Source of the DNA: Candidatus Woesearchaeota archaeon
GTDB taxonomy: Archaea; Nanobdellota; Nanobdellia; Pacearchaeales; GW2011-AR1
NCBI GenBank assembly: GCA_964467035.1
Contig: CAYXNX010000003.1
Location: 21,252 to 85,251, forward strand
Length of the DNA: 64,000 bases
Reading direction: 5' to 3'
In this document: positions 1 through 64,000 of the stretch, piece after piece
How positions within the stretch are numbered: the stretch's first letter is position 1
Layout of the letters: each line of letters begins with the position of its first letter
Notes under the pieces: model-generated
Database searches by the model: none
What the model saw: the letters and a program-made list of their open reading frames with translations, nothing else
Told to the model about the DNA's origin: nothing
Translations under genes and position numbers: made by a program

Positions 1-169
1 CAAATCCATAATTCATGTCTTCAACTTTCCCAAACTCTCTAATAACTTTTCCTTCAAGAGGCACTCGCTGAGTTTCATATTTGTGAAATTGATAAGCTAA
101 ACTTCCTGCTACTATTGATCCTGCACATACCAGTCCTAGGTATATTTTTTTCCAAGTTTTCATTTTCAT
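1..169 (-). CDS. hypothetical membrane-anchored protein, N-terminal part (gene continues past window start)
   Basis: Own minus-strand reading: ATG at 169-167, MKMKTWKKIYLGLVCAGSIVAGSLAYQ..., hydrophobic N-terminus, frame open to position 1. Below the ORF-track size cutoff. Confidence 0.3.
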   Translation of the reverse strand, partial: MKMKTWKKIYLGLVCAGSIVAGSLAYQFHKYETQRVPLEGKVIREFGKVEDMNYGF

Positions 170-287
170 ATTTCTCATTGAATTTACTTCTTAACAATAA
201 TAACACTTAACATATATTTAATACTTTTTTCTGTATTTTCTTACTTCTACGTAATATTTATATACCTCTAACACATTTATTCTAAAT

Positions 288-1250
288 ATGGCTATAAAAC
301 TGGATTTAAAAGACAAGAAGATATTGACTTTATTAGACGAAGATGCAAGACTTAGCAATAGTCAAATTGCTAAAAAAATTGGACTTTCAAAACCAGCAGT
401 TGAATATAGATTAAAGAGGTTTGAAAAAAATAATCTTATCTTTCAATATTATACAATTATAAATTTCACAAAATTAGGATATTCTCAATACAAAATCTAT
501 TTTAAGTTTCAAGACACAACTTTAGAAGATGAACAAAAAATAATCAATTATTGGAATAAATCCAATAATTCTGTTTGGGTTGCCCAAATTCGGGGAAGAT
601 GGGATTTAGCTGTTTCTGTAATAGCAAGATCAAACTTTGAATTTGGAAAAGTTTTAAGCGAATTTATGAACAAATTTTCAAAATTTATTCTAGAAAAAGA
701 TGTTCTACTGACTGAATATTCTCCTATTTACTCCAGAGAATATTTAACAGAAACAAAACCCTCTGAATTTGTTTATGGAGTTCCCTCTAAAATTTATGAG
801 TTAGACGAAACAGATAAAAGAATATTAAAAGAACTTTCAAAAAATGCACGAATTAATATTGTTGATTTAGCAGAAAAAACAAAACTATCAAGAGATATTA
901 TCAATTACAGGTTAAAAAAACTGACAAAAGAGAAAATCATTTTTCAATATAGATGTTACCTCAATCTTCAAAATTTGGGAGTAAATCATTACAAGATTAT
1001 TTTCAGAACAAAAAATCTTGATGAGCAATCTGAAAAAGAAATAAAATCTTATGTAACTCAACACAAAAAAGCAACCCAATTCTTAAAATTAATTGGCTCA
1101 TGGGATTTAGAAATTGAATTTGAAACAGAAAATGAAGATGAACTTTACAAAATTTTAACAGATATCCGAAAAAGATTTTTTAATATTATTAGGGATTTTG
1201 ATATTCTAAGGATAACTGAAACTTACAAATATGATTATTTCCCCTTCTAA
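288..1250 (+). CDS. Lrp/AsnC-family transcriptional regulator with two tandem HTH+RAM-like modules
   Basis: Two internal copies of the Lrp/AsnC HTH signature: DKKILTLLDEDARLSNSQIAKKIGLSKPAVEYRLKRF and DKRILKELSKNARINIVDLAEKTKLSRDIINYRLKKL. Confidence 0.8.
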   Translation: MAIKLDLKDKKILTLLDEDARLSNSQIAKKIGLSKPAVEYRLKRFEKNNLIFQYYTIINFTKLGYSQYKIYFKFQDTTLEDEQKIINYWNKSNNSVWVAQIRGRWDLAVSVIARSNFEFGKVLSEFMNKFSKFILEKDVLLTEYSPIYSREYLTETKPSEFVYGVPSKIYELDETDKRILKELSKNARINIVDLAEKTKLSRDIINYRLKKLTKEKIIFQYRCYLNLQNLGVNHYKIIFRTKNLDEQSEKEIKSYVTQHKKATQFLKLIGSWDLEIEFETENEDELYKILTDIRKRFFNIIRDFDILRITETYKYDYFPF

Positions 1251-1433
1251 AATGTTTTTTTTAGAAAAGAACCAAAACAAGACGCCCCTCTCTCTCTCGT
1301 CCTTCGGACATATTCACTCCCTACGGTCGAATTTATCAGTAATCCAAAAACTCTAAAATTTTCCTTCGGAACGTTGCACTAAATTTTAGGTCTTCCCGTT
1401 GGTCAGACGAAACTAACACCCCTTTAAGCCGAA

Positions 1434-1543
1434 TTTTGCTCCCCACATCCCTTCTATTGTCAAGACACCCCCAACGCAAAACTCACTCAAACAAATATAT
1501 GAAAAACTCGTGCCTCTCCAAGTATTCGAGGTCGATTAACACC
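1434..1543. repeat. Family A dispersed repeat, copy 1 (C-rich on + strand)
   Basis: 1434-1497 aligns at roughly 85% by eye with 2611-2664. 1480-1543 aligns at roughly 90% with 30886-30946, including a perfect 27-mer (1500-1526 = 30903-30929). A further shared motif, ccttcgg..ttgcactaaa, is at 1363-1387 and 2530-2550. Confidence 0.8.
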
Positions 1544-1814
1544 CCTTCAACGAAATTTCTAATTCTCCTAAAATCTTTAAGTAAAAAAATAGCTAAAATC
1601 TCTCTCAGACATCCCCCGACCAACTCACAACCTCGCACGGCTTATTTTATTCTTATTTACTGCCTACCACGAAGTTGCTCGCCCACCTCCGGTTACGAGG
1701 TGCGCGCCTGTCCTTCGGACATTTAGTTAAACCTCGTTTCAGATTTATTTAGAAATAATCTTTTTTCCGCCGCCCAATCAATAACTTAATAAATAACATA
1801 TAGAATTAATCTTC

Positions 1815-2414
1815 ATGAAAGACTATGTAAATCCTCACGTACATGATTGGATGTTTCTCCAAGGAAATCCTGTATTATTTGGAGAAGAAAGAAAAGGTTT
1901 ACAAAGATTTTTAGAAAGATGGGATGAGCAAGAAACGTTTTTTTATACAAGAGATTCGAAAAAAGACATAGATACTTTCCGAAGGCTAGTTCAAATGAAA
2001 GAGGTATTTATTAGGTCTTTTGGAGAAATAGATTATGGAGAAGATTCGGAATATATGAAAATTTATGTCCCTTTTCATTTTACTAAAACAGGTGAAAATC
2101 TAGACAATTTTTGTTTATTTGCATATGATGAATTATTGGATAAATATCCCCATAAAAAAATGGTTGATGCGTTAATGTTTATGAGAGATTGTATTCAAGA
2201 AGATTACGCCTTTTATACGCGAATCATTAAAGGGGATGAGGATTTGCTTGGTTCAGATTATATTTTTTTAAACGATCGGGAGAGGTCTTTTATGTACGCT
2301 TCGGATAGGGATGAATGCAGTGGAGGAACCCCCTATACTCGTTGTCGGTATTTTGATTCTCCAATTTGCGATAATTGTCGTTTTCCAAACAATCATTTAT
2401 TTGAAGAAAAATAA
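1815..2414 (+). CDS. hypothetical protein with a Cys-rich C-terminus (accessory ORF bracketed by Family A repeats)
   Basis: 199-aa ORF with no recognisable family. C-terminal CSGG..C.Y....CDNC cluster. Flanked by GC-rich repeat regions. Confidence 0.5.
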   Translation: MKDYVNPHVHDWMFLQGNPVLFGEERKGLQRFLERWDEQETFFYTRDSKKDIDTFRRLVQMKEVFIRSFGEIDYGEDSEYMKIYVPFHFTKTGENLDNFCLFAYDELLDKYPHKKMVDALMFMRDCIQEDYAFYTRIIKGDEDLLGSDYIFLNDRERSFMYASDRDECSGGTPYTRCRYFDSPICDNCRFPNNHLFEEK

Positions 2415-2446
2415 TATCCAATCCCTCCCAAAAAAGATTATTTCAT

Positions 2447-2469
2447 CTTCTTTCTTAAAAAGAAAGAAG
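2447..2469 (+). terminator. perfect 9-bp hairpin downstream of ORF 1815-2414
   Basis: cttctttct / taaaa / agaaagaag read directly, about 33 nt after the stop codon. Confidence 0.4.
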
Positions 2470-2529
2470 CAAAAAGCGACGACAAACCCCTAAGAAATAA
2501 AATATAGTGCCGACAACTTTGATTTTTTG

Positions 2530-2664
2530 CCTTCGGCATCATTGCACTAAAAATCAATCCCTCCAAGTATTCGGGAGAGTTGAACAGCGATTAATCAAAA
2601 TTTTGCTTCCTACAACCCTTCTATTCTCAAGACACCCTCAACGCAAAACTCACTTCAAATAAAT
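2530..2664. repeat. Family A dispersed repeat, copy 2 (circularly permuted relative to copy 1)
   Basis: Contains ccttcggcatcattgcactaaa, ctccaagtattcggg..gattaatc and ttttgcttcctacaacccttctattctcaagacaccctcaacgcaaaactcac. All three have counterparts in 1363-1543, but in a different order. Confidence 0.75.
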
Positions 2665-2725
2665 CCCAAAGAACATAGTTAAAAAGAATTGTAAGATTTA
2701 TTAACCTTGAATTCCATATAAGATT

Positions 2726-3631
2726 ATGGAAATAAATTTTCTTCAACTCTGGAGCTCAGAATACTTTAAGATTTTAATAAAATCAATTATTATAATTGTT
2801 ATTGCTTTATTTATTAATCTTTTATTTAAAAGATATTTTAAAAAAATAATTTCTCAACTAGAGAAAGGAAAACTTACCCAAGAAAAAAAATCAAGAAAAA
2901 CTCGAATTGAATTTTTTAAAACAATTATTTCTACATTTATAGTTATTTTAGCGTTACTCTCTATTTTAATGCTTATTCCAGGATTTAAAACATTTTCAGT
3001 TTCGTTGCTTGCAGGAGCAGGAATTGTAGCAATTGTAATTGGTTTTGCAGCACAAAAAACACTATCAAATATTGTGTCTGGTATTTCTATTGCAATTTTC
3101 ACTCCTTTTAGAATTGGAGATAGATTAAAAATTTTAGACGAATTTGGAGATGTTGAAGATATAAACTTAAGACACACAACTATCAAAACTTGGGATAATA
3201 GAAGAATAATAATCCCCAACTCATTAATTTCTGAAAAAGAAATAATTAACTACAGTATAAAAGAAGAAAGAATGATTTGGACAATAAACCTTGGAATAAG
3301 TTATGATTCAGATATAGATAAAGCAAAAAAAATTATGATAGACAAGGCAAAAAAACACCCCGATGTAATAATTCCTGAAATAAAAAATGAACAAGGAATT
3401 TTAGAAAAAAGAGAACCTTATGTCAGAGTTACTGAATGTGGAGACTTTGCTGTTAATTTAAGACTTTACTTTTGGGTAGATTCTCCTCTCAAATCTTGGC
3501 CAACTGGTTTTGACTTAATAGAACAAATTAAAAAAGAATTTGATAAGAAAGGAATTGAGATTCCTTTTCCATATAGCACAATTGTTTTTAAAAAAGATTT
3601 AGATGAGAAAAAGAAAAAAGATTCTTCTTAA
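2726..3631 (+). CDS. mscS: MscS-family mechanosensitive ion channel
   Basis: TM helices followed by the QKTLSNIVSGISIAIFTPFRIGDRLKI motif typical of MscS. Confidence 0.85.
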   Translation: MEINFLQLWSSEYFKILIKSIIIIVIALFINLLFKRYFKKIISQLEKGKLTQEKKSRKTRIEFFKTIISTFIVILALLSILMLIPGFKTFSVSLLAGAGIVAIVIGFAAQKTLSNIVSGISIAIFTPFRIGDRLKILDEFGDVEDINLRHTTIKTWDNRRIIIPNSLISEKEIINYSIKEERMIWTINLGISYDSDIDKAKKIMIDKAKKHPDVIIPEIKNEQGILEKREPYVRVTECGDFAVNLRLYFWVDSPLKSWPTGFDLIEQIKKEFDKKGIEIPFPYSTIVFKKDLDEKKKKDSS

Positions 3632-3633
3632 TT

Positions 3634-4272
3634 TTACTTTACAGCTTCTATTCTTTTAAATACATCAAACAGCATCAAGTTATCTTCTCTACTTATTTTT
3701 AATCCTGATTTTTTAATATTTTCAATTGTTTTTCTATCAATGTTAACTCCCAATAAAAATTTAGTTAAAGGGTTATGTATATGTTCAAAAATAGCTAGTA
3801 AAAGATGCTCACTCAACATATGTTCAATCATTAAAACTTTCCCAGAAGGTTTAACAACTCTTTTCATTTCTTCTAAAACTTTTATAGGATTTGGGACAGA
3901 ACATAAAACAAAAGTACATAAAACATAATCAAATTTGTTATCTTTAAATTCCATATTTTGAGCATCCATTTCTTTTAATTCAATATTTTTATTTCCTAGT
4001 TTATTCAATTCTAAATAAGCTTTACCTAACATACCGGGAGATATATCTATTCCAGTTACTTTTGCTTTTGAGTTATAATATTTTAAATTCTTTCCAGTTC
4101 CAACTCCCACTTCTAAAATATTTCCTTTTAAATCTTGAATCAGTTCTTTCCTTAGTTTATTTAAAACTCCTATTTCCATAGGTTTTTCAAAAAGATTATA
4201 AAACTTGGAAAATCTATCATATTTTCTCTTTACTTTATTTGTTTGGATTTCTAATGCAGTCTTTTTCTTCAT
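3634..4272 (-). CDS. class I SAM-dependent methyltransferase
   Basis: Motif I ILEVGVGTGKN, and later FDYVLCTFVLCSVP and KPSGKVLMIEH. Confidence 0.8.
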   Translation of the reverse strand: MKKKTALEIQTNKVKRKYDRFSKFYNLFEKPMEIGVLNKLRKELIQDLKGNILEVGVGTGKNLKYYNSKAKVTGIDISPGMLGKAYLELNKLGNKNIELKEMDAQNMEFKDNKFDYVLCTFVLCSVPNPIKVLEEMKRVVKPSGKVLMIEHMLSEHLLLAIFEHIHNPLTKFLLGVNIDRKTIENIKKSGLKISREDNLMLFDVFKRIEAVK

Positions 4273-4330
4273 TTTTTCTCAAATATACTTATAATTTAAT
4301 AAAAAAATAAAAATAAAAATAAATTTAAAC

Positions 4331-5032
4331 TTATGCTAATTCTGCATCAATTATTTGTTTAAACGCTGAAAATGGTTGAGCTCCACTAAGAGGTTTTCCA
4401 TTAATTATAAAGTAAGGTGTTCCTCTTCCTCCAGCAGCTTGTGCATCAGCAAGATCATTCTTTACTTCACTTAAATATTTTTCAGAATCTAAACATTCAT
4501 CAATATCATAACCAAGATCTTGTGACCATTTTTTCAAATTTGCTTTACTTAACGATTGTTGATTTGCAAAAATCACATCATGGTATTCAAAATAAATTTC
4601 ATCTCCTCCTTGTTCCCTTATACATTCCGCAGCTATCGCAGCAGGCGTAGCCATAGGATGAATACTATCTAAAGGAAAATCTCTATAGACAAAAGTCACC
4701 TGATCTCCATATTCAGCTAAAACCTGTTTTACAGTTCCAGAAGCTCTTGCACAAAAAGAACATTGAAAATCACTAAATTCAATAATTTCTACAGGAGCAT
4801 TAGGGTCTCCAATTCTTGCGTCATCATCAGCACTTGCACTTACAACACTTGGTTGGTTATCTCCACTAGGTTCACTAGGAGGATTGTTATTTGCAACAAC
4901 ATTTCCTTCTTTATTTCCTCCTAAAAAAACAATTCCTCCAATAACTAAAAGTGTAACTAAAACAAATGTGCTATACTTCCACAAATCTTGTTTATTCATT
5001 GTTATTGTATCACTTTCTTCCATCTTTTTCAT
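4331..5032 (-). CDS. membrane-anchored DsbA-like thiol:disulfide oxidoreductase
   Basis: N-terminal TM segment and thioredoxin-fold CxxC (FSDFQCSFCAR). C-terminal GTPYFIINGK is typical of the DsbA family. Confidence 0.75.
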   Translation of the reverse strand: MKKMEESDTITMNKQDLWKYSTFVLVTLLVIGGIVFLGGNKEGNVVANNNPPSEPSGDNQPSVVSASADDDARIGDPNAPVEIIEFSDFQCSFCARASGTVKQVLAEYGDQVTFVYRDFPLDSIHPMATPAAIAAECIREQGGDEIYFEYHDVIFANQQSLSKANLKKWSQDLGYDIDECLDSEKYLSEVKNDLADAQAAGGRGTPYFIINGKPLSGAQPFSAFKQIIDAELA

Positions 5033-5152
5033 TACCTCCTTTCATTCGATATGAGCGTTAGTGAATAGCGAATGAGAGAAGATCTTTTGATCTACTCTCA
5101 ATTGTTTGTTGAGCCTTTCAGGCGATTCAGACGATTGCGCAAAACCTTTGAT

Positions 5153-5731
5153 TTATTCTTCTCCAATATCTCTTTCTTTCCCTCTTAATTTAAATCTCGA
5201 ATTTTTACAAATAAACATATTTTCCCCAATATTAACAATTGTAAATCCTAAAAGTCCTATTGACAAAATTGAAATCTCTAAACCTTTGTAGGGTAAAAAA
5301 TTTAAAACACTTGCTCCAATCCCTAAAAATGAAATTAATCCAATACTGCAAGCACTACATCCTGGAACAAAAGCTCCTAAAAAAATACCTGCACTTCCAA
5401 AAATCCCTAATTTTTTATTATCAATTGATTTTCCAAGATTAATCTTATAGAAAATTAAACTAACTAAAATTCCAACTAACAAACTAATCAAAACTAAACT
5501 AATAAAAGAGTAAACCTCTACAGTTTTCCAAAAACTAGTTAAAAGGTTTAATCCAAATCCCATAGTTCCAAAAAAGCTCAATGTTGAGTAAAATTCCCAA
5601 GGTTTATTTCCTCCTGAGATAAAAACATTAATTAAATAAAAAATAAAACTTACAATTAAAAAAATTAATAAATATTTTTTATCTTTAAAAACAATTTTTA
5701 AATTTTGAAAAATTTGACTCTTTTTTTTCAT
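5153..5731 (-). CDS. polytopic membrane protein with intramembrane CxxC (GCSACS)
   Basis: About 5 hydrophobic segments; VPGCSACSIGL lies within one. Sits next to the DsbA-like gene. Confidence 0.5.
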   Translation of the reverse strand: MKKKSQIFQNLKIVFKDKKYLLIFLIVSFIFYLINVFISGGNKPWEFYSTLSFFGTMGFGLNLLTSFWKTVEVYSFISLVLISLLVGILVSLIFYKINLGKSIDNKKLGIFGSAGIFLGAFVPGCSACSIGLISFLGIGASVLNFLPYKGLEISILSIGLLGFTIVNIGENMFICKNSRFKLRGKERDIGEE

Positions 5732-5828
5732 CCAAAAATATTTAAAATAAACTATAAAGTCTTAGCGTCTGAACAAAAGCATTTAGAAACCCTAAAACTA
5801 CTAAATTTAACTCTTTAAACGTTCATAC

Positions 5829-6326
5829 TTACAATTTAAGAAAAATTTGCATTGTTTTTCCTTTTCTAACTCTCTTTATTAAATTTCTTTTTTCTAAATC
5901 CTGAAGAATATAACTTAACTTAGCTTTAGACATATCTGTCTTAATCCTCAAAGTACTTTGAGTAATTCCTTCTTGTTCCTTAACTTTTTTCAAAACTCGT
6001 GCCTCACTGGGATCTAAAAATTTAAGCGCAAAATCAAATTTGCCATTTTCAATACTTTCCTTTTTTTCATTCTCTAATTTCTCCAAAATAATTTTATCTG
6101 TTTTATTAAAAAACAAAAGATAAAAACCTAAAGCAAAAACAAAAGCAAATATTCCTATTGCAAAATGTGAAACACTTAATTTCCTCTCAATCTCAATACA
6201 ATTAGGATTATTAAAACAACCTATTTTGTCAGATTTATCAACTAAACTATCAACCAAATACATAAACATTCCCCCAATTAATAGAGAAATTACAATCAAT
6301 AAAATACCTAACTTTTTATTTTCCAT
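5829..6326 (-). CDS. membrane-anchored winged-helix (MarR/ArsR-like) regulator
   Basis: Two TM segments with a CFNNPNC loop, then ARVLKKVKEQEGITQSTLRIKTDMSKAKLSYILQDLEKRNLIKRV (wHTH). Confidence 0.6.
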   Translation of the reverse strand: MENKKLGILLIVISLLIGGMFMYLVDSLVDKSDKIGCFNNPNCIEIERKLSVSHFAIGIFAFVFALGFYLLFFNKTDKIILEKLENEKKESIENGKFDFALKFLDPSEARVLKKVKEQEGITQSTLRIKTDMSKAKLSYILQDLEKRNLIKRVRKGKTMQIFLKL

Positions 6327-6384
6327 AATTATATGAAATATTCTTCATATTTAAACTTTATTTATTTCAAAATTTTGTAGAAAA

Positions 6385-6393
6385 CTTTATAAA
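6385..6393 (+). promoter_or_regulatory. TATA box (ctttataaa) about 21 nt upstream of the ATG at 6415
   Basis: Matches the recurrent AAAnnTTTATAAA element seen about 20-26 nt upstream of many start codons in this window. Confidence 0.45.
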
Positions 6394-6414
6394 CCTCTAA
6401 TAAAGAAAAAGTAA

Positions 6415-6771
6415 ATGACAAGTTCTATTAAAGACAGATTAAAAGGAATAATTCATCAAGAATTTCAAAGAGATCATCCCACAGATAGAACTATAAAAAA
6501 CTGTTTACACGACGATTATAAAAAAATTGTTTCTAAAATTAGGTCTAGTCAAAATTTGCTTCAGGATGAAAGAGAATTTGCTTTAAATTGTTTTAATAAA
6601 ATCTTGGACGTATATCCTATGCATTTAGAGGGAAATCCCTCTCAAGAAAATTCACATTTAGATGAAATTCCCTTAAATGATTATTCAAATTTGCTCCATA
6701 CAATTTCAAGATTACAAGATTATAATTATTCTGAAAGAACAAATTCTTGGACTTATTCAAAAAATATATAA
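6415..6771 (+). CDS. hypothetical protein
   Basis: 118-aa ORF with a promoter-like box upstream. No recognisable family. Confidence 0.4.
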   Translation: MTSSIKDRLKGIIHQEFQRDHPTDRTIKNCLHDDYKKIVSKIRSSQNLLQDEREFALNCFNKILDVYPMHLEGNPSQENSHLDEIPLNDYSNLLHTISRLQDYNYSERTNSWTYSKNI

Positions 6772-6808
6772 ACTTTAATCGAAATTTAAGTTTAGGACTT
6801 ATTCTAAA

Positions 6809-9385
6809 ATGACTCAAATCAGACAATCTATAGAACGAAAAGGTCAAGATATAGTTAAAACTCTTAATCCTCTTGTAAAAGAATGGTTTTTTTCAAAATT
6901 CGAAGATTTTTCCCAAACTCAAAAATACGGAGTTCCAGCAATTTGGGAACGGAAAAACATCCTAATTTCAGCTCCAACTGGGGGGACAAAAACACTTACT
7001 GCTTTTTTATCAATTTTAAATTACCTTGTCGGGTTAGCAGAAAAGAACCAATTAGAAAATAGAGTTTATGCAATATATACTTCTCCTCTTAAGGCTTTAA
7101 GCAATGATATTCATAAAAATTTAGAAGAACCATTACAAGAAATAAATGAACTAGCAAAATCAAAAGGAATCAAACTTCAAGAAATTCGTGTAGGTTTAAG
7201 AACAGGAGACACAACTACTTCTGAAAGAGCTAAAATGGCTCGGAAACCACCCCATATTTTTATAACAACTCCTGAATCTTTGGCAATAATTCTAACCTCA
7301 AAAAAGTTTGTCGAATATTTAAGGATGATAGAATTTTGCATTGTAGATGAAATCCATTCCTTAGATAATAAAAGGGGAACTTATTTAAGTATAACTCTAG
7401 AACGTTTAAATGAAGTCAGTAAAATCTGGCCTGTCAAGATAGGACTTTCAGCAACAATCTCTCCTCTAGAAGAAGTTGCAAAATTTCTTGTAGGAATATC
7501 AGAAGAAAGAACAGTTGAAATTGCTAAGGTTCCATTAAATAAAAAAATAGATGCCAAAGTTTTAACTCCTTCTAAAAATCTAATTGAAGACAAAGAAATT
7601 TATCTGAATATGTATGAACTTATAGATCAGCTAATACAAGAACACAAATCAACTCTAATTTTTACAAATACTCGAGCTGGCACTGAAAGAGTTGTAAGTC
7701 ATTTAAAAGAAAAATTCCCTCTTGTTTATGGAGACGATAATATCGCAGCACACCACTCTTCTTTAAGCAAATCTTTAAGATACAACATCGAAGAAAGATT
7801 AAGAAATGGAGAACTGAAAGTTGTTGTTTGTTCAACATCTCTAGAATTAGGAATTGATATTGGTTTTATTGATTTAGTTCTTATGTTGGGTTCTCCTAAA
7901 AGTTCAGCCAGAGCACTGCAAAGACTTGGGAGAGCAGGTCATCAACTCCACAACATTGCTAAGGGACGTTTTGTAGTTTTAGATAGAGATGATTTGGTTG
8001 AATGTTCAGTAATCCAAAAAGAGATGATTGAAAAAAAAATTGATACAGTAAGATTTCCAAAAAATTCTTTAGATGTTTTGTCCCAACAAATTTATGGAAT
8101 GGCTATTTATCGACAGTGGGACATAAATGAAGTCTTCAACCTAATCAAGAAGTCATATTGTTTTTTTGGACTTTCAAAAAATGATTTTTTTGATGTAATA
8201 AGTTATCTAGCTGGAGAATATGCTTTAGAAAAAAATAATGTTTATGGAAAAATTTGGTATGATGAAGAAACCCAAATGATTGGAAAAAAAGGGAAATTAG
8301 CAAGGGTTATTTATCTCACAAATTTGGGAACAATTCCAAGTGAAAGTTTTGTTAATGTAAAACTTTCTTCAGGAGAAAAAATTGGAGCAATTGATGAAGG
8401 ATTTTTAGAAAGAATGAAAAAAGGAGATGTCTTTGTTTTGGGTGGTTCAAGATATGAATACAAATATGTTCGAGGAATGAATATTTATGTAACTCCTTCC
8501 ACTCGCTCCCCAACAATCCCCTCTTGGTTTTCAGAAGCTCTACCCCTAAGCTTTGATTCAGCTTTAGAAATAAATAATTTAAGAACTAACTTATGTGAAA
8601 AATTTAATAGTGGAGAATCAAAAAAATCAATTTTGAATTATCTCAAAAAACAGCTCTATATTCCAGATTCAACAGCACAATCCATTTACCAATATTTTAA
8701 GGAACAACATAAATTTTTCAAAATTCCACACTCACAAAAAATTCTAATTGAAAAATACAAAGGAGAAAAAAATTATCTTTTAATCCATAGTATGTTTGGC
8801 CGAAGAGTAAATGACGCACTTTCCAGAGCTTTGGGTTATTTAATGGCACAGGCTGGTGGGCGAGACATTGAAATCGGAATAAATGATAATGGATTTTATT
8901 TTGCAGGGGAAAAACTCCAAATTGAAAAAGCATTTGAATTTCTTAATTCAAAAAATATTAGAGAAGTTTTAACAGAAGCAATTGAAAAAACAGATATTTT
9001 AGCGCGAAGATTCCGCCACTGTGCTACTCGTTCTTTAATGATTCTTAAAACTTATAAAGGTCAGGAAAAATCAGTTGGGAAACAACAAATGAAGAGCCAT
9101 TTTCTTTTAGCTGCAGTTCGTAAAGTCTCAAACAAATTTCCTATTCTAAATGAAGCTAGGCGTGAAGTTTTAGAAGATGTTATGGAAATTGATAATGCAA
9201 AAAAAGTTTTAGAAATGATTGGAACAAAAAAAGTTAAAATTGAAATTCAAACAGTAACACTCCCCAGCCCATTTGCCCTTAATTTAATAATTCAGGGTCA
9301 TATGGATTTGATAAAAATTGAAGACAAACAGAAATTTCTAAAAAGGATGCACGATTTGCATATGAAAGCAGTTGGAAAAAAATGA
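6809..9385 (+). CDS. lhr: Lhr-type ATP-dependent DEXH-box helicase
   Basis: Walker A SAPTGGTKTL, DEIH box (CIVDEIHSL), SAT (LSATI), helicase C motifs and a long Lhr-like C-terminal extension. Confidence 0.85.
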   Translation: MTQIRQSIERKGQDIVKTLNPLVKEWFFSKFEDFSQTQKYGVPAIWERKNILISAPTGGTKTLTAFLSILNYLVGLAEKNQLENRVYAIYTSPLKALSNDIHKNLEEPLQEINELAKSKGIKLQEIRVGLRTGDTTTSERAKMARKPPHIFITTPESLAIILTSKKFVEYLRMIEFCIVDEIHSLDNKRGTYLSITLERLNEVSKIWPVKIGLSATISPLEEVAKFLVGISEERTVEIAKVPLNKKIDAKVLTPSKNLIEDKEIYLNMYELIDQLIQEHKSTLIFTNTRAGTERVVSHLKEKFPLVYGDDNIAAHHSSLSKSLRYNIEERLRNGELKVVVCSTSLELGIDIGFIDLVLMLGSPKSSARALQRLGRAGHQLHNIAKGRFVVLDRDDLVECSVIQKEMIEKKIDTVRFPKNSLDVLSQQIYGMAIYRQWDINEVFNLIKKSYCFFGLSKNDFFDVISYLAGEYALEKNNVYGKIWYDEETQMIGKKGKLARVIYLTNLGTIPSESFVNVKLSSGEKIGAIDEGFLERMKKGDVFVLGGSRYEYKYVRGMNIYVTPSTRSPTIPSWFSEALPLSFDSALEINNLRTNLCEKFNSGESKKSILNYLKKQLYIPDSTAQSIYQYFKEQHKFFKIPHSQKILIEKYKGEKNYLLIHSMFGRRVNDALSRALGYLMAQAGGRDIEIGINDNGFYFAGEKLQIEKAFEFLNSKNIREVLTEAIEKTDILARRFRHCATRSLMILKTYKGQEKSVGKQQMKSHFLLAAVRKVSNKFPILNEARREVLEDVMEIDNAKKVLEMIGTKKVKIEIQTVTLPSPFALNLIIQGHMDLIKIEDKQKFLKRMHDLHMKAVGKK

Positions 9386-10134
9386 CTCAAAAGAAACTCT
9401 TTAAAGAAAAGGATTTTGAATTCATAAATAAAGCAGTTTACATTCCGAAAATAAAAACTTTAGCAATTGGAGATTTACATCTAGGGCATGAATTTACTTA
9501 TAGAGAATCAGGTTCTTTAATGCCTGAAACTCAAATGAGATTAACAAAATCTGAAATAGACAAAATTTTTACCAAACTTAAAAAAGAAAAAAAATCAATT
9601 GAAAGAGTAATTTTTCTTGGAGATTTAAAACATTTTTTTTCATATCAAAAAGGTGAAAAAACACGCTTTTTAGAAATAATGTATATTGTTTCCCAACATA
9701 TCTCTCGTCAAAAAATAATCACTATAAAAGGCAATCATGAAAAAATTGCAGAAATTGCAGATAAAAAACTGGTTGATTATCATATAATTGAAGATATTGC
9801 ATTTATTCACGGGGATATTTTCCCAAAACAAGTTCTAAAAAAAGAAATTTCAACAATTGTTATGGGACATTTGCATCCAGCAATAATCCTCCGCGACCCA
9901 GAAAAAATAAAACAAGAAAAATACAAATGTTATTTAGTTGGGAGATATAAAAATAAAAAATTTATCATCCTTCCAAGTTTCCTTCCAACAATAGAAGGTG
10001 CAATTGTAAACTCTTATCTTTCTGACTCTCACTCAGCAATCCCTGCTAAAAACTTAGAAAACTTCAATGTTCTAGCTATAGGTAAGGAAAAAGTTTATGA
10101 TTTTGGTAGATTAAAAAAATTGAAACTTAAATAA
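9382..10134 (+). CDS. PdeM-like metallophosphoesterase (Lhr-associated nuclease)
   Basis: GDLHLGHE, FLGDLKH, GNHE, HGD and GHLHP motifs. Overlaps the lhr stop by 4 nt, suggesting an operon. Confidence 0.7.
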   Translation: MTQKKLFKEKDFEFINKAVYIPKIKTLAIGDLHLGHEFTYRESGSLMPETQMRLTKSEIDKIFTKLKKEKKSIERVIFLGDLKHFFSYQKGEKTRFLEIMYIVSQHISRQKIITIKGNHEKIAEIADKKLVDYHIIEDIAFIHGDIFPKQVLKKEISTIVMGHLHPAIILRDPEKIKQEKYKCYLVGRYKNKKFIILPSFLPTIEGAIVNSYLSDSHSAIPAKNLENFNVLAIGKEKVYDFGRLKKLKLK

Positions 10135-10175
10135 ATTTTAATAAACTTTATAATACTTTCTTATTTAATTAATCA

Positions 10176-10682
10176 ATGGAAATAATGCTTTTATTTGCAA
10201 TTTTATGTTTTTTGTTATTTTTTGCTTTGTTATTTTTCATTCCATTCATTATCGGAGCTCCTTATGAGCCTTCAAAAGATAAAGCAATTAAAAAAATGAT
10301 TGATTTTGCAAATATAAAAAAAGGAGATGTTTCAGTTGATTTGGGTTCAGGAGATGGTCGTTTAGTTTTCGCCTTTGCTCGCGCTGGAGCCGAAGCCCAT
10401 GGATTTGAAATAAATCCCTTCCTAGTTACCTACTCAAAATACAAAGCAAAAAAACTCAAACTAAAAAACGCGCACTTTCACTGGAAAAATTTCTGGCACA
10501 CAAATTTGCAAGATTTTAATATTGTAACTCTTTTCCAGATTGGATATATAATGCCCAAACTTGAAAAAAAACTTTTATCAGAACTTCCAAAAAACGCGCG
10601 AGTAGTCTCAAACACCTGGAAATTCCCGAATTTAACTCCAAAAAAAATTGATGACAAAATTAGGTTGTATGTTAAAGAATAA
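10176..10682 (+). CDS. small SAM-dependent methyltransferase with N-terminal TM anchor
   Basis: VDLGSGDGRLVFAFARAG motif I. Confidence 0.6.
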   Translation: MEIMLLFAILCFLLFFALLFFIPFIIGAPYEPSKDKAIKKMIDFANIKKGDVSVDLGSGDGRLVFAFARAGAEAHGFEINPFLVTYSKYKAKKLKLKNAHFHWKNFWHTNLQDFNIVTLFQIGYIMPKLEKKLLSELPKNARVVSNTWKFPNLTPKKIDDKIRLYVKE

Positions 10683-10685
10683 ATC

Positions 10686-11072
10686 CTAATCTAGCATATC
10701 TTCAAATTGTTCAAAACCTTTTACAGGCATTCTATTTTCATAAGGATTTGAGTTATAAGTTTCATTATCTCTGTCAATCCAACCACTTACATATTCTGGC
10801 CTTATTGCAAATTCTTGTTTTTTAGGATGAAAATAACCAATTCCTTTAACTGTCGCCAGCAAATGTTTATCAGTCCCAGGGTTGTTAATTTTATCACAAG
10901 GTATTTTAACAACAACTACTGCATTATCTCCTTTATGCGTTTGATTATACAAAGCTTTTGCTCTATCATAATCTATTGGTTGCCAAGTTGCAGTACTTAA
11001 AAAATCTCCTGCACCACACAAAACCCCTTCTTTCATTATTTCATCAACTAAAGACGAATGAGTCCTATGCAA
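10686..11072 (-). CDS. hypothetical protein (TTG start in the ORF track)
   Basis: 128-aa ORF with no recognised family. Position 11072-11070 reads TTG. Confidence 0.4.
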   Translation of the reverse strand: MHRTHSSLVDEIMKEGVLCGAGDFLSTATWQPIDYDRAKALYNQTHKGDNAVVVVKIPCDKINNPGTDKHLLATVKGIGYFHPKKQEFAIRPEYVSGWIDRDNETYNSNPYENRMPVKGFEQFEDMLD

Positions 11073-11193
11073 AAATACATCGTTTTTTTATTTGATACAA
11101 TATGTTTTTTATAATCCATAAAAATTAACTTGATAAATATTTTTTAAATCTTTCTATATTGTTACTCCTCTTAAATAATTACAATTAGAAACA

Positions 11194-11200
11194 TTTATAA
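11194..11200 (+). promoter_or_regulatory. TATA box (tttataa) 22 nt upstream of the ATG at 11223
   Basis: gaaacatttataaactc read directly. Confidence 0.45.
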
Positions 11201-11222
11201 ACTCTAAACACTTAGAAAAATC

Positions 11223-12020
11223 ATGGAAATTAAACCAATAAATAAAAAAAGAGTATTAAAATGGGCATTGTTAATCAAACTTCCCCTAACAATTTACTTA
11301 GTTATTAGTTTAGTAATTTTTGTACCTGCAGTTGACCAAATCAACGCCGAAGTTATTAAGGGAGCTCACAGAGGAGCATCAATAGATTATGAAGAAAATA
11401 CTTTAGAATCTTTTGAAAAGGCACTTTCAGACCCAGATTTCAAATTTATAGAGTTTGACATAACTTACTCAAAAGATAAAGAAATTATAGTAATTCATCA
11501 AAACAATATGTGGAGAATTCCAAAAAAAGGAATTATAGTAAGTGAAACAAATTACTCTGATATTCAAGAAGCTTTTGAATTTTATATACCAAAATACCAA
11601 GAAACAATGGATTTGTTATCTGGAGAAAAACCATTAAACATTGAGATTAAATCAACAGGCGATTTTGAAAAAGACAAAGAACTTGCAGAATATGTAATTA
11701 ACGATTGTAAAAAAAGAGGAATTTTAGATGAAGTAATGATAAGCTCAATTTCAGATAAAATAGTGGAATATATTGAATCAAACCACCCTAAAGTTAAATC
11801 TGGAAAAATTTATTGGGTAACTTCTTATTCAATTTTTCCAGTAGATTCTTTTTGTAGTTATGTCTACGAAACACCTGCAGACTATGTTTTACTCCATGGA
11901 TACAACATACATAATTATAATACTTTAGTAGAATGCAAACCAGAAGACAAAAAATTAATGTTCTGGTATTTCACTGATGAAGTCTATATTTTAGAAGAAA
12001 ATAATTACTTTTGGCAGTAA
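11223..12020 (+). CDS. glycerophosphodiester phosphodiesterase (GDPD) family protein
   Basis: HRGAS..ENTLESFEKA...IEFDI signature after an N-terminal TM anchor. Confidence 0.7.
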   Translation: MEIKPINKKRVLKWALLIKLPLTIYLVISLVIFVPAVDQINAEVIKGAHRGASIDYEENTLESFEKALSDPDFKFIEFDITYSKDKEIIVIHQNNMWRIPKKGIIVSETNYSDIQEAFEFYIPKYQETMDLLSGEKPLNIEIKSTGDFEKDKELAEYVINDCKKRGILDEVMISSISDKIVEYIESNHPKVKSGKIYWVTSYSIFPVDSFCSYVYETPADYVLLHGYNIHNYNTLVECKPEDKKLMFWYFTDEVYILEENNYFWQ

Positions 12021-12087
12021 CCTCAATTTTTATAAATCAATTTTCCAAAACCAAAAGATTTTTATAGTTATACATACTTGTATAACC

Positions 12088-12363
12088 ATGCCACAAGAAA
12101 TAATAAAAAATATTTTGCATTACCCTCAATTAGATACAATCCTAATGGTAGAAGAATTTATTAAAGATAACTCTGGAGAGTACAAAAAAAAGTCTCTTTG
12201 GGAAGCATTGCCTAAAAAAATGATTTATCAAACTTTTTGTGTAATTTTTGATTATTTATTAGAATCTGGAAAAATAGCCCAAGATAAAGAAGGATGGATT
12301 GTTTGGATTTGGAACCCAGAGTTAGTAAAAAAATATCTTAATAATTCTAAATTGTCAAGATGA
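12088..12363 (+). CDS. putative antitoxin / small DNA-binding partner of the downstream RelE-like gene
   Basis: 91-aa ORF whose TGA overlaps the ATG of the next gene (ATGA at 12360-12363). Confidence 0.4.
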   Translation: MPQEIIKNILHYPQLDTILMVEEFIKDNSGEYKKKSLWEALPKKMIYQTFCVIFDYLLESGKIAQDKEGWIVWIWNPELVKKYLNNSKLSR

Positions 12364-12689
12364 AGTCACAGATTAAATTTGCCGATGAAAAACTCAAAGA
12401 AAGTTTTGAAAAACTCAAAGATTCTAAAACAGAAGATAAAAAACTTTATGGATGAATAAATAGAGCTTTAGATGACTTAGAAGAAAATGCTTTTTGTGGA
12501 ATAAGAATACAGAAAAAATTAATTCCAAAAATATACATTGAAAAATACGAAATTGATAACTTGTGGAAATATGATTTACCTAAAGGTTGGAGACTTATTT
12601 ATTCTGTTGCAAATGGCGAGATTTGTGTTTTATCTATAATTCTAGAATGGATGAATCACAAGGACTATGAAAGAAGATTTGGTTACTAA
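12360..12689 (+). pseudogene. RelE/ParE-superfamily toxin gene with one in-frame TGA (12453-12455)
   Basis: Own translation: MKSQIKFADEKLKESFEKLKDSKTEDKKLYG*INRALDDLEENAFCGIRIQKKLIPKIYIEKYEIDNLWKYDLPKGWRLIYSVANGEICVLSIILEWMNHKDYERRFGY. The C-terminal NLWKYDLPKGWRLIY...HKDYERRF is typical of archaeal RelE-like toxins. Confidence 0.65.
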
Positions 12690-12725
12690 CGCTATTTTTA
12701 TAAACTCTTATTTTAAATCATCTTT

Positions 12726-13121
12726 ATGGAAAAAAACAAAAAACACCTGATAATTTTCTGCATTTCTTTATTAGCATCATTTATATTTTGGAGACTTTTA
12801 GTAATTCTCAAAGCAGGAGAAATCAGTATTTTAAGAGATATCACCGGCCTAAACATCCATCATTATCATTATGGGATTCTCATAATTTTTATAGCAGTTT
12901 TATTCTTTATTTTTAGACATCCTGAAAAATATTCGATAGCTTTAACAGGAATTGGATTTGGAACTTACTTTGACGGATTCCTCTCAAGATTATTTTCAAG
13001 CTCATCAAGATACCAAGAAGTCACAAATTACTCAAACTTATTTTTTCCCACACTTTTACTTTTAGCAATTCTCTGCTTAATTGCAGGAGGATTTTATATA
13101 CTCTTTAGAGAAAAAACTTAA
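12726..13121 (+). CDS. hypothetical integral membrane protein
   Basis: Four hydrophobic segments. Confidence 0.5.
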   Translation: MEKNKKHLIIFCISLLASFIFWRLLVILKAGEISILRDITGLNIHHYHYGILIIFIAVLFFIFRHPEKYSIALTGIGFGTYFDGFLSRLFSSSSRYQEVTNYSNLFFPTLLLLAILCLIAGGFYILFREKT

Positions 13122-13146
13122 TAAATCTTTTTTTGTTTTAATATTT

Positions 13147-13584
13147 ATGAAAAAGAGGAAATTTATAGGAATATTTTTAACCCTTTTAGGAATTGTTCTA
13201 ATTATTAATTCATCAGCAAATATTTTGGGTGCATCAATAGGAATAAAAGAAATATCTGTAAATCTCGGATTAGTTTTAGGATTTGCTTTTTTAGTCGTTG
13301 GAATTTATTTAGGTTTTGCGCAAAGTCGTGAAGGAGAAAATAACAGAAGAATTATCAGGGAGAAAGGTTTTGAAAAATCAATCAAAAGAATTAAAGGAGA
13401 GGAATTAAAAAAAGTTGAAGACACAATTGAAAAAATTAAAAACGGACAAGGAAAAACAGAAAAATTAAGTCATCTTCCAGGATATTCAATTCGTGTAACA
13501 AAAGAAGCAAGAATAAGATTTGATATAGATCCTAATGGAAATTACCATTTAGAAAAATATGAACCACATCATGATTATAGATAA
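13147..13584 (+). CDS. membrane-anchored protein with RelE/ParE-like C-terminal domain
   Basis: Start chosen at MKKRKFIGIF. Two TM helices, then FEKSIKRIKGEELKKVEDTIEKIKNG..EKLSHLPGYSIRVTKEARIRFDI, which resembles the RelE/ParE core. Confidence 0.4.
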   Translation: MKKRKFIGIFLTLLGIVLIINSSANILGASIGIKEISVNLGLVLGFAFLVVGIYLGFAQSREGENNRRIIREKGFEKSIKRIKGEELKKVEDTIEKIKNGQGKTEKLSHLPGYSIRVTKEARIRFDIDPNGNYHLEKYEPHHDYR

Positions 13585-13929
13585 TTAATCCACGATTCCA
13601 ATTTGTTGGTCACATAAAGCACAATTAATTGTCTCCAATCCAAATCTCTTCCTGGTTAAAACAACAGTTTCTCTTTCTAAATAATCTTGTAATGTGTCTA
13701 CATAATTTTCATTTGCTCTATCAAGCTCACAAATTCTATCTCTATAATCTTCCCAATACCCCAAATCCTCGTCTCGAATTTCAGAACAATCAGCATCAAT
13801 AAAAAAATCTTCACATTCTTTTTCCAACTTTTCAACTTTTCTTCGTTTATCATAAAGCTTTTGCAGTTCCGGACATTCGCAATAACCATTTTCCTTCTCT
13901 AATTCTAAAACATAATCTTCTCTATTCAT
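13585..13929 (-). CDS. hypothetical acidic Cys-rich protein
   Basis: ATG start at MNREDYV chosen over the TTG start of the ORF track. CECPE...CEDFF..DCSE...CALCDQ. Confidence 0.45.
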   Translation of the reverse strand: MNREDYVLELEKENGYCECPELQKLYDKRRKVEKLEKECEDFFIDADCSEIRDEDLGYWEDYRDRICELDRANENYVDTLQDYLERETVVLTRKRFGLETINCALCDQQIGIVD

Positions 13930-14101
13930 TTTGTTTTCCCCTATATTTTCTTTTGTCAAGGTTCAATCGTCTCTTAAATTTTAAATCACCTATAGAATCA
14001 TATCTATAATTATCTAAAACACTTGGTTTATTTCTATGCAAAACATATTTTCCATCATTTTGTTTTCCAACTTTCTCTAATCTAAAATTATAATCTCCCA
14101 T
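13922..14101 (-). CDS. hypothetical 59-aa protein (missed by the 60-aa ORF cutoff)
   Basis: Own translation: MGDYNFRLEKVGKQNDGKYVLHRNKPSVLDNYRYDSIGDLKFKRRLNLDKRKYRGKQNE. Overlaps both neighbouring ORFs, as in an operon. Confidence 0.3.
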   Translation of the reverse strand: MGDYNFRLEKVGKQNDGKYVLHRNKPSVLDNYRYDSIGDLKFKRRLNLDKRKYRGKQNE

Positions 14102-14267
14102 TTGTAAATCCTCTCAATTTCATACTAACAAACCTATTAACTATTCCAATTACTTGAGTATTCATAATTTTTTTAGTCAAAACCTCTTCTCCAAATAAAG
14201 GTTTTTTAGGAAGAGTTACATTGCTACCATCCCAATTTTCCATTACTAAAAATCCTTTATTATTCAT
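14088..14267 (-). CDS. hypothetical 59-aa protein (missed by the 60-aa ORF cutoff)
   Basis: Own translation: MNNKGFLVMENWDGSNVTLPKKPLFGEEVLTKKIMNTQVIGIVNRFVSMKLRGFTNGRL. Has a 14-nt overlap with the next ORF. Confidence 0.3.
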   Translation of the reverse strand: MNNKGFLVMENWDGSNVTLPKKPLFGEEVLTKKIMNTQVIGIVNRFVSMKLRGFTNGRL

Positions 14268-14329
14268 TTACTAAACTAATTTAAGCAATTTTTAAATCTT
14301 TCTATTATGTAACCACTAAGAAATAACGT

Positions 14330-14578
14330 CTAATTTTTATAAACATTCCTTCGATGTCCAATTTCTAAAACTAAAATAATCAAATTTTCTTTGTAAATAT
14401 CTAAAATTAACCTATATTTTCTAACTTTTAATTTATACCCTTCAATTCCCACAAGTTTTTCAACAAAACGATAAGGCCTAATCTTAATTCTTTCAAGAAC
14501 TTTTCCAATTCTCTCTTGAGTTTTTTCTAATTTTAAAAATTGTTTTTAAGCTTTATCAGAAAACGCAATTCTATACAT
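14330..14578 (-). pseudogene. RelE/ParE-family toxin gene with one in-frame TAA (14546-14548)
   Basis: Own translation: MYRIAFSDKA*KQFLKLEKTQERIGKVLERIKIRPYRFVEKLVGIEGYKLKVRKYRLILDIYKENLIILVLEIGHRRNVYKN. The classic RelE core is GYKLKVRKYRLI...IGHRRNVY. The ATG overlaps the upstream antitoxin stop. Confidence 0.7.
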
Positions 14579-14753
14579 TTAATTGCAACTCCTTCTTTAT
14601 GTCTTCCCAACTATGTATTTTGCCCTTTCTAACTTCTTCCCTCGCTTCCTCAATTGCCTTTTTAGTTTCTTCAGATAACTCTTTTCTGTCCTCGACTAAA
14701 TCCCAGATAATGTCCTCATAACTTTCTTTAGCATGCATCTTCATCTTTTTCAA
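14571..14753 (-). CDS. putative antitoxin of the RelE-like gene
   Basis: 60-aa acidic protein directly upstream of and overlapping the toxin start. C-terminal KGKIHSWEDIKKEL is typical of archaeal antitoxins. Confidence 0.55.
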   Translation of the reverse strand: MKKMKMHAKESYEDIIWDLVEDRKELSEETKKAIEEAREEVRKGKIHSWEDIKKELQLNV

Positions 14754-14830
14754 TTGATTTAATAATTCTTTACTAATTTGAATTGTAGTTTCCAGGGTAA
14801 TTATATAATTAACTATATCTATAAATTTTT

Positions 14831-15493
14831 CTAAACCTCAATAACATAATGATAAACTTTATCATAAGGAATAAACCACTTCACAGTTTCTTCAATTGTA
14901 GCACCTTCCCAAATTTTTCTAAACAACCTTATAGAATTCCCGTGTCCAGAAATAGCAACATTAACTTTTTCTTTTTTCATAAATTTTTTCAAATTTTTCA
15001 TAAATTTTTTTACTCTACGCTCAACCATTTTAAAACTTTCCCCATTTGGTGGGGGAGTATTCCACCCTCTATGAACAACTTCATATTCATTCTCTGCCAA
15101 TTTGCTAGCAATTTTTTTTCTATCTTTTCTAGATAAATTTTCAAACGCATCTCCAGATTTTCTCAAATCAAGCACCCTATTCTCAATCATATCTTTAAAT
15201 TTTTCATGACTTATTCCTTCTAAATCTCCATAACTTCTTTCAATCATCCTGTTCGCAGTAATTATTTCACGACACTCTGGATGAAATTTCAAAACTTCTT
15301 TCAAAGTATCTTTACTCCTAGAAAGCTTTGTTTGAAAAGCCACATCAATTTTTTTATCCTTCAATTTTTCTGCAATTATCTTTGCATGTTTTTTTCCTTC
15401 CTCTGTCAACTTAGAATCTTTCCAACCTGTAAAAATACCTTTCTCATTATAAAATGTCTTCCCATGCCTGAATAAATAAATGTGTAATTTCAT
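14831..15493 (-). CDS. histidine phosphatase (phosphoglycerate-mutase-like) family protein
   Basis: LFRHGKTFYNEKGIFTGWKDSKLTEEG (RHG motif) and a later GHGNSIR. Confidence 0.75.
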   Translation of the reverse strand: MKLHIYLFRHGKTFYNEKGIFTGWKDSKLTEEGKKHAKIIAEKLKDKKIDVAFQTKLSRSKDTLKEVLKFHPECREIITANRMIERSYGDLEGISHEKFKDMIENRVLDLRKSGDAFENLSRKDRKKIASKLAENEYEVVHRGWNTPPPNGESFKMVERRVKKFMKNLKKFMKKEKVNVAISGHGNSIRLFRKIWEGATIEETVKWFIPYDKVYHYVIEV

Positions 15494-15879
15494 TTTAATT
15501 CCAAAGGTAAATAAGGTTTAATTGCTTTTCTTAATTTAGGTCTTGTCCACTTTTTCTGAAATTCTTCATGACTTAATTTTCTTAAATGTACAAGATTTCC
15601 AGGAATCAATTTTTTTGAATCAGTTACATCTAATACAATTATCTTTTTATTCCCTGCTTTAAATTTTTTCTTAAATAATTTTTCCAATCTCGCTCTTGTT
15701 ATAATAATTATATCTGCCCAGTCAACATCTTCTTGGCTAAAATGATTTGGTATCAAATCTGTTCTATCTTCAACTCCACCATACCTAGTTCTATAACCTT
15801 TATTTCCTAAATATTTCGCAAGATATTTACTCCTATTCAAACCAACTGCACAAATACAAAGAACTTTGGGCTTTTTCAT
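15490..15879 (-). CDS. low-molecular-weight phosphatase-like protein (C-X5-R motif)
   Basis: VLCICAVGLNRSKYLA contains CX5R(S). Size and position of the motif fit the LMW-PTP/ArsC fold. Confidence 0.5.
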   Translation of the reverse strand: MKKPKVLCICAVGLNRSKYLAKYLGNKGYRTRYGGVEDRTDLIPNHFSQEDVDWADIIIITRARLEKLFKKKFKAGNKKIIVLDVTDSKKLIPGNLVHLRKLSHEEFQKKWTRPKLRKAIKPYLPLELK

Positions 15880-15880
15880 T

Positions 15881-16627
15881 TTAAAATTTTAATTTATTTA
15901 AATCAATATTGTCATAATTATATAACTTCTTTTCAATTAAATCATAATAACAATTTTCATAATCATTTTCTTTATTTTCAAGTTTAAAGAAATTTTTTTG
16001 ATATAGATAAATTTCAGATTTCAAAGGTTTTCCAGGATAACACCATAAAACCCATTTTTCTTTTCCATTAAGATATTTATTTGGAAATTTTAAAATCCCT
16101 TTTGAAGCGAGATAAAAAATTAAAATCTCTTCAAGAATAAACAAAACATTTTCTTCATCAATCTTCTTCTTTGATTCTTTAATATCCTCTTTAAGATATT
16201 TTTGAAATGTTTTATCTTTATTATAAATCTCTATTAATTTTGAAAAATAATTCATAAAATCTTTTATTTCAATAAGGGCTTGATTCCATGTGATAAAACC
16301 GAATGAATCCCGAATATACCATAAATTCTTATTCAAAATTTTTTGAAATTCATTTTTATGAGAAATCATCAATGTTTGAAATTTTTTGTTTAATTTTACT
16401 GCATCTCCTTTTTGATAAAGATAAAGATTATCTGAATAAAGAAAAGTTAAACCAACATAAGGATATCTAATTTTTTTAACAATTTCTTCAATGTAAGAAA
16501 AGCATTTCGTTGCACTTTGAATATTTGAAATTTTATTCATTGAGATTCCAAATACTAACATTCCCTCTTTTGCAGGAAATTTATTTATATCAAAAAATTC
16601 ATTTTTTTGTAATTTTTGTTTTTTCAT
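15881..16627 (-). CDS. hypothetical protein, possibly cyclodipeptide-synthase (CDPS)-like
   Basis: LVFGISMNK resembles the CDPS G-x-S-x-x-N pocket motif. LFILEEILIFY and VLWCYPG are placed like the Y/E and Y catalytic motifs of AlbC (YVLAE...VLCYH). Length of 248 aa is typical. Pattern match by eye only. Confidence 0.35.
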   Translation of the reverse strand: MKKQKLQKNEFFDINKFPAKEGMLVFGISMNKISNIQSATKCFSYIEEIVKKIRYPYVGLTFLYSDNLYLYQKGDAVKLNKKFQTLMISHKNEFQKILNKNLWYIRDSFGFITWNQALIEIKDFMNYFSKLIEIYNKDKTFQKYLKEDIKESKKKIDEENVLFILEEILIFYLASKGILKFPNKYLNGKEKWVLWCYPGKPLKSEIYLYQKNFFKLENKENDYENCYYDLIEKKLYNYDNIDLNKLKF

Positions 16628-17058
16628 TTTATGATTTTATAAAACCACCAGAATTTATAACCTTTTTTAAAATTATTTTTTTCATGTAGCTTAATTGATT
16701 TTTTTGAATCTTCTTTAATTAATGAACATATATACTTCATCCCATTCTTTTTTAAAATTTCTATTGCCTCTTTCATTAGTTTTGTGGCGATTCCTCTATT
16801 TTGGAATTCTTTTGAAACCCATGCATTTTCCCAAGTTGCCTTCTTTGTAGGTTTATGAAAAGAAAACATTACAAATCCAATTATTTTTTCATTTTCTTCG
16901 GCAATTAAAATTACATCGTTTTTAGAATTTATCCATTCTTTTAAAATTTCTTTTGGCCAAAAACCTCCTGCTTCAGAGGATATATCAAATTCTTTTATAT
17001 CCTTTCCTATTTTTATTAATTCAAGTATATCTTTTTGTTTTGCTTTTCTTACTCTCAT
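16624..17058 (-). CDS. GNAT-family N-acetyltransferase
   Basis: WVSKEFQNRGIATKLMKEA acetyl-CoA binding motif. Confidence 0.8.
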   Translation of the reverse strand: MRVRKAKQKDILELIKIGKDIKEFDISSEAGGFWPKEILKEWINSKNDVILIAEENEKIIGFVMFSFHKPTKKATWENAWVSKEFQNRGIATKLMKEAIEILKKNGMKYICSLIKEDSKKSIKLHEKNNFKKGYKFWWFYKIIK

Positions 17059-17477
17059 CTCAACCTCTTTCTTATTTTGTCCATAAAATCAATAACTTTA
17101 ATAGCATATTCTTCATTAAAACTTTTCCCATAATACTCAATTCCATTTCTAAAGTATCTCAATTGATCTGCAAATTCAATTTCTTTTTCTGAAAAACCCA
17201 AATTATAAAGATAAACAATTTCTGATTCATGAGCTCCATAACCTGATGCATTTAATCCCTCTTTTAACATTTTAGAACGAATAAATTTCATAATCACATC
17301 GTAACAAGAAGTAATTATAACATTTTAGTTATTATTGTCCAAAAGGAATTTTTTTATTATCTCTTTAATAAAATCATAATCTTTATCTGCTTCATTTACC
17401 AAAGCATTGGCTCTTGATAAATCTGGAGATTGTTTTTTTACAATGCCTTTTTTTATAAATTTTTCAAAATCTTTCAT
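17055..17477 (-). pseudogene. HEPN-domain toxin gene with one in-frame TAA (17325-17327)
   Basis: Own translation: MKDFEKFIKKGIVKKQSPDLSRANALVNEADKDYDFIKEIIKKFLLDNNN*NVIITSCYDVIMKFIRSKMLKEG...LRYFRNGIEYYG. The ATG overlaps the MNT stop (ATGA at 17474-17477). Confidence 0.6.
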
Positions 17478-18019
17478 AGTTCTATCCCTCCCACTAAAAC
17501 AATTCCATTAAAAATATTTTCCTTAAGTTCTTTTTTAATCTCATTAAAAGAATCATAAAAATTAAGAGAAATTTTTTTATTAAAAAACTTTTCATAATTA
17601 ACAAAGTTTATATCTTTTTTCTTGCACCCAATTATTGCAATATCAATATCTGAATTAAATAAATCATATCCTTTTGAATAACTTCCAAACAAAACTATTG
17701 TGGTTCCAGGAAAACTATTTTCCAAAAAATTTGTAATTTTAGATTCATAAATCATTCTAAGATTTTCTGTTCTTTTAAGTTTTATAACAAAATCTCGATC
17801 CACATTTAACTCAACAGCACTTAAATTAATAGTTCCATGTTTTTCTACCTTGACAATTTTCTCTTTTTTTAATTTTTCCAAAGCCTTCGCAACAGCAGTA
17901 GGAGACACATTTAGATTTCTCGATATTTCTCTTTTGTTTATTGATTTGCCAGCATTTACACAAAGGAATCTAAATATTTCATTTTGCAACCTAGTCCATT
18001 TTAGTTTATAAGTTTCCAT
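17474..18019 (-). CDS. winged-helix + minimal nucleotidyltransferase (MNT) protein, HEPN partner
   Basis: N-terminal wHTH (INKREISRNLNVSPTAVAKALEKL). NTase motif LFGSYSKGYDLFNSDIDIAI. Confidence 0.75.
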   Translation of the reverse strand: METYKLKWTRLQNEIFRFLCVNAGKSINKREISRNLNVSPTAVAKALEKLKKEKIVKVEKHGTINLSAVELNVDRDFVIKLKRTENLRMIYESKITNFLENSFPGTTIVLFGSYSKGYDLFNSDIDIAIIGCKKKDINFVNYEKFFNKKISLNFYDSFNEIKKELKENIFNGIVLVGGIEL

Positions 18020-18020
18020 T

Positions 18021-18054
18021 TTAGTTTATACATGTAAACTAAGGTTTATAAAAC
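18021..18054 (-). promoter_or_regulatory. promoter with palindromic operator upstream of the MNT-HEPN operon
   Basis: 8-bp inverted repeat ttagttta/taaactaa (18021-18028 / 18035-18042) lies between the TATA box (rc gttttataaacc, 18043-18054) and the ATG at 18019. The 10-mer ttagtttata recurs at 18001-18010. Confidence 0.4.
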
Positions 18055-18252
18055 TTCGCATTTAAATTTATTTTATTACTTTAACTTTTTTATATAAAAA
18101 CTGTTTCCCAATTATCTTTAGTTCTCGTTTTTCAAAAATCCTTTGAGTATTTTCTTTTTTCAAGAAATTGTAAAAAATTCATTTCAAATTAAGTTATAAT
18201 AAATATAACAAAATTATATTTAAATCTTTATTAAATAATACTGTGATATTTA

Positions 18253-18717
18253 TTAATCAAAATTTGATCCTGGTTGTTCTGTTTGACCAGTATAAACTCT
18301 TCTTCCTCTATGAGGTGGAGGTAAAAGACCACTACAATCATCAACTTTCCTATCATCTAATCTTGTAAAAGAAAATCTCATAAATTCATAAATATCTTTA
18401 GGATGAATTGTAACCTCTAATCCTTGTCTTTCATTATTCTGTATTCTCCCAATATAACTCCTTAATTCATCAACAAATTCATCACTTGCCAATATTCCTC
18501 TAATTTGTTCAGGATTACCTTCTAAAAATTCTGAAAAAGATTCAGCAGGAGATTCCATATACCCTCTAAGAGCTTCCAAATATTTCTTTCCTTCATCTGA
18601 AACTAATTGATAAACTTCCATAGCATTTACTACCTTAGAATCTAAATTGGGGAAAAGAGCTTCTAATGAACCTTCTCCTAAAATTGCTTTCCTTCTTTCA
18701 TATACATCATTTGTCAT
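18253..18717 (-). CDS. hypothetical protein
   Basis: 154-aa ORF with no recognisable family. Confidence 0.45.
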   Translation of the reverse strand: MTNDVYERRKAILGEGSLEALFPNLDSKVVNAMEVYQLVSDEGKKYLEALRGYMESPAESFSEFLEGNPEQIRGILASDEFVDELRSYIGRIQNNERQGLEVTIHPKDIYEFMRFSFTRLDDRKVDDCSGLLPPPHRGRRVYTGQTEQPGSNFD

Positions 18718-18796
18718 AGAGAATTATAAAAATCAGACTTTTTAAACTTTTCTATTTGTAACTATTACAAAATGGCAAATAAACAACCAAGAATCA

Positions 18797-20587
18797 CTAT
18801 TCAATATAACCTCCTTTTTGATAATCCCAAAGCTTTTGATACTCCCCGCCCTCAGTAATCAGTTCTCTATGTGTCCCTTTTTGAATTATTTTCCCTTCTT
18901 TCATTACAACAATTAAATCAGCGTTCATTATAGTGGATAATCTATGAGCAATAATAATTGAAGTCCTACCCTTCATCAAATTTTCCAAGTCTTTCTGAAT
19001 TTCCCATTCGGTTTTTGAATCTAAAGCAGAAGTAGCTTCATCCAAAACTAAAATTTTCTTATTAGCCAAAATAGCTCTTGCAATTGAAACTCTTTGCTTT
19101 TCACCACCCGAAAGTTTAATTCCCCGCTCCCCCACAATTGTATTTTCTTTCTTAGGCAAATTTTTAATAACTTTATCCAATTGGGCAAATTTAATTGCTT
19201 CCATAATTTCTTCTTTAGATGCACGAGGATTTGAAAATTTAACATTCTTGTAAATTGTATCATCAAATAAAATCGGCTCTTGGGGAACAATTGACATTTC
19301 TTCTCTTAAAGAGTCCTGTTTAACATCTTTTACATTATTCCCATCAATCAAAATTTCTCCTGAATCAACATCATACAATCTATAAAGTAATTTGATTAAT
19401 GTAGATTTTCCACATCCTGAATCTCCCACCAATGCAATTTTTTTATTTGGAGGTATTTTTAGATTAAAATTATTAAACAATCCTTCCTTATAGTAACTGA
19501 AATCCACATTTTTAAATTCAATTTTTCCTTTCTTGATATCAATATCTTTAGCATTTGGTTTATCTTTTATTTGATTTTCAATATCGCTATAATCAAACAA
19601 TTCTTGAAAATCTGACATAGCTCTATAAAACCCTTTCACTCCCCAAACAAACTCAAACATACTTCCGATGATATTAAAATAAACAGTATAAATAAAAGCA
19701 ATAGTTCCCAAAGTTATTTCTTGATTTAAAAACTGGACAATTGGAAAATACAAAAGAGCAACAGTCCCCAATGTTAAAATAACAACTTGTCCAGAATCAA
19801 ACCATCTATAATAAAACCAATATTTCAAACCTTTATTTTTTGTATTTTTTGCAATATTCAAAAATTTATTTTGTATTGGTTTTGACTTTCCAAAATATTT
19901 TATTGTTTCAATGTTTGTAAAAATATCTGCAACATTTGCTTTTTCTCTATCCAATTGTTTATTATAAATTAATTTAGCTTTTTGTTGAATATTTTGTATA
20001 TACAAACTATAAGCAACAAATACAAGGGTAATAGCTCCAATTATTAAACCAGAAATCAAACTAAAATATGCAATTGACAAAGCTGATACAATCAAACCAA
20101 TAATAGTTGGCAAAAAATTAAATGCCAATATATCTGTCATCATTTCAGCAGCTGAAGAACTTCTTGTAAGTCGAGAAATCAAACTACCTGTTTTATGGCT
20201 TGTATGAAATTCATAATCTAAATCAACAATATGATTAAAATATTTTCTTTTTATATCTAAAACTACTTTTGAATCAAGAACCGCGAGCAAATGAACTCTT
20301 AACCAAACAAAAATGACTTCAAAAAGCCCAAGCCCCACATAAATCCCCAAAATAATCAACAAAATTTCAACAAACTCGCTTCTTATTAAATTTCCTGCAG
20401 CAAAACTAGATCCTTCATCAATAACAATTTTAAATAAATATTTTGGAGCAAGTCTTGTTAGTTCAACAACCAAAATACTTACCAAAATTAAAATAAAAAC
20501 TGGCTTATACTTTTTTAAAAAACTATAATACTCTGCAAAGTTTCTCCTAAATTTAATCTTTTCTTTTTCTCTTTTTTTACTAATCAT
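18797..20587 (-). CDS. ABC exporter, fused permease/ATPase (MsbA/MdlB-like)
   Basis: Six-TM domain plus Walker A GDSGCGKST, signature LSGGEKQR and Walker B LVLDEATSALD. Confidence 0.9.
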   Translation of the reverse strand: MISKKREKEKIKFRRNFAEYYSFLKKYKPVFILILVSILVVELTRLAPKYLFKIVIDEGSSFAAGNLIRSEFVEILLIILGIYVGLGLFEVIFVWLRVHLLAVLDSKVVLDIKRKYFNHIVDLDYEFHTSHKTGSLISRLTRSSSAAEMMTDILAFNFLPTIIGLIVSALSIAYFSLISGLIIGAITLVFVAYSLYIQNIQQKAKLIYNKQLDREKANVADIFTNIETIKYFGKSKPIQNKFLNIAKNTKNKGLKYWFYYRWFDSGQVVILTLGTVALLYFPIVQFLNQEITLGTIAFIYTVYFNIIGSMFEFVWGVKGFYRAMSDFQELFDYSDIENQIKDKPNAKDIDIKKGKIEFKNVDFSYYKEGLFNNFNLKIPPNKKIALVGDSGCGKSTLIKLLYRLYDVDSGEILIDGNNVKDVKQDSLREEMSIVPQEPILFDDTIYKNVKFSNPRASKEEIMEAIKFAQLDKVIKNLPKKENTIVGERGIKLSGGEKQRVSIARAILANKKILVLDEATSALDSKTEWEIQKDLENLMKGRTSIIIAHRLSTIMNADLIVVMKEGKIIQKGTHRELITEGGEYQKLWDYQKGGYIE

Positions 20588-20784
20588 AAATTTTAACCGA
20601 TAGTAAGATTTATATAGTTTTCTTGTTTTATTATAACATAAAATGGTAAAAGATGAATTCTATGAATCAAAACATCTTTCTAAAAATTATCTAAATGAAT
20701 CTTTCATAGAAATTCCTGACACAGAAGAAAAATTAGAAGAATATTTGGATGAATTAAAAAAATCAGACGAAGTTGAAGAATAAA

Positions 20785-21786
20785 TCACCAATGTTCAACA
20801 AAAATTTTCACTTCTTCCTTGTTTTTCAAAATTTTTGAAATAATTTTATCTTTCCTTTCATAGTAAATTCCACTTCCATCATTATCATAAATTTTTTTTC
20901 CATTTGGTTTAACATAAACAAATCTTTTAATAAAATCTTTTTTCGTCTTTAAACCAATTTTTTCAAAAATCTTTAAATTTTTATCAGAAGTAAATCCTAA
21001 AATTGTCTTATCATTCTCTTTTGCATAATGAATCATAGAACAAATCATAATTTTGCCATAATCTTTTTTCTTTTCTAAAGAAATAGTTGAACAAATTCCC
21101 CAAATATCATAATTTTTGCCTTTAAATTCTAATTTAACCGGCCTCAATCCTCCAAGAGAAACAATCTTATTTTTATTTTTAACAAAAAACCACAAAGTTT
21201 CCGGTTCATAATCTTTTGAAAAATTCTTCACTTCTTCCTTCCCAAATTCTTTTTTTCGGGCATCATTAATAGTTTTCTTTTGATTTTTTGTAAGATTTTT
21301 ATTTTTAACAATATCTGTTCTTATATCATTCTTCAAACTTTTTTCCATTTCGTAAAATCTAACTTTCAACTTATCAATCTTCCAATAAGAAGATTTCACT
21401 TTTTTATAACCTAACTTTTCATAAAATTTAATCGCTGTTTTAGTAGGATAAAGTTTAACTTTTTTAATTCCTTTTTTCTTTGCAAAATTTTCGATAAAAT
21501 CCATTAATTTTCTTCCAACTCCTTTCCCAATAAAACTTGGTTTGATATAAAGTCCTCCTACCAAATCCTTTTCAAGAGTAACAGTCCCAATTAATTTACC
21601 ATCATTCCATGCGCAAAAAACATCTGAATTAATTATTTTTTCTTCTATTTTCCTTGGAGAATTATAATTAACTAGATGGTCAATAACTTCTTTTCTATAA
21701 TCCTTAGAATTAATTGTCTTTTGAGTATTCCTTTTCAACATAGAGATTTTCTTCGTATCACTCTTCCTAGCTTTTCTTATTCTCAT
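20785..21786 (-). CDS. double GNAT-domain acetyltransferase
   Basis: ATG at MRIRKARKSD chosen. GKGVGRKLMDFIENFAKKKG motif in the first half, and a GNAT-like second half. Confidence 0.65.
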   Translation of the reverse strand: MRIRKARKSDTKKISMLKRNTQKTINSKDYRKEVIDHLVNYNSPRKIEEKIINSDVFCAWNDGKLIGTVTLEKDLVGGLYIKPSFIGKGVGRKLMDFIENFAKKKGIKKVKLYPTKTAIKFYEKLGYKKVKSSYWKIDKLKVRFYEMEKSLKNDIRTDIVKNKNLTKNQKKTINDARKKEFGKEEVKNFSKDYEPETLWFFVKNKNKIVSLGGLRPVKLEFKGKNYDIWGICSTISLEKKKDYGKIMICSMIHYAKENDKTILGFTSDKNLKIFEKIGLKTKKDFIKRFVYVKPNGKKIYDNDGSGIYYERKDKIISKILKNKEEVKIFVEHW

Positions 21787-21916
21787 CTCAACCTCTCTAA
21801 TAAAAAGAGCAAATAATTTATAAAACCTTCTTACTTCAATAAATAATGAGGGTGTTAAATCCAATGAAATCAAAATGTAAAATTTATCAATTATTCGTAA
21901 AACTTGAGGAGATTAA

Positions 21917-22378
21917 ATGAGAGGATTTTGGTTTATACTAAGCTTGATTGTTGTTGTAAGTAGTTTGTTTCTAGCTTCAGGAGTTTGGACTTATTATCCT
22001 AATCACGAATACTGGCAAACTAATAGTGCCAATTTTCCAACAGGTTTTATGCACGGGTCTATTGCCCCAGTTATGTTGGTAGCAGGAATTTTTTCAGATT
22101 ATGGAATTTACGAAACAAACAATTCTGGTTGGTTTTATGATTTATTTTTTATTATAGGGTTTTTATTAGTTTGGGCAGGAGGAAGTGGCTCAAGCCATGT
22201 AATTAAAAACTATTATCAAAATCAAAACAATGATAAAAATCTAAAAAAAGATGACTTAAAAGAAATAAATAAACTAATAGAAAAAAATGTTTCGCAAAAA
22301 GTCAATAAATCTAATAAATCAAAAGATAAAAATGAAAAAGGATTTTTTAAAAAATTAATCTCAAAAATCCTAAACTGA
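21917..22378 (+). CDS. hypothetical membrane protein with Lys/Asn-rich tail
   Basis: Three hydrophobic segments. Confidence 0.45.
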   Translation: MRGFWFILSLIVVVSSLFLASGVWTYYPNHEYWQTNSANFPTGFMHGSIAPVMLVAGIFSDYGIYETNNSGWFYDLFFIIGFLLVWAGGSGSSHVIKNYYQNQNNDKNLKKDDLKEINKLIEKNVSQKVNKSNKSKDKNEKGFFKKLISKILN

Positions 22379-22431
22379 AATAACTTTTAAGTAGTAAGAT
22401 AAGTTTATATACTCAATAAATCTATATATAT

Positions 22432-22487
22432 TACTCTATTTCGGTAGAGTAGGGTGTTGGTCTTCGGATTTTACACCCTTTTTTTTT
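22432..22487 (+). terminator. double hairpin followed by a T9 run between convergent genes
   Basis: tactcta/tagagta hairpin, then gggtgt...(cttcgg tip)...acaccc, then ttttttttt. Read directly. Confidence 0.5.
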
Positions 22488-23676
22488 AATTTGATTTATT
22501 TAACCATGTTATTTCTTGTTCACTTAAATTAAGTTCTTTTTGAACATCTGGATTTTGCAGGAACGGTTTTATTATATTAAACTCTTTTACAGCTTTCCTT
22601 TTAGAACAATGAATTTTACGAGCATATTTTGCAACAATTGTCGTTCTATGCTTATTTTTATTGTTGCTTATCCAAATTTTCAAAATTCTTGAAGGTTTTT
22701 GATAATGGGTAAATCCCATTTTTGATTTTGACTTTGCTAAGGAAATTCCTGCACTTAAAAAAATATTTTGGTAAACTAAAAACCTCCAATATCTTTGTTT
22801 TCTAATTCTCCCCCTAAAAACATCAGCCATACTTAAAGCTTCAAAAGCATTATAAAGCTCTTTTCCAGAATATTCATAAGGAATATTTTCTTCAATCCAC
22901 AAAAATATTTTTTCCAAAGGCATATCAACACTATCATAAATTCTTAAAGTTTTATTATTAACTTTATTTTTAAAAACCATTTTAAGAGCATTAAAAATAT
23001 CTTGTGCCCTGCCTCTTTCTCCAATACTCATATAATCTGAAAAAGAATCTTTTTGGTAAGCTAATGTTTGCAAATCATTTATCGCAGCCCGAACATCTCC
23101 CTTAGATCTAATTGAAATAGAAAGCAAAATTTGTTCATTAATTTCCAATCTTTCTTGAATAACAATATCTCTCAAAATTTGCGCAATAACTTTATAATCA
23201 ATATCTCCCAAATTAACTAGTTCGGTTTTTTTTCTTAAAGAACTAAATTTTTGGTCCCAAATACTATTAGCTGTTAAAATTATCGGAAAGTAGGTTGATT
23301 CAATAAGCTCAATTAATTCTGAAAGCCCACCCCTATCTTTTGTAGCAGAAAGCCCATCAACTTCATCAATTAAAAGAACTTTGCCTTTTTTAAACAAACT
23401 TTTTTGTTCAGAAGCAGGTTTTAATTTAGCTTCTAATTGTTCTTTATTTCTAAAATCACTAGCATTCAATTCAAAAATTTCATAATTAAGTTCTTTAGCA
23501 GTAGCATAAGCTAAACTTGTTTTTCCAGTTCCAGCAGGCCCGTGAAGAGTAATTGCTTTTTTCTTTTGCGGAAATTTTGCAAAAAAATTCCTAATTTTTC
23601 CCACAGCTTCTTCCTGACCTTTAACATCAGCAAGATTTTTTATCCTGTATTTTTCAACCCAATTATCGCTTTTCAT
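22486..23676 (-). CDS. rfcL: replication factor C large subunit
   Basis: WVEKYRIKNLADVKGQEEAV, HGPAGTGKTS and LLIDEVDG, with a basic C-terminus. Confidence 0.85.
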   Translation of the reverse strand: MKSDNWVEKYRIKNLADVKGQEEAVGKIRNFFAKFPQKKKAITLHGPAGTGKTSLAYATAKELNYEIFELNASDFRNKEQLEAKLKPASEQKSLFKKGKVLLIDEVDGLSATKDRGGLSELIELIESTYFPIILTANSIWDQKFSSLRKKTELVNLGDIDYKVIAQILRDIVIQERLEINEQILLSISIRSKGDVRAAINDLQTLAYQKDSFSDYMSIGERGRAQDIFNALKMVFKNKVNNKTLRIYDSVDMPLEKIFLWIEENIPYEYSGKELYNAFEALSMADVFRGRIRKQRYWRFLVYQNIFLSAGISLAKSKSKMGFTHYQKPSRILKIWISNNKNKHRTTIVAKYARKIHCSKRKAVKEFNIIKPFLQNPDVQKELNLSEQEITWLNKSN

Positions 23677-23999
23677 TCTCTTTTTAATTCTCTATACTCT
23701 CTTATTAAATTTTTTTCTAAATCAAAATTATATTTTAAAAAAACTTGTCTGTCAAAATAATTCCTACTTTCTCTATAATTTGTAAAAATTTGATGAATAT
23801 TTTTTAATCTCAAAATTGCTAAACTATCGATAATCCTTTTCCTAAAAATTTCCGGACATTTAGTTTCATCTTCAGTATTGAAATCTCTTAATTCAAAATA
23901 TTTTTCGCCAAATCCTTCCTCATCCAATTCATGAATAATTTTACTTAATTCTCTCGAAAATTTTCTAAATTCTTGAGCTTTTTTAAGTATTTTATGCAT
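23673..23999 (-). CDS. hypothetical 108-aa protein between rfcS and rfcL
   Basis: ORF tightly packed between rfcS and rfcL: 4-nt overlap with the rfcL start, and rfcS ends about 2 nt upstream. No recognisable family. Confidence 0.45.
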   Translation of the reverse strand: MHKILKKAQEFRKFSRELSKIIHELDEEGFGEKYFELRDFNTEDETKCPEIFRKRIIDSLAILRLKNIHQIFTNYRESRNYFDRQVFLKYNFDLEKNLIREYRELKRE

Positions 24000-24001
24000 A
24001 A

Positions 24002-24961
24002 CTAATTACCTCTTCCAGCTAAAACAAAACTTGCTAATAAAGCTTCTAATTGAATAAACTCGTCAGCCCCTTCAGTAATTCTAAATTCAATTTCCCCTGT
24101 TTTTTCAGTAAGCTTAACTTTAAGTTCTGGTTCTATTTGTAAATTCCAGATTTCCTTTTGAATTGACTTTATAACATCTGAGCCAGCAATACTTTCCCTT
24201 AACATAATTTCCAAAAGTTTATTTTTTGAGTTAACAAAATCTCCTGACAAAGCATACTCCAAAACAACTTTAATATCACTTGGTTTTGCACTTGGAACCA
24301 CAGTTTCAATCAAATCAGAGTTTATTGTGTTGCTTATTGAACTTGTTGTTTGCAAAAGATTAATAACTCTTCTACAATCTCCTTCACTTACTTCAAATAA
24401 TGTTTCAACACCACTTTCTTCAATTTTCAAATTTTCATTGTCAGCAATTCTATTTACAATTCGTTCAACATCTTTTTTTTCCAAAAGCCTAAATCTAAAA
24501 ATAGCACATCTTGATTGTATAGGATCTATAATTTTGCTAGAATAATTACAAGAAATAATAAACCTGCAATTTGAAGTATAATTCTCCATAGTTCTCCTCA
24601 AAGCATTTTGTGCTTCAGGAGTTAATGAATCTGCTTCATCAAGAAAAATAACCTTGAATGGCACTTCAGAAATTGCTTTAGTCCTTGCAAAATCTTTAAC
24701 TTTTTCCCTAATAACATCAATCCCTCTTTCATCACTAGCATTCAATTCAAGATAATTTTCTTTCCATCTTTCTCCAAACAAATCTTTTACAACAACTAAT
24801 GCTAATGTTGATTTTCCAACCCCTGCAGGCCCTGCAAAGAGCAAGTGAGGAATATTCATTGCATTTGTTAGAGATTTCACTCTTTTCACAATGTTTTCTT
24901 GCCCCACCACTTCTTCAAATTTTTTCGGCCTATATTTTTCAGTCCAAATTTCACTTTCCAT
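24002..24961 (-). CDS. rfcS: replication factor C small subunit
   Basis: WTEKYRPKKFEEVVGQ, AGPAGVGKST, FLDEADSLT and SRC motif. Confidence 0.9.
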   Translation of the reverse strand: MESEIWTEKYRPKKFEEVVGQENIVKRVKSLTNAMNIPHLLFAGPAGVGKSTLALVVVKDLFGERWKENYLELNASDERGIDVIREKVKDFARTKAISEVPFKVIFLDEADSLTPEAQNALRRTMENYTSNCRFIISCNYSSKIIDPIQSRCAIFRFRLLEKKDVERIVNRIADNENLKIEESGVETLFEVSEGDCRRVINLLQTTSSISNTINSDLIETVVPSAKPSDIKVVLEYALSGDFVNSKNKLLEIMLRESIAGSDVIKSIQKEIWNLQIEPELKVKLTEKTGEIEFRITEGADEFIQLEALLASFVLAGRGN

Positions 24962-25017
24962 AGATTATTAAGAAAATATTGAATTAAAAACATTACTATA
25001 ATAAAGTATTATAGAAA

Positions 25018-25134
25018 CTACTTTGACTTTGATTTTCTAGATTTTCTTAGATGCTTTGTTTTTCTAAGCTTTTTTCTCTGCCATTTCCATCGCATCTGCC
25101 ATCTTTTCTTCCATCTTCTACTTGATCTTTTCAT
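25018..25134 (-). CDS. rpl41e: ribosomal protein eL41 (L41e), 38 aa
   Basis: Own translation: MKRSSRRWKKRWQMRWKWQRKKLRKTKHLRKSRKSKSK. The RRWKK..MRWKW pattern matches archaeal L41e. TATA-like ctttataaatc about 25 nt upstream. Confidence 0.55.
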   Translation of the reverse strand: MKRSSRRWKKRWQMRWKWQRKKLRKTKHLRKSRKSKSK

Positions 25135-25341
25135 CTAAGCAATAAAAAATAACTGATTTATAAAGCTTGCCATTCTGAATTATTCTACAAACCCATTCTG
25201 AATTAATCCCAGTTTATTCCAGAAAACAGTATCTTTACAACATTATAAGAAAATTAGTATACTCTCGAACCCTGCTTGAGCAACAATTTTTATTTCAGAA
25301 AAATTATTAAACCAACTTTATCAAATAGTTTAGAGGTATTT

Positions 25342-26226
25342 ATGAAATTATTTATTCCTTTATTGTTAGTTACTCTTGCAGAAGCAACAATCGGTATTTT
25401 TGTTAAACTTACAGGAGATTCAATCCCTATTTTAACTCTTAATTTTTATAGGGTGCTTTTTGCAACACTTTTTCTTGTATTAACAATTTTACTAATAAAA
25501 AAGAACTTGCCAAAATTCCCAAAAAACAATAAAAAAGATGTATTTACAGTTGGGCTTTTAATTGCCTTGCAAATAAGCATCTTTAATTGGGCAATGAGTC
25601 TTGCTCCAATTGCTAATGTGGTTCTTCTATGGAGTGTAGCTCCTTTTTTTGTTTTTATATTTTCAGCAACTTTTTTAGGAGAAAAACCAAAAAAAATTCA
25701 CTTGCTTATTTTTTTATTGGCCTTTTTAGGAATTTTTATTATGAAACCTTTTTCTGGAGGTTTTATTTTGGGCAATTCTTTAGCTTTATTTGACGGAGCA
25801 GTTTATGCAGCAATGGTAACTTATCTAAGACACGAAGGGAATCAAAAACAAGGAGAAGATATTGTTTGGTCTATGGCAGTTGCTGCCTTAATTTTGCTTC
25901 CAACACTTTTAATCTCAGGCATTGGTGATATAACACAAATAAGTTCTCAAAGTTTATTTGGTTTACATCTTCCAGCAATAATTTGGGCAATATGTTTGGG
26001 AGTTATTTCAACAGGAGTTGCATTTTTATTCATAAGTATAGTTATAAAAGATATAAATGCAAACATTTACTCTCTTATTGATATAATTGTTTCACCAATT
26101 GTCGCAGCTATTTTGGGTTATTTAATCCTTAATGAAATCCCATCACAAAACATAGTTTATGGGGGCTCAATACTCCTCCTTGCAGGAGTTTGGCTAATGA
26201 AGACCAATTATAAATACTCAAGCTAA
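25342..26226 (+). CDS. EamA/DMT-family transporter
   Basis: About ten hydrophobic segments in two EamA-like halves. ATG at MKLFIPLLL chosen. Confidence 0.7.
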   Translation: MKLFIPLLLVTLAEATIGIFVKLTGDSIPILTLNFYRVLFATLFLVLTILLIKKNLPKFPKNNKKDVFTVGLLIALQISIFNWAMSLAPIANVVLLWSVAPFFVFIFSATFLGEKPKKIHLLIFLLAFLGIFIMKPFSGGFILGNSLALFDGAVYAAMVTYLRHEGNQKQGEDIVWSMAVAALILLPTLLISGIGDITQISSQSLFGLHLPAIIWAICLGVISTGVAFLFISIVIKDINANIYSLIDIIVSPIVAAILGYLILNEIPSQNIVYGGSILLLAGVWLMKTNYKYSS

Positions 26227-26257
26227 AATTTATAAACAAGTTATATTTAACAAATAT

Positions 26258-27178
26258 ATGATAGAAATATATAAAAGAACTTCTAAAAATGAATCTTTCA
26301 AAAAAATAGACAAATACCAAAAAAACAGTTGGATAAATGTCGTAAATCCTGAAAAAGAAGAGATTGATGAAATCATAAAAAAATTTAATTTAGATAAGGA
26401 TAAATTCGTCGATGGATTAGACATAAATGAATCTCCTAGAATTGAATCAGAAAGCGAAGGAATCTATGTTTTTCTAAGAATTCCCACCAAAAAAATATCT
26501 GATCAAGAAACTTCTTCTTTCCTTATAATTATCACAAAAAATAATTTCATAACAATTTCAAGAAATAACTTAGAAATTTTTGAAAAGGTTAAAACTGGGA
26601 AAATGGTTTTTTATACAGACCAACATGCAAGAAATATAATGAAATTTCTTTATTTAATATCAAGAGATTTTGACATTTCTGTTCGAAGAATATATAAAGA
26701 AATTAAAAAAGAAAGAAAAAATTTGAAAAATTTGAAAAACCAAGATTTAATTGATTTAGTTCGAACCGAGGATATTCTCAATGACTATAACTACTCCTTC
26801 CATCCTTTAGTAGATATTTATAAAAAAATTGTAAAAATCCGCTCTTTAAAATTCAGTGAAGAAGATAAAGATTTTATTGAAGATTTAATTGTTGATTTAA
26901 ATCAAACAATGAATATTAATTTACTTACTTTAAAAACAATAACAAACATGAGAAAATATTATTCGACAAGTGTTTCAAATAGATTAAATGATATAATTAC
27001 TGTTTTAACAGTTTTTACAATCTTTTTAACAATTCCGACATTAATTTCAAGTATTTACGGAATGAATGTAGCTCTCCCTTTCCAACATAGTCCTTATGTT
27101 TTATTCATTCTTTTAGGAGTTTTAATATTTCTTTGGGCAATTTTTCTTGGAGTAATTAAATGGAAGAAGATTATCTAA
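26258..27178 (+). CDS. corA: CorA-family magnesium/cobalt transporter
   Basis: C-terminal two TM helices with the YGMNV motif. Confidence 0.8.
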   Translation: MIEIYKRTSKNESFKKIDKYQKNSWINVVNPEKEEIDEIIKKFNLDKDKFVDGLDINESPRIESESEGIYVFLRIPTKKISDQETSSFLIIITKNNFITISRNNLEIFEKVKTGKMVFYTDQHARNIMKFLYLISRDFDISVRRIYKEIKKERKNLKNLKNQDLIDLVRTEDILNDYNYSFHPLVDIYKKIVKIRSLKFSEEDKDFIEDLIVDLNQTMNINLLTLKTITNMRKYYSTSVSNRLNDIITVLTVFTIFLTIPTLISSIYGMNVALPFQHSPYVLFILLGVLIFLWAIFLGVIKWKKII

Positions 27179-27608
27179 ACCAACCTGTTACACTTGATAA
27201 AAATCTCAGAAATCCAAACTTTATTTTTTTCCCAAAACCTACAGCCTCATAGTCAATATCCTCATTATTTAAAGCTGTTTCAAAACTTCCCAAAACATCT
27301 TCAGAATTTTGAATTTCCTTCAAGGTTTTTTCATCAGTATATACTCTTAATGTCGGGTTTTCAATTCCTTCTTTTTGAGCTCCAACAAACTTTTTATTTT
27401 CAGTAACAATTCCAACGACAATTTCCTCCCCATTATTCATTGAAATATAAATATCCATTCTTTCATTTCCAAATAATTTTCCAGCCACTCCTGGAATTTC
27501 TTCACCTGAAAATTTTTTAATTTCTTCAAGAGTTGAATCCACTTCACTAGCCCCAACTAGTAAAAAACTAAAAACTAGAACCAAGCTTAAACAAAATATT
27601 TTGCTCAT
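27171..27608 (-). CDS. hypothetical secreted protein
   Basis: Signal-peptide-like MSKIFCLSLVLVFSFLLVGAS. The ATG overlaps the thioredoxin stop (ATGA). Confidence 0.5.
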   Translation of the reverse strand: MSKIFCLSLVLVFSFLLVGASEVDSTLEEIKKFSGEEIPGVAGKLFGNERMDIYISMNNGEEIVVGIVTENKKFVGAQKEGIENPTLRVYTDEKTLKEIQNSEDVLGSFETALNNEDIDYEAVGFGKKIKFGFLRFLSSVTGWFR

Positions 27609-27949
27609 TGTAAATTTTTGTCCAACCATTCAATTACTTTCGATTCTGGAAGAGCTCCAACAAATTCATCAGCTATTTCTCCGTTTTTGAATAGTTTAAC
27701 AGCTGGAATACTCATAACCCCATATTCTGCAGGTTTATTTTGATTTTGATTAACATCAACCTTAACTAAAACAAATTTACCTTCATATTTTTCACTTAAC
27801 TTTTCAAGAATTGGTCCCAACATTTGACAAGGCGCACACCAATCAGCCCAAAAATCCACAACAACTGGAACTTGTTTTGATTTTTCAATTACCTCTTGTT
27901 CAAAATTTGCATCAGTTACATCAACCATATCCTTAAAAAAAGAAGACAT
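27605..27949 (-). CDS. trxA: thioredoxin
   Basis: VVDFWADWCAPCQMLGP active site. Length 114 aa. Confidence 0.9.
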   Translation of the reverse strand: MSSFFKDMVDVTDANFEQEVIEKSKQVPVVVDFWADWCAPCQMLGPILEKLSEKYEGKFVLVKVDVNQNQNKPAEYGVMSIPAVKLFKNGEIADEFVGALPESKVIEWLDKNLQ

Positions 27950-28333
27950 TATTTAAATTTATCGTTATCTAAAAATTATGCTCCCACCAGACATATATCA
28001 CTCCCTAAAAGGATTACATCTCTTTCTTCTTGATTTATCTTTTAATTACCATTTTGTCTCATTAAGAAGTTTTGTCCATCTCTGAAGTGTTCTTTTCCTT
28101 ACCTCAACAAATTTGGAGAAAATAATTTTTCTACACTGATTTTGTAATCCATATGAACCGCCATTTATAAATTATAAATTTAATTATATTCTAAAGATTT
28201 CTTTTTTAACATGTCTGATGGACTGGAATTGCCCTCTTTTTCTAAAAGAACATTAAACTTAAACTAAATTGCAACCAACATCGGGCTTAAAAGAAGTTTA
28301 ATTTACTCTAAAAAATCCTCCTCGTGAAACAAA

Positions 28334-28413
28334 GCTGATAATTTTTTCAGAGCTGGGGCGAAATTTTGGGAAATCATCCAGTTTGAGATTTCCTCTTTAT
28401 CTTCTGTTCAACG
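28334..28413. repeat. Family B structured hairpin repeat, copy B1
   Basis: gctgataa...ctgttcaacg outer arms and ggaaatc/gatttcc apical stem. 28341-28375 is identical to 47457-47491 (35 nt). Flanking homology to 47375-47456 begins near 28267. Confidence 0.8.
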
Positions 28414-28506
28414 ACCCAATCTGATAGGCGAGAATGCAACATTCTGAAGTAAAATTTTAGGCGAGGGCTCTGTTTTTAATCTTTTTATGAAGCAAAGTTT
28501 TGTTAT

Positions 28507-29154
28507 TTATCTTAACATTTTACCAACATATTGTGTTGTAGCTAAATTTTCAAGAGCGATAGTGTAAACCATCTCACTATGTAATCTTCCCATATCCATA
28601 GGGTTGACTCCAAGTTTGAATTGGACAGTTCTAATTCCTTCTTCTGCTTTTCCTTCACAAAGCAAGAGATATAAACCATCCCCAATTTCCCGAGGTTCTG
28701 CCACCCCATGTTCAGATTCATTTCCAAATTGATTAAGAAACTCTTTTGTTGGAATAATCTTTCCAGTCATTCCTTCTAAAGTAGATAAATATCTTTTAAG
28801 AGGTTCATTTTGAACGGTGTTTCTTACCATATTTGATATGTTCGGAGTTCTATGCCAAAAAACATCTGGTTCAGATTTTCTACTTCTTTGCTCAACTAAT
28901 TTTTCATAGATATGTCCATCAGAATGGGCATAGTCTTGTTTTTGTGGATTTGATTTAAAATAGGCAACTACTTCTTTCGGAACATTTGTTTCTTCTAATA
29001 ATCGTCCACTATTGTGTCCACCCCTTACACTATCTGGAACTTCCTCTGGCTTTATGGTAGAGACAGACAAAATTTGCATTAAAGGATAGTCTCTAAACCC
29101 TCTTATTTCTCTATCACAACAAGGACACTTTTCGTTTGGTTTTTGTTCTGACAT
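28507..29154 (-). CDS. hypothetical protein (accessory ORF in island 1)
   Basis: 215-aa ORF with N-terminal CPCC. No recognisable family. Long leader with GGAG 9 nt before the ATG. Confidence 0.55.
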   Translation of the reverse strand: MSEQKPNEKCPCCDREIRGFRDYPLMQILSVSTIKPEEVPDSVRGGHNSGRLLEETNVPKEVVAYFKSNPQKQDYAHSDGHIYEKLVEQRSRKSEPDVFWHRTPNISNMVRNTVQNEPLKRYLSTLEGMTGKIIPTKEFLNQFGNESEHGVAEPREIGDGLYLLLCEGKAEEGIRTVQFKLGVNPMDMGRLHSEMVYTIALENLATTQYVGKMLR

Positions 29155-29309
29155 TTTTAATCTCCAAATCTCTAAGAAAACTTAGAGGTTTATCCTTCAC
29201 CTCTTAATAATTAGAAATAAAGGGTAGTTTATAAATTTTTGCCCATTTTGAGTAACTGCTGAAGGCAGACTATATGTGCGTAAGCACTGCCCGAGCCCAA
29301 AATTTTATT

Positions 29310-29395
29310 GCTGATAACACTGGAATTTAACGAAGTTTTGCCGTAGAAAAAATTTGGGAAAATCCTGCAGGATTTTCTGTTTAAGCCCTGTTATG
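29310..29395. repeat. Family B structured hairpin repeat, copy B3
   Basis: gctgataac ... gttatg outer boxes. Perfect 20-nt palindrome gaaaatcctgcaggattttc at 29358-29377. The downstream segment 29397-29467 is homologous to 47530-47583. Confidence 0.75.
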
Positions 29396-29562
29396 TCTTC
29401 CGAGGTCTTTAACACGAGAGCCTGCAAGGCGTGGCACGAGCAGAACGAACGAAGTGACCTCGTGAGTTTCCAATCTCCGAAAATTCGTTGTTATCGTAGT
29501 TGTCAGAGAATTATTTTGAATTTGCCGAAAATTTTAAAAATAGAGAACATCTTCTTTTTTGT

Positions 29563-29910
29563 ATGGCAGAAAGTCAATCAAGATATAGTATAGTTGAAAG
29601 ACTTACAACAAGAAAACTAGAGCTAATGGATAGTAAGTCTAAGTTAAAGGAAGATGTGAAATCAAAAGAACAGCACATTGATAAATTAAAAAAAGATTTA
29701 GCAAATTGGAAGAAAGATGTTCAAGAGGACACAAAAAGAGAACAGAGAAGAAAAGAATTAGGAATTGAAAGAGCTTCTCAAGAATTTAATAATACTAAAG
29801 AACAGATGAAAGATAAAGAAAAAGTCTTTGACGACCAAGTTAAAGCTATCGAAGAAGCTCTTCAATCTATTGAAGAAATTAGTAAAACTTCTCCGACTGT
29901 TCAATCATAG
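29563..29910 (+). CDS. hypothetical coiled-coil protein (accessory ORF in island 1)
   Basis: ATG at 29563 (MAESQSRYSIVERL...) sits about 20 nt downstream of an attttaaaaatag TATA-like box. Heptad-rich Lys/Glu sequence. Confidence 0.5.
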   Translation: MAESQSRYSIVERLTTRKLELMDSKSKLKEDVKSKEQHIDKLKKDLANWKKDVQEDTKREQRRKELGIERASQEFNNTKEQMKDKEKVFDDQVKAIEEALQSIEEISKTSPTVQS

Positions 29911-29992
29911 TCCTCTAAAAAATTATGAATGCCATGTGCGTCAAGAGGACACCTTGGTAAAACTAAATCAATGCCATGTGCTGATTCCCTAG

Positions 29993-30017
29993 GCAGGTTC
30001 AAATCCTGCGCGCGGAG
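29993..30017 (+). other. tRNA 3'-end-like fragment (T-arm plus acceptor strand)
   Basis: GCAGG TTCAAAT CCTGC GCGCGGA G read directly. No D or anticodon arm upstream. Preceded by a duplicated 12-mer aatgccatgtgc (29927-29938, 29969-29980). Confidence 0.5.
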
Positions 30018-30036
30018 AGATGATTCTCTTCGCAGG

Positions 30037-30072
30037 GGCTTTTATTCTCTGACAGGCTTTTATTCTCTGACA
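30037..30072. repeat. perfect 18-nt tandem duplication (ggcttttattctctgaca x2)
   Basis: Read directly: 30037-30054 = 30055-30072. Confidence 0.9.
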
Positions 30073-30075
30073 ATT

Positions 30076-30143
30076 TCGTTAAAATTTTGTTAAGCAGATT
30101 TGCGTAGCAATTTTGTGAGAGCTTTCTTTATGATTTTAACGAA
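30076..30143. repeat. Family B-related hairpin, copy B5
   Basis: 11-bp perfect stem ttcgttaaaat / attttaacgaa enclosing gcgtagcaatttt (compare gcgtagcgaacgatttt in 46131-46148). Followed by gataaca. Confidence 0.6.
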
Positions 30144-30221
30144 GATAACAATATTAGAATTTTCAGTTTTAACCTCTGTGGAGGCAAGTCCCGAATTGAG
30201 CATAACACCGATTATGTCCAA

Positions 30222-30761
30222 TCAAGAATTCATCTCTTTAATCTTCTTTATTAATTCTTTTATATCTTTATTATTTTTCATTATCAAAAATTCTTTTGCA
30301 TATTTTTGTAGATAATCTTTGTGAGAATCTAAAGTCACAAAATGATTTGGGTCGTGATAATATTTGTGGACTTTTTTCATAATATTAAATGTTGATTTAA
30401 TCCCATTATCTTGATATTTATAATTATGGAATTTTCTCTTAAAATGTCTTGAGAAAATTCTTTTGTATAATACCAGTTGAGGTATTTGCAAGAAAATTAC
30501 TAAATCTGCTTTCTTATATAATTCGACAGCATAAGAAGTCCACGCACCTTCAGTAATCCAAGATTTTTTATTTGAAATTTCTTTTACTTTTTTCAATCGC
30601 TCTTTAACAGGCCAAATTATATCATATTTTCGTTTATATTTTATTTCATCCAAATCGTAAGTTTTTATTTTTAATAAAGAGGATAATTTTTTTGCTAGTG
30701 TTGATTTCCCAGAACCATAAATTCCCACAATATGGATTTTTGAAATTCTCTTTTTTCCCAT
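30222..30761 (-). CDS. P-loop NTPase, adenylate-kinase/FlaR-like
   Basis: IHIVGIYGSGKSTLAKKL Walker A at the N-terminus. Size 179 aa. Confidence 0.6.
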   Translation of the reverse strand: MGKKRISKIHIVGIYGSGKSTLAKKLSSLLKIKTYDLDEIKYKRKYDIIWPVKERLKKVKEISNKKSWITEGAWTSYAVELYKKADLVIFLQIPQLVLYKRIFSRHFKRKFHNYKYQDNGIKSTFNIMKKVHKYYHDPNHFVTLDSHKDYLQKYAKEFLIMKNNKDIKELIKKIKEMNS

Positions 30762-30885
30762 AAAAAAATTATTTATTGTATATTTAAATCTCTTTCTATT
30801 TTTAACTATGACTTCTTAACTTCTCACTTCATTCGTCGGCAGATTTAACACCTCTTAACCAAAATTACTCATTTCATTCGCAACC

Positions 30886-30946
30886 CACTTCAAACAAATA
30901 TCTGAAAAACTCGTGCCTCTCCAAGTATTTGGGTTAGATTAACACA
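30886..30946. repeat. Family A dispersed repeat, solo copy 3
   Basis: cacttcaaacaaatatctgaaaaactcgtgcctctccaagtatttgggttagattaacaca aligns with 1480-1543. Enclosed by cattcgc (30874-30880) / gcgaata (30947-30953). Confidence 0.8.
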
Positions 30947-31084
30947 GGCGAATACTCCTTTATTCTAAGTTTAAAGTATTCTTTTCTTATTTCTTCTTTT
31001 TTCATACAAAACCGAAGAATCTATCTCCGAACTATTTTTTGATTTTGCCTAGTGACATATGTCCACCTTGCTATACACATTATC

Positions 31085-32089
31085 TCAAAACAATGTCTTT
31101 TGTTTCTGTTTTTCCTTAGATTCTCTTAATTTTGCCAATTGCTTTTCAATTCTCTCTTCAGAAAAATCGTGGCTCATTAAAACCTCTTTAATTTTATTTT
31201 CATTAATTTTTGGAAACTCAATTTCAATATTTTGCTCAATTTTTGGTTTTTTAAACATCTGGAAGATTTCATGCCAATCAAAATCAGCATCAGGAAATTG
31301 CTCAAAAATTTCAACAGGAGTTTTATATTTTCGAACAGCATCTAAAGCTTTTTTTTGCCCAATTCCCGGAATCCCTGCAGGATTATAATCAGTTCCAACT
31401 AAAATTCCTAAACAAATTAATTGCTCATAATTTATTTGCAATTTATTCAAAACTCTTTCTAGCTCAACAACAACAGGAAAAACTTCTTTCACACCAGTGA
31501 AAGTCTTTCTTTTCTTTGACATTGTTAAATTCTGAATTAATCTAGGAGCCCCAAAAAGCAAGCAATCATAATCTTGCGAACCCACAGCATAAGCTTGGTG
31601 ATTTTTATTTAATACAGATGCTTGGGCTTCACCCTCGCTAGGAGCTTGAATAACAGGAATCCCCATAGCTTCTAATAATTCTTTAGATTCTTCAATCATA
31701 TCCTTAGAAAGTTTGGCAGTTTGTTGGCTGTATTTTTTCATAGAATCATAATCTTCTTTTTCTTTTGCTTTTTCATATTTTTCTTTAGCAATTTCTTTAA
31801 TTTTTTCCCTCTTTTCTTTTGTAGCACTCTTTAAATCTGGAGGTTCCCCATCAAAAACATAGACAACCCTAATTCCCTCGTTTAACAAATTAATATTCCT
31901 ATAAAAAAGCCCAGACAAATGGCTTGTAATCCTCCCTTTACTATCTTGCAAAGGAGTTCCGTCATATTGCCTTATAGTAGAAGTAAATTGATAAATTGCA
32001 TTAAATGCATCAACAACAACTATCTTTCCATTAAGCTCTGCAAACGAAATTTCTTTTTTTGGAACAATATCTTTTATACTTAAACCCAT
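31085..32089 (-). CDS. fen: flap endonuclease 1
   Basis: MGLSIKDIVPKKEI..GKIVVVDAFNAIYQF N-domain, an I-domain and a H3TH region. Confidence 0.9.
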   Translation of the reverse strand: MGLSIKDIVPKKEISFAELNGKIVVVDAFNAIYQFTSTIRQYDGTPLQDSKGRITSHLSGLFYRNINLLNEGIRVVYVFDGEPPDLKSATKEKREKIKEIAKEKYEKAKEKEDYDSMKKYSQQTAKLSKDMIEESKELLEAMGIPVIQAPSEGEAQASVLNKNHQAYAVGSQDYDCLLFGAPRLIQNLTMSKKRKTFTGVKEVFPVVVELERVLNKLQINYEQLICLGILVGTDYNPAGIPGIGQKKALDAVRKYKTPVEIFEQFPDADFDWHEIFQMFKKPKIEQNIEIEFPKINENKIKEVLMSHDFSEERIEKQLAKLRESKEKQKQKTLF

Positions 32090-32119
32090 ATATTATTAAA
32101 ATTAATTAAATATAAATAA

Positions 32120-32470
32120 TTATTCCTCAACCCTTTTTTCAGAATACTCTATCATTCTTCTAAATTGTCCAAAAACTTTATTTGGACTTTTATGCTTAAC
32201 CGGGTCAGACCCACCCTCACCAAATCTTTTTGGAAAATATTCTGCCAATAATCTTTTTCTTGGAGAGGCATATTTTTTAGCATCTCCCTCATATAATTTT
32301 TTTCCTTCAGAAAGGAACGAGCCATAATATCTTTTTTTATCTTCTGCCTCAGCCCAACTAATCTTTTCTTCCCATTCTTTTTGCTTAAATTCCAATTCAG
32401 CTTGCCTTTGTTCAGGGTCAAGATTTCCTTCTAAAAATCCAACACAATCTAATCCATCTTTTGAATCCAT
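32120..32470 (-). CDS. hypothetical protein
   Basis: 116-aa ORF with a promoter box upstream. No recognisable family. Confidence 0.45.
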   Translation of the reverse strand: MDSKDGLDCVGFLEGNLDPEQRQAELEFKQKEWEEKISWAEAEDKKRYYGSFLSEGKKLYEGDAKKYASPRKRLLAEYFPKRFGEGGSDPVKHKSPNKVFGQFRRMIEYSEKRVEE

Positions 32471-32490
32471 ATTTTAGGTAACAAAACAAA

Positions 32491-32500
32491 ATTTATAAAT
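32491..32500 (-). promoter_or_regulatory. TATA box (minus strand atttataaat) about 20 nt upstream of the ATG at 32470
   Basis: The minus strand reads agaaagatttataaatt. The same agaaagatttataaa-type element recurs upstream of other genes. Confidence 0.45.
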
Positions 32501-32580
32501 CTTTCTATTGTAACTACTAGAAAATAATTAATAAAAATAACCAACAAAACTCTTTAATACTCTTTTCTCTTTTATTAAAC

Positions 32581-35034
32581 ATGGAAATAGATTTCATACC
32601 TTTAGATTATGATTATTTTGATTTTGAAGGTAAAAGTTATGTAAAAATTTTTGGAAATACACTATCAAAGAAAAAAGTTTGTCTAATAGACACTTGTGAT
32701 GTTTTTTTATGGGCTATTTTAAAATCCTCTGTAAAAGAAAAACAAATTCCAAAAATAATTGAAGAAATAAACAAAATCTCAGTTAAATCAAAAAATAGAA
32801 CTGCTAAAGTTTTATCAACAAAATTAGAAAACAAAAAATTCTTGGGAAAAAAAGTCAAGGCACTTAAAATTAAGATTACTAATCACAAAGACCTAACAAA
32901 AATTGCAGAATCACTTCCTCACAAATATATTGAACATATTAGGGAACACGACATAAATTTTACAACAAGATATATTTTAGAGAGCAATTTAATTCCTTCA
33001 ACATGGTGTTCAATTCAAGGAGAGGAAATTTCACAAACTAATGAATTCAATGGAATTGCAAATTCCTTAGATGTAGATTTATGTTTAAAGGTTGGAAAAA
33101 TAAAAAAATTAGAAAAAGAAAAAATTCTGCATCCCAATGTGTTAGCTTTGGATATTGAAACAGAAGAATTTGAAATTGGAAAAGGTGAAATTTTAATGAT
33201 TTCTTTGGTTTCTGATAATTTTAAAAAAGTTATCACCTGCAAAACCCAAGGAAAAAATCAACCAAATGTTGAATATTTTAGCTCAGAGAAAAAAATGCTT
33301 GAAGGATTAGTAAATTATATTAAAAAAATCTCACCCGACATAATTACTGGATATTTTTCAGATGGATTTGACATACCCTATCTAAAATCCCGTGCTCAAA
33401 AAAATAAAGTAAAATTATCCTTGGGAATTGATTCAAGCGAGCCCAAATTTTCAGGTGGTTTAAGTAAAAGAGCGAAAATATCCGGTCGCACCCATATAGA
33501 TTTATTTCAATTTATTCAAACTGCTTACTCCCAATACCTTCAAAGCGAAACACTTTCTTTAAATGATGTTGCATCAGAACTTTTAGGAGAAGAAAAAATT
33601 GACCACGAATTTAAACCGCAAGCAAAAATGACTTCCTCAGAATGGACAAAATTTTTTAAATATAATCTCCAAGATTCACTTTTAACTTACAATCTTTTTA
33701 TGAAGGCATGGCCAGATATTTTAGAATTTTCAAGAACAATGCAAGAACCTTTATTTGATGTTTCTAGAAATGGAATGAGTGCAAATATTGATAGTTACAT
33801 AATTCATAACTTATCAAGATACGATGAAATAGTTGAAAAACGTCCAACTCATGAAATGATTTCAAAAAGAAGAAAACGCGAACAATACGAAGGCGCATTT
33901 GTGCTCCAACCAATTCCCAAACTTTATGAAAAAATTGTAATGTTTGATTTCACAAGTTATTGGCCCAGTATCATTGCATCTTTTAACTTATCTTATTCAA
34001 CATTTTTAGAAAAAAAATCACAAAACTCTAGAGAAGTGGAACTAAGCAAAGGGAAAAAAATTTACTTTTCTAAAAGTCCTGGATTTTTTCCAGAAATGTT
34101 AAAAGAAATAATCTTGTTAAGAAAAAAATATAAAAAACAATATCAAAAAAATCCTTCACCAATTTTAAAAGCTCGAAGCAATGCTTTCAAACTTTTGGCA
34201 AATGCTTCTTACGGATATCAAGGATTTTTCGGAGCAAGGTATTATTGTCCTGAAGCAAGTGCTGCTACAACTGCTATTTCCCGCCAATATATGAAAAAAT
34301 TAATTAAAGATTCAAAAAAACAAAGATTTAACCCTATTTACTCTGACACAGATTCTCTTGCACTCGAGTTAAAAGAAAAAACAAAAACTCAATCTTTGGA
34401 ATTTTTAAAAAAAATTAACTCAAAACTTCCAGGAATTATGGAATTAGAGCTTGAAGATTTTTACAAAAGAGGGATTTGGGTTACAACTCGCGAAGGCAAA
34501 ATAGGGGCAAAGAAAAAATACGCCTTGATTAATGAAAAAGGAAAATTAAAAATTAGAGGTTTTGAAACAGTTCGAAGAGATTGGTGTCAACTTGCTCGAG
34601 AACTTCAAAATAAAACTCTTAAAAAAATACTTGAAGATGGAAATGAAAAATCTGCTTTAGAGTTAATTAAAAAAACAATCAAAAAAATAAAAAACAGAGA
34701 GGTTGAAAAAAAGAAACTTATAATAAAAACCCAACTAAAAAAACCTCTTTCAGAATATAAGGCAAAAACTCCCCATGTTACAATTGCAAAAAAAATGCTG
34801 TCTCAAGGTATGCCAGTAAATCAAGGAATGCTAATCCAATATTATATAGCACAATCTGAAAATAAAAAAGCTTTAACAAGAGAACGCGCAAATTTTCCTG
34901 AAGAAAACAAACCTTATGATATTGAATACTACCTAAAAAAACAAATCCTTCCAGCAATTGAAAATATTTTGCAAACTTTTAATATAGAGGCAAAAGAATT
35001 TTTAGAAAATGAAAAACAAAAAAAATTATTTTAA
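32581..35034 (+). CDS. polB: family B DNA polymerase
   Basis: Exo I LALDIETEE, and polymerase motifs SYWPSII, KLLANASYGY and YSDTDSL. Confidence 0.9.
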   Translation: MEIDFIPLDYDYFDFEGKSYVKIFGNTLSKKKVCLIDTCDVFLWAILKSSVKEKQIPKIIEEINKISVKSKNRTAKVLSTKLENKKFLGKKVKALKIKITNHKDLTKIAESLPHKYIEHIREHDINFTTRYILESNLIPSTWCSIQGEEISQTNEFNGIANSLDVDLCLKVGKIKKLEKEKILHPNVLALDIETEEFEIGKGEILMISLVSDNFKKVITCKTQGKNQPNVEYFSSEKKMLEGLVNYIKKISPDIITGYFSDGFDIPYLKSRAQKNKVKLSLGIDSSEPKFSGGLSKRAKISGRTHIDLFQFIQTAYSQYLQSETLSLNDVASELLGEEKIDHEFKPQAKMTSSEWTKFFKYNLQDSLLTYNLFMKAWPDILEFSRTMQEPLFDVSRNGMSANIDSYIIHNLSRYDEIVEKRPTHEMISKRRKREQYEGAFVLQPIPKLYEKIVMFDFTSYWPSIIASFNLSYSTFLEKKSQNSREVELSKGKKIYFSKSPGFFPEMLKEIILLRKKYKKQYQKNPSPILKARSNAFKLLANASYGYQGFFGARYYCPEASAATTAISRQYMKKLIKDSKKQRFNPIYSDTDSLALELKEKTKTQSLEFLKKINSKLPGIMELELEDFYKRGIWVTTREGKIGAKKKYALINEKGKLKIRGFETVRRDWCQLARELQNKTLKKILEDGNEKSALELIKKTIKKIKNREVEKKKLIIKTQLKKPLSEYKAKTPHVTIAKKMLSQGMPVNQGMLIQYYIAQSENKKALTRERANFPEENKPYDIEYYLKKQILPAIENILQTFNIEAKEFLENEKQKKLF

Positions 35035-35781
35035 TTCTGCTCTAGAACCCACAAGTTTATAATTCTTAACAAAAAAAGGAATTAAATTTTTTGATGAAAA
35101 GCCAGTATCGTGCATCAAAACAATATCTCCCTCTTTTGCCCTCCTACAATTTGACATAATAGAACTTGCAGAACATTTATTTTTAGAATAATATCTCCAA
35201 TCATTAGTATCACAATCCCAATGGAAAACATCATAACCTTTTTTACTAAAATACTCTCTGTAAGCTAATTCTTTTTCTTTAGAGCCATTAACTTTCCCAG
35301 AATCTGAAATCCAAAAACCATCATCGCCATAAGGAAACCTAAATAACAAAGGCATTTTCAAACCAACTTGGTCATAAGCATTTTTTATTATTTCTTGAGT
35401 TCTTTCAATCTCTTCAATACCTCTTGAAACAGGAATGTTTGAATATCCTGGATGATTATAAGAATGGTTTCCAATTTCGCTTCCTTGTTCCAATGCATTT
35501 AACATTAAATCAAATTCTTTTTGATTTCTTGCTCTAGAACCCAAAACAAAAAATATTGATGGATTTTCATTAAGCCCACTCAATATTCTTTCCATACTTT
35601 TCTTAGGACCATCATCAATTGTTAATAAAATTTTATCTAAATTTTTTTCTTCTAAAAAAGGATCTTCAAGTTCTTCTACAATTACATTAGAATCCTGACT
35701 CCAAGCATCCTTTAAGCATAAACCACTAGCCCCAACTAAAATCTCTTTCATAAAATTTCTTCTAGATAAGTTTTTATCCAT
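35026..35781 (-). CDS. polysaccharide deacetylase (NodB homology) with Tat-like signal
   Basis: SRRNFMKEIL twin-arginine N-terminus. LTIDDGP and HSYNHP motifs. Confidence 0.75.
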   Translation of the reverse strand: MDKNLSRRNFMKEILVGASGLCLKDAWSQDSNVIVEELEDPFLEEKNLDKILLTIDDGPKKSMERILSGLNENPSIFFVLGSRARNQKEFDLMLNALEQGSEIGNHSYNHPGYSNIPVSRGIEEIERTQEIIKNAYDQVGLKMPLLFRFPYGDDGFWISDSGKVNGSKEKELAYREYFSKKGYDVFHWDCDTNDWRYYSKNKCSASSIMSNCRRAKEGDIVLMHDTGFSSKNLIPFFVKNYKLVGSRAELK

Positions 35782-36076
35782 ATTTTTGATTAAACCCAAC
35801 TCTTTTTAAATTTTTACACAATCTAAAAGATAGTATTAATCAATAAATTAAACGAAATTTTACAAAAGATTTAAAAACACCTCTCTTCTAACAATAATAG
35901 TTGTTTTCAAAAAGGATGTTTTTCAGTATTCTATTGCTCATTAATTAATTTTAATAATACAATATTATGAAAAAAACGAACTTTTTAGAGAGAGGTAAAT
36001 TCTACATTTATCATTGAATAAAGTAGAAAAATACTGACTCTCGTAAAATTTCTCAACTCTTCAAAGGATTATTAAA

Positions 36077-36838
36077 ATGAACTATAAAACATTAATTTCG
36101 CTAATCGGAACATCTTCAATTATACTTGGGAGCACTTTTTCAGGTGCAACTGAATTCAAAAATAATGATTCAAAACAAAATAATTTAGAAGAAAAAGCTT
36201 CAGATTCTGATTACAAAATAGCTTCTGATTACAAAATAATTTTTCCACTAAAAAATGCATATGTAACATCTGAATACGGAAATAGAAAACATCCTTTCAC
36301 TGGAAAAGATAAGTTTCATTATGGGGTAGATTTTGGAACTAATAAAAAACCTTCTCCAATTTATTCCCCGTTTGAAGCAAAAGTTGAAGAGGCAGGATGG
36401 AAAAATGGATATGGAAAAACAATAATTTTAGAAAACGAAACATATGGCTTGTCGTTATTATTTGGACATTGCAGTAAATTAAATATAGAACAGGGTTCAA
36501 TTATAAAAAAAGGACAATTAATAGGATATACTGGCAGAACTGGAAACTCCTCGGGAATACATCTCCATTTAGAAGCAATAGCAACTGATAAAAACAAATT
36601 AAATGATTATTTTCCAAACATAAAATTAGGAAACAAAAATTCAAAAGGAGAAACAACTCTCAACCCCCTTCAAATTTTTAACACTTCTAATTTCAAACCA
36701 AGTTATTTGGAAATCGGAGATAATACTAGAACTGACCTCTTAGAAAATAGAGATTTAATTGTAGAAAATTTTTTAAGTCAAATAAATTTCCCTAAAGAGA
36801 AATATGAACCGAAGAAAATTTTTAAAGAAAACAGCTGA
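36077..36838 (+). CDS. M23-family metallopeptidase (secreted)
   Basis: HYGVDF, GYTGRTGNSSGIHLHLE. Confidence 0.8.
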   Translation: MNYKTLISLIGTSSIILGSTFSGATEFKNNDSKQNNLEEKASDSDYKIASDYKIIFPLKNAYVTSEYGNRKHPFTGKDKFHYGVDFGTNKKPSPIYSPFEAKVEEAGWKNGYGKTIILENETYGLSLLFGHCSKLNIEQGSIIKKGQLIGYTGRTGNSSGIHLHLEAIATDKNKLNDYFPNIKLGNKNSKGETTLNPLQIFNTSNFKPSYLEIGDNTRTDLLENRDLIVENFLSQINFPKEKYEPKKIFKENS

Positions 36839-38498
36839 AGGATTATCAATCTTTCCTATCCTTTACTTACCCAGTTTGAATATACAAACTTTTTCAAATA
36901 AAGGAGTGTGGCCACATTTAAGACAATGGGATTCTGAAGAATTAGATAAATTTTCTCAATGGGTAAATAATATTTACCAACATAAAAAAAATGGATCCTC
37001 TAGGCAAAAATCTGCAAAACCAGATTCAATATTTCGAGACAATGAAATGAATCTTTTAAATAATCCTCATTTTTCAGAAGGAAATAAACAGCTTTCAAAT
37101 TCTGAATTAGAATTATTAAGAAATCTTACTCACTGTGGGTCATTTCCAGCAGTTTTAAAAACATATTACGAGTACAGACGAGGATTACCTTCTGTTATTT
37201 CAAAAATAGCTTCTAAAAAAGGAGGGGATTTAAGATATTCCTACGGAAACCATCCTATAAAACATTTTGATAGTATTTCTTTCAGAGGAAGTTTTTCAGA
37301 TTTTATATCCTATACTTTAGGTTATAAATCTGGGGCAGCATTTTTAACAGGAAATTTTAGAACACACCCTTTTTTAGAAGAAACTGATTCAGTTCCCATA
37401 GCAATAGAACCAAAATTCCTAAAACCTGGAACTGTAGCTTATAATCCTAACGGACATATTTTGGTAGTTGGAAATATAAACAAAACAGGCGAAATAAACT
37501 TTTTAGATAGTCACCCTGACCATTCAGTAACTTATGCCAAAGATATTTCCTCTTTAGGATTTGTTAAATCTGCTGAAGATGGACCAGAAGGATTTGAAAG
37601 ATGTTATGGGGGATTCCGAATGTTAAGACTTTCAAAAATAGCTTCAGATAAAGCAGAATTTTTAACAAATGAAGAAATGATTCCTTTTGGTTATTCAGTT
37701 CAACAATACAAAGACCAAGCAAAAATAAAAAAAGGAGAAATGAAAATAAAAGGAAAAAAAATTTGCTCCTTTCCTTCTTTTGTAAAAACAAAATTAAGAC
37801 AACAAAAATCAGACATCTTGAATGAAATAAAAGATTTTTCCCAACAATACTTGGAAATGATGCAAGCAAGAGAAGAGTTTGTTCAAGACGCTTGGAAAAA
37901 TGTTTTAAATCACGGTCCAATAACTTTTCCAAATAATTCTCAAAACGAAAATATCTACCAAGCAAATGGTAGATGGGAAACCTGGAGCTCTCCTTCTTCA
38001 GATGTTGACAGAAAAAACAAATATGTTTATTTAGCAAAAAATATTGAAGAAGCTTTAGAAAATTTTGGAAAAGAAGGCTCTTATGATTATTCTGATTTTG
38101 AAAATACAGAACAAATGGCCAAAGCAATTAAAGAATATAAAACACAACTTTTTAACTCAAAAACATTTTTCTATTCAGATTCAATTCAATCCCCAATAGA
38201 ACTTTCTTTATCAGATGTAGAAGAGAGATTATTTGATTTATCATTTAATCCAAACCACTGCCCAGAATTAAGATGGGGAGCTCCTCCAAGTGAAGAAAGA
38301 AAAAACGCAAAATATCTTCCAACTCCCTTAAAAACAGGAGGTTCATTATCAGCACTAGAATCTTATAAACAAGAAAAAGGACTAAGATTTTATTTAACAA
38401 GACAAAATACTCCTACAAGTCTAGATAAAAATAAAAATCCTAAACAAGTCCCCATCAAATTCATAGATGAAATATTAATGGGTTATTTGAATCAATAA
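36804..38498 (+). CDS. hypothetical secreted protein with Tat-like signal
   Basis: MNRRKFLKKTAEG N-terminus. 564 aa with no recognisable family. Confidence 0.55.
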   Translation: MNRRKFLKKTAEGLSIFPILYLPSLNIQTFSNKGVWPHLRQWDSEELDKFSQWVNNIYQHKKNGSSRQKSAKPDSIFRDNEMNLLNNPHFSEGNKQLSNSELELLRNLTHCGSFPAVLKTYYEYRRGLPSVISKIASKKGGDLRYSYGNHPIKHFDSISFRGSFSDFISYTLGYKSGAAFLTGNFRTHPFLEETDSVPIAIEPKFLKPGTVAYNPNGHILVVGNINKTGEINFLDSHPDHSVTYAKDISSLGFVKSAEDGPEGFERCYGGFRMLRLSKIASDKAEFLTNEEMIPFGYSVQQYKDQAKIKKGEMKIKGKKICSFPSFVKTKLRQQKSDILNEIKDFSQQYLEMMQAREEFVQDAWKNVLNHGPITFPNNSQNENIYQANGRWETWSSPSSDVDRKNKYVYLAKNIEEALENFGKEGSYDYSDFENTEQMAKAIKEYKTQLFNSKTFFYSDSIQSPIELSLSDVEERLFDLSFNPNHCPELRWGAPPSEERKNAKYLPTPLKTGGSLSALESYKQEKGLRFYLTRQNTPTSLDKNKNPKQVPIKFIDEILMGYLNQ

Positions 38499-38499
38499 T

Positions 38500-39531
38500 A
38501 TGAACCGAAGAAAATTTTTACAAACATCTTGTTTACTTCCCTTAATAAATCCTTTCAGACAAGAAGCTAAAATCACATTTGGAGGCGATACACTATTGGG
38601 AGGTTATATTGGTAGTCCAAAGTATGGTTCAATGACTAGGATTTTTAACACAATTAATCAAATAAATTCAGCTCCAGAAATTGCAGAAGTTTATTTTAAG
38701 AATTTAAAGAAAATATTTAATCAAAGTGATTACACTATTGTTAATTTTGAAGGACCAATAATCCCCAACAAATCCTTGAATTCTATAGGAAAAGAAATGT
38801 ATCCCAAACAATTTCCCCTTGGACAACACGGACTTTCTTATGAAATATTAAAACAGGCAGGAGTAAATGCATTTTCTTTAACCAATAATCATACTTTTGA
38901 TTATAAAGGAAAAATAGGGTTAGAAAATACTTTAAAAATTTTAGATAATTTTATGGGTGCAGGAAATGGAGAAGAAGCTTATTTTCCTTTACAATTAAAC
39001 TTAAATCAGATTAGTTTTGATATTTATTCAATTACTGATGTTTTAGAACCGATTGATATGGTTGCTGAAAAAAATAAAATAGGGGTTGCAGGAATAAAAT
39101 CAGTGTCAAATTATTCCCAAGATAAAAATTTAACAGAACTCCTTAGAAACATAGAAGAACATTCAGCAGACTTCAAGATAGTAAATCTTCATGCAGGACC
39201 TGTAAGAGGTTCTCATTTAGTTAAAAGACAAAAACATATCTCAGAAATTCTTTTAGAATCAGGAGTTGATTTAATCATTGGCCATCATTCTCATTCAGCC
39301 CAACAGATTAGAGAAGAAAGAAAATATGGAAAAAAACAAATTGTATTTTATGGAATTGGAAATTTAGTTTTTGGGGGTCGTCAAAGTATTCAATCAAAAA
39401 GTTTAGTCCCAACAATCCATTTTGAAAAAGATTTAAATAAAAAATCAATAAGAGCAAGTTACTTGGAAATTAATCCAAATCCAAACACAACTTTCTGTCC
39501 CAAAATATTGGATAAAAGAAGATTTAATTAA
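38500..39531 (+). CDS. CapA/PgsA-like metallophosphatase with Tat-like signal
   Basis: MNRRKFLQTS. FGGDTLLG, VNFEGP, NNHTFDY and GHHSH motifs. Confidence 0.7.
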   Translation: MNRRKFLQTSCLLPLINPFRQEAKITFGGDTLLGGYIGSPKYGSMTRIFNTINQINSAPEIAEVYFKNLKKIFNQSDYTIVNFEGPIIPNKSLNSIGKEMYPKQFPLGQHGLSYEILKQAGVNAFSLTNNHTFDYKGKIGLENTLKILDNFMGAGNGEEAYFPLQLNLNQISFDIYSITDVLEPIDMVAEKNKIGVAGIKSVSNYSQDKNLTELLRNIEEHSADFKIVNLHAGPVRGSHLVKRQKHISEILLESGVDLIIGHHSHSAQQIREERKYGKKQIVFYGIGNLVFGGRQSIQSKSLVPTIHFEKDLNKKSIRASYLEINPNPNTTFCPKILDKRRFN

Positions 39532-40078
39532 AATTAACTTTTGGAACTTTTCTTTCAGCTTCGCTAATTTCTAAATAAGGTTTTTCTTTAACTCCATAAA
39601 TTCCTGCAAACATCTTCCCTGGGAAAACTTGGATTGCATTATTATAACTTAAAACACTATCATTGTAAAACTGCCTTGAATAAGCAACTTTATCTTCAAT
39701 AGCTGAAAGTTCTTGTTGCAAGTGCAAAAAGTTTTGGTTAGCTTTTAAATCTGGGTAATTTTCAGCAATAGCAAAAATAGACTTTAAAGCATTTTGTAAT
39801 TTATCTCCAGCTTGAACCTTTTTTTCCATAGAACCAGCATTCACAAGTTCTTTTCTTGCTTTAGTTACTTCACTAATAATTGTTTTTTCGTGTTTTGCAT
39901 AAGCTTTCACAGTATCAATCAAATTAGGCACTAAATCAGCTCTCTTTTTCAACTGAACATCAATTTGTGCCAAAGAATTATCAATCCTATTTCCAAGAAC
40001 AACAAACTTATTATAATAAATTATAAACATAATTACAACTACTACTGCCAATACTCCAATAATCCAAGGCCATACCAT
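39524..40078 (-). CDS. lemA: LemA-family protein
   Basis: N-terminal TM, then YNKFV..IDVQLKRRADLVPNL and RQFYNDSVLSYNNAIQVFPG. Confidence 0.85.
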   Translation of the reverse strand: MVWPWIIGVLAVVVVIMFIIYYNKFVVLGNRIDNSLAQIDVQLKKRADLVPNLIDTVKAYAKHEKTIISEVTKARKELVNAGSMEKKVQAGDKLQNALKSIFAIAENYPDLKANQNFLHLQQELSAIEDKVAYSRQFYNDSVLSYNNAIQVFPGKMFAGIYGVKEKPYLEISEAERKVPKVNFN

Positions 40079-40215
40079 AACTAATCTAAATAAAAAGTAT
40101 TTATAAAACTTATCATCCTAACTTTCCCCATATTTGCTTCGCCAAAACCTTTTCTAAAAAAATATTTCAATTGCCGAGTATCAAAAACTTCAATAATTCT
40201 TGTAATTTCTGAAAT

Positions 40216-40458
40216 TTAATGAATTAATTTAACATCTTTAATCAAATGTTGTTTTTTCTTCAATGCTTCAGTAAGCTCTCTAACTTCTTTAATTGTAAGC
40301 TCAATAATTCCTGAACTATTTTTACCCTTAAAACAGAGAGAAATAGATTCATCCTTAGGATGTAAAAATTCTTCATTAATCAAAATTTCTTTGATATCTC
40401 CGCTTGTTTCAACCCTTACAACCCCGTCACTATTCAGCTTTTTTATCTTTGCTTTCAT
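40216..40458 (-). CDS. hypothetical 80-aa protein
   Basis: ORF only. Confidence 0.35.
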   Translation of the reverse strand: MKAKIKKLNSDGVVRVETSGDIKEILINEEFLHPKDESISLCFKGKNSSGIIELTIKEVRELTEALKKKQHLIKDVKLIH

Positions 40459-40690
40459 ATTTTGACAAATATTTGAAGTTTTATATTAATTTATATATAA
40501 AAAAAGATGTATTAAAATAACTAAGGGACCTAAATAATAAGGTCCCTTTTCTGCCCCCTCCTTCTCCCAACCCTGCTCGCCTTGTTCCATCCTTTTCAAA
40601 CCCCCACTCGCAAAGTTGCTCTGACTCGAAAAATCAAATTTTGAATCTCAACAAATCTACGAAGTAGTAGGGAATCTACGATTCCCAATA

Positions 40691-40919
40691 TGCCCCCTCC
40701 GGGACTCGAACCCGGGTCTGGGCCGTTCTCCGAAGATCCCAAAATTCGCTGAAAAAACGAAAGCTTCTTCATTAACTCTCGGGACCTAACAATTAACTAA
40801 TTGTCGACCTATGAAGTCTTGCCAGAGAGCAGCTGATTTGAGAATCTAGGTTTATCCTTTCATCAAGGATAAACCACTGCTCGAGAGGGCCCAATGCTTG
40901 ACCGCTACACCAAAGGGGC
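40691..40919 (-). tRNA. tRNA-Glu (anticodon CUC) with an intron of about 156 nt at 37/38
   Basis: 5' exon GCCCCUUUGGUGUAGCGGUCAAGCAUUGGGCCCUCUCG (40919-40882). 3' exon CGGCCCAGACCCGGGUUCGAGUCCCGGAGGGGGCA (40725-40691). The acceptor, D, anticodon and T stems all pair. A bulge-helix-bulge can be drawn: a 4-bp helix CUCU/GGAG flanked by 3-nt bulges CGA and AAC. Confidence 0.8.
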
Positions 40920-40955
40920 ATAAATAACCTCAATTTTCTAAGTATAAAAATCTTA

Positions 40956-41738
40956 CTAACATTTCAGTTTATAAAAATTGCAAGAATCTTCAAAGCTACA
41001 AAAACCACTAAAATTCAAATCGCTTTTAGAATTACCAACAACATATAAGAAAATATTTTCTGGATTAAATTTCTTAATCCAATTCACAACACCCAAAATA
41101 GTTTTTCCAGAACAAATAACATCTTCAGAGAGAATGACATTTTTTCCCCCAATTAAATTATTCATATAATTATGATCAACATAAAAAGGAACCCTAACTT
41201 CCTCATCCTTATGCCTAATCTGAGAATACCTGATTGGAAAAATACTCTCTAACCCAAGATAATAAGAAAATAAAGCGCCAGGCTCGAAACCTCCAGATGC
41301 AATAGGAATAATTAAATCAAATTTTTCATTTTTCATTTTTTCAAAAACATCAAAAAAAGAAGCCCTAACCTCATTCTCATATCCAACTAAATGCCTTACA
41401 TTTGTTTCATCTCTAGAACCATATTTCAAAATAATTTCCTCGCACTTCCCAAAATTTTTTAAAACTTTTTCAGTAGAAATTTTCTTTCTCTCATCATAAT
41501 AGCATCCAACAACCTCTTTTAATTCCTTCATCCAAAAATCAAAGGCAAATTTTTGCTCTTTCTGAACTTTTTCATCCTCATAACCTCTCCCAGATTCAAC
41601 TAACCCATCAAAATAAAGCTGAGCAATTCTCAACATTGATTCCTTAAATAAATTTGGACTTGTATTTTCTCCAATTATTTTTAATAAATCCTCCAAGGAT
41701 TTGTTATTCAAACTATTGCTTTCTTTAATTAAATCCAT
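40956..41738 (-). CDS. phosphoribosyltransferase-domain protein with N-terminal extension
   Basis: NVILSEDVICSGKTI PRPP-binding loop in the C-terminal half. Confidence 0.55.
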   Translation of the reverse strand: MDLIKESNSLNNKSLEDLLKIIGENTSPNLFKESMLRIAQLYFDGLVESGRGYEDEKVQKEQKFAFDFWMKELKEVVGCYYDERKKISTEKVLKNFGKCEEIILKYGSRDETNVRHLVGYENEVRASFFDVFEKMKNEKFDLIIPIASGGFEPGALFSYYLGLESIFPIRYSQIRHKDEEVRVPFYVDHNYMNNLIGGKNVILSEDVICSGKTILGVVNWIKKFNPENIFLYVVGNSKSDLNFSGFCSFEDSCNFYKLKC

Positions 41739-41921
41739 AACCTTAATCTAATGAAACAATTTATAAATGTTATCTTAAAGTTTTAAAAACACCTTGCTAA
41801 GATTAAAAATACAAGACAGGATTCGAATGCTTGCTACTTATCTTAAAAAGTTGAACATTTTTCAAGATTTACAAAACACTCAAACACGCCATTTTTCCAA
41901 AATCTTTTGAAAAACACAAAA

Positions 41922-42554
41922 TCACCTCTTTTTTACAAAATACTTCTTAATAAAAATATACAAAATAACTAAAACAATAACTCCAAAAATTATCCAATTA
42001 GTTAAAATATTTAAAATAATTTCTATATTGGATAAATTATTGCCAAAAACCATACCAAAATAAATTAAAATAAAACTCCAAATACTAACTCCCAAAGTAG
42101 TATAAAAAATAAATTTTTTCAAATTCATTTTTCCAAATCCTGCAGGTAAAGAAATCAACTGCCTAATTCCCGGAATTAATCGTCCAGTAAAAGTTGTAAT
42201 TTCTCCGTGTTTTTCCATAAAATTTTCTGATTTTTCAATACTTTTTCTATTTAAAAACAAAAACTTCCCATATTTATCAACCAATAAATTAACTACCCCT
42301 CTCCCAAGATAAAAAGCCAAAAAATAATTCACCAACGCCCCAAACAAAGCTCCAAGAATACCTGAAAGAAAAACCAATATAAAAGACATCTGGCCTTGAT
42401 GAACCAAAATTCCTGCAGGAACTAAAACAGCTTCACTCGGAAAAGGAATAAAAGAACTTTCAATAGCCATCAAAATAAAAATACCCAAATAACCAAAACT
42501 ATCAATAACTCCTGTCAAACTTTGTGTAATATCTAAGATAACATCTCCCAACAT
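41922..42554 (-). CDS. DedA/SNARE-associated family membrane protein
   Basis: [17 protein letters not shown] and [16 protein letters not shown] motifs. Confidence 0.8.
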
Positions 42555-42671
42555 CCTAAAAAAAGGAAACCCTTATTTATAAAATCATCTTTATTCTTAT
42601 AACAAAATTTTATTATTTTAAACTACAAAAAGCAATTCCCACAATATTGCCTATCAAAAGCTTTTAATTAT

Positions 42672-42789
42672 GGCTCGAATCAAACGCTCCAAGCAGGATT
42701 CGATCCTGTATGTTGAGTTTACGAAACATCCGCAACAAAGTGAGGACAAAGGTTCGAATCAAACTCTCCAAGCAGGATTCCATCCTATA
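42672..42789. repeat. tandem tRNA-T-arm-like repeats abutting the 3' end of tRNA-Gln (79-nt period)
   Basis: 42672-42710 and 42751-42789 match at 35/39 positions (ggYtcgaatcaaacKctccaagcaggattcSatcctRta). The core caggattcga resembles the tRNA-Gln T-arm at 42801-42816. A third related copy is at 41812-41830. Confidence 0.7.
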
Positions 42790-42791
42790 AA

Positions 42792-42864
42792 TAGCCCGTC
42801 CAGGATTCGAACCTGGGTCAGCTGGCCCAGAACCAGCTATACTTGACCACTGTACTAACGGGCT
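42792..42864 (-). tRNA. tRNA-Gln (anticodon CUG), no intron
   Basis: AGCCCGUUAGUACAGUGGUCAAGUAUAGCUGGUUCUGGGCCAGCUGACCCAGGUUCGAAUCCUGGACGGGCUA folds into a full cloverleaf. A1-U72 is typical of archaeal tRNA-Gln. Confidence 0.85.
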
Positions 42865-42927
42865 TTACCATTTTAAAGAAATCATAAATGTTTTTAAATA
42901 TTAACTTCTTTAATATAACAAGATAAA

Positions 42928-43227
42928 ATGGCAAGCTTACTTTTAATTGGGGGAATTTTGTTTTTCGTTGTAGCAATATTCTTTTATGTAAAACTAAAAT
43001 ATGTAAAACATAAACTGCATTGGCTTTTTTTAATTCTTTTAATGGTATTTGTCTACATATCCTTTATGGCAAGTATTGCTGGACAAGGAATTAATTTAAG
43101 CACTATAGATGGTTTGGAAAAAGCAGGAGGCCTTTATTTGAGCTGGCTTGGAGATGCTTTCAACAATATGAAATCACTTACAACACATGCAATAAAAATG
43201 GATTGGAATATCCCCGACATTTTTTAA
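42928..43227 (+). CDS. hypothetical small membrane protein
   Basis: Two hydrophobic segments. Confidence 0.4.
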   Translation: MASLLLIGGILFFVVAIFFYVKLKYVKHKLHWLFLILLMVFVYISFMASIAGQGINLSTIDGLEKAGGLYLSWLGDAFNNMKSLTTHAIKMDWNIPDIF

Positions 43228-43228
43228 A

Positions 43229-43432
43229 ATGAAATTTGCAACAATCTTAGTTGTCTTCTTACTTTTAAATGCATTTCTAATTATTTCAAATAATGGACTT
43301 GCACTAAAAGATAAAGAAAATGTAAAAGAATTAGGAGAATTATACTTTGATTGGGTAAAAAACATTGGAAAGAATTTTTTTTCATTAACTGGTGATGTTA
43401 CAAAAATAAAATGGACTCCAGAAGAAATTTAA
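43229..43432 (+). CDS. hypothetical small membrane/secreted protein
   Basis: N-terminal hydrophobic segment. Starts 2 nt after the previous stop. Confidence 0.4.
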   Translation: MKFATILVVFLLLNAFLIISNNGLALKDKENVKELGELYFDWVKNIGKNFFSLTGDVTKIKWTPEEI

Positions 43433-43450
43433 TCTTCCAAAAAATAGATA

Positions 43451-43747
43451 TTACTCACAATACTCAAAATTACCCCCCTTTATTCTAATAGCTTTACCAT
43501 TAATCAAAGCATCAGAAATTTTTTCCCTACCATTTTTTAGCAATCTTGAAAGAGTAGGTTGGGAAATATCCATTTTTTTGCAAGCTTCTTTTTGTTCTGC
43601 CTCTTCCAAATCAATCAATCTCAAAGCTTCAGCTTCATCAAGAGAAATCACATTTTCTTTCAGATTTCTTAAAGGAATACCTACAGGTTTAAAGTAAGTA
43701 GAATCAGGTCTAAACATTATCCTCCTACATCTAATTGGTCTTGGCAT
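43451..43747 (-). CDS. DUF134-family DNA-binding protein
   Basis: MPRPIRCRRI..YFKP.GIP N-terminus and a sigma-70-r4-like HTH (ISQPTLSRLL). Confidence 0.75.
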   Translation of the reverse strand: MPRPIRCRRIMFRPDSTYFKPVGIPLRNLKENVISLDEAEALRLIDLEEAEQKEACKKMDISQPTLSRLLKNGREKISDALINGKAIRIKGGNFEYCE

Positions 43748-44047
43748 TTATTCCTCCTTCCAAAATTCTTTAATACTTCCACTTCCAATTTTGAAATCAA
43801 CACCACTTTCTTCTAAACTTCTCTCCATATTTCTTCCAAAATTTCCAGCAACAACTAAATCAACTTCTTTATTAGCAAGCATTTCAGCAACTCCTAAACC
43901 AGCACCCCCTCCTCCTCTTGTAAAAGGGTTTTCAACTGTTTCAACAAGCTCCTTGTTTTCAAAAATCAAGTAATAAGGAGCTCTTCCTGCTACATCAGAA
44001 ATTTCACTTTCAATATCTTTGCCTGTAGAAGCAATTGCAATTTTCAT
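43748..44047 (-). CDS. NifB/NifX-like (dinitrogenase FeMo-cofactor binding domain) protein
   Basis: MKIAIASTGKD...GRAPYYLIFE...GGGGAG pattern. Confidence 0.7.
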   Translation of the reverse strand: MKIAIASTGKDIESEISDVAGRAPYYLIFENKELVETVENPFTRGGGGAGLGVAEMLANKEVDLVVAGNFGRNMERSLEESGVDFKIGSGSIKEFWKEE

Positions 44048-44589
44048 TTTTTAACCTCCATTATTCTTTCAATTATTAATCCTTGAACTACTGAAAGTAA
44101 AATCATAACAATTAATAAAATTATCGCAAATTTGAATGAAAAATAAAACAAAAGTAAAGGTAAAAAAGGAATTTTTATAGCTCTATTATATAAAAATGTT
44201 GTAACAAAAGCAATTCTCATTCCTTTTTCTTTTAAATCAGCAATCAAAGGATACCACATATAAATTGGTCCACTTGATAAAATACCTAAACCAATAACCA
44301 ATAACCAACTTCTTTTTTTAGACTCTCTTCCAAGATACTTAAAAATTTTATCTTTTGTAAAAAAATAATTTGATAAAGTCATCAGTAAAAAAACTAAAAT
44401 AAACATTCCTAAAACTTTCAAAAAAATATCATAAAAAATCTTCATTGAAGAATTAAAAATAATCGGATTAATGAAAAAGACAATTAAATAAATTACCAAC
44501 ATAATGCCTAAAAAATAAAACCCTGCATTACTTTTTTTCTGTTTTTTAACTTGCTTCTCAATATCTTTTTTATTTGATTCTTCTACCAT
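44044..44589 (-). CDS. predicted permease, C-terminal-type half
   Basis: Polytopic membrane protein in a cluster with DUF134, NifX-like and DUF5320 genes. Confidence 0.5.
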   Translation of the reverse strand: MVEESNKKDIEKQVKKQKKSNAGFYFLGIMLVIYLIVFFINPIIFNSSMKIFYDIFLKVLGMFILVFLLMTLSNYFFTKDKIFKYLGRESKKRSWLLVIGLGILSSGPIYMWYPLIADLKEKGMRIAFVTTFLYNRAIKIPFLPLLLFYFSFKFAIILLIVMILLSVVQGLIIERIMEVKK

Positions 44590-45050
44590 CCTAACCCCCC
44601 CTCAATAAAATTTAAAATAAAAACAGTTATTACAGCAACAACAATTGAAAAAACAAAGTTTACCAGATTTCTTATAATTGCAAATTTTTTACCAAGCATA
44701 ATTGACTCTGCAGGAAGTTGCACAACACCCACAGTTACCCAAGCAACAATAAAAGCAGTTACAGCTATCAACCCAACCCCTTGTTCTAAAAGTTCTCCCC
44801 CAATTATATAACTAAAAACCGGGTTGCCTGCAAAAATACTTCCAACACTTGCTCCAACTAAAGGGTCAATTAAATAACTTCCTTGAAATAATTGTCCATA
44901 AAAATCCTGAGGAACAATTGCATTCACTAAACTAATTAAAAGCATAATCCCAAAAATTGTAGGAATCATTCTTTTAAGCATATTCCCTGCTAATACAAAA
45001 GATTTTTTCCAACGTTTTTTATTTAATTCCATCTTAAAATCTTGGCTCAA
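44583..45050 (-). CDS. predicted permease, N-terminal-type half
   Basis: Polytopic membrane protein. Overlaps neighbouring genes. Confidence 0.5.
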   Translation of the reverse strand: MSQDFKMELNKKRWKKSFVLAGNMLKRMIPTIFGIMLLISLVNAIVPQDFYGQLFQGSYLIDPLVGASVGSIFAGNPVFSYIIGGELLEQGVGLIAVTAFIVAWVTVGVVQLPAESIMLGKKFAIIRNLVNFVFSIVVAVITVFILNFIEGGLGW

Positions 45051-45304
45051 TCTCTCTTTTTTTTAGGTTCTGAAAGTTCTGTTTCTAAAGCTTCTCTTTC
45101 TCCGATATTATCAGTTCTTGTACTTCTAAATCTTCCAAAAAAGCCTCTTCTCGGAGACATTCTTCCAAAACCTCTTCCAGACCTTTGTCTTTTAAATGAA
45201 AAAAATCTTGGCCTTTTATTTTCACAAGGTCCAAAACCTCTTCCTGTTAAAGGTCCTTGGCCGTCTGGTCCTGTTCCATCTTGTCTTGGCATTTTAACCT
45301 CCAC
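45047..45304 (-). CDS. DUF5320-family protein
   Basis: MPRQDGTGPDGQGPLTGRGFGPC N-terminus is characteristic. Confidence 0.65.
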   Translation of the reverse strand: MEVKMPRQDGTGPDGQGPLTGRGFGPCENKRPRFFSFKRQRSGRGFGRMSPRRGFFGRFRSTRTDNIGEREALETELSEPKKKRD

Positions 45305-45379
45305 TAATTTAATTATTAATACATATTCATAAAGGTTTTTAAATGTTTCGGATACTTATTCATAACCAAATTTAGAAAA

Positions 45380-45472
45380 AGCCACTGACGGGACTTGAAC
45401 CCGTGACCTCGTCATTTTTGATATTATCATAGTACCAATGACGCGCTCTATCCTAAACTGAGCTACAGCGGC
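45380..45472 (-). tRNA. tRNA-Thr (anticodon GGU) with an intron of about 17 nt at 37/38
   Basis: GCCGCUGUAGCUCAGUUUAGGAUAGAGCGCGUCAUUGGUA[CUAUGAUAAUAUCAAAA]AUGACGAGGUCACGGGUUCAAGUCCCGUCAGUGGC. All four stems pair. Exact splice points are approximate. Confidence 0.8.
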
Positions 45473-45596
45473 ATTACCTTATTAAATATTATAAAATCCA
45501 AATTAAAAAACTATCTAAACCATGTTGCAAAACTTTTAATAATTATTGAAAGAAAATATTTCTTTTTTTGGTTCTCCAGTGCCTCCTAGATAATTT

Positions 45597-45887
45597 CTAA
45601 AATAAATCTGGTTTCCACCTAAAAAGATCTTCTAAGTTTATTCTTTCCAAGCCCTTGCCAGTAGAAGTAATTGAAATTGAATCTTTGCCTAATTTTTTTG
45701 AAATCACCTTAATTAATTCTAAATTTTCATCAGACATCAAAGGTTCTCCTCCAGAAATATCTAAACTCACATTTAGAATATCTATATTCTCAATAACTGC
45801 TAATTTTTCCCCTAAAGAAAGATCTTTTGTGGGGCTATTTGCATCAAGACAGCAAAAATAACACGAGTAAAGGCATTTATTCGTCAC
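45597..45887 (-). pseudogene. radical SAM protein remnant (N-terminal ~96 codons only)
   Basis: NVTNKCLYSCYFC CX3CX2C motif plus GGEPL, but the ORF stops after 96 aa. The remaining ~120 nt before tRNA-Thr cannot hold the rest of a radical SAM domain. Confidence 0.5.
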
Positions 45888-46110
45888 ATTCCAAATTAGG
45901 GTGTTTTTATCATTTTCATTTTTTCAAGAATTAAGCATCTTGAGGTGCTAACACCTCTAAAAAAAGATATATAAACAGATATATAAATTTAATTGAAACG
46001 AAGTTTCAGCTATCTAATTTTCGATAGAAAAATTGCGCGCGCTTCTTTGGGTGGGAATTATCAATTAGAGATTTAAATTTTTAGCCCTCTTTCTCAATTG
46101 CAATTAACAT

Positions 46111-46184
46111 CGGAATTTAGCGAAGTCGTGAGCGTAGCGAACGATTTTGGAAAATGCGAGCCGAGCATTTTTCCGTTAAATTCC
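46111..46184. repeat. Family B structured hairpin repeat, copy B4
   Basis: Outer stem cggaatttagcg / ccgttaaattcc. Inner stem ggaaaatgc / gcatttttcc. Shares ggaatttaRcgaagt and gcgtag motifs with 29321-29346. Confidence 0.75.
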
Positions 46185-46313
46185 TATTATATTCGTTTTT
46201 CCCAGTAAAAACCTGGGCCAAAGTGAAACGGTTTTTGCGAAGGAAGCACCATTAGTTAAAAGAATAAAGGGCAGGGATTCATTAATTTACTACTATTTAA
46301 TTACTATATAACA

Positions 46314-46328
46314 GAAACATTTATAAGG
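46314..46328 (+). promoter_or_regulatory. BRE/TATA-like box (gaaacatttataagg) 22-24 nt upstream of the ATG at 46350
   Basis: Read directly. Same element type as at 11188-11200. Confidence 0.45.
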
Positions 46329-46349
46329 TATTAAATTTCTCTAGATATT

Positions 46350-47342
46350 ATGGCAAATGAAACACACTATGGTGTAATATCTGATGTTCATCAAGACCCA
46401 GGAATAGTTCCAGCAACTATTGAAGTTTTGAAAAAATTGGGTGCAGAAAAACTTTTGATAAACGGGGATATTGGAAATCAGCAGAGAACTCTTGAAGATA
46501 GTAAAAATTATGTTGCTTTTATTCTTGATTCAATTGGAAAAAGTGGACTTGAATCTTATGTTCAGCCAGGAAGCCATGAAACACTACTTGCTTTTGGACC
46601 TGTAATGGATGCTTTTGCAGATAAATATTCAAATTTAATTGATGCAACAAAAACTCCAAAAGCAGAACAAAAAGGTCATAGTCTAATTTTCTTGCCAGGT
46701 TCAGATTTTCTTTGTGGTGGGGAATATCAAATCGGAAATCATGAACAAATTCCAAGTGGAAGATATATTCAAACTCAAAAAGGATTAATGCAATTTGAAG
46801 AATTTGGTCAATATGTTGGTGCTCTTCAACAAGGAATTGCTCAAGGAGCAATGCAATATGCCAACATGAATGATTTACGAAGATTGGTAAATGATTCAGA
46901 CAAAAGTATTGTTGTTTGTCATGTTCCAAGAAAATTTGACAATCCTGAATATGCAGTTGATATGGCTGAATTCGGAGAAGCAACAGAAAAATTTAATCTA
47001 AATGGTAATGATGTTGAGCAAGGTTCTGTATTTCCTCTGTCTGTTGCACAGCAGATTGTTCAAGCAGGTTATCCTGTTGAGATAAGACAAGAAAATAGAG
47101 GAAATAAGGATTTAAAATCATTATATGAAGAATTAGGAATAAATAAAGCAGTTAGTGGGCATTTCCATGAGAGTGGACACAGAGCAAATGACACTTATGG
47201 AAATCACGTTTCTGAAGGAAATTTAGTAACTGATTTATTTTGGAATTCTGGACATTTAGATACTGGACAAACAGGAATTTTGACAGTTGGAGACGGAAAA
47301 GTAGGTTATAGAAATATCCGTCTTGAAGAACATCTGAAATAG
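46350..47342 (+). CDS. calcineurin-like metallophosphoesterase (accessory ORF in island 2)
   Basis: ISDVHQD, INGDIGN, GSHE, CHVP and GHFHES motifs in canonical order. Confidence 0.7.
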   Translation: MANETHYGVISDVHQDPGIVPATIEVLKKLGAEKLLINGDIGNQQRTLEDSKNYVAFILDSIGKSGLESYVQPGSHETLLAFGPVMDAFADKYSNLIDATKTPKAEQKGHSLIFLPGSDFLCGGEYQIGNHEQIPSGRYIQTQKGLMQFEEFGQYVGALQQGIAQGAMQYANMNDLRRLVNDSDKSIVVCHVPRKFDNPEYAVDMAEFGEATEKFNLNGNDVEQGSVFPLSVAQQIVQAGYPVEIRQENRGNKDLKSLYEELGINKAVSGHFHESGHRANDTYGNHVSEGNLVTDLFWNSGHLDTGQTGILTVGDGKVGYRNIRLEEHLK

Positions 47343-47449
47343 AATCCCTGCCCCTTCTATATTTAGCCGATTTTTTTATTGAGTTTAACATCGTGATTAA
47401 GAGAAGTGGCAATCCCTCCAAAAATTTATCCTCTGGAACGAAGTGACTA

Positions 47450-47530
47450 GCTGAGGATTTTTTCAGAGCTGGGGCGAAATTTTGGGAAATCCCAAGCCGA
47501 AGGATTTCATCTTTATCCCCTGTTATCAGC
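47450..47530. repeat. Family B structured hairpin repeat, copy B2
   Basis: gctgagga ... gttatcagc outer boxes and ggaaatcc / ggatttc apical stem. 47457-47491 is identical to 28341-28375. Confidence 0.8.
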
Positions 47531-47681
47531 CCCGAGGGCTTTAGCCCGAGAACGCAGTGGGGCACGAAGTGAGTTCGAGACGCCTCTTTTTTGTATTTTG
47601 AAATAATATTTTTTTGGGTGGGCTATGTATTAGAGAAGGCACTTTCGTTAAGTTAATAAATAAAACAACTTTCCCATAATC

Positions 47682-48527
47682 ATGAAAAATTCAGATTTGC
47701 ATACACATAGTTATTATTCGGATGGAGATTTGCCTCCTTCAGAAGTTGTAAAATTAGCAAAACAAAAAGGAATAAAAAATTTAGCAATTGCAGACCACAA
47801 TTCTTTTGAAGGAGTTGCTGAAGCAGTTAAGGAAGGCAAAAAACAAGGAATTAATGTTATTCCTGCAATAGAAATTCGTGCAAAAGAAGATGAGGTTTTG
47901 GGCTACTTTATTGATTACCAAAATGAAAATTTTAAAAAAGAGGTAGAGAAAATTCAAGAAAACCTCATCGACAGAGTTAAAAAAATAATTTTAAAATTAA
48001 ACAAAAAAGGAATAGATGTTAGTTTTGAAGATTTGCTTAAAACATATCATCCAAACAGAAATTTCATGGAGATTCATCTTATAAAATATTTGAAATCTAT
48101 TGGCTTGGGAGATATTAGAGAATTATGGCCAAAATATATTTCAAAAGAAGGGGAAACTTATGTTCCTGTTGAAGAAATTTCTATTTTAGATGCAATAAAA
48201 TTAATCAAAAAATATGGTGGCGTTCCTGTTTTGGCTCATCCGTGGGTAGAGTTAAGTTCAAAAGAATTGTTAAAAGAAGAAAATTTTAAGGAGTTGGTTA
48301 AAGCGGGATTAAAAGGAATAGAAATAGATAATGGCGATAGGGATGACAGAAGAGATGAGCAAACATTAAAGAAAATTAAAGAATTAGCAGAAAAGTATAA
48401 TCTTATCATCACTTCTGGTAGTGATTTTCATGGGGATTATTTAGTTCAAGCTACAAAATGTCATGGACTTGGAGATTATAATTGTGATGAGAAAGTTGTT
48501 GAAGAATTGAAAAAAGCAAAAGAGTAG
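47682..48527 (+). CDS. PHP-domain phosphoesterase (accessory ORF in island 2)
   Basis: DLHTHSYYSDG, IADHNS, the LAHP-type histidine, and SGSDFHG. Confidence 0.8.
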   Translation: MKNSDLHTHSYYSDGDLPPSEVVKLAKQKGIKNLAIADHNSFEGVAEAVKEGKKQGINVIPAIEIRAKEDEVLGYFIDYQNENFKKEVEKIQENLIDRVKKIILKLNKKGIDVSFEDLLKTYHPNRNFMEIHLIKYLKSIGLGDIRELWPKYISKEGETYVPVEEISILDAIKLIKKYGGVPVLAHPWVELSSKELLKEENFKELVKAGLKGIEIDNGDRDDRRDEQTLKKIKELAEKYNLIITSGSDFHGDYLVQATKCHGLGDYNCDEKVVEELKKAKE

Positions 48528-48563
48528 AAAGTGCCTTCTCCTATTGGGTGAGAGAAAAAATCT

Positions 48564-48585
48564 GATTTCCTATTTCTGTATTAAC
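48564..48585. repeat. Family B right-arm-only copy (half site)
   Basis: gatttcctatttctgtattaac resembles the right arm gatttcctctttatcttctgttcaac of copy B1. No matching left arm. Confidence 0.5.
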
Positions 48586-48630
48586 TCTAACTTGTAGGCA
48601 TTCTCAAAAATTGAAACTAACAAGACGGAC

Positions 48631-50256
48631 CTACTTATTCAGAATTTCGTCAAGATTAATTTCCATAAAAGAAACAGGCATCTTGATTTTATAATTGCTT
48701 AATAACTTTGGATGAACCTCTCCAAAATAACCTAAAGAAACATCTCCATAAAACACCTCCCCCACTCTTCCCGGGATAAATTTATCCAGCTCTTCTAAAG
48801 GCTCTTTTACTTTTAATTCAACACCCAACATTCTCCCAAAATAATCAATAATTTGCTTTAATTTAGTAAAATTTCCTGGTGCAATAGCAATCATCAAATT
48901 CAAATTTTCCTCTACTTTGGTTTCAAATTTTTCATTTTTGTTAAAAACTTTTCCAATTTCAAAAATCTCTTGAGGGTATGAAACATCAACATTTTCTCCC
49001 AAAATTCTCATAGCAGGAATAAAAAGATTAGGCCTCAAATATTTATACTCTGTTTTAGAACCTTCAACTTCTATAAGATTTTCAAATTTGTTTTTCTTAC
49101 CTTCTGAATCTTTAATTAAGTGATAAGAAGAAACCTCTAATAAATTAGCTCCTACAAGTATTGATGAAACTAACGATTGAAATTCAGATTCTTTAGATTG
49201 TTTTCCAATAGTTGATATGTTTGGAATCTCAGGAGAAATTTTATCATACCCATAAGCAATTGCAATTTCTTCTATCAAATCCACCTCGTGCAAAATATCA
49301 ACTCTCCAGGGAGCTATTTCCACTTTGCCTTTATAATAATTATGTCCCATCTTTTTAATTAAATTTTCAATTTCTTTTTCCTTAAGCTTTAAACCCAACA
49401 AATTATTAACCTTTTCAGTTGACAAATCAATTTTTTCAGGTTTAAAATCTGGCAATTTTTCAGATTTAGAATATTTAACATCACACTGATAAATTTCTCC
49501 CCCCATCCCAGCCAAAGTCGCAACAACAATATTCAAACACTTTTTCAAAGTTTCAAAATCAGCTCCAGAACACTCAATAAAAACCTCCTCAGTTTCTTCA
49601 GAAATCTTCCCAGTTCTATGGGAATTAATAATTGGAGGCATACTTAAAATCTCTTTATTCGCATCAATAAAAATAGGGTATTTTTCAAAACCCTGTAACA
49701 AATCCCCGTATTCTCTTCCCGCAGGATGTTGTGACAAAATTTGCCTTCCATTTATTTCTTTAGGAAATTCCAATGGTTGAAATTTAATCTTATCCGGAAA
49801 CTCAGCTTTGTAAGTTATAGGAAATTTAATTTTCTCCAAAGGATAAATTCCAATCGCTAATTTCTTTCTCTTTCTTCCCAAAGTGTTATGCAATTTTTCC
49901 TGAATGTCAACTATTTCTTTAATTTTTTCATCACTAAATTTTAAATTTTTCACAACAGCACATGCAGTAAAAGGTCTAACTTCCTTAACAGAATTATCAA
50001 TCCGAACCTTATAATTGCTTTTCTTAATATTGTATTCTCTAATTCCCCCCTTACTTTTACCCAAAAACTGCTTAAAACTCGCTATATAATTCTGAAAACT
50101 CAAAAGATCTGGCCGATTCGGAAAAATTTCAATCTCAACTTCTTTATTATCGATTCTTTCCAAGGAAGTCCCAAATAAAGAAATTTTTTCAATAATCTCG
50201 TCGCTAAGTTTAACACTTTTTTCAAATTCTTCTCTTGGAAAAATTACATTTGCCAT
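48631..50256 (-). CDS. pheT: phenylalanine--tRNA ligase beta subunit (archaeal type)
   Basis: Archaeal PheT architecture (B3/4 and B5 domains). IFPNRPDLLS. Adjacent to pheS with a 1-nt overlap. Confidence 0.9.
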   Translation of the reverse strand: MANVIFPREEFEKSVKLSDEIIEKISLFGTSLERIDNKEVEIEIFPNRPDLLSFQNYIASFKQFLGKSKGGIREYNIKKSNYKVRIDNSVKEVRPFTACAVVKNLKFSDEKIKEIVDIQEKLHNTLGRKRKKLAIGIYPLEKIKFPITYKAEFPDKIKFQPLEFPKEINGRQILSQHPAGREYGDLLQGFEKYPIFIDANKEILSMPPIINSHRTGKISEETEEVFIECSGADFETLKKCLNIVVATLAGMGGEIYQCDVKYSKSEKLPDFKPEKIDLSTEKVNNLLGLKLKEKEIENLIKKMGHNYYKGKVEIAPWRVDILHEVDLIEEIAIAYGYDKISPEIPNISTIGKQSKESEFQSLVSSILVGANLLEVSSYHLIKDSEGKKNKFENLIEVEGSKTEYKYLRPNLFIPAMRILGENVDVSYPQEIFEIGKVFNKNEKFETKVEENLNLMIAIAPGNFTKLKQIIDYFGRMLGVELKVKEPLEELDKFIPGRVGEVFYGDVSLGYFGEVHPKLLSNYKIKMPVSFMEINLDEILNK

Positions 50257-51776
50257 TATTTACTCCAAAATTTAATCTCTCTTAATTGTTTAATATCGTT
50301 TTCATATAATTTCCTCAAATCATTTATTTGATAAATCCCCATCATCATTCTATCAAAACCAGGTCCCCAAGCCAATACTGGCATACTAATACCCAACAAG
50401 GGCTTAGTAACTTCTGGTCTAAAAATTCCTGCAGCAATCATCTCAACCCACTCTTGCTTTTTTTCATTCCAGACTACTCCTTCCACACTTGGCTCTGTAT
50501 AAGGAAAGTAAGCTGGCTGAAACCTAACTTTTTCATAACCCATTTTCTTCGCAAACTCTTTCAAATAACCAAACAACTGTCTCAAATTCGCATTAGGATC
50601 AACAACAATTCCTTCTGTTTGATTAAATTCAAAACCATGACTCCAATCAACTGTTTCATTTCTAAAATTTTTACCAATTGCAAAAAACTTTTTTGGAATA
50701 TCTTCTTTTTTTAAGTTATAAAGAGTTTGAGCTGATAAACAAGTTGTATGGGTTCTAATTAAAACTTTTTTAGCATTTTCTTCACTCCATTTATAACCCC
50801 AACCCTTACTTCCTCCAACCCCTGATTCGTGAGCTTTTTTAACTTCATTAACAACTTTTTTTTCAGGAAGATTTGCTTCTAAATCCTTAATAAAAAATGT
50901 ATCCTGTAATTCTCTAACAGGATGGTCTTGTGCTGTAAACAAAGCATCAAAATTCCAAAAAGAACTTTGGACAAAATTGCCAGTCATTTCTTCAAAACCC
51001 ATTTCAGTCCAAATTTTCCTCCCATAATCAATTGCTTGATTAACAAAATGTTTTTTCCCTCCACTTATCTTAGGAACAGGAGAAACAACATCATATCTCC
51101 GAAATTTCTTTCCTTTCCAACTACCTTTTTGAATCATCTCACTTGTAATCTCCTCAACCAAATTTTCAGTATAAGTTAAATCCTTTTTTCCAAGTTCTTT
51201 TCCCAAATTTGTAATTTCATAATTAACAACCTGTCTTTCCTCAATATAAACAATATCTTTTCTTTCCTTTAAAGATTCAAAAGCAAACTTTTCTTCAGCT
51301 TCCAATTCTTCCAAAGGTTTAGGAAGTTTTTCTAAAATTTGTTCTTCCAAAGATTTTTTAGTAATTTCCTCCTTATTTCCAGTAAGAATCAAAGTCCCAT
51401 TTTTAATATCTAACAAAGCTTTTTTCTTCAAAGCTCCAAGAGCTGCCTTAAACTCATTTTTGGTCAGTTTAGATTTTTTTTCTGCTTCCTGAATTGAAAA
51501 ATTACCTTGTTCTAAAAGATGGATTAATTGTCTTTCAGGAAGCCCCTTTCTTACATAATAAATTCCATTAGTTCCCAACTCTACAATTTTCTTTTTTTCA
51601 ATATTTAAATCAATAATTTTTTTAGAATTCAAAAACTCCAAAGCTCTTAAAACTGAAACTTTATCAAGCTTTGATTTTTCAATAAGCACATCAATATCTT
51701 TTTCTCCAATAAAGGGAACTATTTTTCGTTCAATAGGGGATAAAGATTCTACTAGTTTATCTAAATTCTTTTCCAT
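50256..51776 (-). CDS. pheS: phenylalanine--tRNA ligase alpha subunit (archaeal type)
   Basis: Class II motifs (HPVRELQDTFF, FRNE, GFDR) after N-terminal wHTH repeats. Confidence 0.9.
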   Translation of the reverse strand: MEKNLDKLVESLSPIERKIVPFIGEKDIDVLIEKSKLDKVSVLRALEFLNSKKIIDLNIEKKKIVELGTNGIYYVRKGLPERQLIHLLEQGNFSIQEAEKKSKLTKNEFKAALGALKKKALLDIKNGTLILTGNKEEITKKSLEEQILEKLPKPLEELEAEEKFAFESLKERKDIVYIEERQVVNYEITNLGKELGKKDLTYTENLVEEITSEMIQKGSWKGKKFRRYDVVSPVPKISGGKKHFVNQAIDYGRKIWTEMGFEEMTGNFVQSSFWNFDALFTAQDHPVRELQDTFFIKDLEANLPEKKVVNEVKKAHESGVGGSKGWGYKWSEENAKKVLIRTHTTCLSAQTLYNLKKEDIPKKFFAIGKNFRNETVDWSHGFEFNQTEGIVVDPNANLRQLFGYLKEFAKKMGYEKVRFQPAYFPYTEPSVEGVVWNEKKQEWVEMIAAGIFRPEVTKPLLGISMPVLAWGPGFDRMMMGIYQINDLRKLYENDIKQLREIKFWSK

Positions 51777-51811
51777 TATTAAGTTTAGAATAAAGCATTA
51801 ATAAAAGTTTT

Positions 51812-53512
51812 CTATAATCTTTCCCAAATTTCTTCCCCCACCTTTTGAGTAAAATTCTCAACATTTTCTTGCTCAATTTTTTTACTCCCTCTTCTCCTAA
51901 CAGCCAAACTCTCATTCTCCTCCTCTTTATCCCCGATAACAATTATGTAGGGAATTTTTTGAATTTCAGCTTCCCGAATTTTTCCACCCAAAGGCACAGA
52001 TTCAAAATCTTTATCAACTCTCATATGAGGAATCTCTTTTTTTAATTTTTCAATAACTTTTTCACAATACTCTATATTCCTATCTGTATAATTAATCACC
52101 CTTACTTGCACAGGAGCTAACCATGTTGGAAGTGCTCCCCTAGTATGTTCCAATAAAATACCTATAAATCTTTCAAAACTTCCATAAATTACCCTATGTA
52201 ACATAATTGGTCTTTGTTTTTTATCATTCTTATCATTAAAATTTAAATCAAATCTTTCAGGTAAGGAAAAATCTAATTGAATCGTTGATAATTGCCAAGT
52301 TCTTTTTTGCGAATCCTTAACATGAAAGTCAATTTTTGGACCATAAAAAGCTCCATCTCCTTTGTTAATTTTATATTTCATTTTCAAATCTTTCAAAGTT
52401 TTTTCTAAAATTTTTTCAGCCATATCCCAATTTTTATCACTCCCAATTCTTTTTTCAGGTCTTGTAGAAAGTTCAACATGGTCAAATTCTAAATCAAATT
52501 TATTATAAAATTTATTAATAAGATTTACCAAATCTTTAAGTTCAGATTCAACTTGTTTTTCATTTGCACAAAAAATATGTGCATCATCTTGAGTAAATTG
52601 AACAGCCCTGAATAATCCCGACAGTACTCCTGAAAGTTCAGTTCTATGAACAACCCCTATTTCCCCCATCCTTAAAGGCAAATCTTTATAAGATTTTGAA
52701 GAATTTTTATAAACCAACATTCCTCCAGGACAATTCATTGGTTTAACTAAAAAAGGTTTATTTTCATAAGAAGTAATAAAATTATTTTCTTTATATTTAT
52801 CCCAATGTCCTGAAACTTTCCAAAGTTTTGATTCCATAATTTGGGGTGTTTGAATTAATTTATAGTTTTCTTTTTTATGCTCTTCTTTCCAATAATCTTT
52901 AAGTTCTTCAAAAATTGTCAATCCTTTATCATGCCAAAAAACCATTCCTGGAGCAACTTCGGAAAAAGAAAATAAATCCATTTTTTGACCCAAAATCCTA
53001 TGGTCATTTTCTTTTAGCTTACTAGTGTCTAATCTTTGTTTACCAATTTCTCTTAAAATTTGCTTAATATTCACATTTTCTTCACTCTCTTCCTTCTCAT
53101 TTTTAATCTCTCTAGACAACTCTGACAACGGATGCCCTTTAACCTTTAATTCAAATTCTTTATAATACCCAAAAGGTGCTTTTTCAACTTTTTTAAAAAT
53201 CTTTTTTAACTTTTCCTTCACTTCATCTAAAATCTCCATTGCAATTTCAGGTTTAGCCAAACTAGAAGACAAATGAGCATAAGGATATAAAACAATATTT
53301 TCAGCTTTAACTTGGGAAGCAATTTCTTCAATTGATTCAACAAACTTCTCAACTAAATCTTTTGAATCACTTTCTTCAATAGCAGTTAAAACCACCAAAG
53401 GCTCTTCAATATATTTTTCTTTTTCTTCACCTTTTTTAAGTTCAATAGATTTCAAAGCTTTTTTCAAAGGTTTAAATTTGATATAATCGCTGTGTAAGGT
53501 AATATATTTCAT
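51812..53512 (-). CDS. thrS: threonine--tRNA ligase with archaeal N-terminal editing domain
   Basis: Class II catalytic core (FWHDKG, RTELSG, QFTQDDAHIF) and anticodon-binding domain. The N-terminal ~140 aa is the DTD-like archaeal editing type. Confidence 0.9.
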   Translation of the reverse strand: MKYITLHSDYIKFKPLKKALKSIELKKGEEKEKYIEEPLVVLTAIEESDSKDLVEKFVESIEEIASQVKAENIVLYPYAHLSSSLAKPEIAMEILDEVKEKLKKIFKKVEKAPFGYYKEFELKVKGHPLSELSREIKNEKEESEENVNIKQILREIGKQRLDTSKLKENDHRILGQKMDLFSFSEVAPGMVFWHDKGLTIFEELKDYWKEEHKKENYKLIQTPQIMESKLWKVSGHWDKYKENNFITSYENKPFLVKPMNCPGGMLVYKNSSKSYKDLPLRMGEIGVVHRTELSGVLSGLFRAVQFTQDDAHIFCANEKQVESELKDLVNLINKFYNKFDLEFDHVELSTRPEKRIGSDKNWDMAEKILEKTLKDLKMKYKINKGDGAFYGPKIDFHVKDSQKRTWQLSTIQLDFSLPERFDLNFNDKNDKKQRPIMLHRVIYGSFERFIGILLEHTRGALPTWLAPVQVRVINYTDRNIEYCEKVIEKLKKEIPHMRVDKDFESVPLGGKIREAEIQKIPYIIVIGDKEEENESLAVRRRGSKKIEQENVENFTQKVGEEIWERL

Positions 53513-53767
53513 AATTTATTTAGAAATTCTAATTATTTAAATGTTGCTTGGATTAATTATTTACAAACTTCCTTTATTCAAAACTAACTTTCTACTCAAT
53601 AAGTCCTCTTTTCCCATCCTCAAAACCTACATAAATTCCTCTTTCTTCATTCCCAGCCCCTCAAATTACTAACTTATGAGTAATAACATATAGAAAGATT
53701 TATAAACTACGAAATTACATTATTTTATTGTCCAAATTTTTTCACAATTAAATTAACAGTCGTTAAA

Positions 53768-54694
53768 ATGAAATCAATAAGAAATGCTTTAGAAACTGTT
53801 GCAACTCTACCTTACATAGTTGCACAAGGACTAAAACAAGAATGTAAAACTCCGGAACTTCCAACAAGACGCGAATTCTTAGCTTATACTCTCACAGGAA
53901 TTTTAGGAGCTTCAAGTGTTTTAGTAGCAAGAGATTACAATAAAAACAGGGAAAAAACTAATGAACTTCAAAAAAAATCCAATTATTTAGATGACCAAAT
54001 TGATAAAGTTGAAGAACAAATTGAAATCAAAAGAGAAAAACAAAAACAAAAACATTTGGAACAAAAATACAGAGAATGTTTAAATCAAGAAAAGGCTGAA
54101 AAAGAATTCCAAGAATATCAAAAACAACAAGCAGAATTACAACAAGAATGGAAAATGGCAAAAAACGCTTTAGAAGCGCCAGGAAAAATTCCTTTTGGAA
54201 CAAATACAACTGTGGATTTAGCAAGACTTTTGCGTTGTGAAGCAGGAGAATTTTATTATGATGAAAATAAATTAACTTTTTTTTCAAGCACTGTTTTAAG
54301 AAGAGCGCAAATAGCAAATGTGCCAATAAAAGATGTAATTTTTGATGCAAAAACATACTCGAATGGAAGGGTTGTCCACGCTTACAGTTGCCTAAATGAA
54401 TTTGACGGAAATCATGCTCTTTTCATAAATCCATTACAAGGAAAGAATGAAACTGAAAGAATCCTAAACAAACAAGCTTGGGAGGCAATATACCAACATG
54501 CTCAAAAAACTCTTTCAAAAGCAAAACCCCAATACAATATGGATTATTATTGGACAGAACCTTTGGTTCAAAAGCCTAGATGGGCAGACGATAACAAACA
54601 TCAAAAAACTATTCTATCAAGAGATGGAAGAAAAACACATTTTTACAATTTAGGAACATATACTCCTGCGGGAAAAAGTCCTTTAATTAATTAG
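53768..54694 (+). CDS. secreted protein with coiled coil and SleB-like cell-wall hydrolase domain
   Basis: TRREFLAYTL Tat-like N-terminus. LARLLRCEAGEF...STVLRRAQ resembles the Hydrolase_2 (SleB) signature. Confidence 0.45.
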   Translation: MKSIRNALETVATLPYIVAQGLKQECKTPELPTRREFLAYTLTGILGASSVLVARDYNKNREKTNELQKKSNYLDDQIDKVEEQIEIKREKQKQKHLEQKYRECLNQEKAEKEFQEYQKQQAELQQEWKMAKNALEAPGKIPFGTNTTVDLARLLRCEAGEFYYDENKLTFFSSTVLRRAQIANVPIKDVIFDAKTYSNGRVVHAYSCLNEFDGNHALFINPLQGKNETERILNKQAWEAIYQHAQKTLSKAKPQYNMDYYWTEPLVQKPRWADDNKHQKTILSRDGRKTHFYNLGTYTPAGKSPLIN

Positions 54695-54700
54695 TCAATA

Positions 54701-54976
54701 TTATAAAACATCTCCCAAATTGTAAACCTCGTTTTTTTCATCTAATTTTCTAACTTTAAATTTATATTCTTCCTCTCCAAAATCAGGAATTATTTTTTTA
54801 ACCCTATTAATGGCTGATTTTTCATCAGAATCCAAAACAATATAACTTCCTTCTTTTAAAATTCCTCTTTCTCTTCTCCTAGAACAAAAAGATTCATCAT
54901 TATATTCATAAACTACATAACTTTCAATTAGAAAACATTCTATACCTCTTTTAACCACTATACAAAAACTCCCCAA
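54701..54976 (-). CDS. hypothetical 91-aa protein
   Basis: ORF only. Overlaps the trpS 3' end by 26 nt. Confidence 0.3.
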   Translation of the reverse strand: MGSFCIVVKRGIECFLIESYVVYEYNDESFCSRRRERGILKEGSYIVLDSDEKSAINRVKKIIPDFGEEEYKFKVRKLDEKNEVYNLGDVL

Positions 54977-56045
54977 TTTTCTTCTTAGCTTTTTCTTTCT
55001 CTTTCCTATGTTGTTCTAAAAATTCATTAATTTTTTCAATTGTGTATTTTTTCAATTCTCCAGTGGATAAATTTCCTTTTTTATAATTTTCTTCCATTTC
55101 TTTCAATTTTTCATCATCTTTTTCAAAAAATATTTTCAAATATTGAAAAGAAACATCAATATCTGGATTTCCCCCTTTTTCTTTATGTTCTTTCATTGTA
55201 GCGCCTCCCCCAGAAAAAGCATATTTATTGATTTTATTTTTAACTTGTTTCTCGTCGTCTGAAAGAAAAATAACTCCTTCTTTAGAAGCACTCATTTTCA
55301 CACTTCCTTGAAGCGAAGGAATAAATTTAGCATGTAACGCTGTGGGTTTTTCAAAACCAAAAGATTTTGCAATATCTCTTGTCAATCTAATAAAAGGATC
55401 TTGATCAATCCCCACAGGCACCACAGTTTTTCCCTTGCCTTTTTCAAATTGAGGAAATAAAATATGTGCTGCTTGCATCGCAGGATAAAAACTCCAACCA
55501 ATGTTATTCTCAGATTTCAAACCAAAAATCGCCCTTGCTGTAGAATAATTAATCTTCTTCGCACATTGAGCTGCATATCTATAAATGCTAGTATACTTAA
55601 AATCTTGAAAAACAAATGTCTTTTTAGGATTAAAACCCAAAGCTATTAAATCCAAAATATTATCTTTAGAATATTCTAAAGCTTTTTCAAAACTTAAATC
55701 TTTTTTTACATAAAACTTCTCATCATCAGAAATAGGAATAAAAACATCACACCCAAATAAATCTTGCAAACTTTTGGCAACTAAAAATGGCACTAAATGC
55801 CCCAAATGCATTTTTTCACTTGGCCCTCTTCCAGTTAAAACATAAACTCTTTCTCCTTTTTCATAACTTTTCAACCACTTATCAAAATCTCTATGTGAAA
55901 AATAAATTTTCCTTCTAATTAAAGGGTGTGCTTTTGATAATTTTGCATAAATTTTTTCAGAAATTTTTGAAGTGCCAAACTCTTTCACAAGTTTATCATA
56001 ATCAATCTTTCCAGAAACCTCCCAAGGATTTACATTATTTGCCAT
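54951..56045 (-). CDS. trpS: tryptophan--tRNA ligase (archaeal/eukaryotic type)
   Basis: NPWEVSGKIDYDKLVKEFG N-terminus, HIGH-type MHLGHLVPF and KMSKS-type VKMSAS. Confidence 0.85.
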   Translation of the reverse strand: MANNVNPWEVSGKIDYDKLVKEFGTSKISEKIYAKLSKAHPLIRRKIYFSHRDFDKWLKSYEKGERVYVLTGRGPSEKMHLGHLVPFLVAKSLQDLFGCDVFIPISDDEKFYVKKDLSFEKALEYSKDNILDLIALGFNPKKTFVFQDFKYTSIYRYAAQCAKKINYSTARAIFGLKSENNIGWSFYPAMQAAHILFPQFEKGKGKTVVPVGIDQDPFIRLTRDIAKSFGFEKPTALHAKFIPSLQGSVKMSASKEGVIFLSDDEKQVKNKINKYAFSGGGATMKEHKEKGGNPDIDVSFQYLKIFFEKDDEKLKEMEENYKKGNLSTGELKKYTIEKINEFLEQHRKEKEKAKKKIGEFLYSG

Positions 56046-56089
56046 ACTTTTTCAAGGATAAACATATTTATAAAAGTTAGTAATAAAAA

Positions 56090-56539
56090 TTAACTGATAG
56101 TAACTCTTCCCATTAATTCTCCCTGAGCAATAATTTTTCCCTCCATTGCCATTTCAAGTTCTTGTTTACTAGCTCCTTGTTCTAAACTAATTTTACTATC
56201 CAAAGCATAAATTTTGAAATAATATCTATGAGTTCCTGAAGGAGGACAAGGCCCACCATAACCTGTTTTGCCAAAATTATTTACTCCCTGAACAGCTCTT
56301 TCAGGCACAGAATTTTCAGAAATTTTTGTTTTATCAGGCGAAATATTCCAAACAACCCAATGAACAAAAACTCCTGATGGAGCATCTGGGTCATCCATAA
56401 CCAAAGCCAAACTTTTAGTTTTTTCAGAAAGATTTTCAATATTAATTTCAGGATTTACATTCTCCCCTTTACAAGTATATTTTTTCGGAATCTCCTCACC
56501 CTCTTCAAAAACAGGACTTGAAATTTTTAATTTATCCAT
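56090..56539 (-). CDS. YbhB/YbcL (PEBP/RKIP-like) family protein
   Basis: MDDPDAPSGVFVHWVVWNI and GPCPPSGTHRYYF motifs. ATG at MDKLKISS chosen. Confidence 0.75.
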   Translation of the reverse strand: MDKLKISSPVFEEGEEIPKKYTCKGENVNPEINIENLSEKTKSLALVMDDPDAPSGVFVHWVVWNISPDKTKISENSVPERAVQGVNNFGKTGYGGPCPPSGTHRYYFKIYALDSKISLEQGASKQELEMAMEGKIIAQGELMGRVTIS

Positions 56540-56682
56540 TTTAAATCCGCGATTTATGTTTAACAAAAATACAGATAATACCATTACTACTTTATCTATA
56601 TATAAAAAACAATCCATTATTTTTATATTTTATGATTAACACAACAAAAAACATTTATTAACATTGCTTCTTTTTAGATTAT

Positions 56683-57147
56683 ATGAATTTAAAAAAATAT
56701 CAGAAAAAGAGGGATTTCAAGAAAACCAATGAACCAAAAGGAGAAAAGAGTATTAAAAATAATCAGATTTTTGTAATCCAAAAACACAACTCCACACATT
56801 TGCACTATGATTTAAGAATTCAAATTCAGGGAGTTTTAAAATCCTGGGCAATCCCAAAAAAACCTTCTAAAATAGGAACCAAAAGATTAGCAATACAAAC
56901 AGAAGACCATCCACTGGAATATGCAAATTTTGAAGGTGAAATTAGCGAAGGATACGGGAAAGGCAAGGTTGAAATTTGGGATAAAGGAATATACAAAAAC
57001 CTCAAGGACAAATCAATGAAAAAATGTTTTGCCGAGGGAAAAATTGAAATTGAACTCAAAGGAAATAAACTCAATGGCAACTTTGCACTGATACAAACAA
57101 ATATTGGAGAAAATAAAAAAAATTGGTTATTTTTCAAAACAAAATAA
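56683..57147 (+). CDS. stand-alone LigD-type 3'-phosphoesterase (PE) domain protein
   Basis: KRDFKKTNEP...FVIQKHNSTHLHYDLRI...SWAIPK...HPLEY..FEG matches LigD-PE. Confidence 0.75.
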   Translation: MNLKKYQKKRDFKKTNEPKGEKSIKNNQIFVIQKHNSTHLHYDLRIQIQGVLKSWAIPKKPSKIGTKRLAIQTEDHPLEYANFEGEISEGYGKGKVEIWDKGIYKNLKDKSMKKCFAEGKIEIELKGNKLNGNFALIQTNIGENKKNWLFFKTK

Positions 57148-57246
57148 TCAAATTATACAAATTTACTAAATTTATATTTTCAAAACTTTTTAGTTTAAAT
57201 CAACCATTATAAAAACCTTTAAATATAAAGTAAAACTACATTAATT

Positions 57247-59292
57247 ATGGATAAAAAATTGGTGTTCGCAGGACTTATCTTAATATTATTTATTAGTGTA
57301 GCAAGTTCTGAAATTTTTCTCTCAACACAACCCAATCAAGTTTATACTTTGGGTGAAAAAATAGAGGTTGTGAGGGGAACAGATGGAACAGAAGGTTGGG
57401 AAGAAATAAATTTAGTATGTGGAAACCTTTCAAAAATGCTTTATCTAAATTACTTAACAGACTCTGAAGAAAAAGAATTAACATTTCCTTTAACAAAAAA
57501 TTTCTTAGGGGGAATGTCAGGAAAATGTTATTTAGAGCTAATTTTTCAAAATCAAACAAAAAAAAGTTTACAATTTGACATAGTAGATTATTTGGAAATT
57601 GATACAAGTTTTAATAATTTAGAATTTAATCCAAATGAAACTCTAATTTTCTCAGGAGAGGTAAGAAAACCAAACAGTGTAGAAGTAGAAAATGCATTTA
57701 TTGAAGCAAAATTAAAAACAACAGGGTTGGAATCTTTAGTTACTGTTGAAAACAGCCAATTCGAAGGAGAAATAAAACTTCCCGGAACAATCGAATCTAA
57801 AGAATACACTTTAGAAATTTTTGCATATGAAAAAAAAGATGAACAAATCACAAACAATGGAAAAGAAAACTTTACAATAACAATAAAACAAAAACCAACA
57901 AAAATCAAAATAAAAACACAAGAAGAAATAAACCCTGGAGAAGATTTAGAATTTAAAGCAATACTTTATGACCAATCTGGCAAAACAATCAATAATCAAC
58001 AAGTTTCTTATACATTAAAAGATTCAACAGGAGAGGAAAATCTAAACATTTTATCAAGTGGAGACAATTCAACATTTTATAAACTTCCTCCAAACACCCC
58101 AAAAGGATATATGAATTTAACAGCAAAAACAGAAGGACTAACTGCAGAAAAAAGAATATATGTTAAAGAAAATGAACAAGCATCTTTCAATTTAGAGAAT
58201 AATACTCTTTCAATAAGAAATATCGGAAACGTTCCCTACAATAATCCTATAGAAATCAAAATAGGAAATGAAACAAAAGTTATAGAAACAAACTTAACAC
58301 AAGGAGAGTCTGAATCTTTATATTTGGAGGCCCCTGAAGGAGAATATAATATCTCGATAAATGATGGTTTTCAAAATTTAAGTAAAAAAACAGCTTTAAC
58401 AGGAAATGCAGTTTCAGTAAGCTCAAAAAATCCAAATGCTCAAGGAATTTTAGCAAGAAACAGATTTTTGCTTATCTTTTTTATTTTTCTAATCTTTGGG
58501 CTTTTTATTTTTGTAGCTTCTAAGAAATATTCTAATACAAGCATTATGCAAAAACCATTTAGAAAATTAAAGAAAAAACATTCTCCAGAATATACTTCAA
58601 ATGACAAAGGATATGGAGAAGGAGTTATAAAAGCAAAACCTGAAAAAAAGAAAGAAAAAGATGATGGTTCTGCTGCCCACTCTCTTGTTTTAAGCGGTGA
58701 CAAACAAAAATCATCATTAATTGCAATCAAAATAAAAAATTGGAAAGAAATTGACACAGAAGGCTCAAATGCTAATGAAACAATTGCAAAAATTAAAGAC
58801 ATAATAAGTCAAAATAAAGGAAGAGTCTACAAATCAGATGGACACCTAATTGGTGTATTTGCTCCAGTAAACACAAGAACTTTTGATAACTCAATTAACG
58901 CACTTAAAACAGGAAATGAAATAACAAAAATCCTAAATGAACATAACAGAAAATACACAAAAAAAATAAACTATGGTATTGGAATAAACTCTGGGGATAT
59001 AGTTGCAAAAAAAGAGGAGGGTAAACTTTTGTTTACTCCTTTAAAAAATAGCTTAACAGATGCAAAAAGAATTTCAGATATCGCTGAAAACTCAGTTTTA
59101 ATAGGAGAAAATGTTTCAAAAGAAGTTGGAAACAGAGCAAAATTCAACCCATATCCTGCAAAAGCAGGACTTAAAACTTATGAATTATCTGGATTTAATC
59201 AAGCAAGGATACAAAACAAAGATTTCATAAACTCATTTGTTGAAAGAAACAACCAATACAAAAAACTTGACAATTTTAGATTAAGAAAATAA
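57247..59292 (+). CDS. large surface protein: sequon-rich ectodomain, one TM, cytoplasmic cyclase-homology-like domain
   Basis: Signal/TM at the N-terminus. Many N-x-S/T sequons. TM segment FLLIFFIFLIFGLFIFVA. The C-terminal IAIKIKNW...GHLIGVFA...YGIGINSGDIV...LIGENV loosely resembles class III cyclase folds. Confidence 0.5.
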   Translation: MDKKLVFAGLILILFISVASSEIFLSTQPNQVYTLGEKIEVVRGTDGTEGWEEINLVCGNLSKMLYLNYLTDSEEKELTFPLTKNFLGGMSGKCYLELIFQNQTKKSLQFDIVDYLEIDTSFNNLEFNPNETLIFSGEVRKPNSVEVENAFIEAKLKTTGLESLVTVENSQFEGEIKLPGTIESKEYTLEIFAYEKKDEQITNNGKENFTITIKQKPTKIKIKTQEEINPGEDLEFKAILYDQSGKTINNQQVSYTLKDSTGEENLNILSSGDNSTFYKLPPNTPKGYMNLTAKTEGLTAEKRIYVKENEQASFNLENNTLSIRNIGNVPYNNPIEIKIGNETKVIETNLTQGESESLYLEAPEGEYNISINDGFQNLSKKTALTGNAVSVSSKNPNAQGILARNRFLLIFFIFLIFGLFIFVASKKYSNTSIMQKPFRKLKKKHSPEYTSNDKGYGEGVIKAKPEKKKEKDDGSAAHSLVLSGDKQKSSLIAIKIKNWKEIDTEGSNANETIAKIKDIISQNKGRVYKSDGHLIGVFAPVNTRTFDNSINALKTGNEITKILNEHNRKYTKKINYGIGINSGDIVAKKEEGKLLFTPLKNSLTDAKRISDIAENSVLIGENVSKEVGNRAKFNPYPAKAGLKTYELSGFNQARIQNKDFINSFVERNNQYKKLDNFRLRK

Positions 59293-59340
59293 ATATTTAA
59301 CCATATATTTTTTTAAAAACTATTATTTCCTTAAAATTAT

Positions 59341-60999
59341 ATGGATCCCCAACCATTTGGATTAAATAAAACAAAAAGATATACTTCTCAAGAATCTGAA
59401 AAAGCATTATTCCAAAATAGAGCAATAGGCAATTCAGGAAGTTTTGAATTAGTTGATTACATGGGAGGTGATGGAACTGTTGAAAGAGTTGCAACTCTTG
59501 GACACGGAACAGAAATTTTCAAGGAAAAACCAGCCAAAGATTCATTTATTCAGTATTTAGCAACAAACAGAATACTTGCCCCCTTTAAATCTGTTCAAGC
59601 CAAATTTGTAATACAATCCCCTATCGAAGTAGCTTTAAATTTTATTTACGAACCAAATAATAGTGTAAATGAATATTCTTTAAGATATTCTAAACCTCTT
59701 ACATCGAGTTTTCAATTTGAAACAGGAAACAAAGAAGCTGACAAGATTTTTTCTCAAATTCGTGAATCTTCTTTGAGAGGATATAATTGGCTTATTAAAA
59801 AAGACCTAGCAAGAGAACTTTCAAGATCTATTTTGGGAAGTGACCAAAACACAAGATATTATATTAAATCAGACTTTTTGTCTTTAGTTGGCTTCATAAA
59901 ATCAATGGAAAAATTCTCACAAAAATTCCCAAACCCTTTAGAGGACTATATTGTTTACCTAAAAAACACTTTAGGAAAAATTGCACCCTTGTCGTTTGAT
60001 GCTCTTTATAATCCAAGAAGAATTTCCATTGATTTAACATTTCCAAAAGATGAAGATATTGTAGATTCCCCTCTTTCTCCACAAAATTGGGAGTCCAGTC
60101 AAACAAAAAGACGCACAGTAAAAAATTTAGAAGAAATTTTATTCTCGCCTTTTCAGGTTTTAGATAACGGAGAAATCCAAGCAGTAGATTATATGGGAGA
60201 CGATAATTCCATGGCAGAAGCTGCAAGAACAAGCTATGGAGAAGGAACTAAAACTTTAACAGACAATGCAAATTTAGTAAGAAGTTTAATAAGAGATAAT
60301 CACACATCTCCTATTGAAATGGCTGAATTAGCTTTTGAATCAAAAGCCCCTGTTTTTTCAGACCCAAGACAATTTGGAAGACACAGAACATTGGATTTCC
60401 ACGGATTTATGGGATATTTCCCAAAAGGAAGTCAAATTTATTTTCCAGAAGATACTGAATTCAAACATCAAGATAGAAAAAACAGACAAGGAAGGAATAA
60501 ATTAATGGAAGAAAATGACAGAGAAACTTCTAAAAAAATTTTAGCCAAAACTTTTGAAAAACAAAAACAAGGCATTGAGAAATTAAGGAAATTAGGGATT
60601 AGCGAAAATTCAATTCGTATGAGCAAAGGTGTTGGAACATTTACAAAAACTTGGAGAACTGGAGATGTTCACAATTTAGGACATTATCTATCTCTAAGAA
60701 ACGACCCTCATGCTCAAAAAGAAATAAGAGTTTATGCTGAAATAGTTGACGAAATTTTAGCAAAATTTGTCCCTATTGCACATAAATCACTCCATACATA
60801 CAAATTGGATTCAATAAAATTTTCAACAAAGGAAATTGAATTATTAAAACGTAATTTAAAAAAACAAGAAATTAATTGGGATAATTTGGATAATTTTAAA
60901 GGGGTAGGATTTGTAAGAAAAAACAAAGAAACTAAAAAAGAACAATTAAGCAGAGAAGGAGAAACATTTAAACAAAAACTTCGCAGATTATTAGATTAA
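59341..60999 (+). CDS. thyX: tandem-domain ThyX-like FAD-dependent thymidylate synthase
   Basis: Two ThyX-like halves. The N-half keeps SVNEYSLRYS. The C-half keeps HTSPIEMAE, FGRHRT, KNRQGR and LSLRNDPHAQKEIRVYAE. Confidence 0.6.
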   Translation: MDPQPFGLNKTKRYTSQESEKALFQNRAIGNSGSFELVDYMGGDGTVERVATLGHGTEIFKEKPAKDSFIQYLATNRILAPFKSVQAKFVIQSPIEVALNFIYEPNNSVNEYSLRYSKPLTSSFQFETGNKEADKIFSQIRESSLRGYNWLIKKDLARELSRSILGSDQNTRYYIKSDFLSLVGFIKSMEKFSQKFPNPLEDYIVYLKNTLGKIAPLSFDALYNPRRISIDLTFPKDEDIVDSPLSPQNWESSQTKRRTVKNLEEILFSPFQVLDNGEIQAVDYMGDDNSMAEAARTSYGEGTKTLTDNANLVRSLIRDNHTSPIEMAELAFESKAPVFSDPRQFGRHRTLDFHGFMGYFPKGSQIYFPEDTEFKHQDRKNRQGRNKLMEENDRETSKKILAKTFEKQKQGIEKLRKLGISENSIRMSKGVGTFTKTWRTGDVHNLGHYLSLRNDPHAQKEIRVYAEIVDEILAKFVPIAHKSLHTYKLDSIKFSTKEIELLKRNLKKQEINWDNLDNFKGVGFVRKNKETKKEQLSREGETFKQKLRRLLD

Positions 61000-61235
61000 A
61001 AATTTTTTTGTTTAATTCTCCCCAATAAATCTTCTACTTCTCCCCACTCATTTGCTCTGCAAAAATCATAAGGTCTTGAATTTCCTAAACCCACATTACC
61101 AGAATAAAACCATCTAACAGCTTCTTCTTCATTAAAAACTTCATAAATTGTTTTAACTAAATTCCTCCCTGCAAATTTCTCCATTGACTCTTTTTTTTCT
61201 TGATAATTTTCCATTATTTGTAAAGATAAATCCAA
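60996..61235 (-). CDS. hypothetical 79-aa protein
   Basis: ORF only. Tightly packed after taw1. Confidence 0.35.
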   Translation of the reverse strand: MDLSLQIMENYQEKKESMEKFAGRNLVKTIYEVFNEEEAVRWFYSGNVGLGNSRPYDFCRANEWGEVEDLLGRIKQKNF

Positions 61236-61238
61236 TTT

Positions 61239-62276
61239 TTAAATATTTGGCATTATTTTATTTGAAGAATAATTTTCAGAAGTATAATCAACACCTGAAT
61301 TCACAAATCCAAAAAACTTTGGAAAGTCAATATACTTTTTTCCATTCAAAGATTTTTTCATCAACAAAACAACTCTCGAGGGCAAATGTTGGTCAATAAT
61401 TTCATAATCTGGCAAATATTTTTTCAACTCCTTGGAAAATTCCTTAACTTCATTCATATAAGGCATATTCTCAACATTATAATATCTCTGACTCCCACCC
61501 ACCCACATATAAGACTTTAACTCAATAAAATCTGGCTTACCCAAATTAATTAATTTAGCATAATCTCCAAAATCCCTCATATTTTCTTTCTTTATCAATG
61601 TCAACCTAATGCAAGTTCGGTATTTTCTCGTAGCCAACAATTCCAAACTTTTTTTCAAACGCTCCCAGTAATCTTTAAACAATGGTCTATCTATTTCTTT
61701 CAAAACTTTTTTATTTCCTCCATCAAGACTAATATAAAGTTGGGTTACATTTTCAATTATCTCAATTTGCTCTGGAAATTGTGCATTAGTTACTAAAAAT
61801 GTTGAAATTTTGTTTTTATGAAATTCTTTTAATATCTCATTTATCTTAGGATAAGTAATTGGTTCTCCTGTAAGTGACAAAGCAACATGTCTTACATTTT
61901 TAGATTCTTGAAATGCTTTTTTATTCAACTTTTTATATCCTCCAAAACCTTTTAAGAAATCTTCATGTTTTTCTAAGGATTTTGAAATTATTTCTTTAGG
62001 AGAATCAATTTTCCCATACCACTCTTTTCCAACAGGTGCTTTTTGTCCTCGCCAACAAAATTTACACCTAGAGGCACAATACATCGAAGTTGTCATTTGC
62101 ATACATTGATGACTTCTTATTCCATAAAACTTAAACTTATAACAACCCCCTTCTCCCCTTAACATTTTCTTAGTCCACCCGCAGGTTTTTACAGCAGAAT
62201 GCTCCCCCACAATCCCATATTGTTGCTTCTTAAGTTGAGCTTTTTGCCCTTCTGCAAGTTGCTTTTTCTCTACCAT
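61239..62276 (-). CDS. taw1: tRNA 4-demethylwyosine synthase Taw1/TYW1 (radical SAM)
   Basis: N-terminal Cys cluster (HSAVKTCGWTKK..CYK..YGI.SH.C), CASRCKFCWR radical SAM motif and LSLTGEP. Confidence 0.85.
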   Translation of the reverse strand: MVEKKQLAEGQKAQLKKQQYGIVGEHSAVKTCGWTKKMLRGEGGCYKFKFYGIRSHQCMQMTTSMYCASRCKFCWRGQKAPVGKEWYGKIDSPKEIISKSLEKHEDFLKGFGGYKKLNKKAFQESKNVRHVALSLTGEPITYPKINEILKEFHKNKISTFLVTNAQFPEQIEIIENVTQLYISLDGGNKKVLKEIDRPLFKDYWERLKKSLELLATRKYRTCIRLTLIKKENMRDFGDYAKLINLGKPDFIELKSYMWVGGSQRYYNVENMPYMNEVKEFSKELKKYLPDYEIIDQHLPSRVVLLMKKSLNGKKYIDFPKFFGFVNSGVDYTSENYSSNKIMPNI

Positions 62277-62352
62277 TAAATAAACTATTGTTAACTCTTT
62301 AAAAATTTTTGTAAATAAAAAAATATTTATACTACAAATTGTTTAAAGTAAT

Positions 62353-62643
62353 ATGATGTCCAAAGGTGTTGAAAACAGAATGCAACAAATCTTTAGAGAT
62401 GAATTTCCCCTTGCAAAAAGAATAGTAAATTACATGGATGAAGAGAGTTTTCATGAAAAACATCCTCGGGAATACCAAGACATTGCGTTGAGCTCAATTC
62501 AAAGAAAGTTTCTTGAATACGAAGGAATTGATAAGGAAAAATTTTGGAACATAATTACTTTATTAAAAACAAATGGGTATATCCATGAAAAAAGAAAAGA
62601 AAGGTATACATTAAGTAAACCCCTTAGAAGAAAAGTTAATTAG
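62353..62643 (+). CDS. hypothetical protein, possible winged-helix
   Basis: ORF with a promoter-like aaatatttatac box upstream. Confidence 0.4.
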   Translation: MMSKGVENRMQQIFRDEFPLAKRIVNYMDEESFHEKHPREYQDIALSSIQRKFLEYEGIDKEKFWNIITLLKTNGYIHEKRKERYTLSKPLRRKVN

Positions 62644-62689
62644 TAAGATTTAAAAACATATAATTAAATATTAAAATAGTTTTCAAACA

Positions 62690-62962
62690 ATGGCACGATT
62701 AATTAATGTAGAAACAGGCAAAGAAGTTAAAGTAAAAGAAAATGATAAAAAAGATTTAATTGAAAAAGCAGAGGAACTGGGAGTGATTCTTGCATGTCAA
62801 AATGGAATCTGTGGTTCTTGCAGAATTGAAGTAATTGAAGGGATGGAAAACCTCTCAGAATTCACAGAACAAGAAAAAGATATGGGTTTTGATGAAAGTG
62901 GAAAAGAAAGATTATTGTGTCAATGTATGATTAAGAAAGGTGATGTTAAAATAAAAATTTAA
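62690..62962 (+). CDS. 2Fe-2S ferredoxin-like protein
   Basis: ACQNGICGSCRIEV ... LLCQC cysteine pattern. Confidence 0.6.
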   Translation: MARLINVETGKEVKVKENDKKDLIEKAEELGVILACQNGICGSCRIEVIEGMENLSEFTEQEKDMGFDESGKERLLCQCMIKKGDVKIKI

Positions 62963-63001
62963 CACCAAAAACTTTAATAATCAAGTTTACTGGAAATTAA
63001 A

Positions 63002-63298
63002 ATGGAAAAAGATATTGGAAAAGTAAAAAAGAATGAAAACACAGAAATTGTTGTAAGAATTGATGATTTCGGAGGAAAACCAGGAGTAACAATTCGGGAA
63101 TTTGTTACAAGCGACAGATACACCGGATTCACAAAAGCTGGAACAAGAATCTCGCCAGACAACTTTCTAAAATTCAGAGAACTCATAAACCAAATAGACA
63201 TTTCTGAACTTAATGCAATGGGTTCTGAAGAAAACAAGGAATCTGAAAACACAGAAAGTTCTGAAGATAAAGAAGAAAACTCTCAGGAAGATTACTGA
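63002..63298 (+). CDS. PC4/YdbC-like ssDNA-binding protein with acidic tail
   Basis: TEIVVRIDDFGGKPGVTIREFVTSDRYTGFTKAGTRIS fits the PC4-like fold pattern. Weak. Confidence 0.35.
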   Translation: MEKDIGKVKKNENTEIVVRIDDFGGKPGVTIREFVTSDRYTGFTKAGTRISPDNFLKFRELINQIDISELNAMGSEENKESENTESSEDKEENSQEDY

Positions 63299-64000
63299 AA
63301 TTCGTCCAAAAATTTCTCAGGATTAAATGCTTCAACTAAATTAACAATTGGTTTATCTGTGTGAACAATATCATCAGTTCCAATTCTCGGACAAGCTGTA
63401 TTAACCCAACACTTAATAAAATTAAAATTCTCAAAGTCCTCAAAATTAACACTATCAGTTAAAAAAATATAAGCATTTTTCCCTTTTATTTTTAATTCTT
63501 TTTTCAAATTATTAGCTCGCGCCAAATATTGTTGCCCAGGTTTTTGCGTCACCAAAATTCCAATTTCTTTTGCTAAAATAAACGCCTTCAAATTCTGTTT
63601 CATTTTTCCAATCTGGGACGCAATATCTTTCTTACCCACAATCTTCATTTTCTTTGCAATAGGGTCCCATAAAATCACTGGTTTTGGATTAGACAAATTT
63701 CTTTGTGCTAACAAAAGGGCCTTTGGATGAAACAACCCGTCTCCCAAATAAAGAATAGCATCTGCTTCAGAAAACAAATCTTTTTCAAAATTTTCCTTAT
63801 AACAATCACACCCCAAAATTTGAATTTTATCATTGGTTCTTGAAGCCTTAGTTGTCAAAATTTTTATACCCAATTTTTTTAATTGTTTTTTAATTTCAGA
63901 AATTTCAGAAAACTGTGTGCTTGCAAAAATCCCCAAAGATTCAATTTTATTTTTCTTCAGATACTTGATTAATTTTTCACCCAATTTTAAATCTCCTTCA
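63292..64000 (-). CDS. dph2: diphthamide synthase Dph2 (partial; N-terminus beyond window end)
   Basis: ILGCDC, ILYLGDGLFHP and WVNTACPRIGTDD motifs. The frame stays open to position 64000. Confidence 0.7.
   Translation of the reverse strand, partial: EGDLKLGEKLIKYLKKNKIESLGIFASTQFSEISEIKKQLKKLGIKILTTKASRTNDKIQILGCDCYKENFEKDLFSEADAILYLGDGLFHPKALLLAQRNLSNPKPVILWDPIAKKMKIVGKKDIASQIGKMKQNLKAFILAKEIGILVTQKPGQQYLARANNLKKELKIKGKNAYIFLTDSVNFEDFENFNFIKCWVNTACPRIGTDDIVHTDKPIVNLVEAFNPEKFLDEFQ

Follow-up and report, generated by a model that had tools for sequence, protein, structure and literature searches.

An Orphan Archaeal Gene as a Probable Cassette in an Integron-like Array Bounded by a Structured Repeat

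Results

Genes and Features of the ORF199 Locus

In the window (the whole 64-kb stretch of DNA that was analysed), the orphan gene ORF199 lies between the genes for a two-domain Lrp/AsnC-type regulator and an MscS-type channel, and the spacer on each side of it holds a copy of one structured element. A second orphan, ORF215, is flanked by copies of the same element on the opposite strand. The features to which the text refers are as follows.

288..1250, + strand: two-domain Lrp/AsnC-type regulator gene (Pfam HTH_24 and HTH_AsnC, each twice)
1251..1349, + strand: tail modules of the Lrp-bearing segment (direct reading)
1350..1418, + strand: element copy 1, conserved 5' domain (model R1 match 1342-1437, 72.4 bits, E 1e-12)
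1424..1487, + strand: C-rich block, copy 1, "Family A" of the first-pass annotation (88% identical to 2591-2654)
1488..1545, + strand: linker and remnant of a second copy, with the P3-like hairpin CCTCTCCAAGTATTCGAGG and GATTAACA (89-91% identical to 30882-30945)
1546..1814, + strand: leader modules of the putative ORF199 cassette (such modules recur at cassette starts elsewhere)
1815..2414, + strand: ORF199, orphan 199-aa gene, probable cassette cargo (Cys-rich C-terminus: C168, C177, C185, C188)
2415..2515, + strand: tail modules of the putative ORF199 cassette (complementary arms; recurrence elsewhere)
2516..2586, + strand: element copy 2, 5' domain (R1 match 2508-2604, 61.8 bits, E 1.5e-10)
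2587..2665, + strand: P5-like GCGATTAATC and C-rich block, copy 2 (comparison with locus L122)
2726..3631, + strand: MscS-type mechanosensitive channel gene, first gene beyond copy 2 (Pfam MS_channel_2nd and MS_channel_3rd)
28265..29475, - strand: second example in the window, with element copies at 29304-29475 and 28265-28464 (R1, 39.4 and 16.7 bits)
28507-29154, - strand: orphan ORF215, bracketed by these two copies (no Pfam family)
46094..46264, - strand: full-length element copy ending in ..CCGATGTTAATTGCAAT (R1, 56.8 bits, E 1.5e-9)

The description of ORF199 as a Cys-rich orphan held: the protein has 6 Cys in all, four of them within the last 32 residues, and a Pfam search assigned it to no family. 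A clustered-protein search (5.8 billion) returned ORF199 itself only, exhaustive HMMER searching gave two repeat-like partial matches and no homolog, and an AlphaFold2 model built without an alignment was uninformative (pLDDT 36). ORF215 has a single homolog, at 56% identity, which is not flanked by the element. The spacer upstream of ORF199 (1251-1814) is GC-richer than its surroundings, as had been noted, with a GC content of 0.40 (GC skew -0.40) vs. 0.29 for the window as a whole.

Both spacers are built of short modules that recur at other loci. Immediately after the Lrp stop codon lie a degenerate AT hairpin, a GTCCTTCGGAC hairpin (1299-1309), a second hairpin and the 5' flank AGTAATCCAAAA; these tail modules recur in L007, L037, and L044, and AT hairpins 3' of the Lrp stop codon were also seen in L120, L124, and L128. 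The leader of ORF199 comprises CATCCCCCGACC (1610-1621), a GC-rich hairpin, GTCCTTCGGAC (1710-1720) and a further hairpin, followed by GAAATAATCTTTTTT (1752-1766) and the TATA-like AACTTAATAAATA (1783-1795), which appears promoter-like on the basis of its sequence. In L120, L128, L077, and L115, cassettes begin with the inverted repeat and then show leader modules of this type, and positions 1536-1803 reach high depth in unrelated metagenomes. The recurrence of gtccttcggacat recorded in the first-pass annotation is correct for 1299-1311, while its second site is 1710-1722 and not 1719-1731. Downstream of ORF199, the tail consists of AAAAAAGATTATTTC (2430-2444), an AT hairpin (2446-2469), CAAAAAGCGACGACAAACCCC (2470-2490) and the 5' flank ATAGTGCCGACA, and tail modules of this type recur in L017, L028, L084, and others. 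AAAAAAGATTATTTC and GAAATAATCTTTTTT (1752-1766) form 15-nt arms that are 100% complementary and bracket ORF199; at the element borders themselves, no inverted repeat specific to the ORF199 cassette was found. In contigs from three metagenomes, ~1766-1777 is joined directly to ~2423-2439, and gene-less copies therefore exist elsewhere. These joints are too short for assignment to a locus, and no recombination event, circular cassette or empty-site allele was observed at the ORF199 locus.

Element Copies in the Window

Alignment of 1344-1496 with 2510-2664 (blastn against the 64-kb window) gave 72% identity over 156 nt (E 1e-20), and 1424-1487 and 2591-2654 form a direct repeat of 64 nt, 88% identical and on the same strand. 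The same-strand repeat previously drawn from 1434-1486 is thus real, with its partner at 2601-2653 instead of 2611-2662, a displacement of ~10 nt. These two 64-nt stretches differ at 8 positions (G>T, C>A, G>A, C>T, C>T, T>A, G>C, and C>T), and since the changes are not confined to adenine, the template and variable repeats of a diversity-generating retroelement were rejected. Two further blocks are indeed shared in differing order, namely ccttcgg..ttgcactaaa (1363-1383 and 2530-2550) and ctccaagtattcg..gattaa (1516-1542 and 2561-2595), the latter with a third copy at 30882-30945 (89-91% identical). What had been taken for circularly permuted tandem units is the remnant of a second copy, made up of stem P3 and GATTAACA (1508-1542); the P3 form TCCAAGTATTC is frequent among canonical copies.

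Copy 1 consists of ACT (1350-1352), stem P1 (1353-1362 with 1381-1389), the P2 hairpin (1361-1371), CGTTGCACT (1372-1380), the P3 hairpin (1390-1408) and the invariant GAAACTAACA (1409-1418), and contigs at least 98% identical to its 5' domain occur at ~30x single-copy depth in the source metagenome. Copy 2 has the same order: ACT (2516-2518), P1 (2519-2527 with 2549-2557), P2 (2528-2538), cATTGCACT (2540-2548), P3 (2558-2576) and a degenerate junction, GAGTTGAACA (2577-2586). Its A2541 is G in nearly all other copies (1164/1172, 1497/1530, and 9804/9838 depth units), and it is truncated, since the closing 3' strands are missing. Both copies flanking ORF199 keep the conserved 5' domain and carry a C-rich inner domain. 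This 64-nt block, the Family A of the first-pass annotation, is not the conserved core of the element but an internal domain specific to the lineage, standing in place of the canonical three-way junction in the element's 3' half: it is absent from unrelated metagenomes (zero depth over 1424-1487 in X5 and X11) and was found again in L122 (8220-8310), where it is closed by TTTTTAATCTC-GA-TGTTA-ATTCA. The conserved core is the adjacent ACT..CGTTGCACTAAA..GAAACTAACA part. The mini-hairpins described as ttcgg-tipped are real; by direct reading, they are C-TTC-G triloops on in-register stems and not UUCG tetraloops. Across the element, all hairpin loops are C-TTC-G or C-TAC-G triloops, which on the opposite strand correspond to GNA triloops, known as stable DNA mini-hairpins.

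Distribution and Fold of the Element Family

Exact 23-27-mers of the window copies were absent from the genome-contig and metagenome-contig collections, so a degenerate core pattern was needed to find relatives. The pattern CGTTGCACTAAA-N(10-40)-AACTAACA occurs in at least 119 species genomes, almost all from Woese-/Pace-/Nanoarchaeota, which bears out the proposal of a dispersed family and makes that family far bigger than supposed; model R1 recovered 143 copies in 618 kb of motif-matching loci. Unrelated-metagenome contigs cover the spacers to a depth of up to ~6000x and leave ORF199 and its flanking genes uncovered.

The element is a folded site of 170-260 nt. Its 5' part runs from ACT through stem P1, enclosing the P2 hairpin and the invariant CGTTGCACT, to hairpin P3, and its 3' part from the invariant GAAACTAACA, the 5' strand of P4, through stem P5 and a variable inner domain to the 3' strands of P5 and P4, which end in ...GA-TGTTAnnnnCAAT. 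Nothing in attC corresponds to the large conserved 5' domain (P1-P3, CGTTGCACTAAA). Compensatory changes were found at 23 of the 38 pairs in 20 hand-picked copies. Across the 143 copies, 34/38 pairs had changed on both sides and 90.9% of cells were paired, compared with 70.4% in shuffles (0/500 reach 90.9%) and 36-56% in a register-shift control, in which pairing partners were moved out of register. Because the long-range stems covary, the folding itself appears to be selected. A single copy treated as ssDNA folds into the same helices, with z-scores of -3.6 and -3.9 for the two strands.

Gene Arrays and Cassette Borders

All 32 loci with at least two copies carry them on a single strand, and adjacent copies are co-oriented in 46/46 pairs, with 33 of these 46 gaps measuring 163-1134 nt. 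Replication-direction bias of the IS200/IS605 type was rejected as the cause of this co-orientation: GC3 skew is uniform over the 64 kb, which forms one strand domain, yet element copies of the window occur on either strand, and no Orc1/Cdc6 gene separates them. Relative to neighbouring genes, the orientation of the element is random (61/57 upstream, 57/55 downstream, and 26/22 for genes within gaps).

In 19 of 29 pairs of neighbouring copies, the 14-nt flank after CAAT is complementary, at 11 or more of the 14 positions, to the 14-nt flank that precedes the next copy's ACT, compared with 1.6% of random pairs, while flanks belonging to the same copy pair in only 3/55. A closing stem formed by both flanks of a single copy was accordingly rejected, the pairing spanning the gene between neighbouring copies. 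The border layout is thus ...CAAT/IR-gene-IR'/ACT..., in which the inverted repeat abuts the element ends and belongs to the gene segment. In co-directional arrays, the element begins 10-20 nt past a stop codon and extends almost to the following promoter-like box. The genes carried are small and diverse, comprising accessory enzymes and proteins of unknown function, with no transposase among them.

Close relatives whose Lrp gene is 94-96% identical (loci L120-L130) carry different genes, or none, behind it. The Lrp ortholog is followed by element, ORF85, element, ORF162, and element in L128 (96%), by an element in L120 (95%), by an NTase/HEPN pair and then a C-block element in L122 (94%), and by a truncated site and then eIF-1A in L124 (94%); no element copy was found behind it in L130 (95%). 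The outcomes that the first-pass annotation had named as refuting its reading did not arise: no known RNA matches, other copies occur, and relatives differ in presence or absence. The idea of that annotation that the direct repeats resemble att sites is retained insofar as an element resembling a recombination site brackets single-gene cassettes and is linked to a tyrosine recombinase. The repeats are not the attL/attR pair of one insertion, because copies also separate cassettes elsewhere in the window and in relatives.

A Tyrosine Recombinase Heads the Arrays

A gene for a XerA-type tyrosine recombinase is ~20-fold enriched beside the element, occurring in 15-18 of 119 motif-picked loci, whereas each of ten housekeeping controls occurs in 0-2. 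Its geometry is fixed: in 19/19 loci it lies 5' of all 27 copies and on the opposite strand, that is, upstream and divergent. A minimal site, consisting of a hairpin and TGTTAnnnnCAAT, lies 34-414 nt from the recombinase start, and its inverted-repeat partner abuts the first full element; linkage breaks at or just 5' of TGTT. In the relatives, the Lrp gene lies within the first cassette, beside the recombinase, the order in L120 and L128 being recombinase, minimal site, gene(s) including Lrp, and then the first full element. The 64-kb window contains no recombinase gene. Element copies also occur distant from any recombinase, amid housekeeping genes (window 28-47 kb).

The recombinases are 257-281 aa long and score best with a XerA model. 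Of five tested, L079, L001, and L082 (246, 241, and 236 bits) exceed the XerA equivalog cutoff of NF040815 (220), and L120 and L085 (182 and 170 bits) fall below it. Scores with the integron-integrase models are 158-210 bits for TIGR02249 (cutoff 265) and 100-131 for NF011946 (cutoff 435), and the nearest solved structures are PaXerA (4a8e) and TaXerA (5hxy). The enzyme has no IntI-specific domain and, with 3/5 above the equivalog cutoff, could be no more than the housekeeping XerA.

Discussion

Taken together, these results suggest, with a probability of about 0.7, that the ORF199 stretch is the proximal part of an integron-like gene-cassette array in a DPANN archaeon (class Nanoarchaeia: Woese-/Pacearchaeota), that ORF199 is a gene cassette in this array, and that the element is an attC-like recombination site, probably folded as a single strand. 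We infer the recombination of cassettes, the pairing of enzyme and site, single-strand folding and the strand used. In the mechanism that we propose, the folded site would be the substrate of the XerA-family recombinase, encoded divergently at the array head beside the minimal hairpin and TGTTAnnnnCAAT site, with exchange at or just 5' of TGTT. Integration of a circular cassette, which carries one element and is closed by the inverted repeat flanking it, would take place at a resident element, so that the gene comes to lie within its inverted repeat and between two co-oriented element copies. ORF199, with its own leader, promoter-like and tail modules, would be one such cassette.

A structured non-coding RNA family, which the first-pass annotation had offered as its alternative to att sites, would make the element a small-RNA gene or a UTR or terminator element whose fold acts in RNA, for example in stabilisation, processing or protein binding. 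Strong covariation, invariant unpaired nucleotides, the placement of the element between stop codon and promoter-like box in co-directional arrays, and its presence in metatranscriptome contigs (unstranded and of low depth) are all consistent with such a role, as is one base pair that is G-U in 61/88 copies and works only on the C-rich strand. The remaining pairs, however, show no excess of G-U (77) over A-C (130), and the C-TTC-G/C-TAC-G triloops become GNA mini-hairpins of DNA on the other strand. Since orientation is random relative to the flanking genes, the element is no consistent UTR, and an independent small-RNA gene with a TATA box at a fixed distance was rejected because no conserved promoter box lies upstream of ACT (information <0.3 bit). 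The cassette inverted repeats lie upstream of promoter-like boxes, outside the cassette mRNAs, and therefore make sense only at the DNA level; an RNA role would also leave the recombinase linkage and fixed geometry unaccounted for. The proposed Rfam search returned no known RNA: with Rfam 15, the window gave only two tRNAs at gathering score, positions 1200-2750 nothing plausible at E up to 10, and canonical copies in L084 and L001 nothing at E up to 1. On balance we hold an RNA family to be unlikely.

The element could also be a selfish repeat of the REP/REPIN or MITE kind, mobilised as ssDNA in trans by a Y1 (IS200/RAYT-type) transposase, with neighbouring genes as bystanders and co-orientation arising from the insertion mechanism. 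The hairpin-rich architecture, the high copy number (~30 near-identical 5' domains, judged against single-copy depth) and the variable presence among relatives would all fit, and K07491 (REP-associated tyrosine transposase) is reported to be the sole transposase KO that gives strict matches among 256 Nanobdellota proteomes (preprint 10.64898/2026.05.13.725050). A search with an IS608 TnpA sequence over 873 kb of loci and the window, which is a weak test, returned no Y1 transposase. Moreover, element orientation does not track the strand domain, the inverted repeats are cassette-specific and bracket the gene and not the element, the reverse of MITE/REPIN geometry, and the gene enriched beside the element encodes an Xer/integrase-family tyrosine recombinase and not a Y1 enzyme, all of which makes a selfish repeat very unlikely.

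Most improbable, in our view, are Xer-exploiting duplex modules (similar to IMEX or pdif modules), in which housekeeping XerA would act on a dif-like duplex core with the fold as an accessory, or homologous recombination would shuffle the copies: the XerA-like scores, the adjacency of arrays to the recombinase gene and the report that PaXerA binds stem-loop att sites as well as dif (review PMC8371274) speak for them, but no 11-6-11 duplex palindrome was read by eye around TGTTAnnnnCAAT, the box halves GAAACTAACA and TGTTAGTTTC lie 10 to >150 nt apart and meet only in the folded strand, covariation of the long-range stems indicates selection on folding itself, and all element sites are co-oriented where pdif sites alternate.

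Beyond ORF199 as a cassette, we would give slightly better than even odds to the broader proposal that Woese-/Pacearchaeota (DPANN) possess a platform for gene capture that has so far gone unrecognised, is analogous to integrons, may have arisen independently, and combines a XerA-family enzyme without an IntI domain, a four-way-junction ssDNA site and single-gene cassettes. Under this proposal, the platform would be a main route of gene flux in tiny DPANN genomes, the conserved 5' domain would be an accessory arm that sets the architecture, and cassettes would be inserted and excised by the cell, bringing their own promoters and terminal inverted repeats to a large, sequence-conserved site. 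DPANN archaea combine minimal genomes and dependence on hosts or communities with wide exchange of genes, although the mobile elements known from them are few. If true, a widespread cassette platform would provide a concrete mechanism for their accessory-gene turnover and explain gene-by-gene differences among close relatives at fixed loci; it would further imply that a plain Xer-type recombinase can serve as the basis for gene capture of the integron type, which bears on the origin of IntI from Xer ancestors. The element also explains many contig breaks in metagenome-assembled DPANN genomes, serves as a sequence tag for finding cassette genes in metagenomes, many of them orphans like ORF199, and with its recombinase constitutes a compact candidate recombinase/site pair.

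Comparison with Known Systems

REP/BIME/REPIN repeats with their RAYT enzymes, and MITEs, resemble the element as short, structured, high-copy intergenic repeats with covarying hairpins that break short-read assemblies. The element differs in being much longer and multi-helix, in having co-oriented and not inverted neighbours, in inverted repeats that bracket a gene and not the repeat, and in an enzyme of the Xer/integrase family. REP repeats and MITEs are characterised by a palindrome or terminal inverted repeats of their own, a Y1 or DDE transposase partner and, in MITEs, a target-site duplication; in the element, same-copy flanks are complementary in only 3/55, and the weak Y1 search gave no match.

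The CTX phage, an IMEX, presents a folded ssDNA attP that mimics a recombinase site and is used by XerCD, while pdif modules of Acinetobacter plasmids have sites of alternating orientation. As in these systems, a recombinase of the chromosome-dimer-resolvase type would have been co-opted for insertion, and successive insertions would give arrays bounded by repeated sites. In contrast, the element sites are all co-oriented, no duplex dif-like 11-6-11 core was seen in them, the units are single cellular genes and not phage or plasmid genomes, and the arrays lie beside the recombinase gene. Archaeal dif is a single site with two 11-nt inverted arms and a 6-nt spacer, acting as duplex DNA (PMC8371274); the recombinase linked to the element is likewise of XerA type, but the element is multi-copy and, by eye, has no contiguous 11-6-11 palindrome.

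Integrons have been described from archaea (Ghaly et al., 2022; PMC9668308), and the element motifs were absent from the supplements of that study that were searched. No description of the element was found in the literature searched, and an integron-like system with the element as its site is apparently undescribed. Relative to integrons, the recombinase (257-281 aa) is XerA-like, scores below the integron-integrase cutoff and falls outside the IntI subfamily. Whereas attC is an imperfect palindrome of 57-141 nt with R''/R' and L''/L' boxes, extrahelical bases and little conservation, the element, at 170-260 nt, has two to four times that length, shows strong sequence conservation between species, and is extended by the 5' domain (P1-P3 with CGTTGCACTAAA). 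Furthermore, cassettes come with individual terminal inverted repeats, with leader and tail modules and apparently with promoters of their own, their genes can point either way, and copies or small clusters also occur distant from recombinases.

As in integrons, a divergent tyrosine recombinase heads an array of co-oriented structured sites with single small accessory genes between them, and a simpler primary site adjoins the recombinase, here with a matching cassette inverted repeat. The P4/P5 stem with its 2-nt bulge forms two ~10-bp boxes that resemble the R and L boxes of folded attC: the outer box, (A)AACTAAC...GTTAGTT, is close to R''/R' (RYYYAAC/GTTRRRY), with AACTAAC/GTTAGTT one position off the consensus and GTTAAAC variants fitting it, and is followed by the bulge, the 10-bp P5 as second box, and a terminal structure of variable length. 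Integrons recombine the folded bottom strand at G/TT; in the element, the linkage break lies at or just 5' of TGTT, the GNA-type triloops are on the G-rich strand, and the sites are directed away from the recombinase.

Layout of the locus and extent of the repeat family

The 64-nt C-rich direct repeats that the first-pass annotation placed on either side of an orphan gene (ORF199, 199 aa) are real and well past chance, with 88% identity between 1424-1487 and 2591-2654 and an E-value of 1e-20 for the wider pair 1344-1496 and 2510-2664. Two positions originally reported were about 10 nt off, gtccttcggacat lying at 1710 and not 1719 and the second repeat at 2601-2653, while Pfam and protein searches bear out ORF199 as a true orphan. 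The locus comprises:

288-1250, Lrp/AsnC-type gene, left neighbour
C-rich spacer of 564 nt (GC 0.40, skew -0.40) between Lrp and ORF199
1815-2414, ORF199
second spacer of 311 nt between ORF199 and MscS
2726-3631, MscS gene, right neighbour

The window (GC 29%) is archaeal, since it encodes FEN1, family-B DNA polymerase, RFC and a tRNA-Tyr (45380-45472) whose length of 93 nt presumably reflects an intron; close homologs of the Lrp-like protein were found in metagenome-assembled genomes of Woesearchaeota and Nanoarchaeia. Two 39-nt tRNA-like fragments (42672-42710 and 42751-42789, 90% identical) precede tRNA-Gln (42792-42864, -) and might mark past integrations at this tRNA gene. At 30037-30072 the 18-nt unit GGCTTTTATTCTCTGACA is perfectly duplicated in tandem.

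Each repeat lies within a structured element of 170-260 nt that runs from ACT to CAAT (copy 1 from 1350, copy 2 from 2516), with a third, partial copy at 30882-30945. The proposed dispersed family proved very large, but the C-rich 64-nt block itself has coverage in the source study only. Contigs of unrelated metagenomes, from groundwater, hydrothermal vents and mats, reach depths up to thousands-fold over 1268-1468, 1536-1803 and 2407-2607 and leave ORF199, Lrp and MscS uncovered; several fuse ~1766-1777 directly to ~2423-2439, so the spacers are contiguous without the gene elsewhere. The conserved parts of the repeats are ccttcgg..CGTTGCACTAAA and GAAACTAACA, and the pattern CGTTGCACTAAA-N(10-40)-AACTAACA occurred in at least 119 loci when one genome per species was scanned, a strict motif that biases the loci towards canonical copies. 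Nearly all matches listed are Woese-, Pace- or Nanoarchaeota, with a few labelled as other archaea or as bacteria; L014 (Legionella), L064 (Flavobacterium) and L086 look like chance matches without surrounding element sequence. Genomes assembled from metagenomes are fragmentary, the element being itself a cause of assembly breaks. The 21 kb examined of a 1.3-Mb Nanoarchaeia genome (L127) held no element copy, and thus some lineages may lack the family; that locus has a 5.4-kb stretch without called genes (1367-6834), which may be an rRNA region, and a LAGLIDADG endonuclease gene (12941-13672) about 6 kb beyond it.

Element anatomy and fold

Anatomy of the element, 5' to 3', from 20 canonical copies aligned over ~170 positions
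5' start: ACT, then stem P1
P1: TTGATTTT/AAAATCAA, with variants that covary; it encloses triloop hairpin P2 and invariant CGTTGCACT
P3: hairpin, then invariant GAAACTAACA
P4: stem UAACA/UGUUA, extendable to GAAACTAACA/TGTTAGTTTC
P5: stem of ~10 bp with a GA bulge on its 3' side
Inner 3' part: three-way junction with P6/P7 (loop TTGCA), CCCAAAT, length-variable hairpin P8, ACTTC
3' end: ...GA-TGTTAnnnnCAAT, beyond which conservation ends abruptly

RNAalifold analysis of the 20 canonical copies gave 38 pairs, with compensatory changes in 23. Across 143 copies, in an alignment fitted to the model, 90.9% of cells were paired as compared with 70.4% after shuffling (0/500 reached the observed value) and 36-56% when partners were shifted out of register, with both-sided change in 34/38 pairs; a hand-made alignment already gives the same picture. 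A single copy folded with DNA parameters forms the same helices (z -3.6 for the top strand, -3.9 for the bottom strand). In short forms the 5' domain is kept, and of the 3' domain only a small P4 hairpin is left. Window copies 1 and 2 likewise retain the 5' domain (72 and 62 bits with model R1, whose E-values are rough) and carry the C-rich block in place of the inner 3' domain; in a relative, L122, this block is properly closed by the P5/P4 3' strands. The block at 1508-1542, initially taken for a circularly permuted repeat, is instead a P3-plus-junction remnant of another copy. A fragment at 30780-30960 (+), flanked by FEN1 and a P-loop kinase-like gene (both -), has a P3-like hairpin besides two GATTTAACA-type junction motifs and is 89-91% identical to 1480-1542.

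A role as structured RNA was weighed against one at the DNA level. The Rfam search for a known RNA, suggested at the outset, returned no family matching the element, whether in the window or in canonical copies; no promoter-like box stands at a fixed distance 5' of ACT, and metatranscriptome contigs with the element have low depth, continue into the flanks and lack strand information. A-C mismatches (130) are about as frequent as G-U pairs (138, of which 61 come from one pair). All small hairpins are C-TTC-G or C-TAC-G triloops with stems in register, reading C-GAA-G and C-GTA-G on the G-rich strand, and these are GNA mini-hairpin motifs known for DNA. Element orientation is independent of flanking genes, as judged from counts of same and opposite orientation upstream (61/57), downstream (57/55) and for genes inside gaps (26/22). 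The mismatch counts, the hairpins, the orientation, the lack of a promoter-like box at a fixed distance and the array architecture together favour a DNA-level role, the case for an RNA role being weaker, although the element may also be transcribed.

Array architecture and cassette borders

All copies shared one strand in 32/32 loci with two or more copies, 46/46 adjacent pairs were co-oriented, and 33/46 gaps measured 163-1134 nt, approximately one small gene. A replication effect does not explain the co-orientation, as the window is one GC3-skew strand domain and yet has copies on both strands, (+) at 1.3 and 2.5 kb and (-) at 28-47 kb. GC3 skew on the coding strand over 1-64000 is very unequal, -0.15 for + genes versus +0.59 for - genes, and uniform in all four quarters, indicating one domain of composition, probably related to replication, in which the + strand is C-rich.

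Complementarity between both flanks of one copy was rare (3/55). The 14 nt after CAAT paired with the 14 nt before the next ACT in 19/29 pairs versus 1.6% at random, perfectly (14/14) in five, and the sequence of this inverted repeat (IR and IR') changes from gap to gap. A gap therefore reads CAAT, IR, then leader modules, promoter-like box, gene and tail modules, then IR' and ACT. A circle of gene plus one element, closed by IR'/IR, would integrate by crossover inside a resident element and give this topology. Copies from different genomes with a common downstream flank are identical at the family-variable nnnn of TGTTAnnnnCAAT in 88-100%, and identity falls to 50-80% directly 5' of TGTT in 16 such pairs, which locates the break in linkage at TGTT or immediately 5' of it; which strand is used and exactly where the element site is cleaved are points that we infer.

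The cargo is varied, comprising unknowns and small enzymes (NUDIX, cupin, isochorismatase, LD-carboxypeptidase, methyltransferases, metallophosphoesterase, NYN, NTase, GATase and C5 DNA methylase), and no transposase was found among it. Elsewhere in the window, further genes lie beside copies:

28507-29154 (-), ORF215, bracketed by (-) copies at 29304-29475 and 28265-28464 (degenerate); no Pfam family and a single homolog (56% identity) without a flanking element
46350-47342 (+), gene bracketed by a full copy, 46094-46264 (-), and a 3' half ending CGATGTTAAACTCAAT at ~47381-47396 (-); also flanked by the inverted repeat GAATCCCTGCCC at ~46.28 kb (-) and 47.345 kb (+)
47449-47491 and 28333-28375, 95% identical, reverse complement of the canonical P8 region

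A linked tyrosine recombinase

Homologs of a tyrosine recombinase first spotted near Lrp in the relative L120 were detected in 15 of the 119 motif-picked loci by phmmer and in 18 by jackhmmer; ten housekeeping controls occur in 0-2 loci each. In 19/19 loci all 27 element copies lie 5' of the recombinase gene on the opposite strand, the nearest at 112-6062 nt. The protein is XerA-type (NF040815, 170-246 bits, 3/5 tested above cutoff); integron-integrase models scored below cutoff, and the structures closest to it are PaXerA and TaXerA, followed by IntI4. At 34-414 nt from the start codon of the recombinase there is a minimal site, consisting of a short hairpin and then TGTTAnnnnCAAT. A 13-nt inverted repeat comes immediately after this site, and its complement borders the ACT with which the first full element opens (L001, L034, L038, L046, L051, L057, L082, L085, L054, L120 and L128). 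The array-side recombinase genes of L092 (3041-3487), L047, L054 and L108 are truncated (~110-150 aa matched), through either locus ends or decay; a truncated recombinase beside an array would mean an array that no longer has a working one.

The Lrp locus in relatives

Comparison of relatives, as the first-pass annotation had proposed, showed that Lrp orthologs with 94-96% identity occupy differing contexts, and hence that cassette content behind one gene varies among close relatives:

L128 (96%): recombinase (cut by contig end), minimal site, CGTGAGCCA, MutS-like gene, Lrp, TGGCTCACG abutting ACT, element 1, TTGAGATTTGGGC, ORF85, GCTCAAATCTCAA, element 2, ORF162, element 3
L120 (95%): recombinase, minimal site, ORF146, Lrp, element, contig end
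L122/L123 (94%): Lrp, NTase/HEPN pair, C-block-type element
L124 (94%): Lrp tail modules up to ACGACTTTAATTTTTT, then unrelated sequence and eIF-1A
L130 (95%): no element copy found

Toxin-antitoxin-type genes, which are typical integron-cassette cargo, occur in the variable region behind the Lrp orthologs of L122 (7006-8041, NTP_transf_2/HEPN pair) and L130 (2752-3147, PemK).

The Lrp-ORF199-MscS stretch matches the head of such an array, with the recombinase presumably left of the window start. ORF199 has leader modules (CATCCCCCGACC.., GTCCTTCGGAC hairpins and a TATA-like AACTTAATAAATA) and tail modules (an AT hairpin and CAAAAAGCGACGAC..CCCC) as in cassettes elsewhere. Because no IR pair is recognisable at its element borders and copy 2 is truncated, this cassette may be old or immobile.

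Comparison with integrons

The comparative evidence, on which the whole case is built, suggests that this archaeal system functions like an integron, with putative recombination; the element is undescribed in the literature searched. Canonical archaeal integrons were reported in 75/6718 genomes, among them a total of six IntIs with only few attCs in some Woese-/Pacearchaeales genomes (PMC9668308). As in integrons, where the integrase stands first, the recombinase and a primary site are followed by cassettes with co-oriented folded sites directed away from it. In contrast to integrons, the recombinase is not of the defining integron-integrase type, the element site differs in size and sequence conservation and has an extra 5' domain, the cassettes carry their own inverted repeats and promoter-like boxes with cargo genes in either orientation, and the element also occurs in scattered clusters distant from the recombinase.

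Follow-up and report, generated by a model that had tools for sequence, protein, structure and literature searches.

What kind of DNA separates trxA from FEN1 in this Pacearchaeota-like archaeon, and how might it have come to lie there? The window (the whole stretch of 64,000 nucleotides that was analysed) has a GC content of about 29%. An earlier note on positions 27950-30221 had described two orphan ORFs, three hairpin repeats, a tRNA 3′ fragment and a perfect tandem duplication between trxA and a kinase gene, implying the remnant of a mobile element, marked by two orphan genes and by a piece of tRNA acting as att site. Most of these components are real, several of them under a wrong label, but that reading missed the organizing principle: cassettes delimited by attC-like hairpin sites that are arranged in an array. 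On balance, we favour the view that 27950-31084 is accessory DNA of integron-like cassettes and that the repeats represent attC-like recombination sites, the patch itself probably being a relic.

The variable stretch between trxA and FEN1

The stretch is bordered on the left by trxA (27605-27949, minus strand; Pfam Thioredoxin, E 8.9e-31) and on the right by FEN1 (31085-32089, minus strand), which is 42-71% identical by tblastn to its counterparts in 80 genomes. Synteny of PolB and FEN1 is conserved. In the closest available relative (L004; FEN1 71% identical), PolB, FEN1, trxA and p152 are contiguous, and the gap from FEN1 to trxA is only 47 bp; this was the outcome of the synteny check around trxA that the earlier note had proposed. 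Because FEN1 abuts trxA in this relative, 27950-31084, kinase gene included, is by gene order an indel, and the trxA-to-FEN1 stretch is, on the same comparison, variable, accessory DNA. The exact insertion breakpoints relative to L004 cannot be placed, the intergenic sequences being too diverged. The spacers, which were to count against an island if found nowhere else, recur both in the window and in many genomes, which favours one. The proposed extent of the island stands only in part: the variable stretch is there, but it does not end at 30221, since the P-loop kinase-like gene correctly placed at that edge (30222-30761, minus strand; Pfam AAA_18/SKI near threshold) belongs to it as well, up to 31084. 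This gene is missing between FEN1 and trxA in L004, and its homologue in L110 (90% identical in amino acids, 89% in nucleotides) is followed by an intact copy of the hairpin element discussed below. The estimate that about 1.1 kb of the 2.3 kb is non-coding was right in kind and slightly low, as 1276 of the 2272 bases in 27950-30221 lie outside both ORFs. The leftmost part of this DNA (27950-28262) has no ORF of at least 60 aa and no homologue in any fetched locus, and it folds no better than shuffles (z −0.45).

Both ORFs described earlier, 28507-29154 (minus strand) and 29563-29910 (plus strand), exist. That they lack recognizable families is true of Pfam and PHROGs, but the second (ORF2) has 273 homologues and the first (ORF1) has 56 remote ones, which make up a small uncharacterised family. 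ORF1, 215 aa long, lies between elements A and C and has an N-terminal CPxC motif; a PDB profile search with its sequence returned nothing either. As for structure, which the earlier note had also proposed to check, AlphaFold2 gave a confident fold for ORF1 (pLDDT 90, pTM 0.83) with no Foldseek match in PDB or BFVD at E<=1e-3, and a single long helix for the conserved ORF2. Upstream of ORF1 there is a conserved leader (29160-29219, minus strand), 87% identical in nucleotides to its counterparts in L002 and L003 although the proteins are only 56% identical.

A hairpin family shared among DPANN archaea

Two of the three hairpin repeats listed earlier, B1 and B3, are members of a single family of elements ranging in length from 85 to about 150 nt, of which the window has four copies, each on the plus strand. 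In nhmmer searches (E 3e-25 to 3e-34), positions ~28263-28433 and 29302-29445 match 47373-47584 and 46092-46215, and the homology of the 3′ extension of the second repeat to 47530-47583 was likewise borne out. A family-specific pattern matched the window four times versus none in 100 shuffles, and the CM, run over the window without its filters, revealed no further full copies in 27950-28262 or 29911-31084. The third repeat claimed near 30075-30221, B5, is not a full family member by CM or nhmmer; it is a separate conserved module, the end of which is a truncated outer-stem remnant.

Within the island, element A (28263-28433, plus strand; nhmmer E 2.9e-25 and a pattern match) is a long variant with AAC at 28277-28279 and CTGTT at 28404-28408, and element C (29302-29480, plus strand; CM 77.4 bits, E 6.4e-15) is a short variant with a 3′ extension module, its core spanning 29307-29399 with AAC at 29316-29318 and CTGTT at 29388-29392. 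Outside the island lie element D (46097-46195, plus strand; CM 81.4 bits, E 8.2e-16) and the long, chimeric element B (47373-47584, plus strand; nhmmer E 3e-34). Copies A and C are 1.04 kb apart, D and B 1.28 kb. Element D is well paired (duplex energy −14.0 kcal/mol), with CTATT replacing CTGTT, that is, with ATT where the family has GTT. The inner-stem strands of A, B and C are non-complementary: the inner stem of A does not pair (−3.2 kcal/mol vs a family median of −14.0), and the energies for B and C are −4.2 and −2.8 kcal/mol. With DNA parameters, the plus strand of copies C and D folds better than the minus strand (for D, z −3.0 vs −1.6), and the long copies A and B fold no better than shuffles. 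Element A is chimeric: over its 5′ part it shares ~90% identity with L117/L199, and over its 3′ part it resembles L121/L090. Element C is chimeric as well, and copies in L117, L154, L126 and L162 match its 3′ part at 92-96% identity. The local patch is probably a relic, because its sites are chimeric or mutated and a phmmer search of the 64-kb window, with an approximate IntI1 query, found no recombinase; the local copies would then be inactive. The lack of a recombinase in the window and the defects of all four copies also weigh against the integron-like reading. Repeats of this kind also explain assembly breaks in such genomes, as in Logan contig L001, which terminates inside elements A and C. 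In addition, the window contains a second, divergent repeat family, a member of which (30790-30990, folding strand minus) aligns with 1400-1570 and 2440-2670, 56 nt of it being 91% identical to 1487-1542.

Beyond the window, at least 120 metagenome contigs match the family pattern, and the CM identified 164 copies in 100 loci; the pattern had no match in 1.1 Mb of related loci. The family is widespread in tiny DPANN archaea of many lineages and habitats. Its folded shape consists of an outer stem, a small asymmetric bulge, an inner stem of ~10 bp and a three-way junction. Among 145 distinct copies the TAACA/TGTTA outer stem is near-invariant, and the bulge between the stems measures 2-5 nt in the 5′ strand against 0-1 nt in the 3′ strand. 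Pairing holds in 94.7% of cells vs 38-50% in slid controls, with a covariation score of 0.447 vs 0.06-0.10, and compensatory changes occur at 19 of the 25 pairs. For the 10-bp inner stem these figures are 9 of 10 pairs, with 92-96% of cells paired. Occasional T residues are bulged, but no consistent extrahelical bases were established. The strand that folds could be deduced from asymmetries in the alignment. The sum of G·T and T·G is 290 vs 56 for A·C and C·A, two columns being near-fixed G·T, and C-GNA-G loops are present in 84 of 145 copies vs ~14 expected, the complementary motif occurring once. The C-GNA-G triloop is a classic stable DNA mini-hairpin loop. Because of these wobbles and loops, the folding strand is, as far as sequence can tell, the plus strand of the window.

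Might the repeats instead be structured non-coding RNAs, either small RNA genes or cis-elements processed from plus-strand transcripts, and the island merely intergenic DNA rich in RNA genes? The very strong covariation would fit, and GC-rich patches in AT-rich archaeal genomes often mark RNA genes. GAAGU, AUUUGGG and a G·T wobble in the centre of the element are conserved in >90% of copies, unlike the variable terminal structure of attC; such a conserved centre, with its near-fixed G·U-type wobble and junction nucleotides, is typical of functional RNAs and speaks against an integron-like reading. A similar core motif is even found in a tRNA-Glu intron of the window. On the other hand, Rfam 15 has nothing for 27900-31100 even at E<=10 (in the whole window at gathering score it reports two tRNAs only), the aligned flanks lack conserved promoter-like or U-run terminator sequences, and the triloops are of the DNA mini-hairpin type. 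Together with the array features described below, this makes RNA genes an unlikely explanation, if the strongest of the competing ones. Several other kinds of repeat were considered from the sequence and rejected, namely those of diversity-generating retroelements, origin-recognition boxes and CRISPR-like repeats: neither a reverse transcriptase nor Orc1 is present, and the patterns of mismatches or of repeats are not the right ones.

Arrays, cassette boundaries and recombinases

The arrangement of the elements points to cassettes. In all 34 contigs with multiple copies the copies are co-oriented, regardless of the direction of neighbouring genes, which argues against RNA genes. Exactly one ORF is present in 33 of the 48 inter-element intervals, and the median spacing is 874 bp. 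The cassette ORFs are opposite to the folding strand in 41 cases and on it in 23 (a 64% bias), ORF1 having the orientation of the majority.

Homology between loci breaks at the outer stem, again contrary to what RNA genes would predict, although only three or four such breakpoints were seen. L093 and L171 have in common 312 nt at 95% identity that end just after ...CTAACAT, whereupon the elements diverge; the left end of the common segment is not at an element. The homologies of the window to L110 (kinase) and L126 (B5) also end at the outer-stem AAC. The B5 module (30066-30192, plus strand), with an 11-bp perfect stem (30075-30085/30133-30143; inverted repeat I24), is 87% identical to L126 9239-9379, where an intact element directly adjoins. 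Next to it, at 30193-30221, two halves of the outer stem (R-box), each truncated, meet head to head (ATTGAGCATAACACCGATTATGTCCAAT); both homologies end here, that to L126 on the plus strand and that to L110 on the minus strand, and in both relatives an intact element comes next. In all three informative comparisons homology is not resumed past the element. Because it never resumes, the unit of variation appears to be a gene plus a site, not a bare element.

The last point bears on another explanation, that the repeats are non-autonomous single-strand DNA transposons (REP/BIME- or IS200/IS605-like, mobilized by HUH Y1 enzymes) which owe their orientation to strand-specific insertion. Like REP/BIME-RAYT and IS200/IS605-derived palindromes, the elements are short, strand-biased intergenic hairpins that would act as single-stranded DNA: apparently only one strand folds, and orientation is uniform over contigs and over the 19 kb of the window spanned by plus-strand elements, which lie within one GC-skew domain. 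There is also a Y1_Tnp gene near one ORF2 homologue (L212) and a DDE transposase beside an ORF1 homologue. In those systems, however, bare elements move, whereas the three comparisons yielded no pair of filled and empty sites for a bare element. Moreover, each element is one composite hairpin, not two different subterminal hairpins, and spacing is regular with one ORF per interval. The enzymes found adjacent to arrays are Xer/IntI-type tyrosine recombinases, not HUH enzymes, in contigs that were scanned for tyrosine recombinases. We therefore consider transposons improbable, slightly more so than RNA genes.

The recombinases were sought in 653 kb of element-bearing contigs with an approximate IntI1 query; seven strong and two weaker tyrosine recombinases were found. 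All nine are on the same side of the array, a fixed position that RNA genes would not explain, and five are 590-920 bp from the array, oriented as intI would be if the bottom strand is the one that folds. The five that were scanned (L139, L195, L096, L100 and L144) score at or near the cutoff of NCBIfam NF040815 and obtain 191-222 bits, in two stretches, with TIGR02249, for which the integron-integrase cutoff is 265. All five also lack both IntI1 insertions, as judged against the same approximate reference. The recombinases adjoining related arrays are XerA-like, without integron-integrase insertions. They could be ordinary chromosomal XerA, a point that counts against the integron-like reading.

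How closely, then, do the elements resemble attC sites? In classical attC, only the bottom strand is a recombination substrate, the spacer is 5-6 nt on both strands, the terminal structure is variable, and extrahelical bases set strand choice. The DPANN elements, 85-150 nt long, are likewise imperfect palindromes that end in conserved AAC...GTT; their second, inner stem keeps its pairing but not its sequence, the apex varies in length, and one strand is, by its sequence asymmetry, preferred for folding. In contrast to attC, they carry conserved motifs and a three-way junction in the apex, the inter-stem spacer is short and one-sided, and local copies (A, B and C) have chimeric joins within the site, something that exchange at the R box could not generate. 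Feature by feature, paired AAC...GTT outer repeats characterize the family, with element D deviating; inner repeats that pair but vary in sequence are a property of the family, not of A, B and C individually; and a variable terminal structure devoid of conserved sequence is not seen.

The comparison can be extended to whole arrays. Integron cassettes are generally co-oriented and contain one promoterless ORF each. Here too, as in integrons and CALINs, co-oriented sites <4 kb apart mostly enclose one short ORF per interval, homology from cassette to cassette runs only as far as the outer (R) box, some arrays have a tyrosine recombinase at one end, and similarity between sites is higher within than between lineages, as for attC in CALINs. 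However, the ORFs point both ways (41:23), and the neighbouring recombinases are below the integron-integrase cutoff and lack the IntI-specific domain; a complete integron, with such an IntI beside the array, was found neither in the window nor among the five scanned array recombinases. Vibrio cholerae repeats (VCRs) constitute one highly similar attC family with many copies per lineage, interspersed with small genes of unknown function or of toxin-antitoxin type, and VCR arrays of sedentary chromosomal integrons adjoin a canonical IntI (IntIA). The DPANN repeats are similar in being a single family of many copies with small genes between them, and differ in lacking an IntI and in spanning many lineages and habitats. 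The nearest counterpart of the local patch may be the CALIN, a cluster of attC sites without an integron integrase, defined by at least two same-strand sites <4 kb apart (PMC4889954). The pairs A/C and D/B fit this definition, provided that the elements qualify as attC. For Pacearchaeales, Ghaly et al. 2022 (PMC9668308) reported CALINs containing 2-3 attC sites.

Under the integron-like reading that we prefer, the folded strand would be recognized by a tyrosine recombinase whose gene lies elsewhere in the genome, and strand exchange would occur in or beside the outer-stem AAC, so that units of one ORF and one site could be excised and inserted. Both the recombination of the sites as single-stranded DNA and the enzyme responsible are inferred. 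ORF1 would be a cassette unit between C and A, reading away from the folding strand, and the kinase gene would be another, with its site truncated. It is also conceivable, though we hold this only tentatively, that these archaea possess a cassette system mechanistically distinct from classical integrons, its sites being sequence-conserved three-way-junction hairpins read on a single DNA strand and its recombinase a XerA-type enzyme, devoid of the IntI-specific domain, at a fixed end of the array, alongside the ORF2 protein-RNA pair described below.

Little is known of how DPANN archaea, host-dependent and with tiny genomes, acquire and reshuffle their accessory genes. With a widespread element recognizable as a cassette boundary, such genes, including many orphans of the kind of ORF1, could be flagged directly across hundreds of metagenome-assembled genomes. 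The element would also make it possible to ask whether a Xer-like enzyme lacking the IntI domain can drive integron-type single-strand recombination, a question relevant to the evolution of integrons from Xer recombinases.

ORF2 and its downstream RNA

ORF2 (29563-29910, plus strand; 115 aa) is a conserved DPANN protein. Nearly all of its homologues (57-84% identity) are ~115 aa long, AlphaFold2 (pLDDT 92.7) places residues 2-109 in the helix, and a PDB profile search returned only coiled-coil noise. Downstream of it lies a structured RNA element (29905-30050, plus strand) of five helices with a U-run at the end. Helix H1 occupies 29911-29948; Hb and a Y-shaped domain closed by CCC/GGG occupy 29966-30038, one arm of the Y being helix H2 (29993-30009). 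Six divergent loci retain the five helices, with compensatory changes in all of them, and the RNA is also present in the loci of more distant homologues (L220, L226). It has no match in Rfam and represents a new RNA candidate. ORF2 and this RNA, which has two AUGCCAUGUGC hairpin loops, may constitute an undescribed protein-RNA pair across Nano-, Woese- and Pacearchaeota. Among the cassettes the two would form a separate conserved DPANN gene module, with H2 mimicking the T-arm of tRNA. A C/D-box or H/ACA RNA was considered for the region downstream of ORF2 and rejected: box spacing and ACA positions misfit, and snoRNA matches are weak (E 1-6). Antisense pairing of the 3′ region with the ORF2 coding sequence was likewise set aside, since the inverted repeats concerned (I17-I19) are, by a rough estimate for a 3-kb AT-rich region, no more than chance would give.

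The same RNA accounts for the supposed tRNA 3′ fragment at 29993-30017, a T-arm-like hairpin followed by a GC-rich tail (GCAGG TTCAAAT CCTGC GCGCGGA): the hairpin turned out to be H2. Its 5-bp stem and 7-nt loop UUCAAAU do resemble the tRNA T-arm and other T-loop RNAs, and several ORF2 homologue loci keep UUCRAAU or UUCGAGU. Unlike tRNA, the ORF2-linked RNA has no cloverleaf, D arm or anticodon arm, and 29993-30017 is unlike the window's three tRNAs. No tRNA was called in the island by ARAGORN, even with introns of up to 900 nt allowed, or by Rfam. A split, permuted or intron-containing tRNA was also rejected, there being no 5′ acceptor strand in the window, no D-arm after the hairpin and no ARAGORN call.

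These observations bear directly on the idea that the island is a virus or plasmid remnant at a tRNA gene, the T-arm fragment being a duplicated att and the ORFs orphan cargo. The idea has in its favour that the stretch is missing in the nearest relative, that a T-arm-like sequence is present and that an ORF1 homologue elsewhere adjoins a DDE transposase and a tRNA-Ser gene. Nevertheless, H2 is conserved downstream of ORF2 homologues in unrelated contexts, and its loop in distant homologues is CCGAU, which is not T-loop-like. Read as an acceptor strand, the tail would imply a U1-A72 tRNA, for which the window has no matching 5′ strand. There is no integrase and no PHROG match above noise. A search of IMG/VR, in line with the virus-database check proposed for the repeats, gave no true match to the element pattern: pattern matches L084-L088, near-identical copies lacking the 5′ half of the element and any nhmmer match, were attributed to chance. 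With ORF2 being widely conserved as well, this explanation is largely refuted, and we regard it as highly improbable.

Finally, the perfect 18-nt x2 tandem duplication (30037-30072, plus strand) noticed earlier is genuine, having 100% matches and the top TRF score in the window (72). It lies in the U-rich end of the RNA, and the homologous stretch of L126 is single-copy. The duplication is probably recent on this comparison and may reflect a slip in the U-rich end of the ORF2 RNA.

The variable stretch between trxA and FEN1

The earlier note had marked out an island at 27950-30221, between trxA and a kinase-like gene, and the label is right insofar as this DNA is accessory and variable. We scanned one genome per GTDB species for the archaeal FEN1 (31085-32089, minus strand) and found matches in Pacearchaeota, Nanoarchaeota and Woesearchaeota genomes, the top one (71% identity) being L004, Pacearchaeota Meg19_1012_Bin_278. 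In that genome a gap of 47 bp leads from FEN1 to trxA, and a homologue of a 152-aa protein (window 27171-27629) comes next, whereas in the window trxA and FEN1 are 3.1 kb apart. Because the two genes adjoin in L004, we take the variable stretch to be 27950-31084, kinase-like gene included. The synteny of FEN1 with the family-B DNA polymerase (32581-35034, plus strand) is kept widely among these relatives, and the DNA after FEN1 varies among those other than L004. The G+C content of the window is about 29%.

Most of the features listed for the island are real: trxA, the kinase-like gene, ORF1 (28507-29154, minus strand, 215 aa) and ORF2 (29563-29910, plus strand, 115 aa) are all present, and so is a large non-ORF share, measured as 1276 of 2272 bases outside the two ORFs rather than about 1.1 of 2.3 kb. 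However, three specific readings are wrong: ORF2 is no orphan, the supposed fragment is not a tRNA remnant, and the three hairpin repeats are not equivalent. The explanation with the best support, which we consider fairly likely, is that the island is a set of integron-like cassettes in decay, among which sits a conserved ORF2-RNA module.

A hairpin repeat family and its folding strand

Of the three hairpin repeats proposed for the island, two regions hold: copies A (28263-28433) and C (29302-29445) are homologous to B (47373-47584) and D (46092-46215) outside it, all four on the plus strand, whereas the region 30075-30221 contains no full family member. A search pattern derived from A-D matched the four window copies and at least 120 metagenome contigs, and had no match in 100 shuffles or in related loci totalling 1.1 Mb; five IMG/VR matches were rejected as chance. 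With a covariance model (CM) based on 25 short copies, 164 copies were detected across 100 loci. The consensus has a nearly invariant 5-bp outer stem (TAACA/TGTTA), a 5'-strand bulge of 2-5 nt, a roughly 10-bp inner stem and, at the apex, a three-way junction (GAAG-U, hairpin 1, AUUUGGG, hairpin 2). In the 145 distinct copies, 94.7% of cells pair, compared with 38-50% for slid partners; the score for covariation is 0.447 versus 0.06-0.10, and both sides change at 19 of the 25 pairs. This alignment was fitted to the CM itself; the seed alone, analyzed by MAFFT/RNAalifold independently of the CM, had already yielded these stems, 12 of the pairs being compensated.

Several observations point to the plus strand of the window as the folding strand. 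On the strand as written, G·T and T·G cells number 290 versus 56 for A·C and C·A, and G·T is nearly fixed in two alignment columns. C-GNA-G caps hairpin 1 in 84 of the 145 copies, where shuffling predicts about 14, and the motif that the opposite strand would need occurs once. The GNA triloop closed by C·G is a classic, very stable DNA mini-hairpin. Folded with DNA parameters, the short copies C and D reach z-scores of -2.3 and -3.0 on the plus strand versus -0.8 and -1.6 on the minus strand; the long copies A and B fold no better than shuffles. The main rival explanation, that the repeats act as RNAs, we regard as unlikely.

The properties of the repeats fit those of integron attC sites and cassette arrays. 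Integrons are known in Archaea, mostly as clusters without an integrase, Pacearchaeales genomes with 2-3 attC sites among them (Ghaly et al. 2022, PMC9668308). By the definition of Cury et al. (2016, PMC4889954), such an integrase-less cluster needs two or more sites that share a strand and lie within 4 kb, and the A-C and D-B pairs both fall within this spacing. Unlike integron attC, the present element is conserved in sequence at its centre and has a short, one-sided spacer between stems; unlike in integron cassettes, the ORFs point both ways, and the recombinases adjoining the arrays lack the IntI domain. The elements may be the sites reported in Pacearchaeales or a distinct type; the literature that we searched contained no description of this site architecture or of its link to XerA-type recombinases.

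Arrays, recombinases and the state of the local copies

Among the matches listed, all copies lie on the same strand in 34 of 34 contigs with at least two; the one exception to co-orientation, L155, was found with the CM. Neighbouring copies are a median of 874 bp apart (48 intervals), and 33 of these 48 intervals contain exactly one ORF; 41 ORFs run opposite to the folding strand and 23 along it. Loci L107 (2815-8247), L190 (579-4673) and L199 (7490-12736) carry long arrays in which 6-7 elements of one orientation are separated by small ORFs.

In three comparisons, homology between loci breaks at the elements. A 312-nt segment, 95% identical between loci L093 and L171, runs through ...CTAACAT, beyond which their elements and all later DNA diverge. 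The window kinase gene matches locus L110 at 89% DNA identity as far as TTGATTRGACATAA, where an intact element follows in L110. On the other side, window 30058-30200 is 87% identical to locus L126; pairwise alignment carries this homology to about 30208, the outer-stem AAC, and again an intact element comes next in L126. In the window, the two truncated ends meet head to head at 30193-30221. The "B5" module (30066-30192), conserved with L126, has an 11-bp perfect stem. At the trxA end of the island, 27950-28262 has no ORF of 60 aa or more and no homologue in the loci compared.

Probing 653 kb of element-bearing contigs with IntI1 revealed seven strong and two weaker tyrosine recombinases, and in 9 of 9 cases the recombinase occupies the same side of the array. 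Of the seven strong ones, five (L139, L195, L096, L100 and L144) were scanned against NCBIfam. Each matches NF040815 ("site-specific tyrosine recombinase/integron integrase", XerA type): four exceed the 220-bit cutoff and L144 comes just under it at 219.5. With the integron-integrase model TIGR02249, each scores below the cutoff and the match is split in two pieces. Aligned with IntI1, these five recombinases lack both IntI-specific insertions but retain the catalytic residues and a C-terminal SPLD. In five cases the recombinase is encoded on the folding strand, 590-920 bp from the nearest copy; this would be the position of intI, were the folding strand equivalent to the integron "bottom" strand. 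Next after the RNA explanation comes the possibility that the repeats are relics of single-strand transposons, which seems to us slightly less probable still.

The local copies are chimeric or mutated. The inner stems of A, B and C consist of two strands from different subfamilies that do not pair (duplex energies -3.2, -4.2 and -2.8 kcal/mol, respectively, versus a median of -14.0 in 84 metagenome copies). Such chimeras need a crossover within the element, as when two copies undergo homologous recombination, and would not arise by exchange at the outer stem. The inner stem of D pairs well (-14.0 kcal/mol), but CTATT replaces the family CTGTT. No recombinase is encoded in the 64-kb window, and together with the chimeric and mutated copies this suggests that the local patch is a relic. 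An independent assembly of the same sequence, L001 (Logan SRR11308339_144066, 1137 nt, window 28346-29482), ends inside A and C; the repeats thus break assemblies, which suggests that they are multi-copy in that genome.

D (46097-46195) and B (47373-47584) bracket a calcineurin-like phosphoesterase gene (46350-47342, plus strand), with a PHP-domain gene next. The roughly 600 nt between tRNA-Tyr and D (45473-46090) hold no ATG-started ORF of at least 70 aa and may be a decayed gene.

ORF2 with its RNA, ORF1 and further repeats

Both ORFs had been described as lacking recognizable families. For ORF2 this does not stand: it has 273 homologues (57-84% identity, nearly all about 115 aa) in Nano-, Woese- and Pacearchaeota. 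Modelling predicts a single long helix. Its neighbours vary among loci, small toxin-antitoxin-like genes being common, and the same predicted RNA structure lies 3' of every homologue examined. Helix H1 begins at the ORF2 stop codon (UCAUAGUC...) and exposes AKCCAUGUGC as its loop; Hb, with the stem AACCA/UGGUU, exposes AUGCCAUGUGC; then come a Y-shaped domain, CCC-[H2]-[H3]-GGG, and a U-run. Pairing holds for every helix in six loci. Between loci, the sequences of H1 and H3 are wholly different, and Hb and H2 carry compensatory changes. The RNA has no Rfam match and no ARAGORN call. H2 is GCAGG-UUCAAAU-CCUGC in the window, and more distant homologues carry CCGAU in its loop. The supposed tRNA 3' fragment (29993-30017) is T-arm-like in sequence and corresponds to H2 and the first bases of H3. 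The 18-nt tandem duplication (30037-30072) is indeed perfect, with the top TRF score of the window; it is located at the U-rich end of this RNA and is probably recent, since the homologous L126 sequence is single-copy. In L226-L231 (Woesearchaeota GCA_016179955.1 and Logan contigs), an ORF2 homologue and the RNA precede an intron-containing tRNA, a 301-303 aa tyrosine recombinase and an Lhr-type helicase.

ORF1 indeed matches nothing in Pfam or PHROGs, yet 56 cluster representatives, 200-260 aa long, emerged from a full HMMER scan and share the motifs CPxC, DFPL, VPxEV, HSDG, YLxxLExLVG and YEGR. Its AlphaFold2 model is confident (pLDDT 90, pTM 0.83), and Foldseek against PDB and BFVD returned nothing at E<=1e-3. 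A word-indexed search found only ORF1 itself and one homologue at 56% identity, the closest with genomic context (L002/L003, JGI Ga0438325_0073545 and Ga0438327_0083206), flanked by an IS4-type DDE transposase and a tRNA-Ser(GCU) gene. The 60 nt 5' of ORF1 (window 29160-29219, L002 511-570, L003 1151-1210) are 87% identical despite the 56% identity of the proteins and hold two overlapping hairpins, and thus may be a regulatory leader.

Another, divergent repeat family folds on the minus strand and has copies at 30790-30990, 1400-1570 and 2440-2670. The last ends ...GATTAATCGCTGTTCAAC, and the flank beside 2560-2670 is 93-98% identical to DNA directly after elements in several metagenome loci. 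The latter two copies flank an orphan ORF (1815-2414, plus strand) without a Pfam or PHROG match.

Two tRNA loci also deserve mention. A tRNA-Glu(CUC) gene (40690-40920, minus strand) with a 156-nt intron was missed by default ARAGORN and Rfam and found by ARAGORN allowing long introns; the intron carries CGAATTTTGGGATC, similar to the core of the hairpin repeat family. Just downstream of tRNA-Gln (42792-42864, minus strand), two 39-nt direct repeats (42672-42710 and 42751-42789), 90% identical, carry T-arm-like pieces.

Follow-up and report, generated by a model that had tools for sequence, protein, structure and literature searches.

An origin from Xer-like recombinases is generally assumed for the integron integrases. 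IMEX of the CTX-phage type have no recombinase of their own and integrate at dif by means of host Xer via a folded single-stranded attP(+), a forked hairpin that imitates dif, its central region being irregular and its second arm degenerate; these elements are phages or islands that carry genes for replication or transfer, and they form tandem arrays beside dif. The pdif modules of Acinetobacter plasmids are discrete gene modules bounded by plain 28-bp duplex sites of Xer type in alternating orientation and are shuffled between replicons. Intergenic mosaics of short, strand-specific, highly repeated hairpin modules are formed by REP/BIME elements with RAYT transposases. In archaea, dif is one duplex site per chromosome without cargo, that of P. 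abyssi being ATTGGATATAA-TCGGCC-TTATATCTAAA, and in Thermococcales xerA does not adjoin dif (PMC2958812). Integrons themselves have been reported in Nanoarchaeota (PMC9668308).

The family of structured intergenic elements considered here has four members in a 64-kb window (the whole stretch of DNA that was analysed). Judging from sequence comparison, they are probably functionally integron-like, Xer/dif-based cassette recombination sites of Woese-/Pacearchaeota-type (DPANN) archaea, used by an XerA/IntI-like recombinase. No published description of such an Xer/dif cassette system was found.

Like integrons and CALINs, the family forms co-oriented arrays in which each cassette holds one or two genes and has a structured site at its end. 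Further points of likeness are terminal AAC/GTT boxes holding the putative exchange point, a folding strand opposite to most ORFs, and a very diverse cassette content, toxin and GNAT genes included. A tyrosine recombinase whose N-domain is SAM-like and whose tail reads ..SPLD is likewise encoded at the array end, divergently and next to a simpler site. However, this recombinase has no IntI-specific insertion and falls under the integron-integrase cut-off. The site forms a three-way junction followed by a second domain, with a perfect 11-bp helix P1 and a bulged TC in place of extrahelical bases; its 5' box corresponds to a dif arm, a dif-like site closes the array, and a surrogate attC model does not match.

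The archaeal Xer/dif system (PMC2958812) is similar in that the recombinase fits XerA best (NF040815, with two of four proteins above the cut-off; PDB 4a8e) and in that the arm ATTG-N4-TAA is nearly the P. abyssi dif arm, the 11-6-11 site of the window having the same design. Unlike dif, the arm of the family is present in many copies per genome and belongs to folded sites at cassette boundaries, and the recombinase gene adjoins the arrays in related genomes, which is not the case for xerA and dif in Thermococcales. As in IMEX, a folded strand would mimic dif once the TC is bulged, and an array is terminated by a dif-like site both in the window and in another locus (L116), but the units of the family are minimal cassettes and the fold is far more elaborate and conserved across an archaeal lineage. 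The division into gene modules bounded by Xer-type sites recalls the pdif modules, whereas the sites of the family are long, folded, strand-specific and co-oriented. The hairpin-module mosaics are as strand-specific and as highly repeated as those of REP/BIME; the family differs from them in regular cassette spacing, in a linked tyrosine recombinase and in a dif-like site, and no HUH transposase was seen in Pfam samples.

Structure and distribution of the site family

Five hairpins at ORF boundaries of the window had been proposed as attC-like elements in a preliminary description. At four of these places, structured and relatively G+C-rich elements (GC 0.36-0.41 vs 0.29 for the window) indeed lie between ORFs and belong to one family (sites A, B, D and E; Table 1): an nhmmer profile and a covariance model (R1) run with filters off each found exactly these four members in the window, all on the plus strand. 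Neither search matched the fifth hairpin (hairpin C, 30076-30143) or a supposed right-arm copy at 48564-48585, which are not members. Each of the four hairpins covers part of a longer element, the conserved 5' box of which (ATTG-N4-TAA-CATCG-P1 arm-AAGT) is located 14-72 nt upstream of the hairpin start first given, and each element is followed on its 3' side by a second structured domain of ~60-80 nt. The reported 35-nt identity between 28341-28375 and 47457-47491 is real and lies within a 43-nt segment that is 95% identical between the two. The supposed outer boxes GCTGATAAC / GTTATCAGC had to be abandoned, their positions not being equivalent between copies: the outer box is the left arm in B, AGCTGA lies inside a ~55-nt insertion in A and E, and GTTATCAGC is the 3' end in E. 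Sites A and E are degenerate copies (31-33 bits with R1, vs 70 bits for B and D).

The window contains two arrays. The first consists of A, an ORF, B, an ORF and the dif-like site, with opposite-strand remnants past dif. The second, small one runs from D through an ORF, E and another ORF to half-site F, which adjoins the PheRS-beta gene; this cluster does not adjoin a full dif-like site.

Table 1. Elements, open reading frames and degenerate copies in the window (R1, covariance model of the family; limits of second domains are approximate).
Feature	Position	Strand	Basis and remarks
Site A, domain 1	28268-28412	+	R1 31.1 bits, E 7e-5, not in seed; nhmmer 74 bits; P1 degenerate; P2 insertion ~55 nt with 43-nt repeat in common with E
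Site A, left arm ATTGCAACCAA	28268-28278	+	junction 28278|28279
Site A, domain 2 (..GAGAATGCAACAT.., T run at end)	28413-28477	+	resembles domain-2 types found after TGTTA in 145 copies
Cassette ORF, A to B	28507-29154	-	215 aa, no Pfam family
Site B, domain 1	29307-29396	+	R1 69.6 bits, alignments, fold; left arm ATTGCTGATAA, CA-CT-GG, P1 GGAATTTAACG, P2 AAGTTTT/AAAATTT, P3 GGGAAAATCC/GGATTTTC, 3' end CTGTTAT; P1 3' arm of other type (chimeric)
Site B, domain 2 (CCGAGG.., GAGAGCCTGCAAGGCGTGG.., ..CGTGAGTTT)	29397-29470	+	
ORF, B to dif-like site	29500-29910	+	136 aa, coiled-coil-like, no Pfam family
Hairpin C (30076-30143) and conserved module 5' of dif-like site	30076-30194	+	non-member; ~30070-30200 at 87-95% identity to left flanks of sites in L114, L081, L102
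dif-like core site ATTGAGCATAA-CACCGA-TTATGTCCAAT (11-6-11)	30195-30222	+	exact pattern match
ORF, P-loop kinase-like (AAA_18/SKI)	30222-30761	-	179 aa; between dif-like site and degenerate fragments; possible cassette of the other dif arm
Degenerate site fragments	30800-30960	-	read from sequence; repeat with 1487-1542; ..GAAGT..TTTTGG-TTAAGAGG-TGTTA.. and TGTTAATC-TAACCCAAATACTTGGAGAGG..; oriented towards dif-like site
Site D, domain 1	46097-46192	+	R1 70.2 bits; three-way junction as single-stranded DNA, z -3.1; left arm ATTGCAATTAA, CA-TC-GG, P1 GGAATTTAGCG/CGTTAAATTCC, P2 AAGTCGT/ACGATTT, P3 GGAAAATGC/GCATTTTCC, 3' end CTATTAT
Site D, downstream structured modules (domain-2 equivalent)	46193-46275	+	resemble modules downstream of L101:4020
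ORF, D to E	46350-47342	+	330 aa, calcineurin-like phosphoesterase
Site E, domain 1	47378-47528	+	R1 32.7 bits, E 2.8e-5, not in seed; nhmmer 80 bits; left arm ATTGAGTTTAA; long P2 insertion with 43-nt repeat common to A; 3' end CTGTTATCAGC
Site E, domain 2 (CCCGAGGGC.., GAGAACGCAGTGGGG.., end CTCTTTTTT)	47529-47592	+	
ORF, E to half-site F	47682-48527	+	281 aa, PHP domain
Conserved pre-arm module and half-site F	48537-48626	+	arm motif scan; left arm ATTGAAACTAA at 48610-48620, then CAAGAC; right part not recognisable; region at 92% identity to recombinase-proximal regions of L003 and L037
Degenerate copy	2500-2690	-	blastn 93-98% to domain-2 regions of L071, L049, L026, L091; GAAGT-P2-ATTTTG-ATTAATCG-CTGTTC and type I domain 2; without left arm; no R1 match
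Degenerate copies	1290-1560	-	95-97.5% identity over 120-143 nt to domain 2 of L115, L038, L039; partial domain 1 ending GGGG-TGTTA with type I domain 2; second TGTTA fragment 1560-1487
ORF between both degenerate minus-strand copies	1815-2414	+	199 aa, no Pfam family; probably a fossil cassette

Read on the folding strand, each site begins with the 11-nt arm ATTG-N4-TAA, and TAACA pairs with a distal TGTTA, these pairs being present in 132-140 of 150 copies. TAACA is followed by a conserved TC dinucleotide bulge, the 11-bp helix P1, the base of P2 (AAGT/ATTT) and P3 as a side branch, which together make up a three-way junction with many GNA triloops. The sites reach up to ~200 nt, and the P1 arms of some copies are mismatched. 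The fold covaries: compensatory changes were found at 11 of 24 pairs in the family alignment, paired cells amounted to 95.1% vs 78.5% in shuffles, and double-change cells to 582 vs 167, neither value being attained in any of 500 shuffles. Slid controls were 26-57% paired. Strong covariation is a property of P1 and the P2 base across the wider family. P3 is the apical stem in which compensatory change had been claimed; one swap of this kind is present there, and the differences within the window are otherwise mostly changes of length.

Typical copies folded as single-stranded DNA gave z-scores of -4.8 and -7.6. In a nearest-neighbour model, the complementary strand is almost equally stable (-17.8 vs -19.3 kcal/mol), so that the folding strand is assigned by its wobble pairs and the composition of its loops, namely by 260 G.T vs 33 A.C in paired columns and by 201 GNA vs 3 TNC triloops. 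C/D-box sRNAs, hammerhead and twister ribozymes, a group II intron 5' end and the BHB processing motif were also considered on reading the sequence and were dropped, their defining boxes being absent.

A strict pattern gave at least 120 exact matches in public genomes, almost all of them MAGs of Woese-, Pace- and Nanoarchaeota, and 181 copies, distributed over 102 loci, were detected with the covariance model. Carriers of the sites include the complete chromosomes CP061211.1 and OY970338.1 and the contig CAYFNR010000013.1, and SRR11308339 is a metagenomic sample in which such populations are present. Two or more copies occur in 50 loci, where none of the 79 adjacent pairs is of mixed orientation; the median spacing is 1011 bp (first 100 loci). 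The copies are intergenic: only 9 of the 181 copy midpoints lie in ORFs, though ORFs make up 68% of the DNA. Among the ORFs in the spacers, 63 are opposite to the folding strand and 22 are on the same strand; the ORF between sites A and B shows the majority arrangement. Cassette ORFs are highly diverse, with 2 weak pairs among 85, and encode ParE, GNAT, HIT, NYN and other proteins. A search for viral carriers, in which the strict 5'-box pattern was run against IMG/VR, yielded 0 matches and thus no indication of a viral vector.

The intergenic regions are modular mosaics containing many short hairpin modules at 90-99% identity between species. An all-against-all blastn comparison revealed mostly sites and short flanking modules as common parts of the loci; whole cassettes are not shared because the loci belong to different species. 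Similarity between copies breaks at TAA|CATCG: some copies have left flanks that are 92-100% common and right parts without relationship, and others show the opposite. In one pair of loci (L072 and L076), at least 365 nt of the left cassette are in common, with divergence after the junction.

The dif-type arm and the linked recombinase

With its sequence ATTG-N4-TAA, the 5' box agrees with the arm that XerA binds in Pyrococcus dif, and its consensus ATTGAATATAA differs from the P. abyssi arm at one position. The dif-like core site is the only exact ATTGN4TAA-N6-TTAN4CAAT match in the window (0.01 expected by chance) and is located at the 3' end of the A-B array, in the same orientation as A and B. 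The same layout, with the array ending in a dif-like site, is found in L116. Spacers of 6 nt starting with CA are present in the duplex-type sites, i.e., in that of the window, in L116 and in recombinase-proximal sites; the spacer of the folded sites is composed of CA, TC and 4 further nucleotides, which makes 8 bp if duplex.

Hairpin C is positioned directly upstream of the dif-like site, and the segment 48564-48585 directly upstream of the left arm of half-site F. GC skew was also tried for placing the dif-like site at the replication terminus; it tracks gene orientation and is uninformative in this respect.

A tyrosine recombinase of XerA/IntI-like type is encoded at the array end in related genomes, namely in ~20 of ~115 loci of 8 kb vs ~1 expected if unlinked. 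None was found within the 64-kb window itself, and the linkage for its elements rests on other genomes. In 19 of 20 loci, the gene occupies the same array end and the same strand, being divergent from the cassette ORFs, and a recombinase-proximal site with the common left arm and a simple hairpin is situated 80-110 nt upstream of the start codon. The proteins contain the Pfam domains PF00589 and PF13495 and show 27-35% identity to IntI1 (blastp, E 1e-30 to 1e-43). Against NF040815 (recomb_XerA_Arch), they scored 238.1, 220.7, 202.6 and 192.9 bits, two of the four being above the cut-off of 220, and the nearest solved structure is P. abyssi XerA (PDB 4a8e). The IntI-specific insertion, which in IntI lies around patch III, is absent, leaving a gap across ~residues 199-247 in the IntI1 alignment, and TIGR02249 is matched in two stretches at 186-212 bits, under its cut-off of 265.

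Proposed recombination and competing explanations

We infer that the substrate of the recombinase is single-stranded DNA, rather than RNA or duplex DNA. The exchange point would lie directly after the arm, at TAA|C. With the TC extruded, the strand would present the arm, a 6-nt spacer (CAGGAA) and a degenerate second arm (TTTAACGAAGT), i.e., a mimic of dif, and the bulge would serve to restore the 6-nt spacer. By analogy with integron attC and CTX-phage attP(+), the folded single strand may recombine through one strand exchange, its partner being a duplex core site, which would be the dif-like site of the chromosome or the one next to the recombinase gene, and the product would be resolved by replication. 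From single-strand exchange with a duplex core site, it would follow that cassettes pile up in co-oriented arrays ending at dif or the recombinase gene. The TAA|C junctions lie inside a conserved 20-nt core and could also arise by homologous recombination.

If the sites were duplex XerA sites of a pdif-like kind, with hairpins that are incidental or act as protein-binding palindromes, the equality of the left arm with a dif arm, the degenerate second arm TT(A/T)A..GAAGT after it, the best fit of the recombinase to XerA and the dif-like site at the array end would find an explanation as well. We regard this as unlikely: the duplex spacer would be 8 bp, compared with 6 bp in dif-like sites and in those near the recombinase gene, covariation maintains the pairing of segments 60-150 nt apart, the asymmetries of G.T vs A.C and GNA vs TNC are strong, and the array sites are all co-oriented, unlike alternating pdif modules. 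It is quite improbable that we deal with a multicopy structured ncRNA gene or cis-regulatory RNA with its own promoter and a T-run end, the link to recombination being secondary. GNA triloops typify stable mini-hairpins of DNA more than motifs of RNA, the 5' box is an Xer arm with the similarity junction inside the putative transcript start, and the elements are linked to the recombinase and to a dif-like site. Moreover, no Rfam family was matched, relaxed E-values included: at gathering scores, only two tRNAs were found in the whole window, and at E <= 5 on 46050-47650 none of the hits was at the elements. What speaks for RNA is the conserved, covarying, strand-specific fold with G-U-compatible pairs, an AT-rich TATA-like stretch 15-25 nt upstream of ATTG, the T runs in which domain 2 often ends (..CAGAGTTTTT), and K-turn-like CGTGA/CTGA motifs recognised by eye in P2 insertions.

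Selfish repeats (REP/BIME, MITE or IS200/IS605-type ends) that depend on another enzyme and lie near xerA by chance or tolerance seem highly improbable to us. Mosaic, modular intergenic DNA with short hairpin modules common to different species, contig ends at the elements and degenerate copies on both strands of the window are in agreement with this explanation; strict co-orientation, ~1-kb spacing and one or two ORFs per unit are unlike REP/MITE scatter, the rule for recombinase position and strand holds at 19 of 20 loci, the left arm matches dif, and no HUH/Y1 transposase was seen (blastp with IntI1 and a small Pfam sample of ORFs). Canonical integron attC sites in CALIN clusters, acted on by a true integron integrase encoded elsewhere, are hardly to be expected, in spite of integrons being on record for Nanoarchaeota (PMC9668308). 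In favour of attC, the terminal boxes of the inspected copies, read in the ORF sense (GTTA+3 nt and 3 nt+TAAC), agree with RYYYAAC / GTTRRRY in 6-7 of 7 positions, AAC/GTT being almost invariant; most ORFs lie opposite to the folding strand, and the arrays are co-oriented with spacing <4 kb. At the same time, a surrogate attC model (R2, built from 9 published archaeal attCs and attC aadA7), which gave the aadA2 attC control 61.8 bits, found no family sites in the window or in L096, L101 and L029, even with filters off and E <= 10. In attC, the L box has extrahelical bases, and a central spacer of ~5-6 nt is unpaired on both strands; the equivalent of the L box in the family is the fully paired P1 without extrahelical bases, the sole conserved unpaired bases being TC on one strand; the length of up to ~200 nt with a three-way junction and second domain, as well as the linked recombinase described above, are at variance with attC, and the published Nanoarchaeota attC has a different, bacterial-type sequence. 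Thus, the initial attC/CALIN assignment holds as regards the behaviour as cassette-boundary sites and the integrase-less cluster and fails as regards canonical attC, its caveat of a distinct recombination element being the better reading of the family.

Possible significance for gene exchange in DPANN archaea

Returning to the reading of the family as Xer/dif-based cassette sites, Woese- and Pacearchaeota may possess a widespread gene-capture platform, in which an XerA-like recombinase without the integron domain and a chromosomal dif-type site stockpile mobile one- or two-gene cassettes, each with a dif-imitating folded site; in our opinion, the chances of this broader proposal are about even. 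Such a platform would be the archaeal counterpart of the bacterial integron, joining integron logic with CTX-type dif hijacking, and is possibly an evolutionary cousin or forerunner of the integron. If this is true, the transition from Xer to integron becomes directly testable in a natural system that unites an enzyme of XerA type, a site of dif type and cassettes with folded sites. A major route of gene gain and loss would then also come to light in DPANN archaea, whose small genomes rely on exchange with their hosts and neighbours. This route would escape current integron finders, for which the IntI insertion and the canonical attC model are prerequisites.

The covariance model provides a means to catalogue the cassette pool, and the sites are compact candidate single-stranded-DNA recombination substrates open to in vitro work. 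Contigs end at the elements, and the sites account for many contig breaks in Woese- and Pacearchaeota MAGs; a public Logan contig of 1.15 kb spans exactly the positions 47462-48613 of the window.

Folded sites and arrays in the window

The window has a G+C content of 29.3% and carries genes for archaeal housekeeping proteins (RFC subunits, FEN1 and an archaeal-type PheRS beta subunit) and for intron-bearing tRNAs. The family of GC-rich hairpins reported there in the preliminary description was confirmed in part: the hairpins are real, but they are only sub-segments of longer elements, and of the five reported copies, aligned with their flanks, four share a longer consensus while hairpin C does not. 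Exactly four members, all on the plus strand, were found in the window with an nhmmer profile and with the covariance model of the family, filters off; the matches of A and E are independent, since neither site is in the model seed. The 35-nt identity noted earlier between A and E holds and is part of a 43-nt stretch at 95% identity, located within an insertion of ~55 nt that only these two sites carry. No Rfam family matched any of the elements in the window.

Positions of the sites and other features in the window
Feature	Position	Strand	Model score (bits)
Degenerate copy	~1290-1560	-	
Degenerate copy	~2500-2690	-	
Site A	28268-28412	+	31
Site B	29307-29396	+	70
Hairpin C	30076-30143		
Dif-like site	30195-30222		
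Degenerate site fragments	~30800-30960	-	
tRNA candidate	40690-40921	-	
Tandem copies	42672-42710, 42751-42789		
tRNA-Gln	42792-42864	-	
tRNA-Tyr	45380-45472	-	
96-aa ORF	45597-45887	-	
Site D	46097-46192	+	70
Site E	47378-47528	+	33
Part equal to public locus L001	47462-48613		
Half-site F	48610		

The first array consists of A, a 215-aa ORF (-), B, a 136-aa ORF (+), a conserved pre-arm module that includes hairpin C, and a dif-like site in the orientation of A and B at the 3' end; this site is followed by a kinase-like ORF (-) and by degenerate site fragments oriented back towards it. The second array comprises D, a phosphoesterase ORF, E, a PHP ORF and the half-site F (ATTGAAACTAA|CAAGAC), whose left flank is 92% identical to recombinase-proximal regions of two public loci, L003 and L037. 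Two further degenerate copies stand on either side of a 199-aa ORF. The only public contig with the PHP protein of the window, L001, starts with the 30-nt repeat common to A and E and stops after the first 4 nt of the F left arm, so the assembly breaks at both cassette borders. The 96-aa ORF directly upstream of D matches only the first half of a radical SAM domain and looks like a truncated gene.

The family in other genomes and its strand-specific fold

At least 120 stretches matched the gap-free 5' box ATTGNNNNNAACAYYGNNNTTNANNGAAGT when one genome per species was searched, and nearly all of the matches listed belong to records titled Woesearchaeota, Pacearchaeota or Nanoarchaeota. On the matched strand, a site is composed of ATTG-N4-TAA (the arm), CA-TC, the 5' arm of helix P1, AAGT, the P2 hairpin, ATTTGG, the P3 hairpin, the matching P1 3' arm and TGTTA, followed by a second domain, also structured and 60-100 nt long, with, for example, ..AGTGCAACG.. 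or GAGAGYGCARCGTGG.. in it and frequently with ..CAGAGTTTTT at its end. The P1 5' arm comes in discrete types, such as GGAATTTAACG, GCGATTAAGAG and GGGCTTAAGGG, and long insertions are frequent in the P2 hairpin. Typical arrays also occur in records titled as bacterial, namely Saccharibacteria, Peribacteria, Dojkabacteria, Thioploca, Parcubacteria and Patescibacteria (L029, L058/L075, L091, L101, L083, L106, L035), which are probably archaeal contigs with a wrong bin or name.

The covariance model found 181 copies in 102 loci. ORFs of at least 120 aa make up 68% of the DNA but contain only 9 of the copy midpoints. Fifty loci hold at least two copies, giving 79 adjacent pairs, none of them of mixed orientation, and the median spacing is 1011 bp (first 100 loci). 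Spacer ORFs of at least 60 aa lie mostly opposite to the folding strand (63, vs 22 on the same strand), which is therefore the "bottom" strand, as it is in integrons. Read in the ORF sense, a unit contains the ORF, domain 2 in reverse, TAACA...CGATG|TTA-N4-CAAT and an AT-rich promoter-like stretch of ~50-80 nt before the next start codon. The cassette ORFs are extremely diverse, with two weak blastp pairs among 85; a Pfam sample included ParE toxin, GNAT, HIT, histidine phosphatase, isochorismatase, NYN and DUF6884 proteins, along with three ORFs matching no Pfam family. In L002, one site (2478-2574) starts only 145 nt before the next (2623-2747), and the interval lacks an ORF; it may represent a cassette without cargo or the remnant of an excision.

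Compensatory changes were found in 11 of 24 pairs (RNAalifold, 34 copies). Among 150 model-aligned copies, 95.1% of cells pair vs 78.5% in shuffles (none of 500 as high), cells changed on both sides number 582 vs 167 in shuffles, and slid controls pair at 26-57%; the fitting of this alignment to the model somewhat inflates these numbers. The MAFFT-based result agrees in direction. Folded as single-stranded DNA, typical copies give exactly the three-way junction (z -4.8 and -7.6), the values for window sites D and B being -3.1 and -1.7.

The paired columns contain 260 G.T vs 33 A.C, or 124 vs 33 when one invariant wobble is left out, and among the 3-nt loops of perfect hairpins in 161 element regions there are 201 GNA (GAA, GCA, GTA, GGA) vs 3 complementary TNC, a bias absent from cassette bodies. 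GNA triloops with a C-G or T-A closing pair form the classic mini-hairpins of very high stability in DNA. According to published primers (PMC9668308), one also occurs in the bottom strand of attC aadA7. These observations favour a single strand that folds, probably of DNA, rather than a palindrome in duplex form.

Within P2, the short module TTTTGAGGCAACCCACAAAA is nearly unchanged in many species (e.g. L002, L036, L039, L114), and longer insertions share the motifs CCTCGTGA.. and ..CAGAGCTGA, which suggests a separate binding partner.

Exchange point, relation to dif and the recombinase

Copies from different MAGs have left flanks 92-100% identical up to ATTG-N4-TAA and diverge after it (L083:1811 vs L046:4044, with left and right identities of 100% and 38%); conversely, in 16 pairs the right parts from CATCG are 90-100% identical and the left flanks, N4 included, are unrelated. 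In L039/L115, 304 nt at 99% identity begin 3 nt from the junction. Because similarity breaks from both sides, the putative exchange point is TAA|C, homologous exchange being another possible explanation, as this stretch is the most conserved one. Some copies (L004, L081, L101, L052 and window site B; alignment A2) are chimeras whose 5' and 3' P1 arms belong to different types, which suggests that exchange also takes place within the element.

The dif site of P. abyssi is ATTGGATATAA-TCGGCC-TTATATCTAAA (PMC2958812). The consensus of the family 5' box, ATTGAATATAA, matches its arm at all but one position, and TAA|C is the arm/spacer border. The window contains one exact 11-6-11 site, the dif-like ATTGAGCATAA-CACCGA-TTATGTCCAAT, with 0.01 expected by chance, and L116 has the same layout, with a dif-like site at the array end. 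Recombinase-proximal sites, 80-110 nt upstream of the start codon, keep the arm and CA, followed by a simple hairpin or by a 6-nt spacer and TTAAACGNA... In duplex-type sites (dif-like and recombinase-proximal) the arm precedes CA + 4 nt (6 nt) and a second arm, and in folded sites CA + TC + 4 nt (8 nt) and TT(A/T)A..GAAGT, the TC being conserved and unpaired. With TC bulged out, the fold would read as arm, 6-nt spacer and degenerate arm, a mimic of dif; the degenerate arm would be part of P1 stacked on the P2 base, P3 branching off the other strand.

Blastp with IntI1 (100% identical to the annotated IntI1) against 473 locus ORFs revealed IntI1-like proteins of 260-270 aa in 15 loci (27-35% identity, E 1e-30 to 1e-43). 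Using one of them, tblastn detected the gene in ~20 of ~115 loci, against ~1 expected if the gene were unlinked and present once per ~1 Mb genome, and none in the 64-kb window. In 19 of 20 loci holding both the gene and a model match, the gene occupies the folding strand and follows the last site on its 3' side, which makes it divergent from the cassette ORFs. The full layout is seen in L096: recombinase, proximal site and five cassettes with a site after each. The two exceptions to this rule of position and strand are L094 (gene 3559-4458 (+), 299 aa with a lysine-rich tail; site 4869-4992 (-)) and L018 (3-749).

The recombinases combine PF00589 with the SAM-like N-domain PF13495 and end in ..IKSPLD (cf. 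GVRSPLD in IntI1), and lack the IntI-specific insertion (a gap over ~residues 199-247 of IntI1). With 186-212 bits over two separate stretches, TIGR02249 stayed under its cut-off of 265; the best NCBIfam match was recomb_XerA_Arch at 193-238 bits (cut-off 220), and the best solved relative was P. abyssi XerA, with VchIntIA behind. A surrogate model of canonical attC was constructed from attC aadA7 and the nine archaeal attCs that Ghaly et al. 2022 had tested. On a control plasmid it recovered the attC of aadA2 (61.8 bits), and with filters off it matched no family site even at E <= 10. The attC published for Nanoarchaeota is of the ordinary bacterial type (PMC9668308).

By the features tested, the sites and the recombinase differ from canonical attC and IntI, and the attC-like interpretation was right in function but wrong in family. 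Functionally, the system resembles an integron and the CTX-type use of dif. In our opinion, its mechanism is most likely the recombination of folded single-stranded dif mimics by a XerA-type enzyme, a reading that for the window comes from related genomes. No XerA-linked cassette system in these archaea was found in full-text literature outside subscription journals or in a review of archaeal tyrosine recombinases.

tRNA-related observations

The ends of the tRNA candidate resemble tRNA halves (TGCCCCTTTGGTGTAGCGGTCAAGC.. and ..GGGTTCGAGTCCCGGAGGGGGCA) ~150 nt apart; the candidate, called neither by ARAGORN nor by Rfam at gathering scores, is probably a tRNA gene interrupted by a very long intron. 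The tRNA-Tyr, called at 93 nt, is long for an archaeal tRNA-Tyr, which suggests an intron. Two tandem copies with 90% identity adjoin tRNA-Gln and resemble a tRNA 3' half (T-arm and acceptor), a pattern typical of tRNA-gene integration or tRNA-half remnants.
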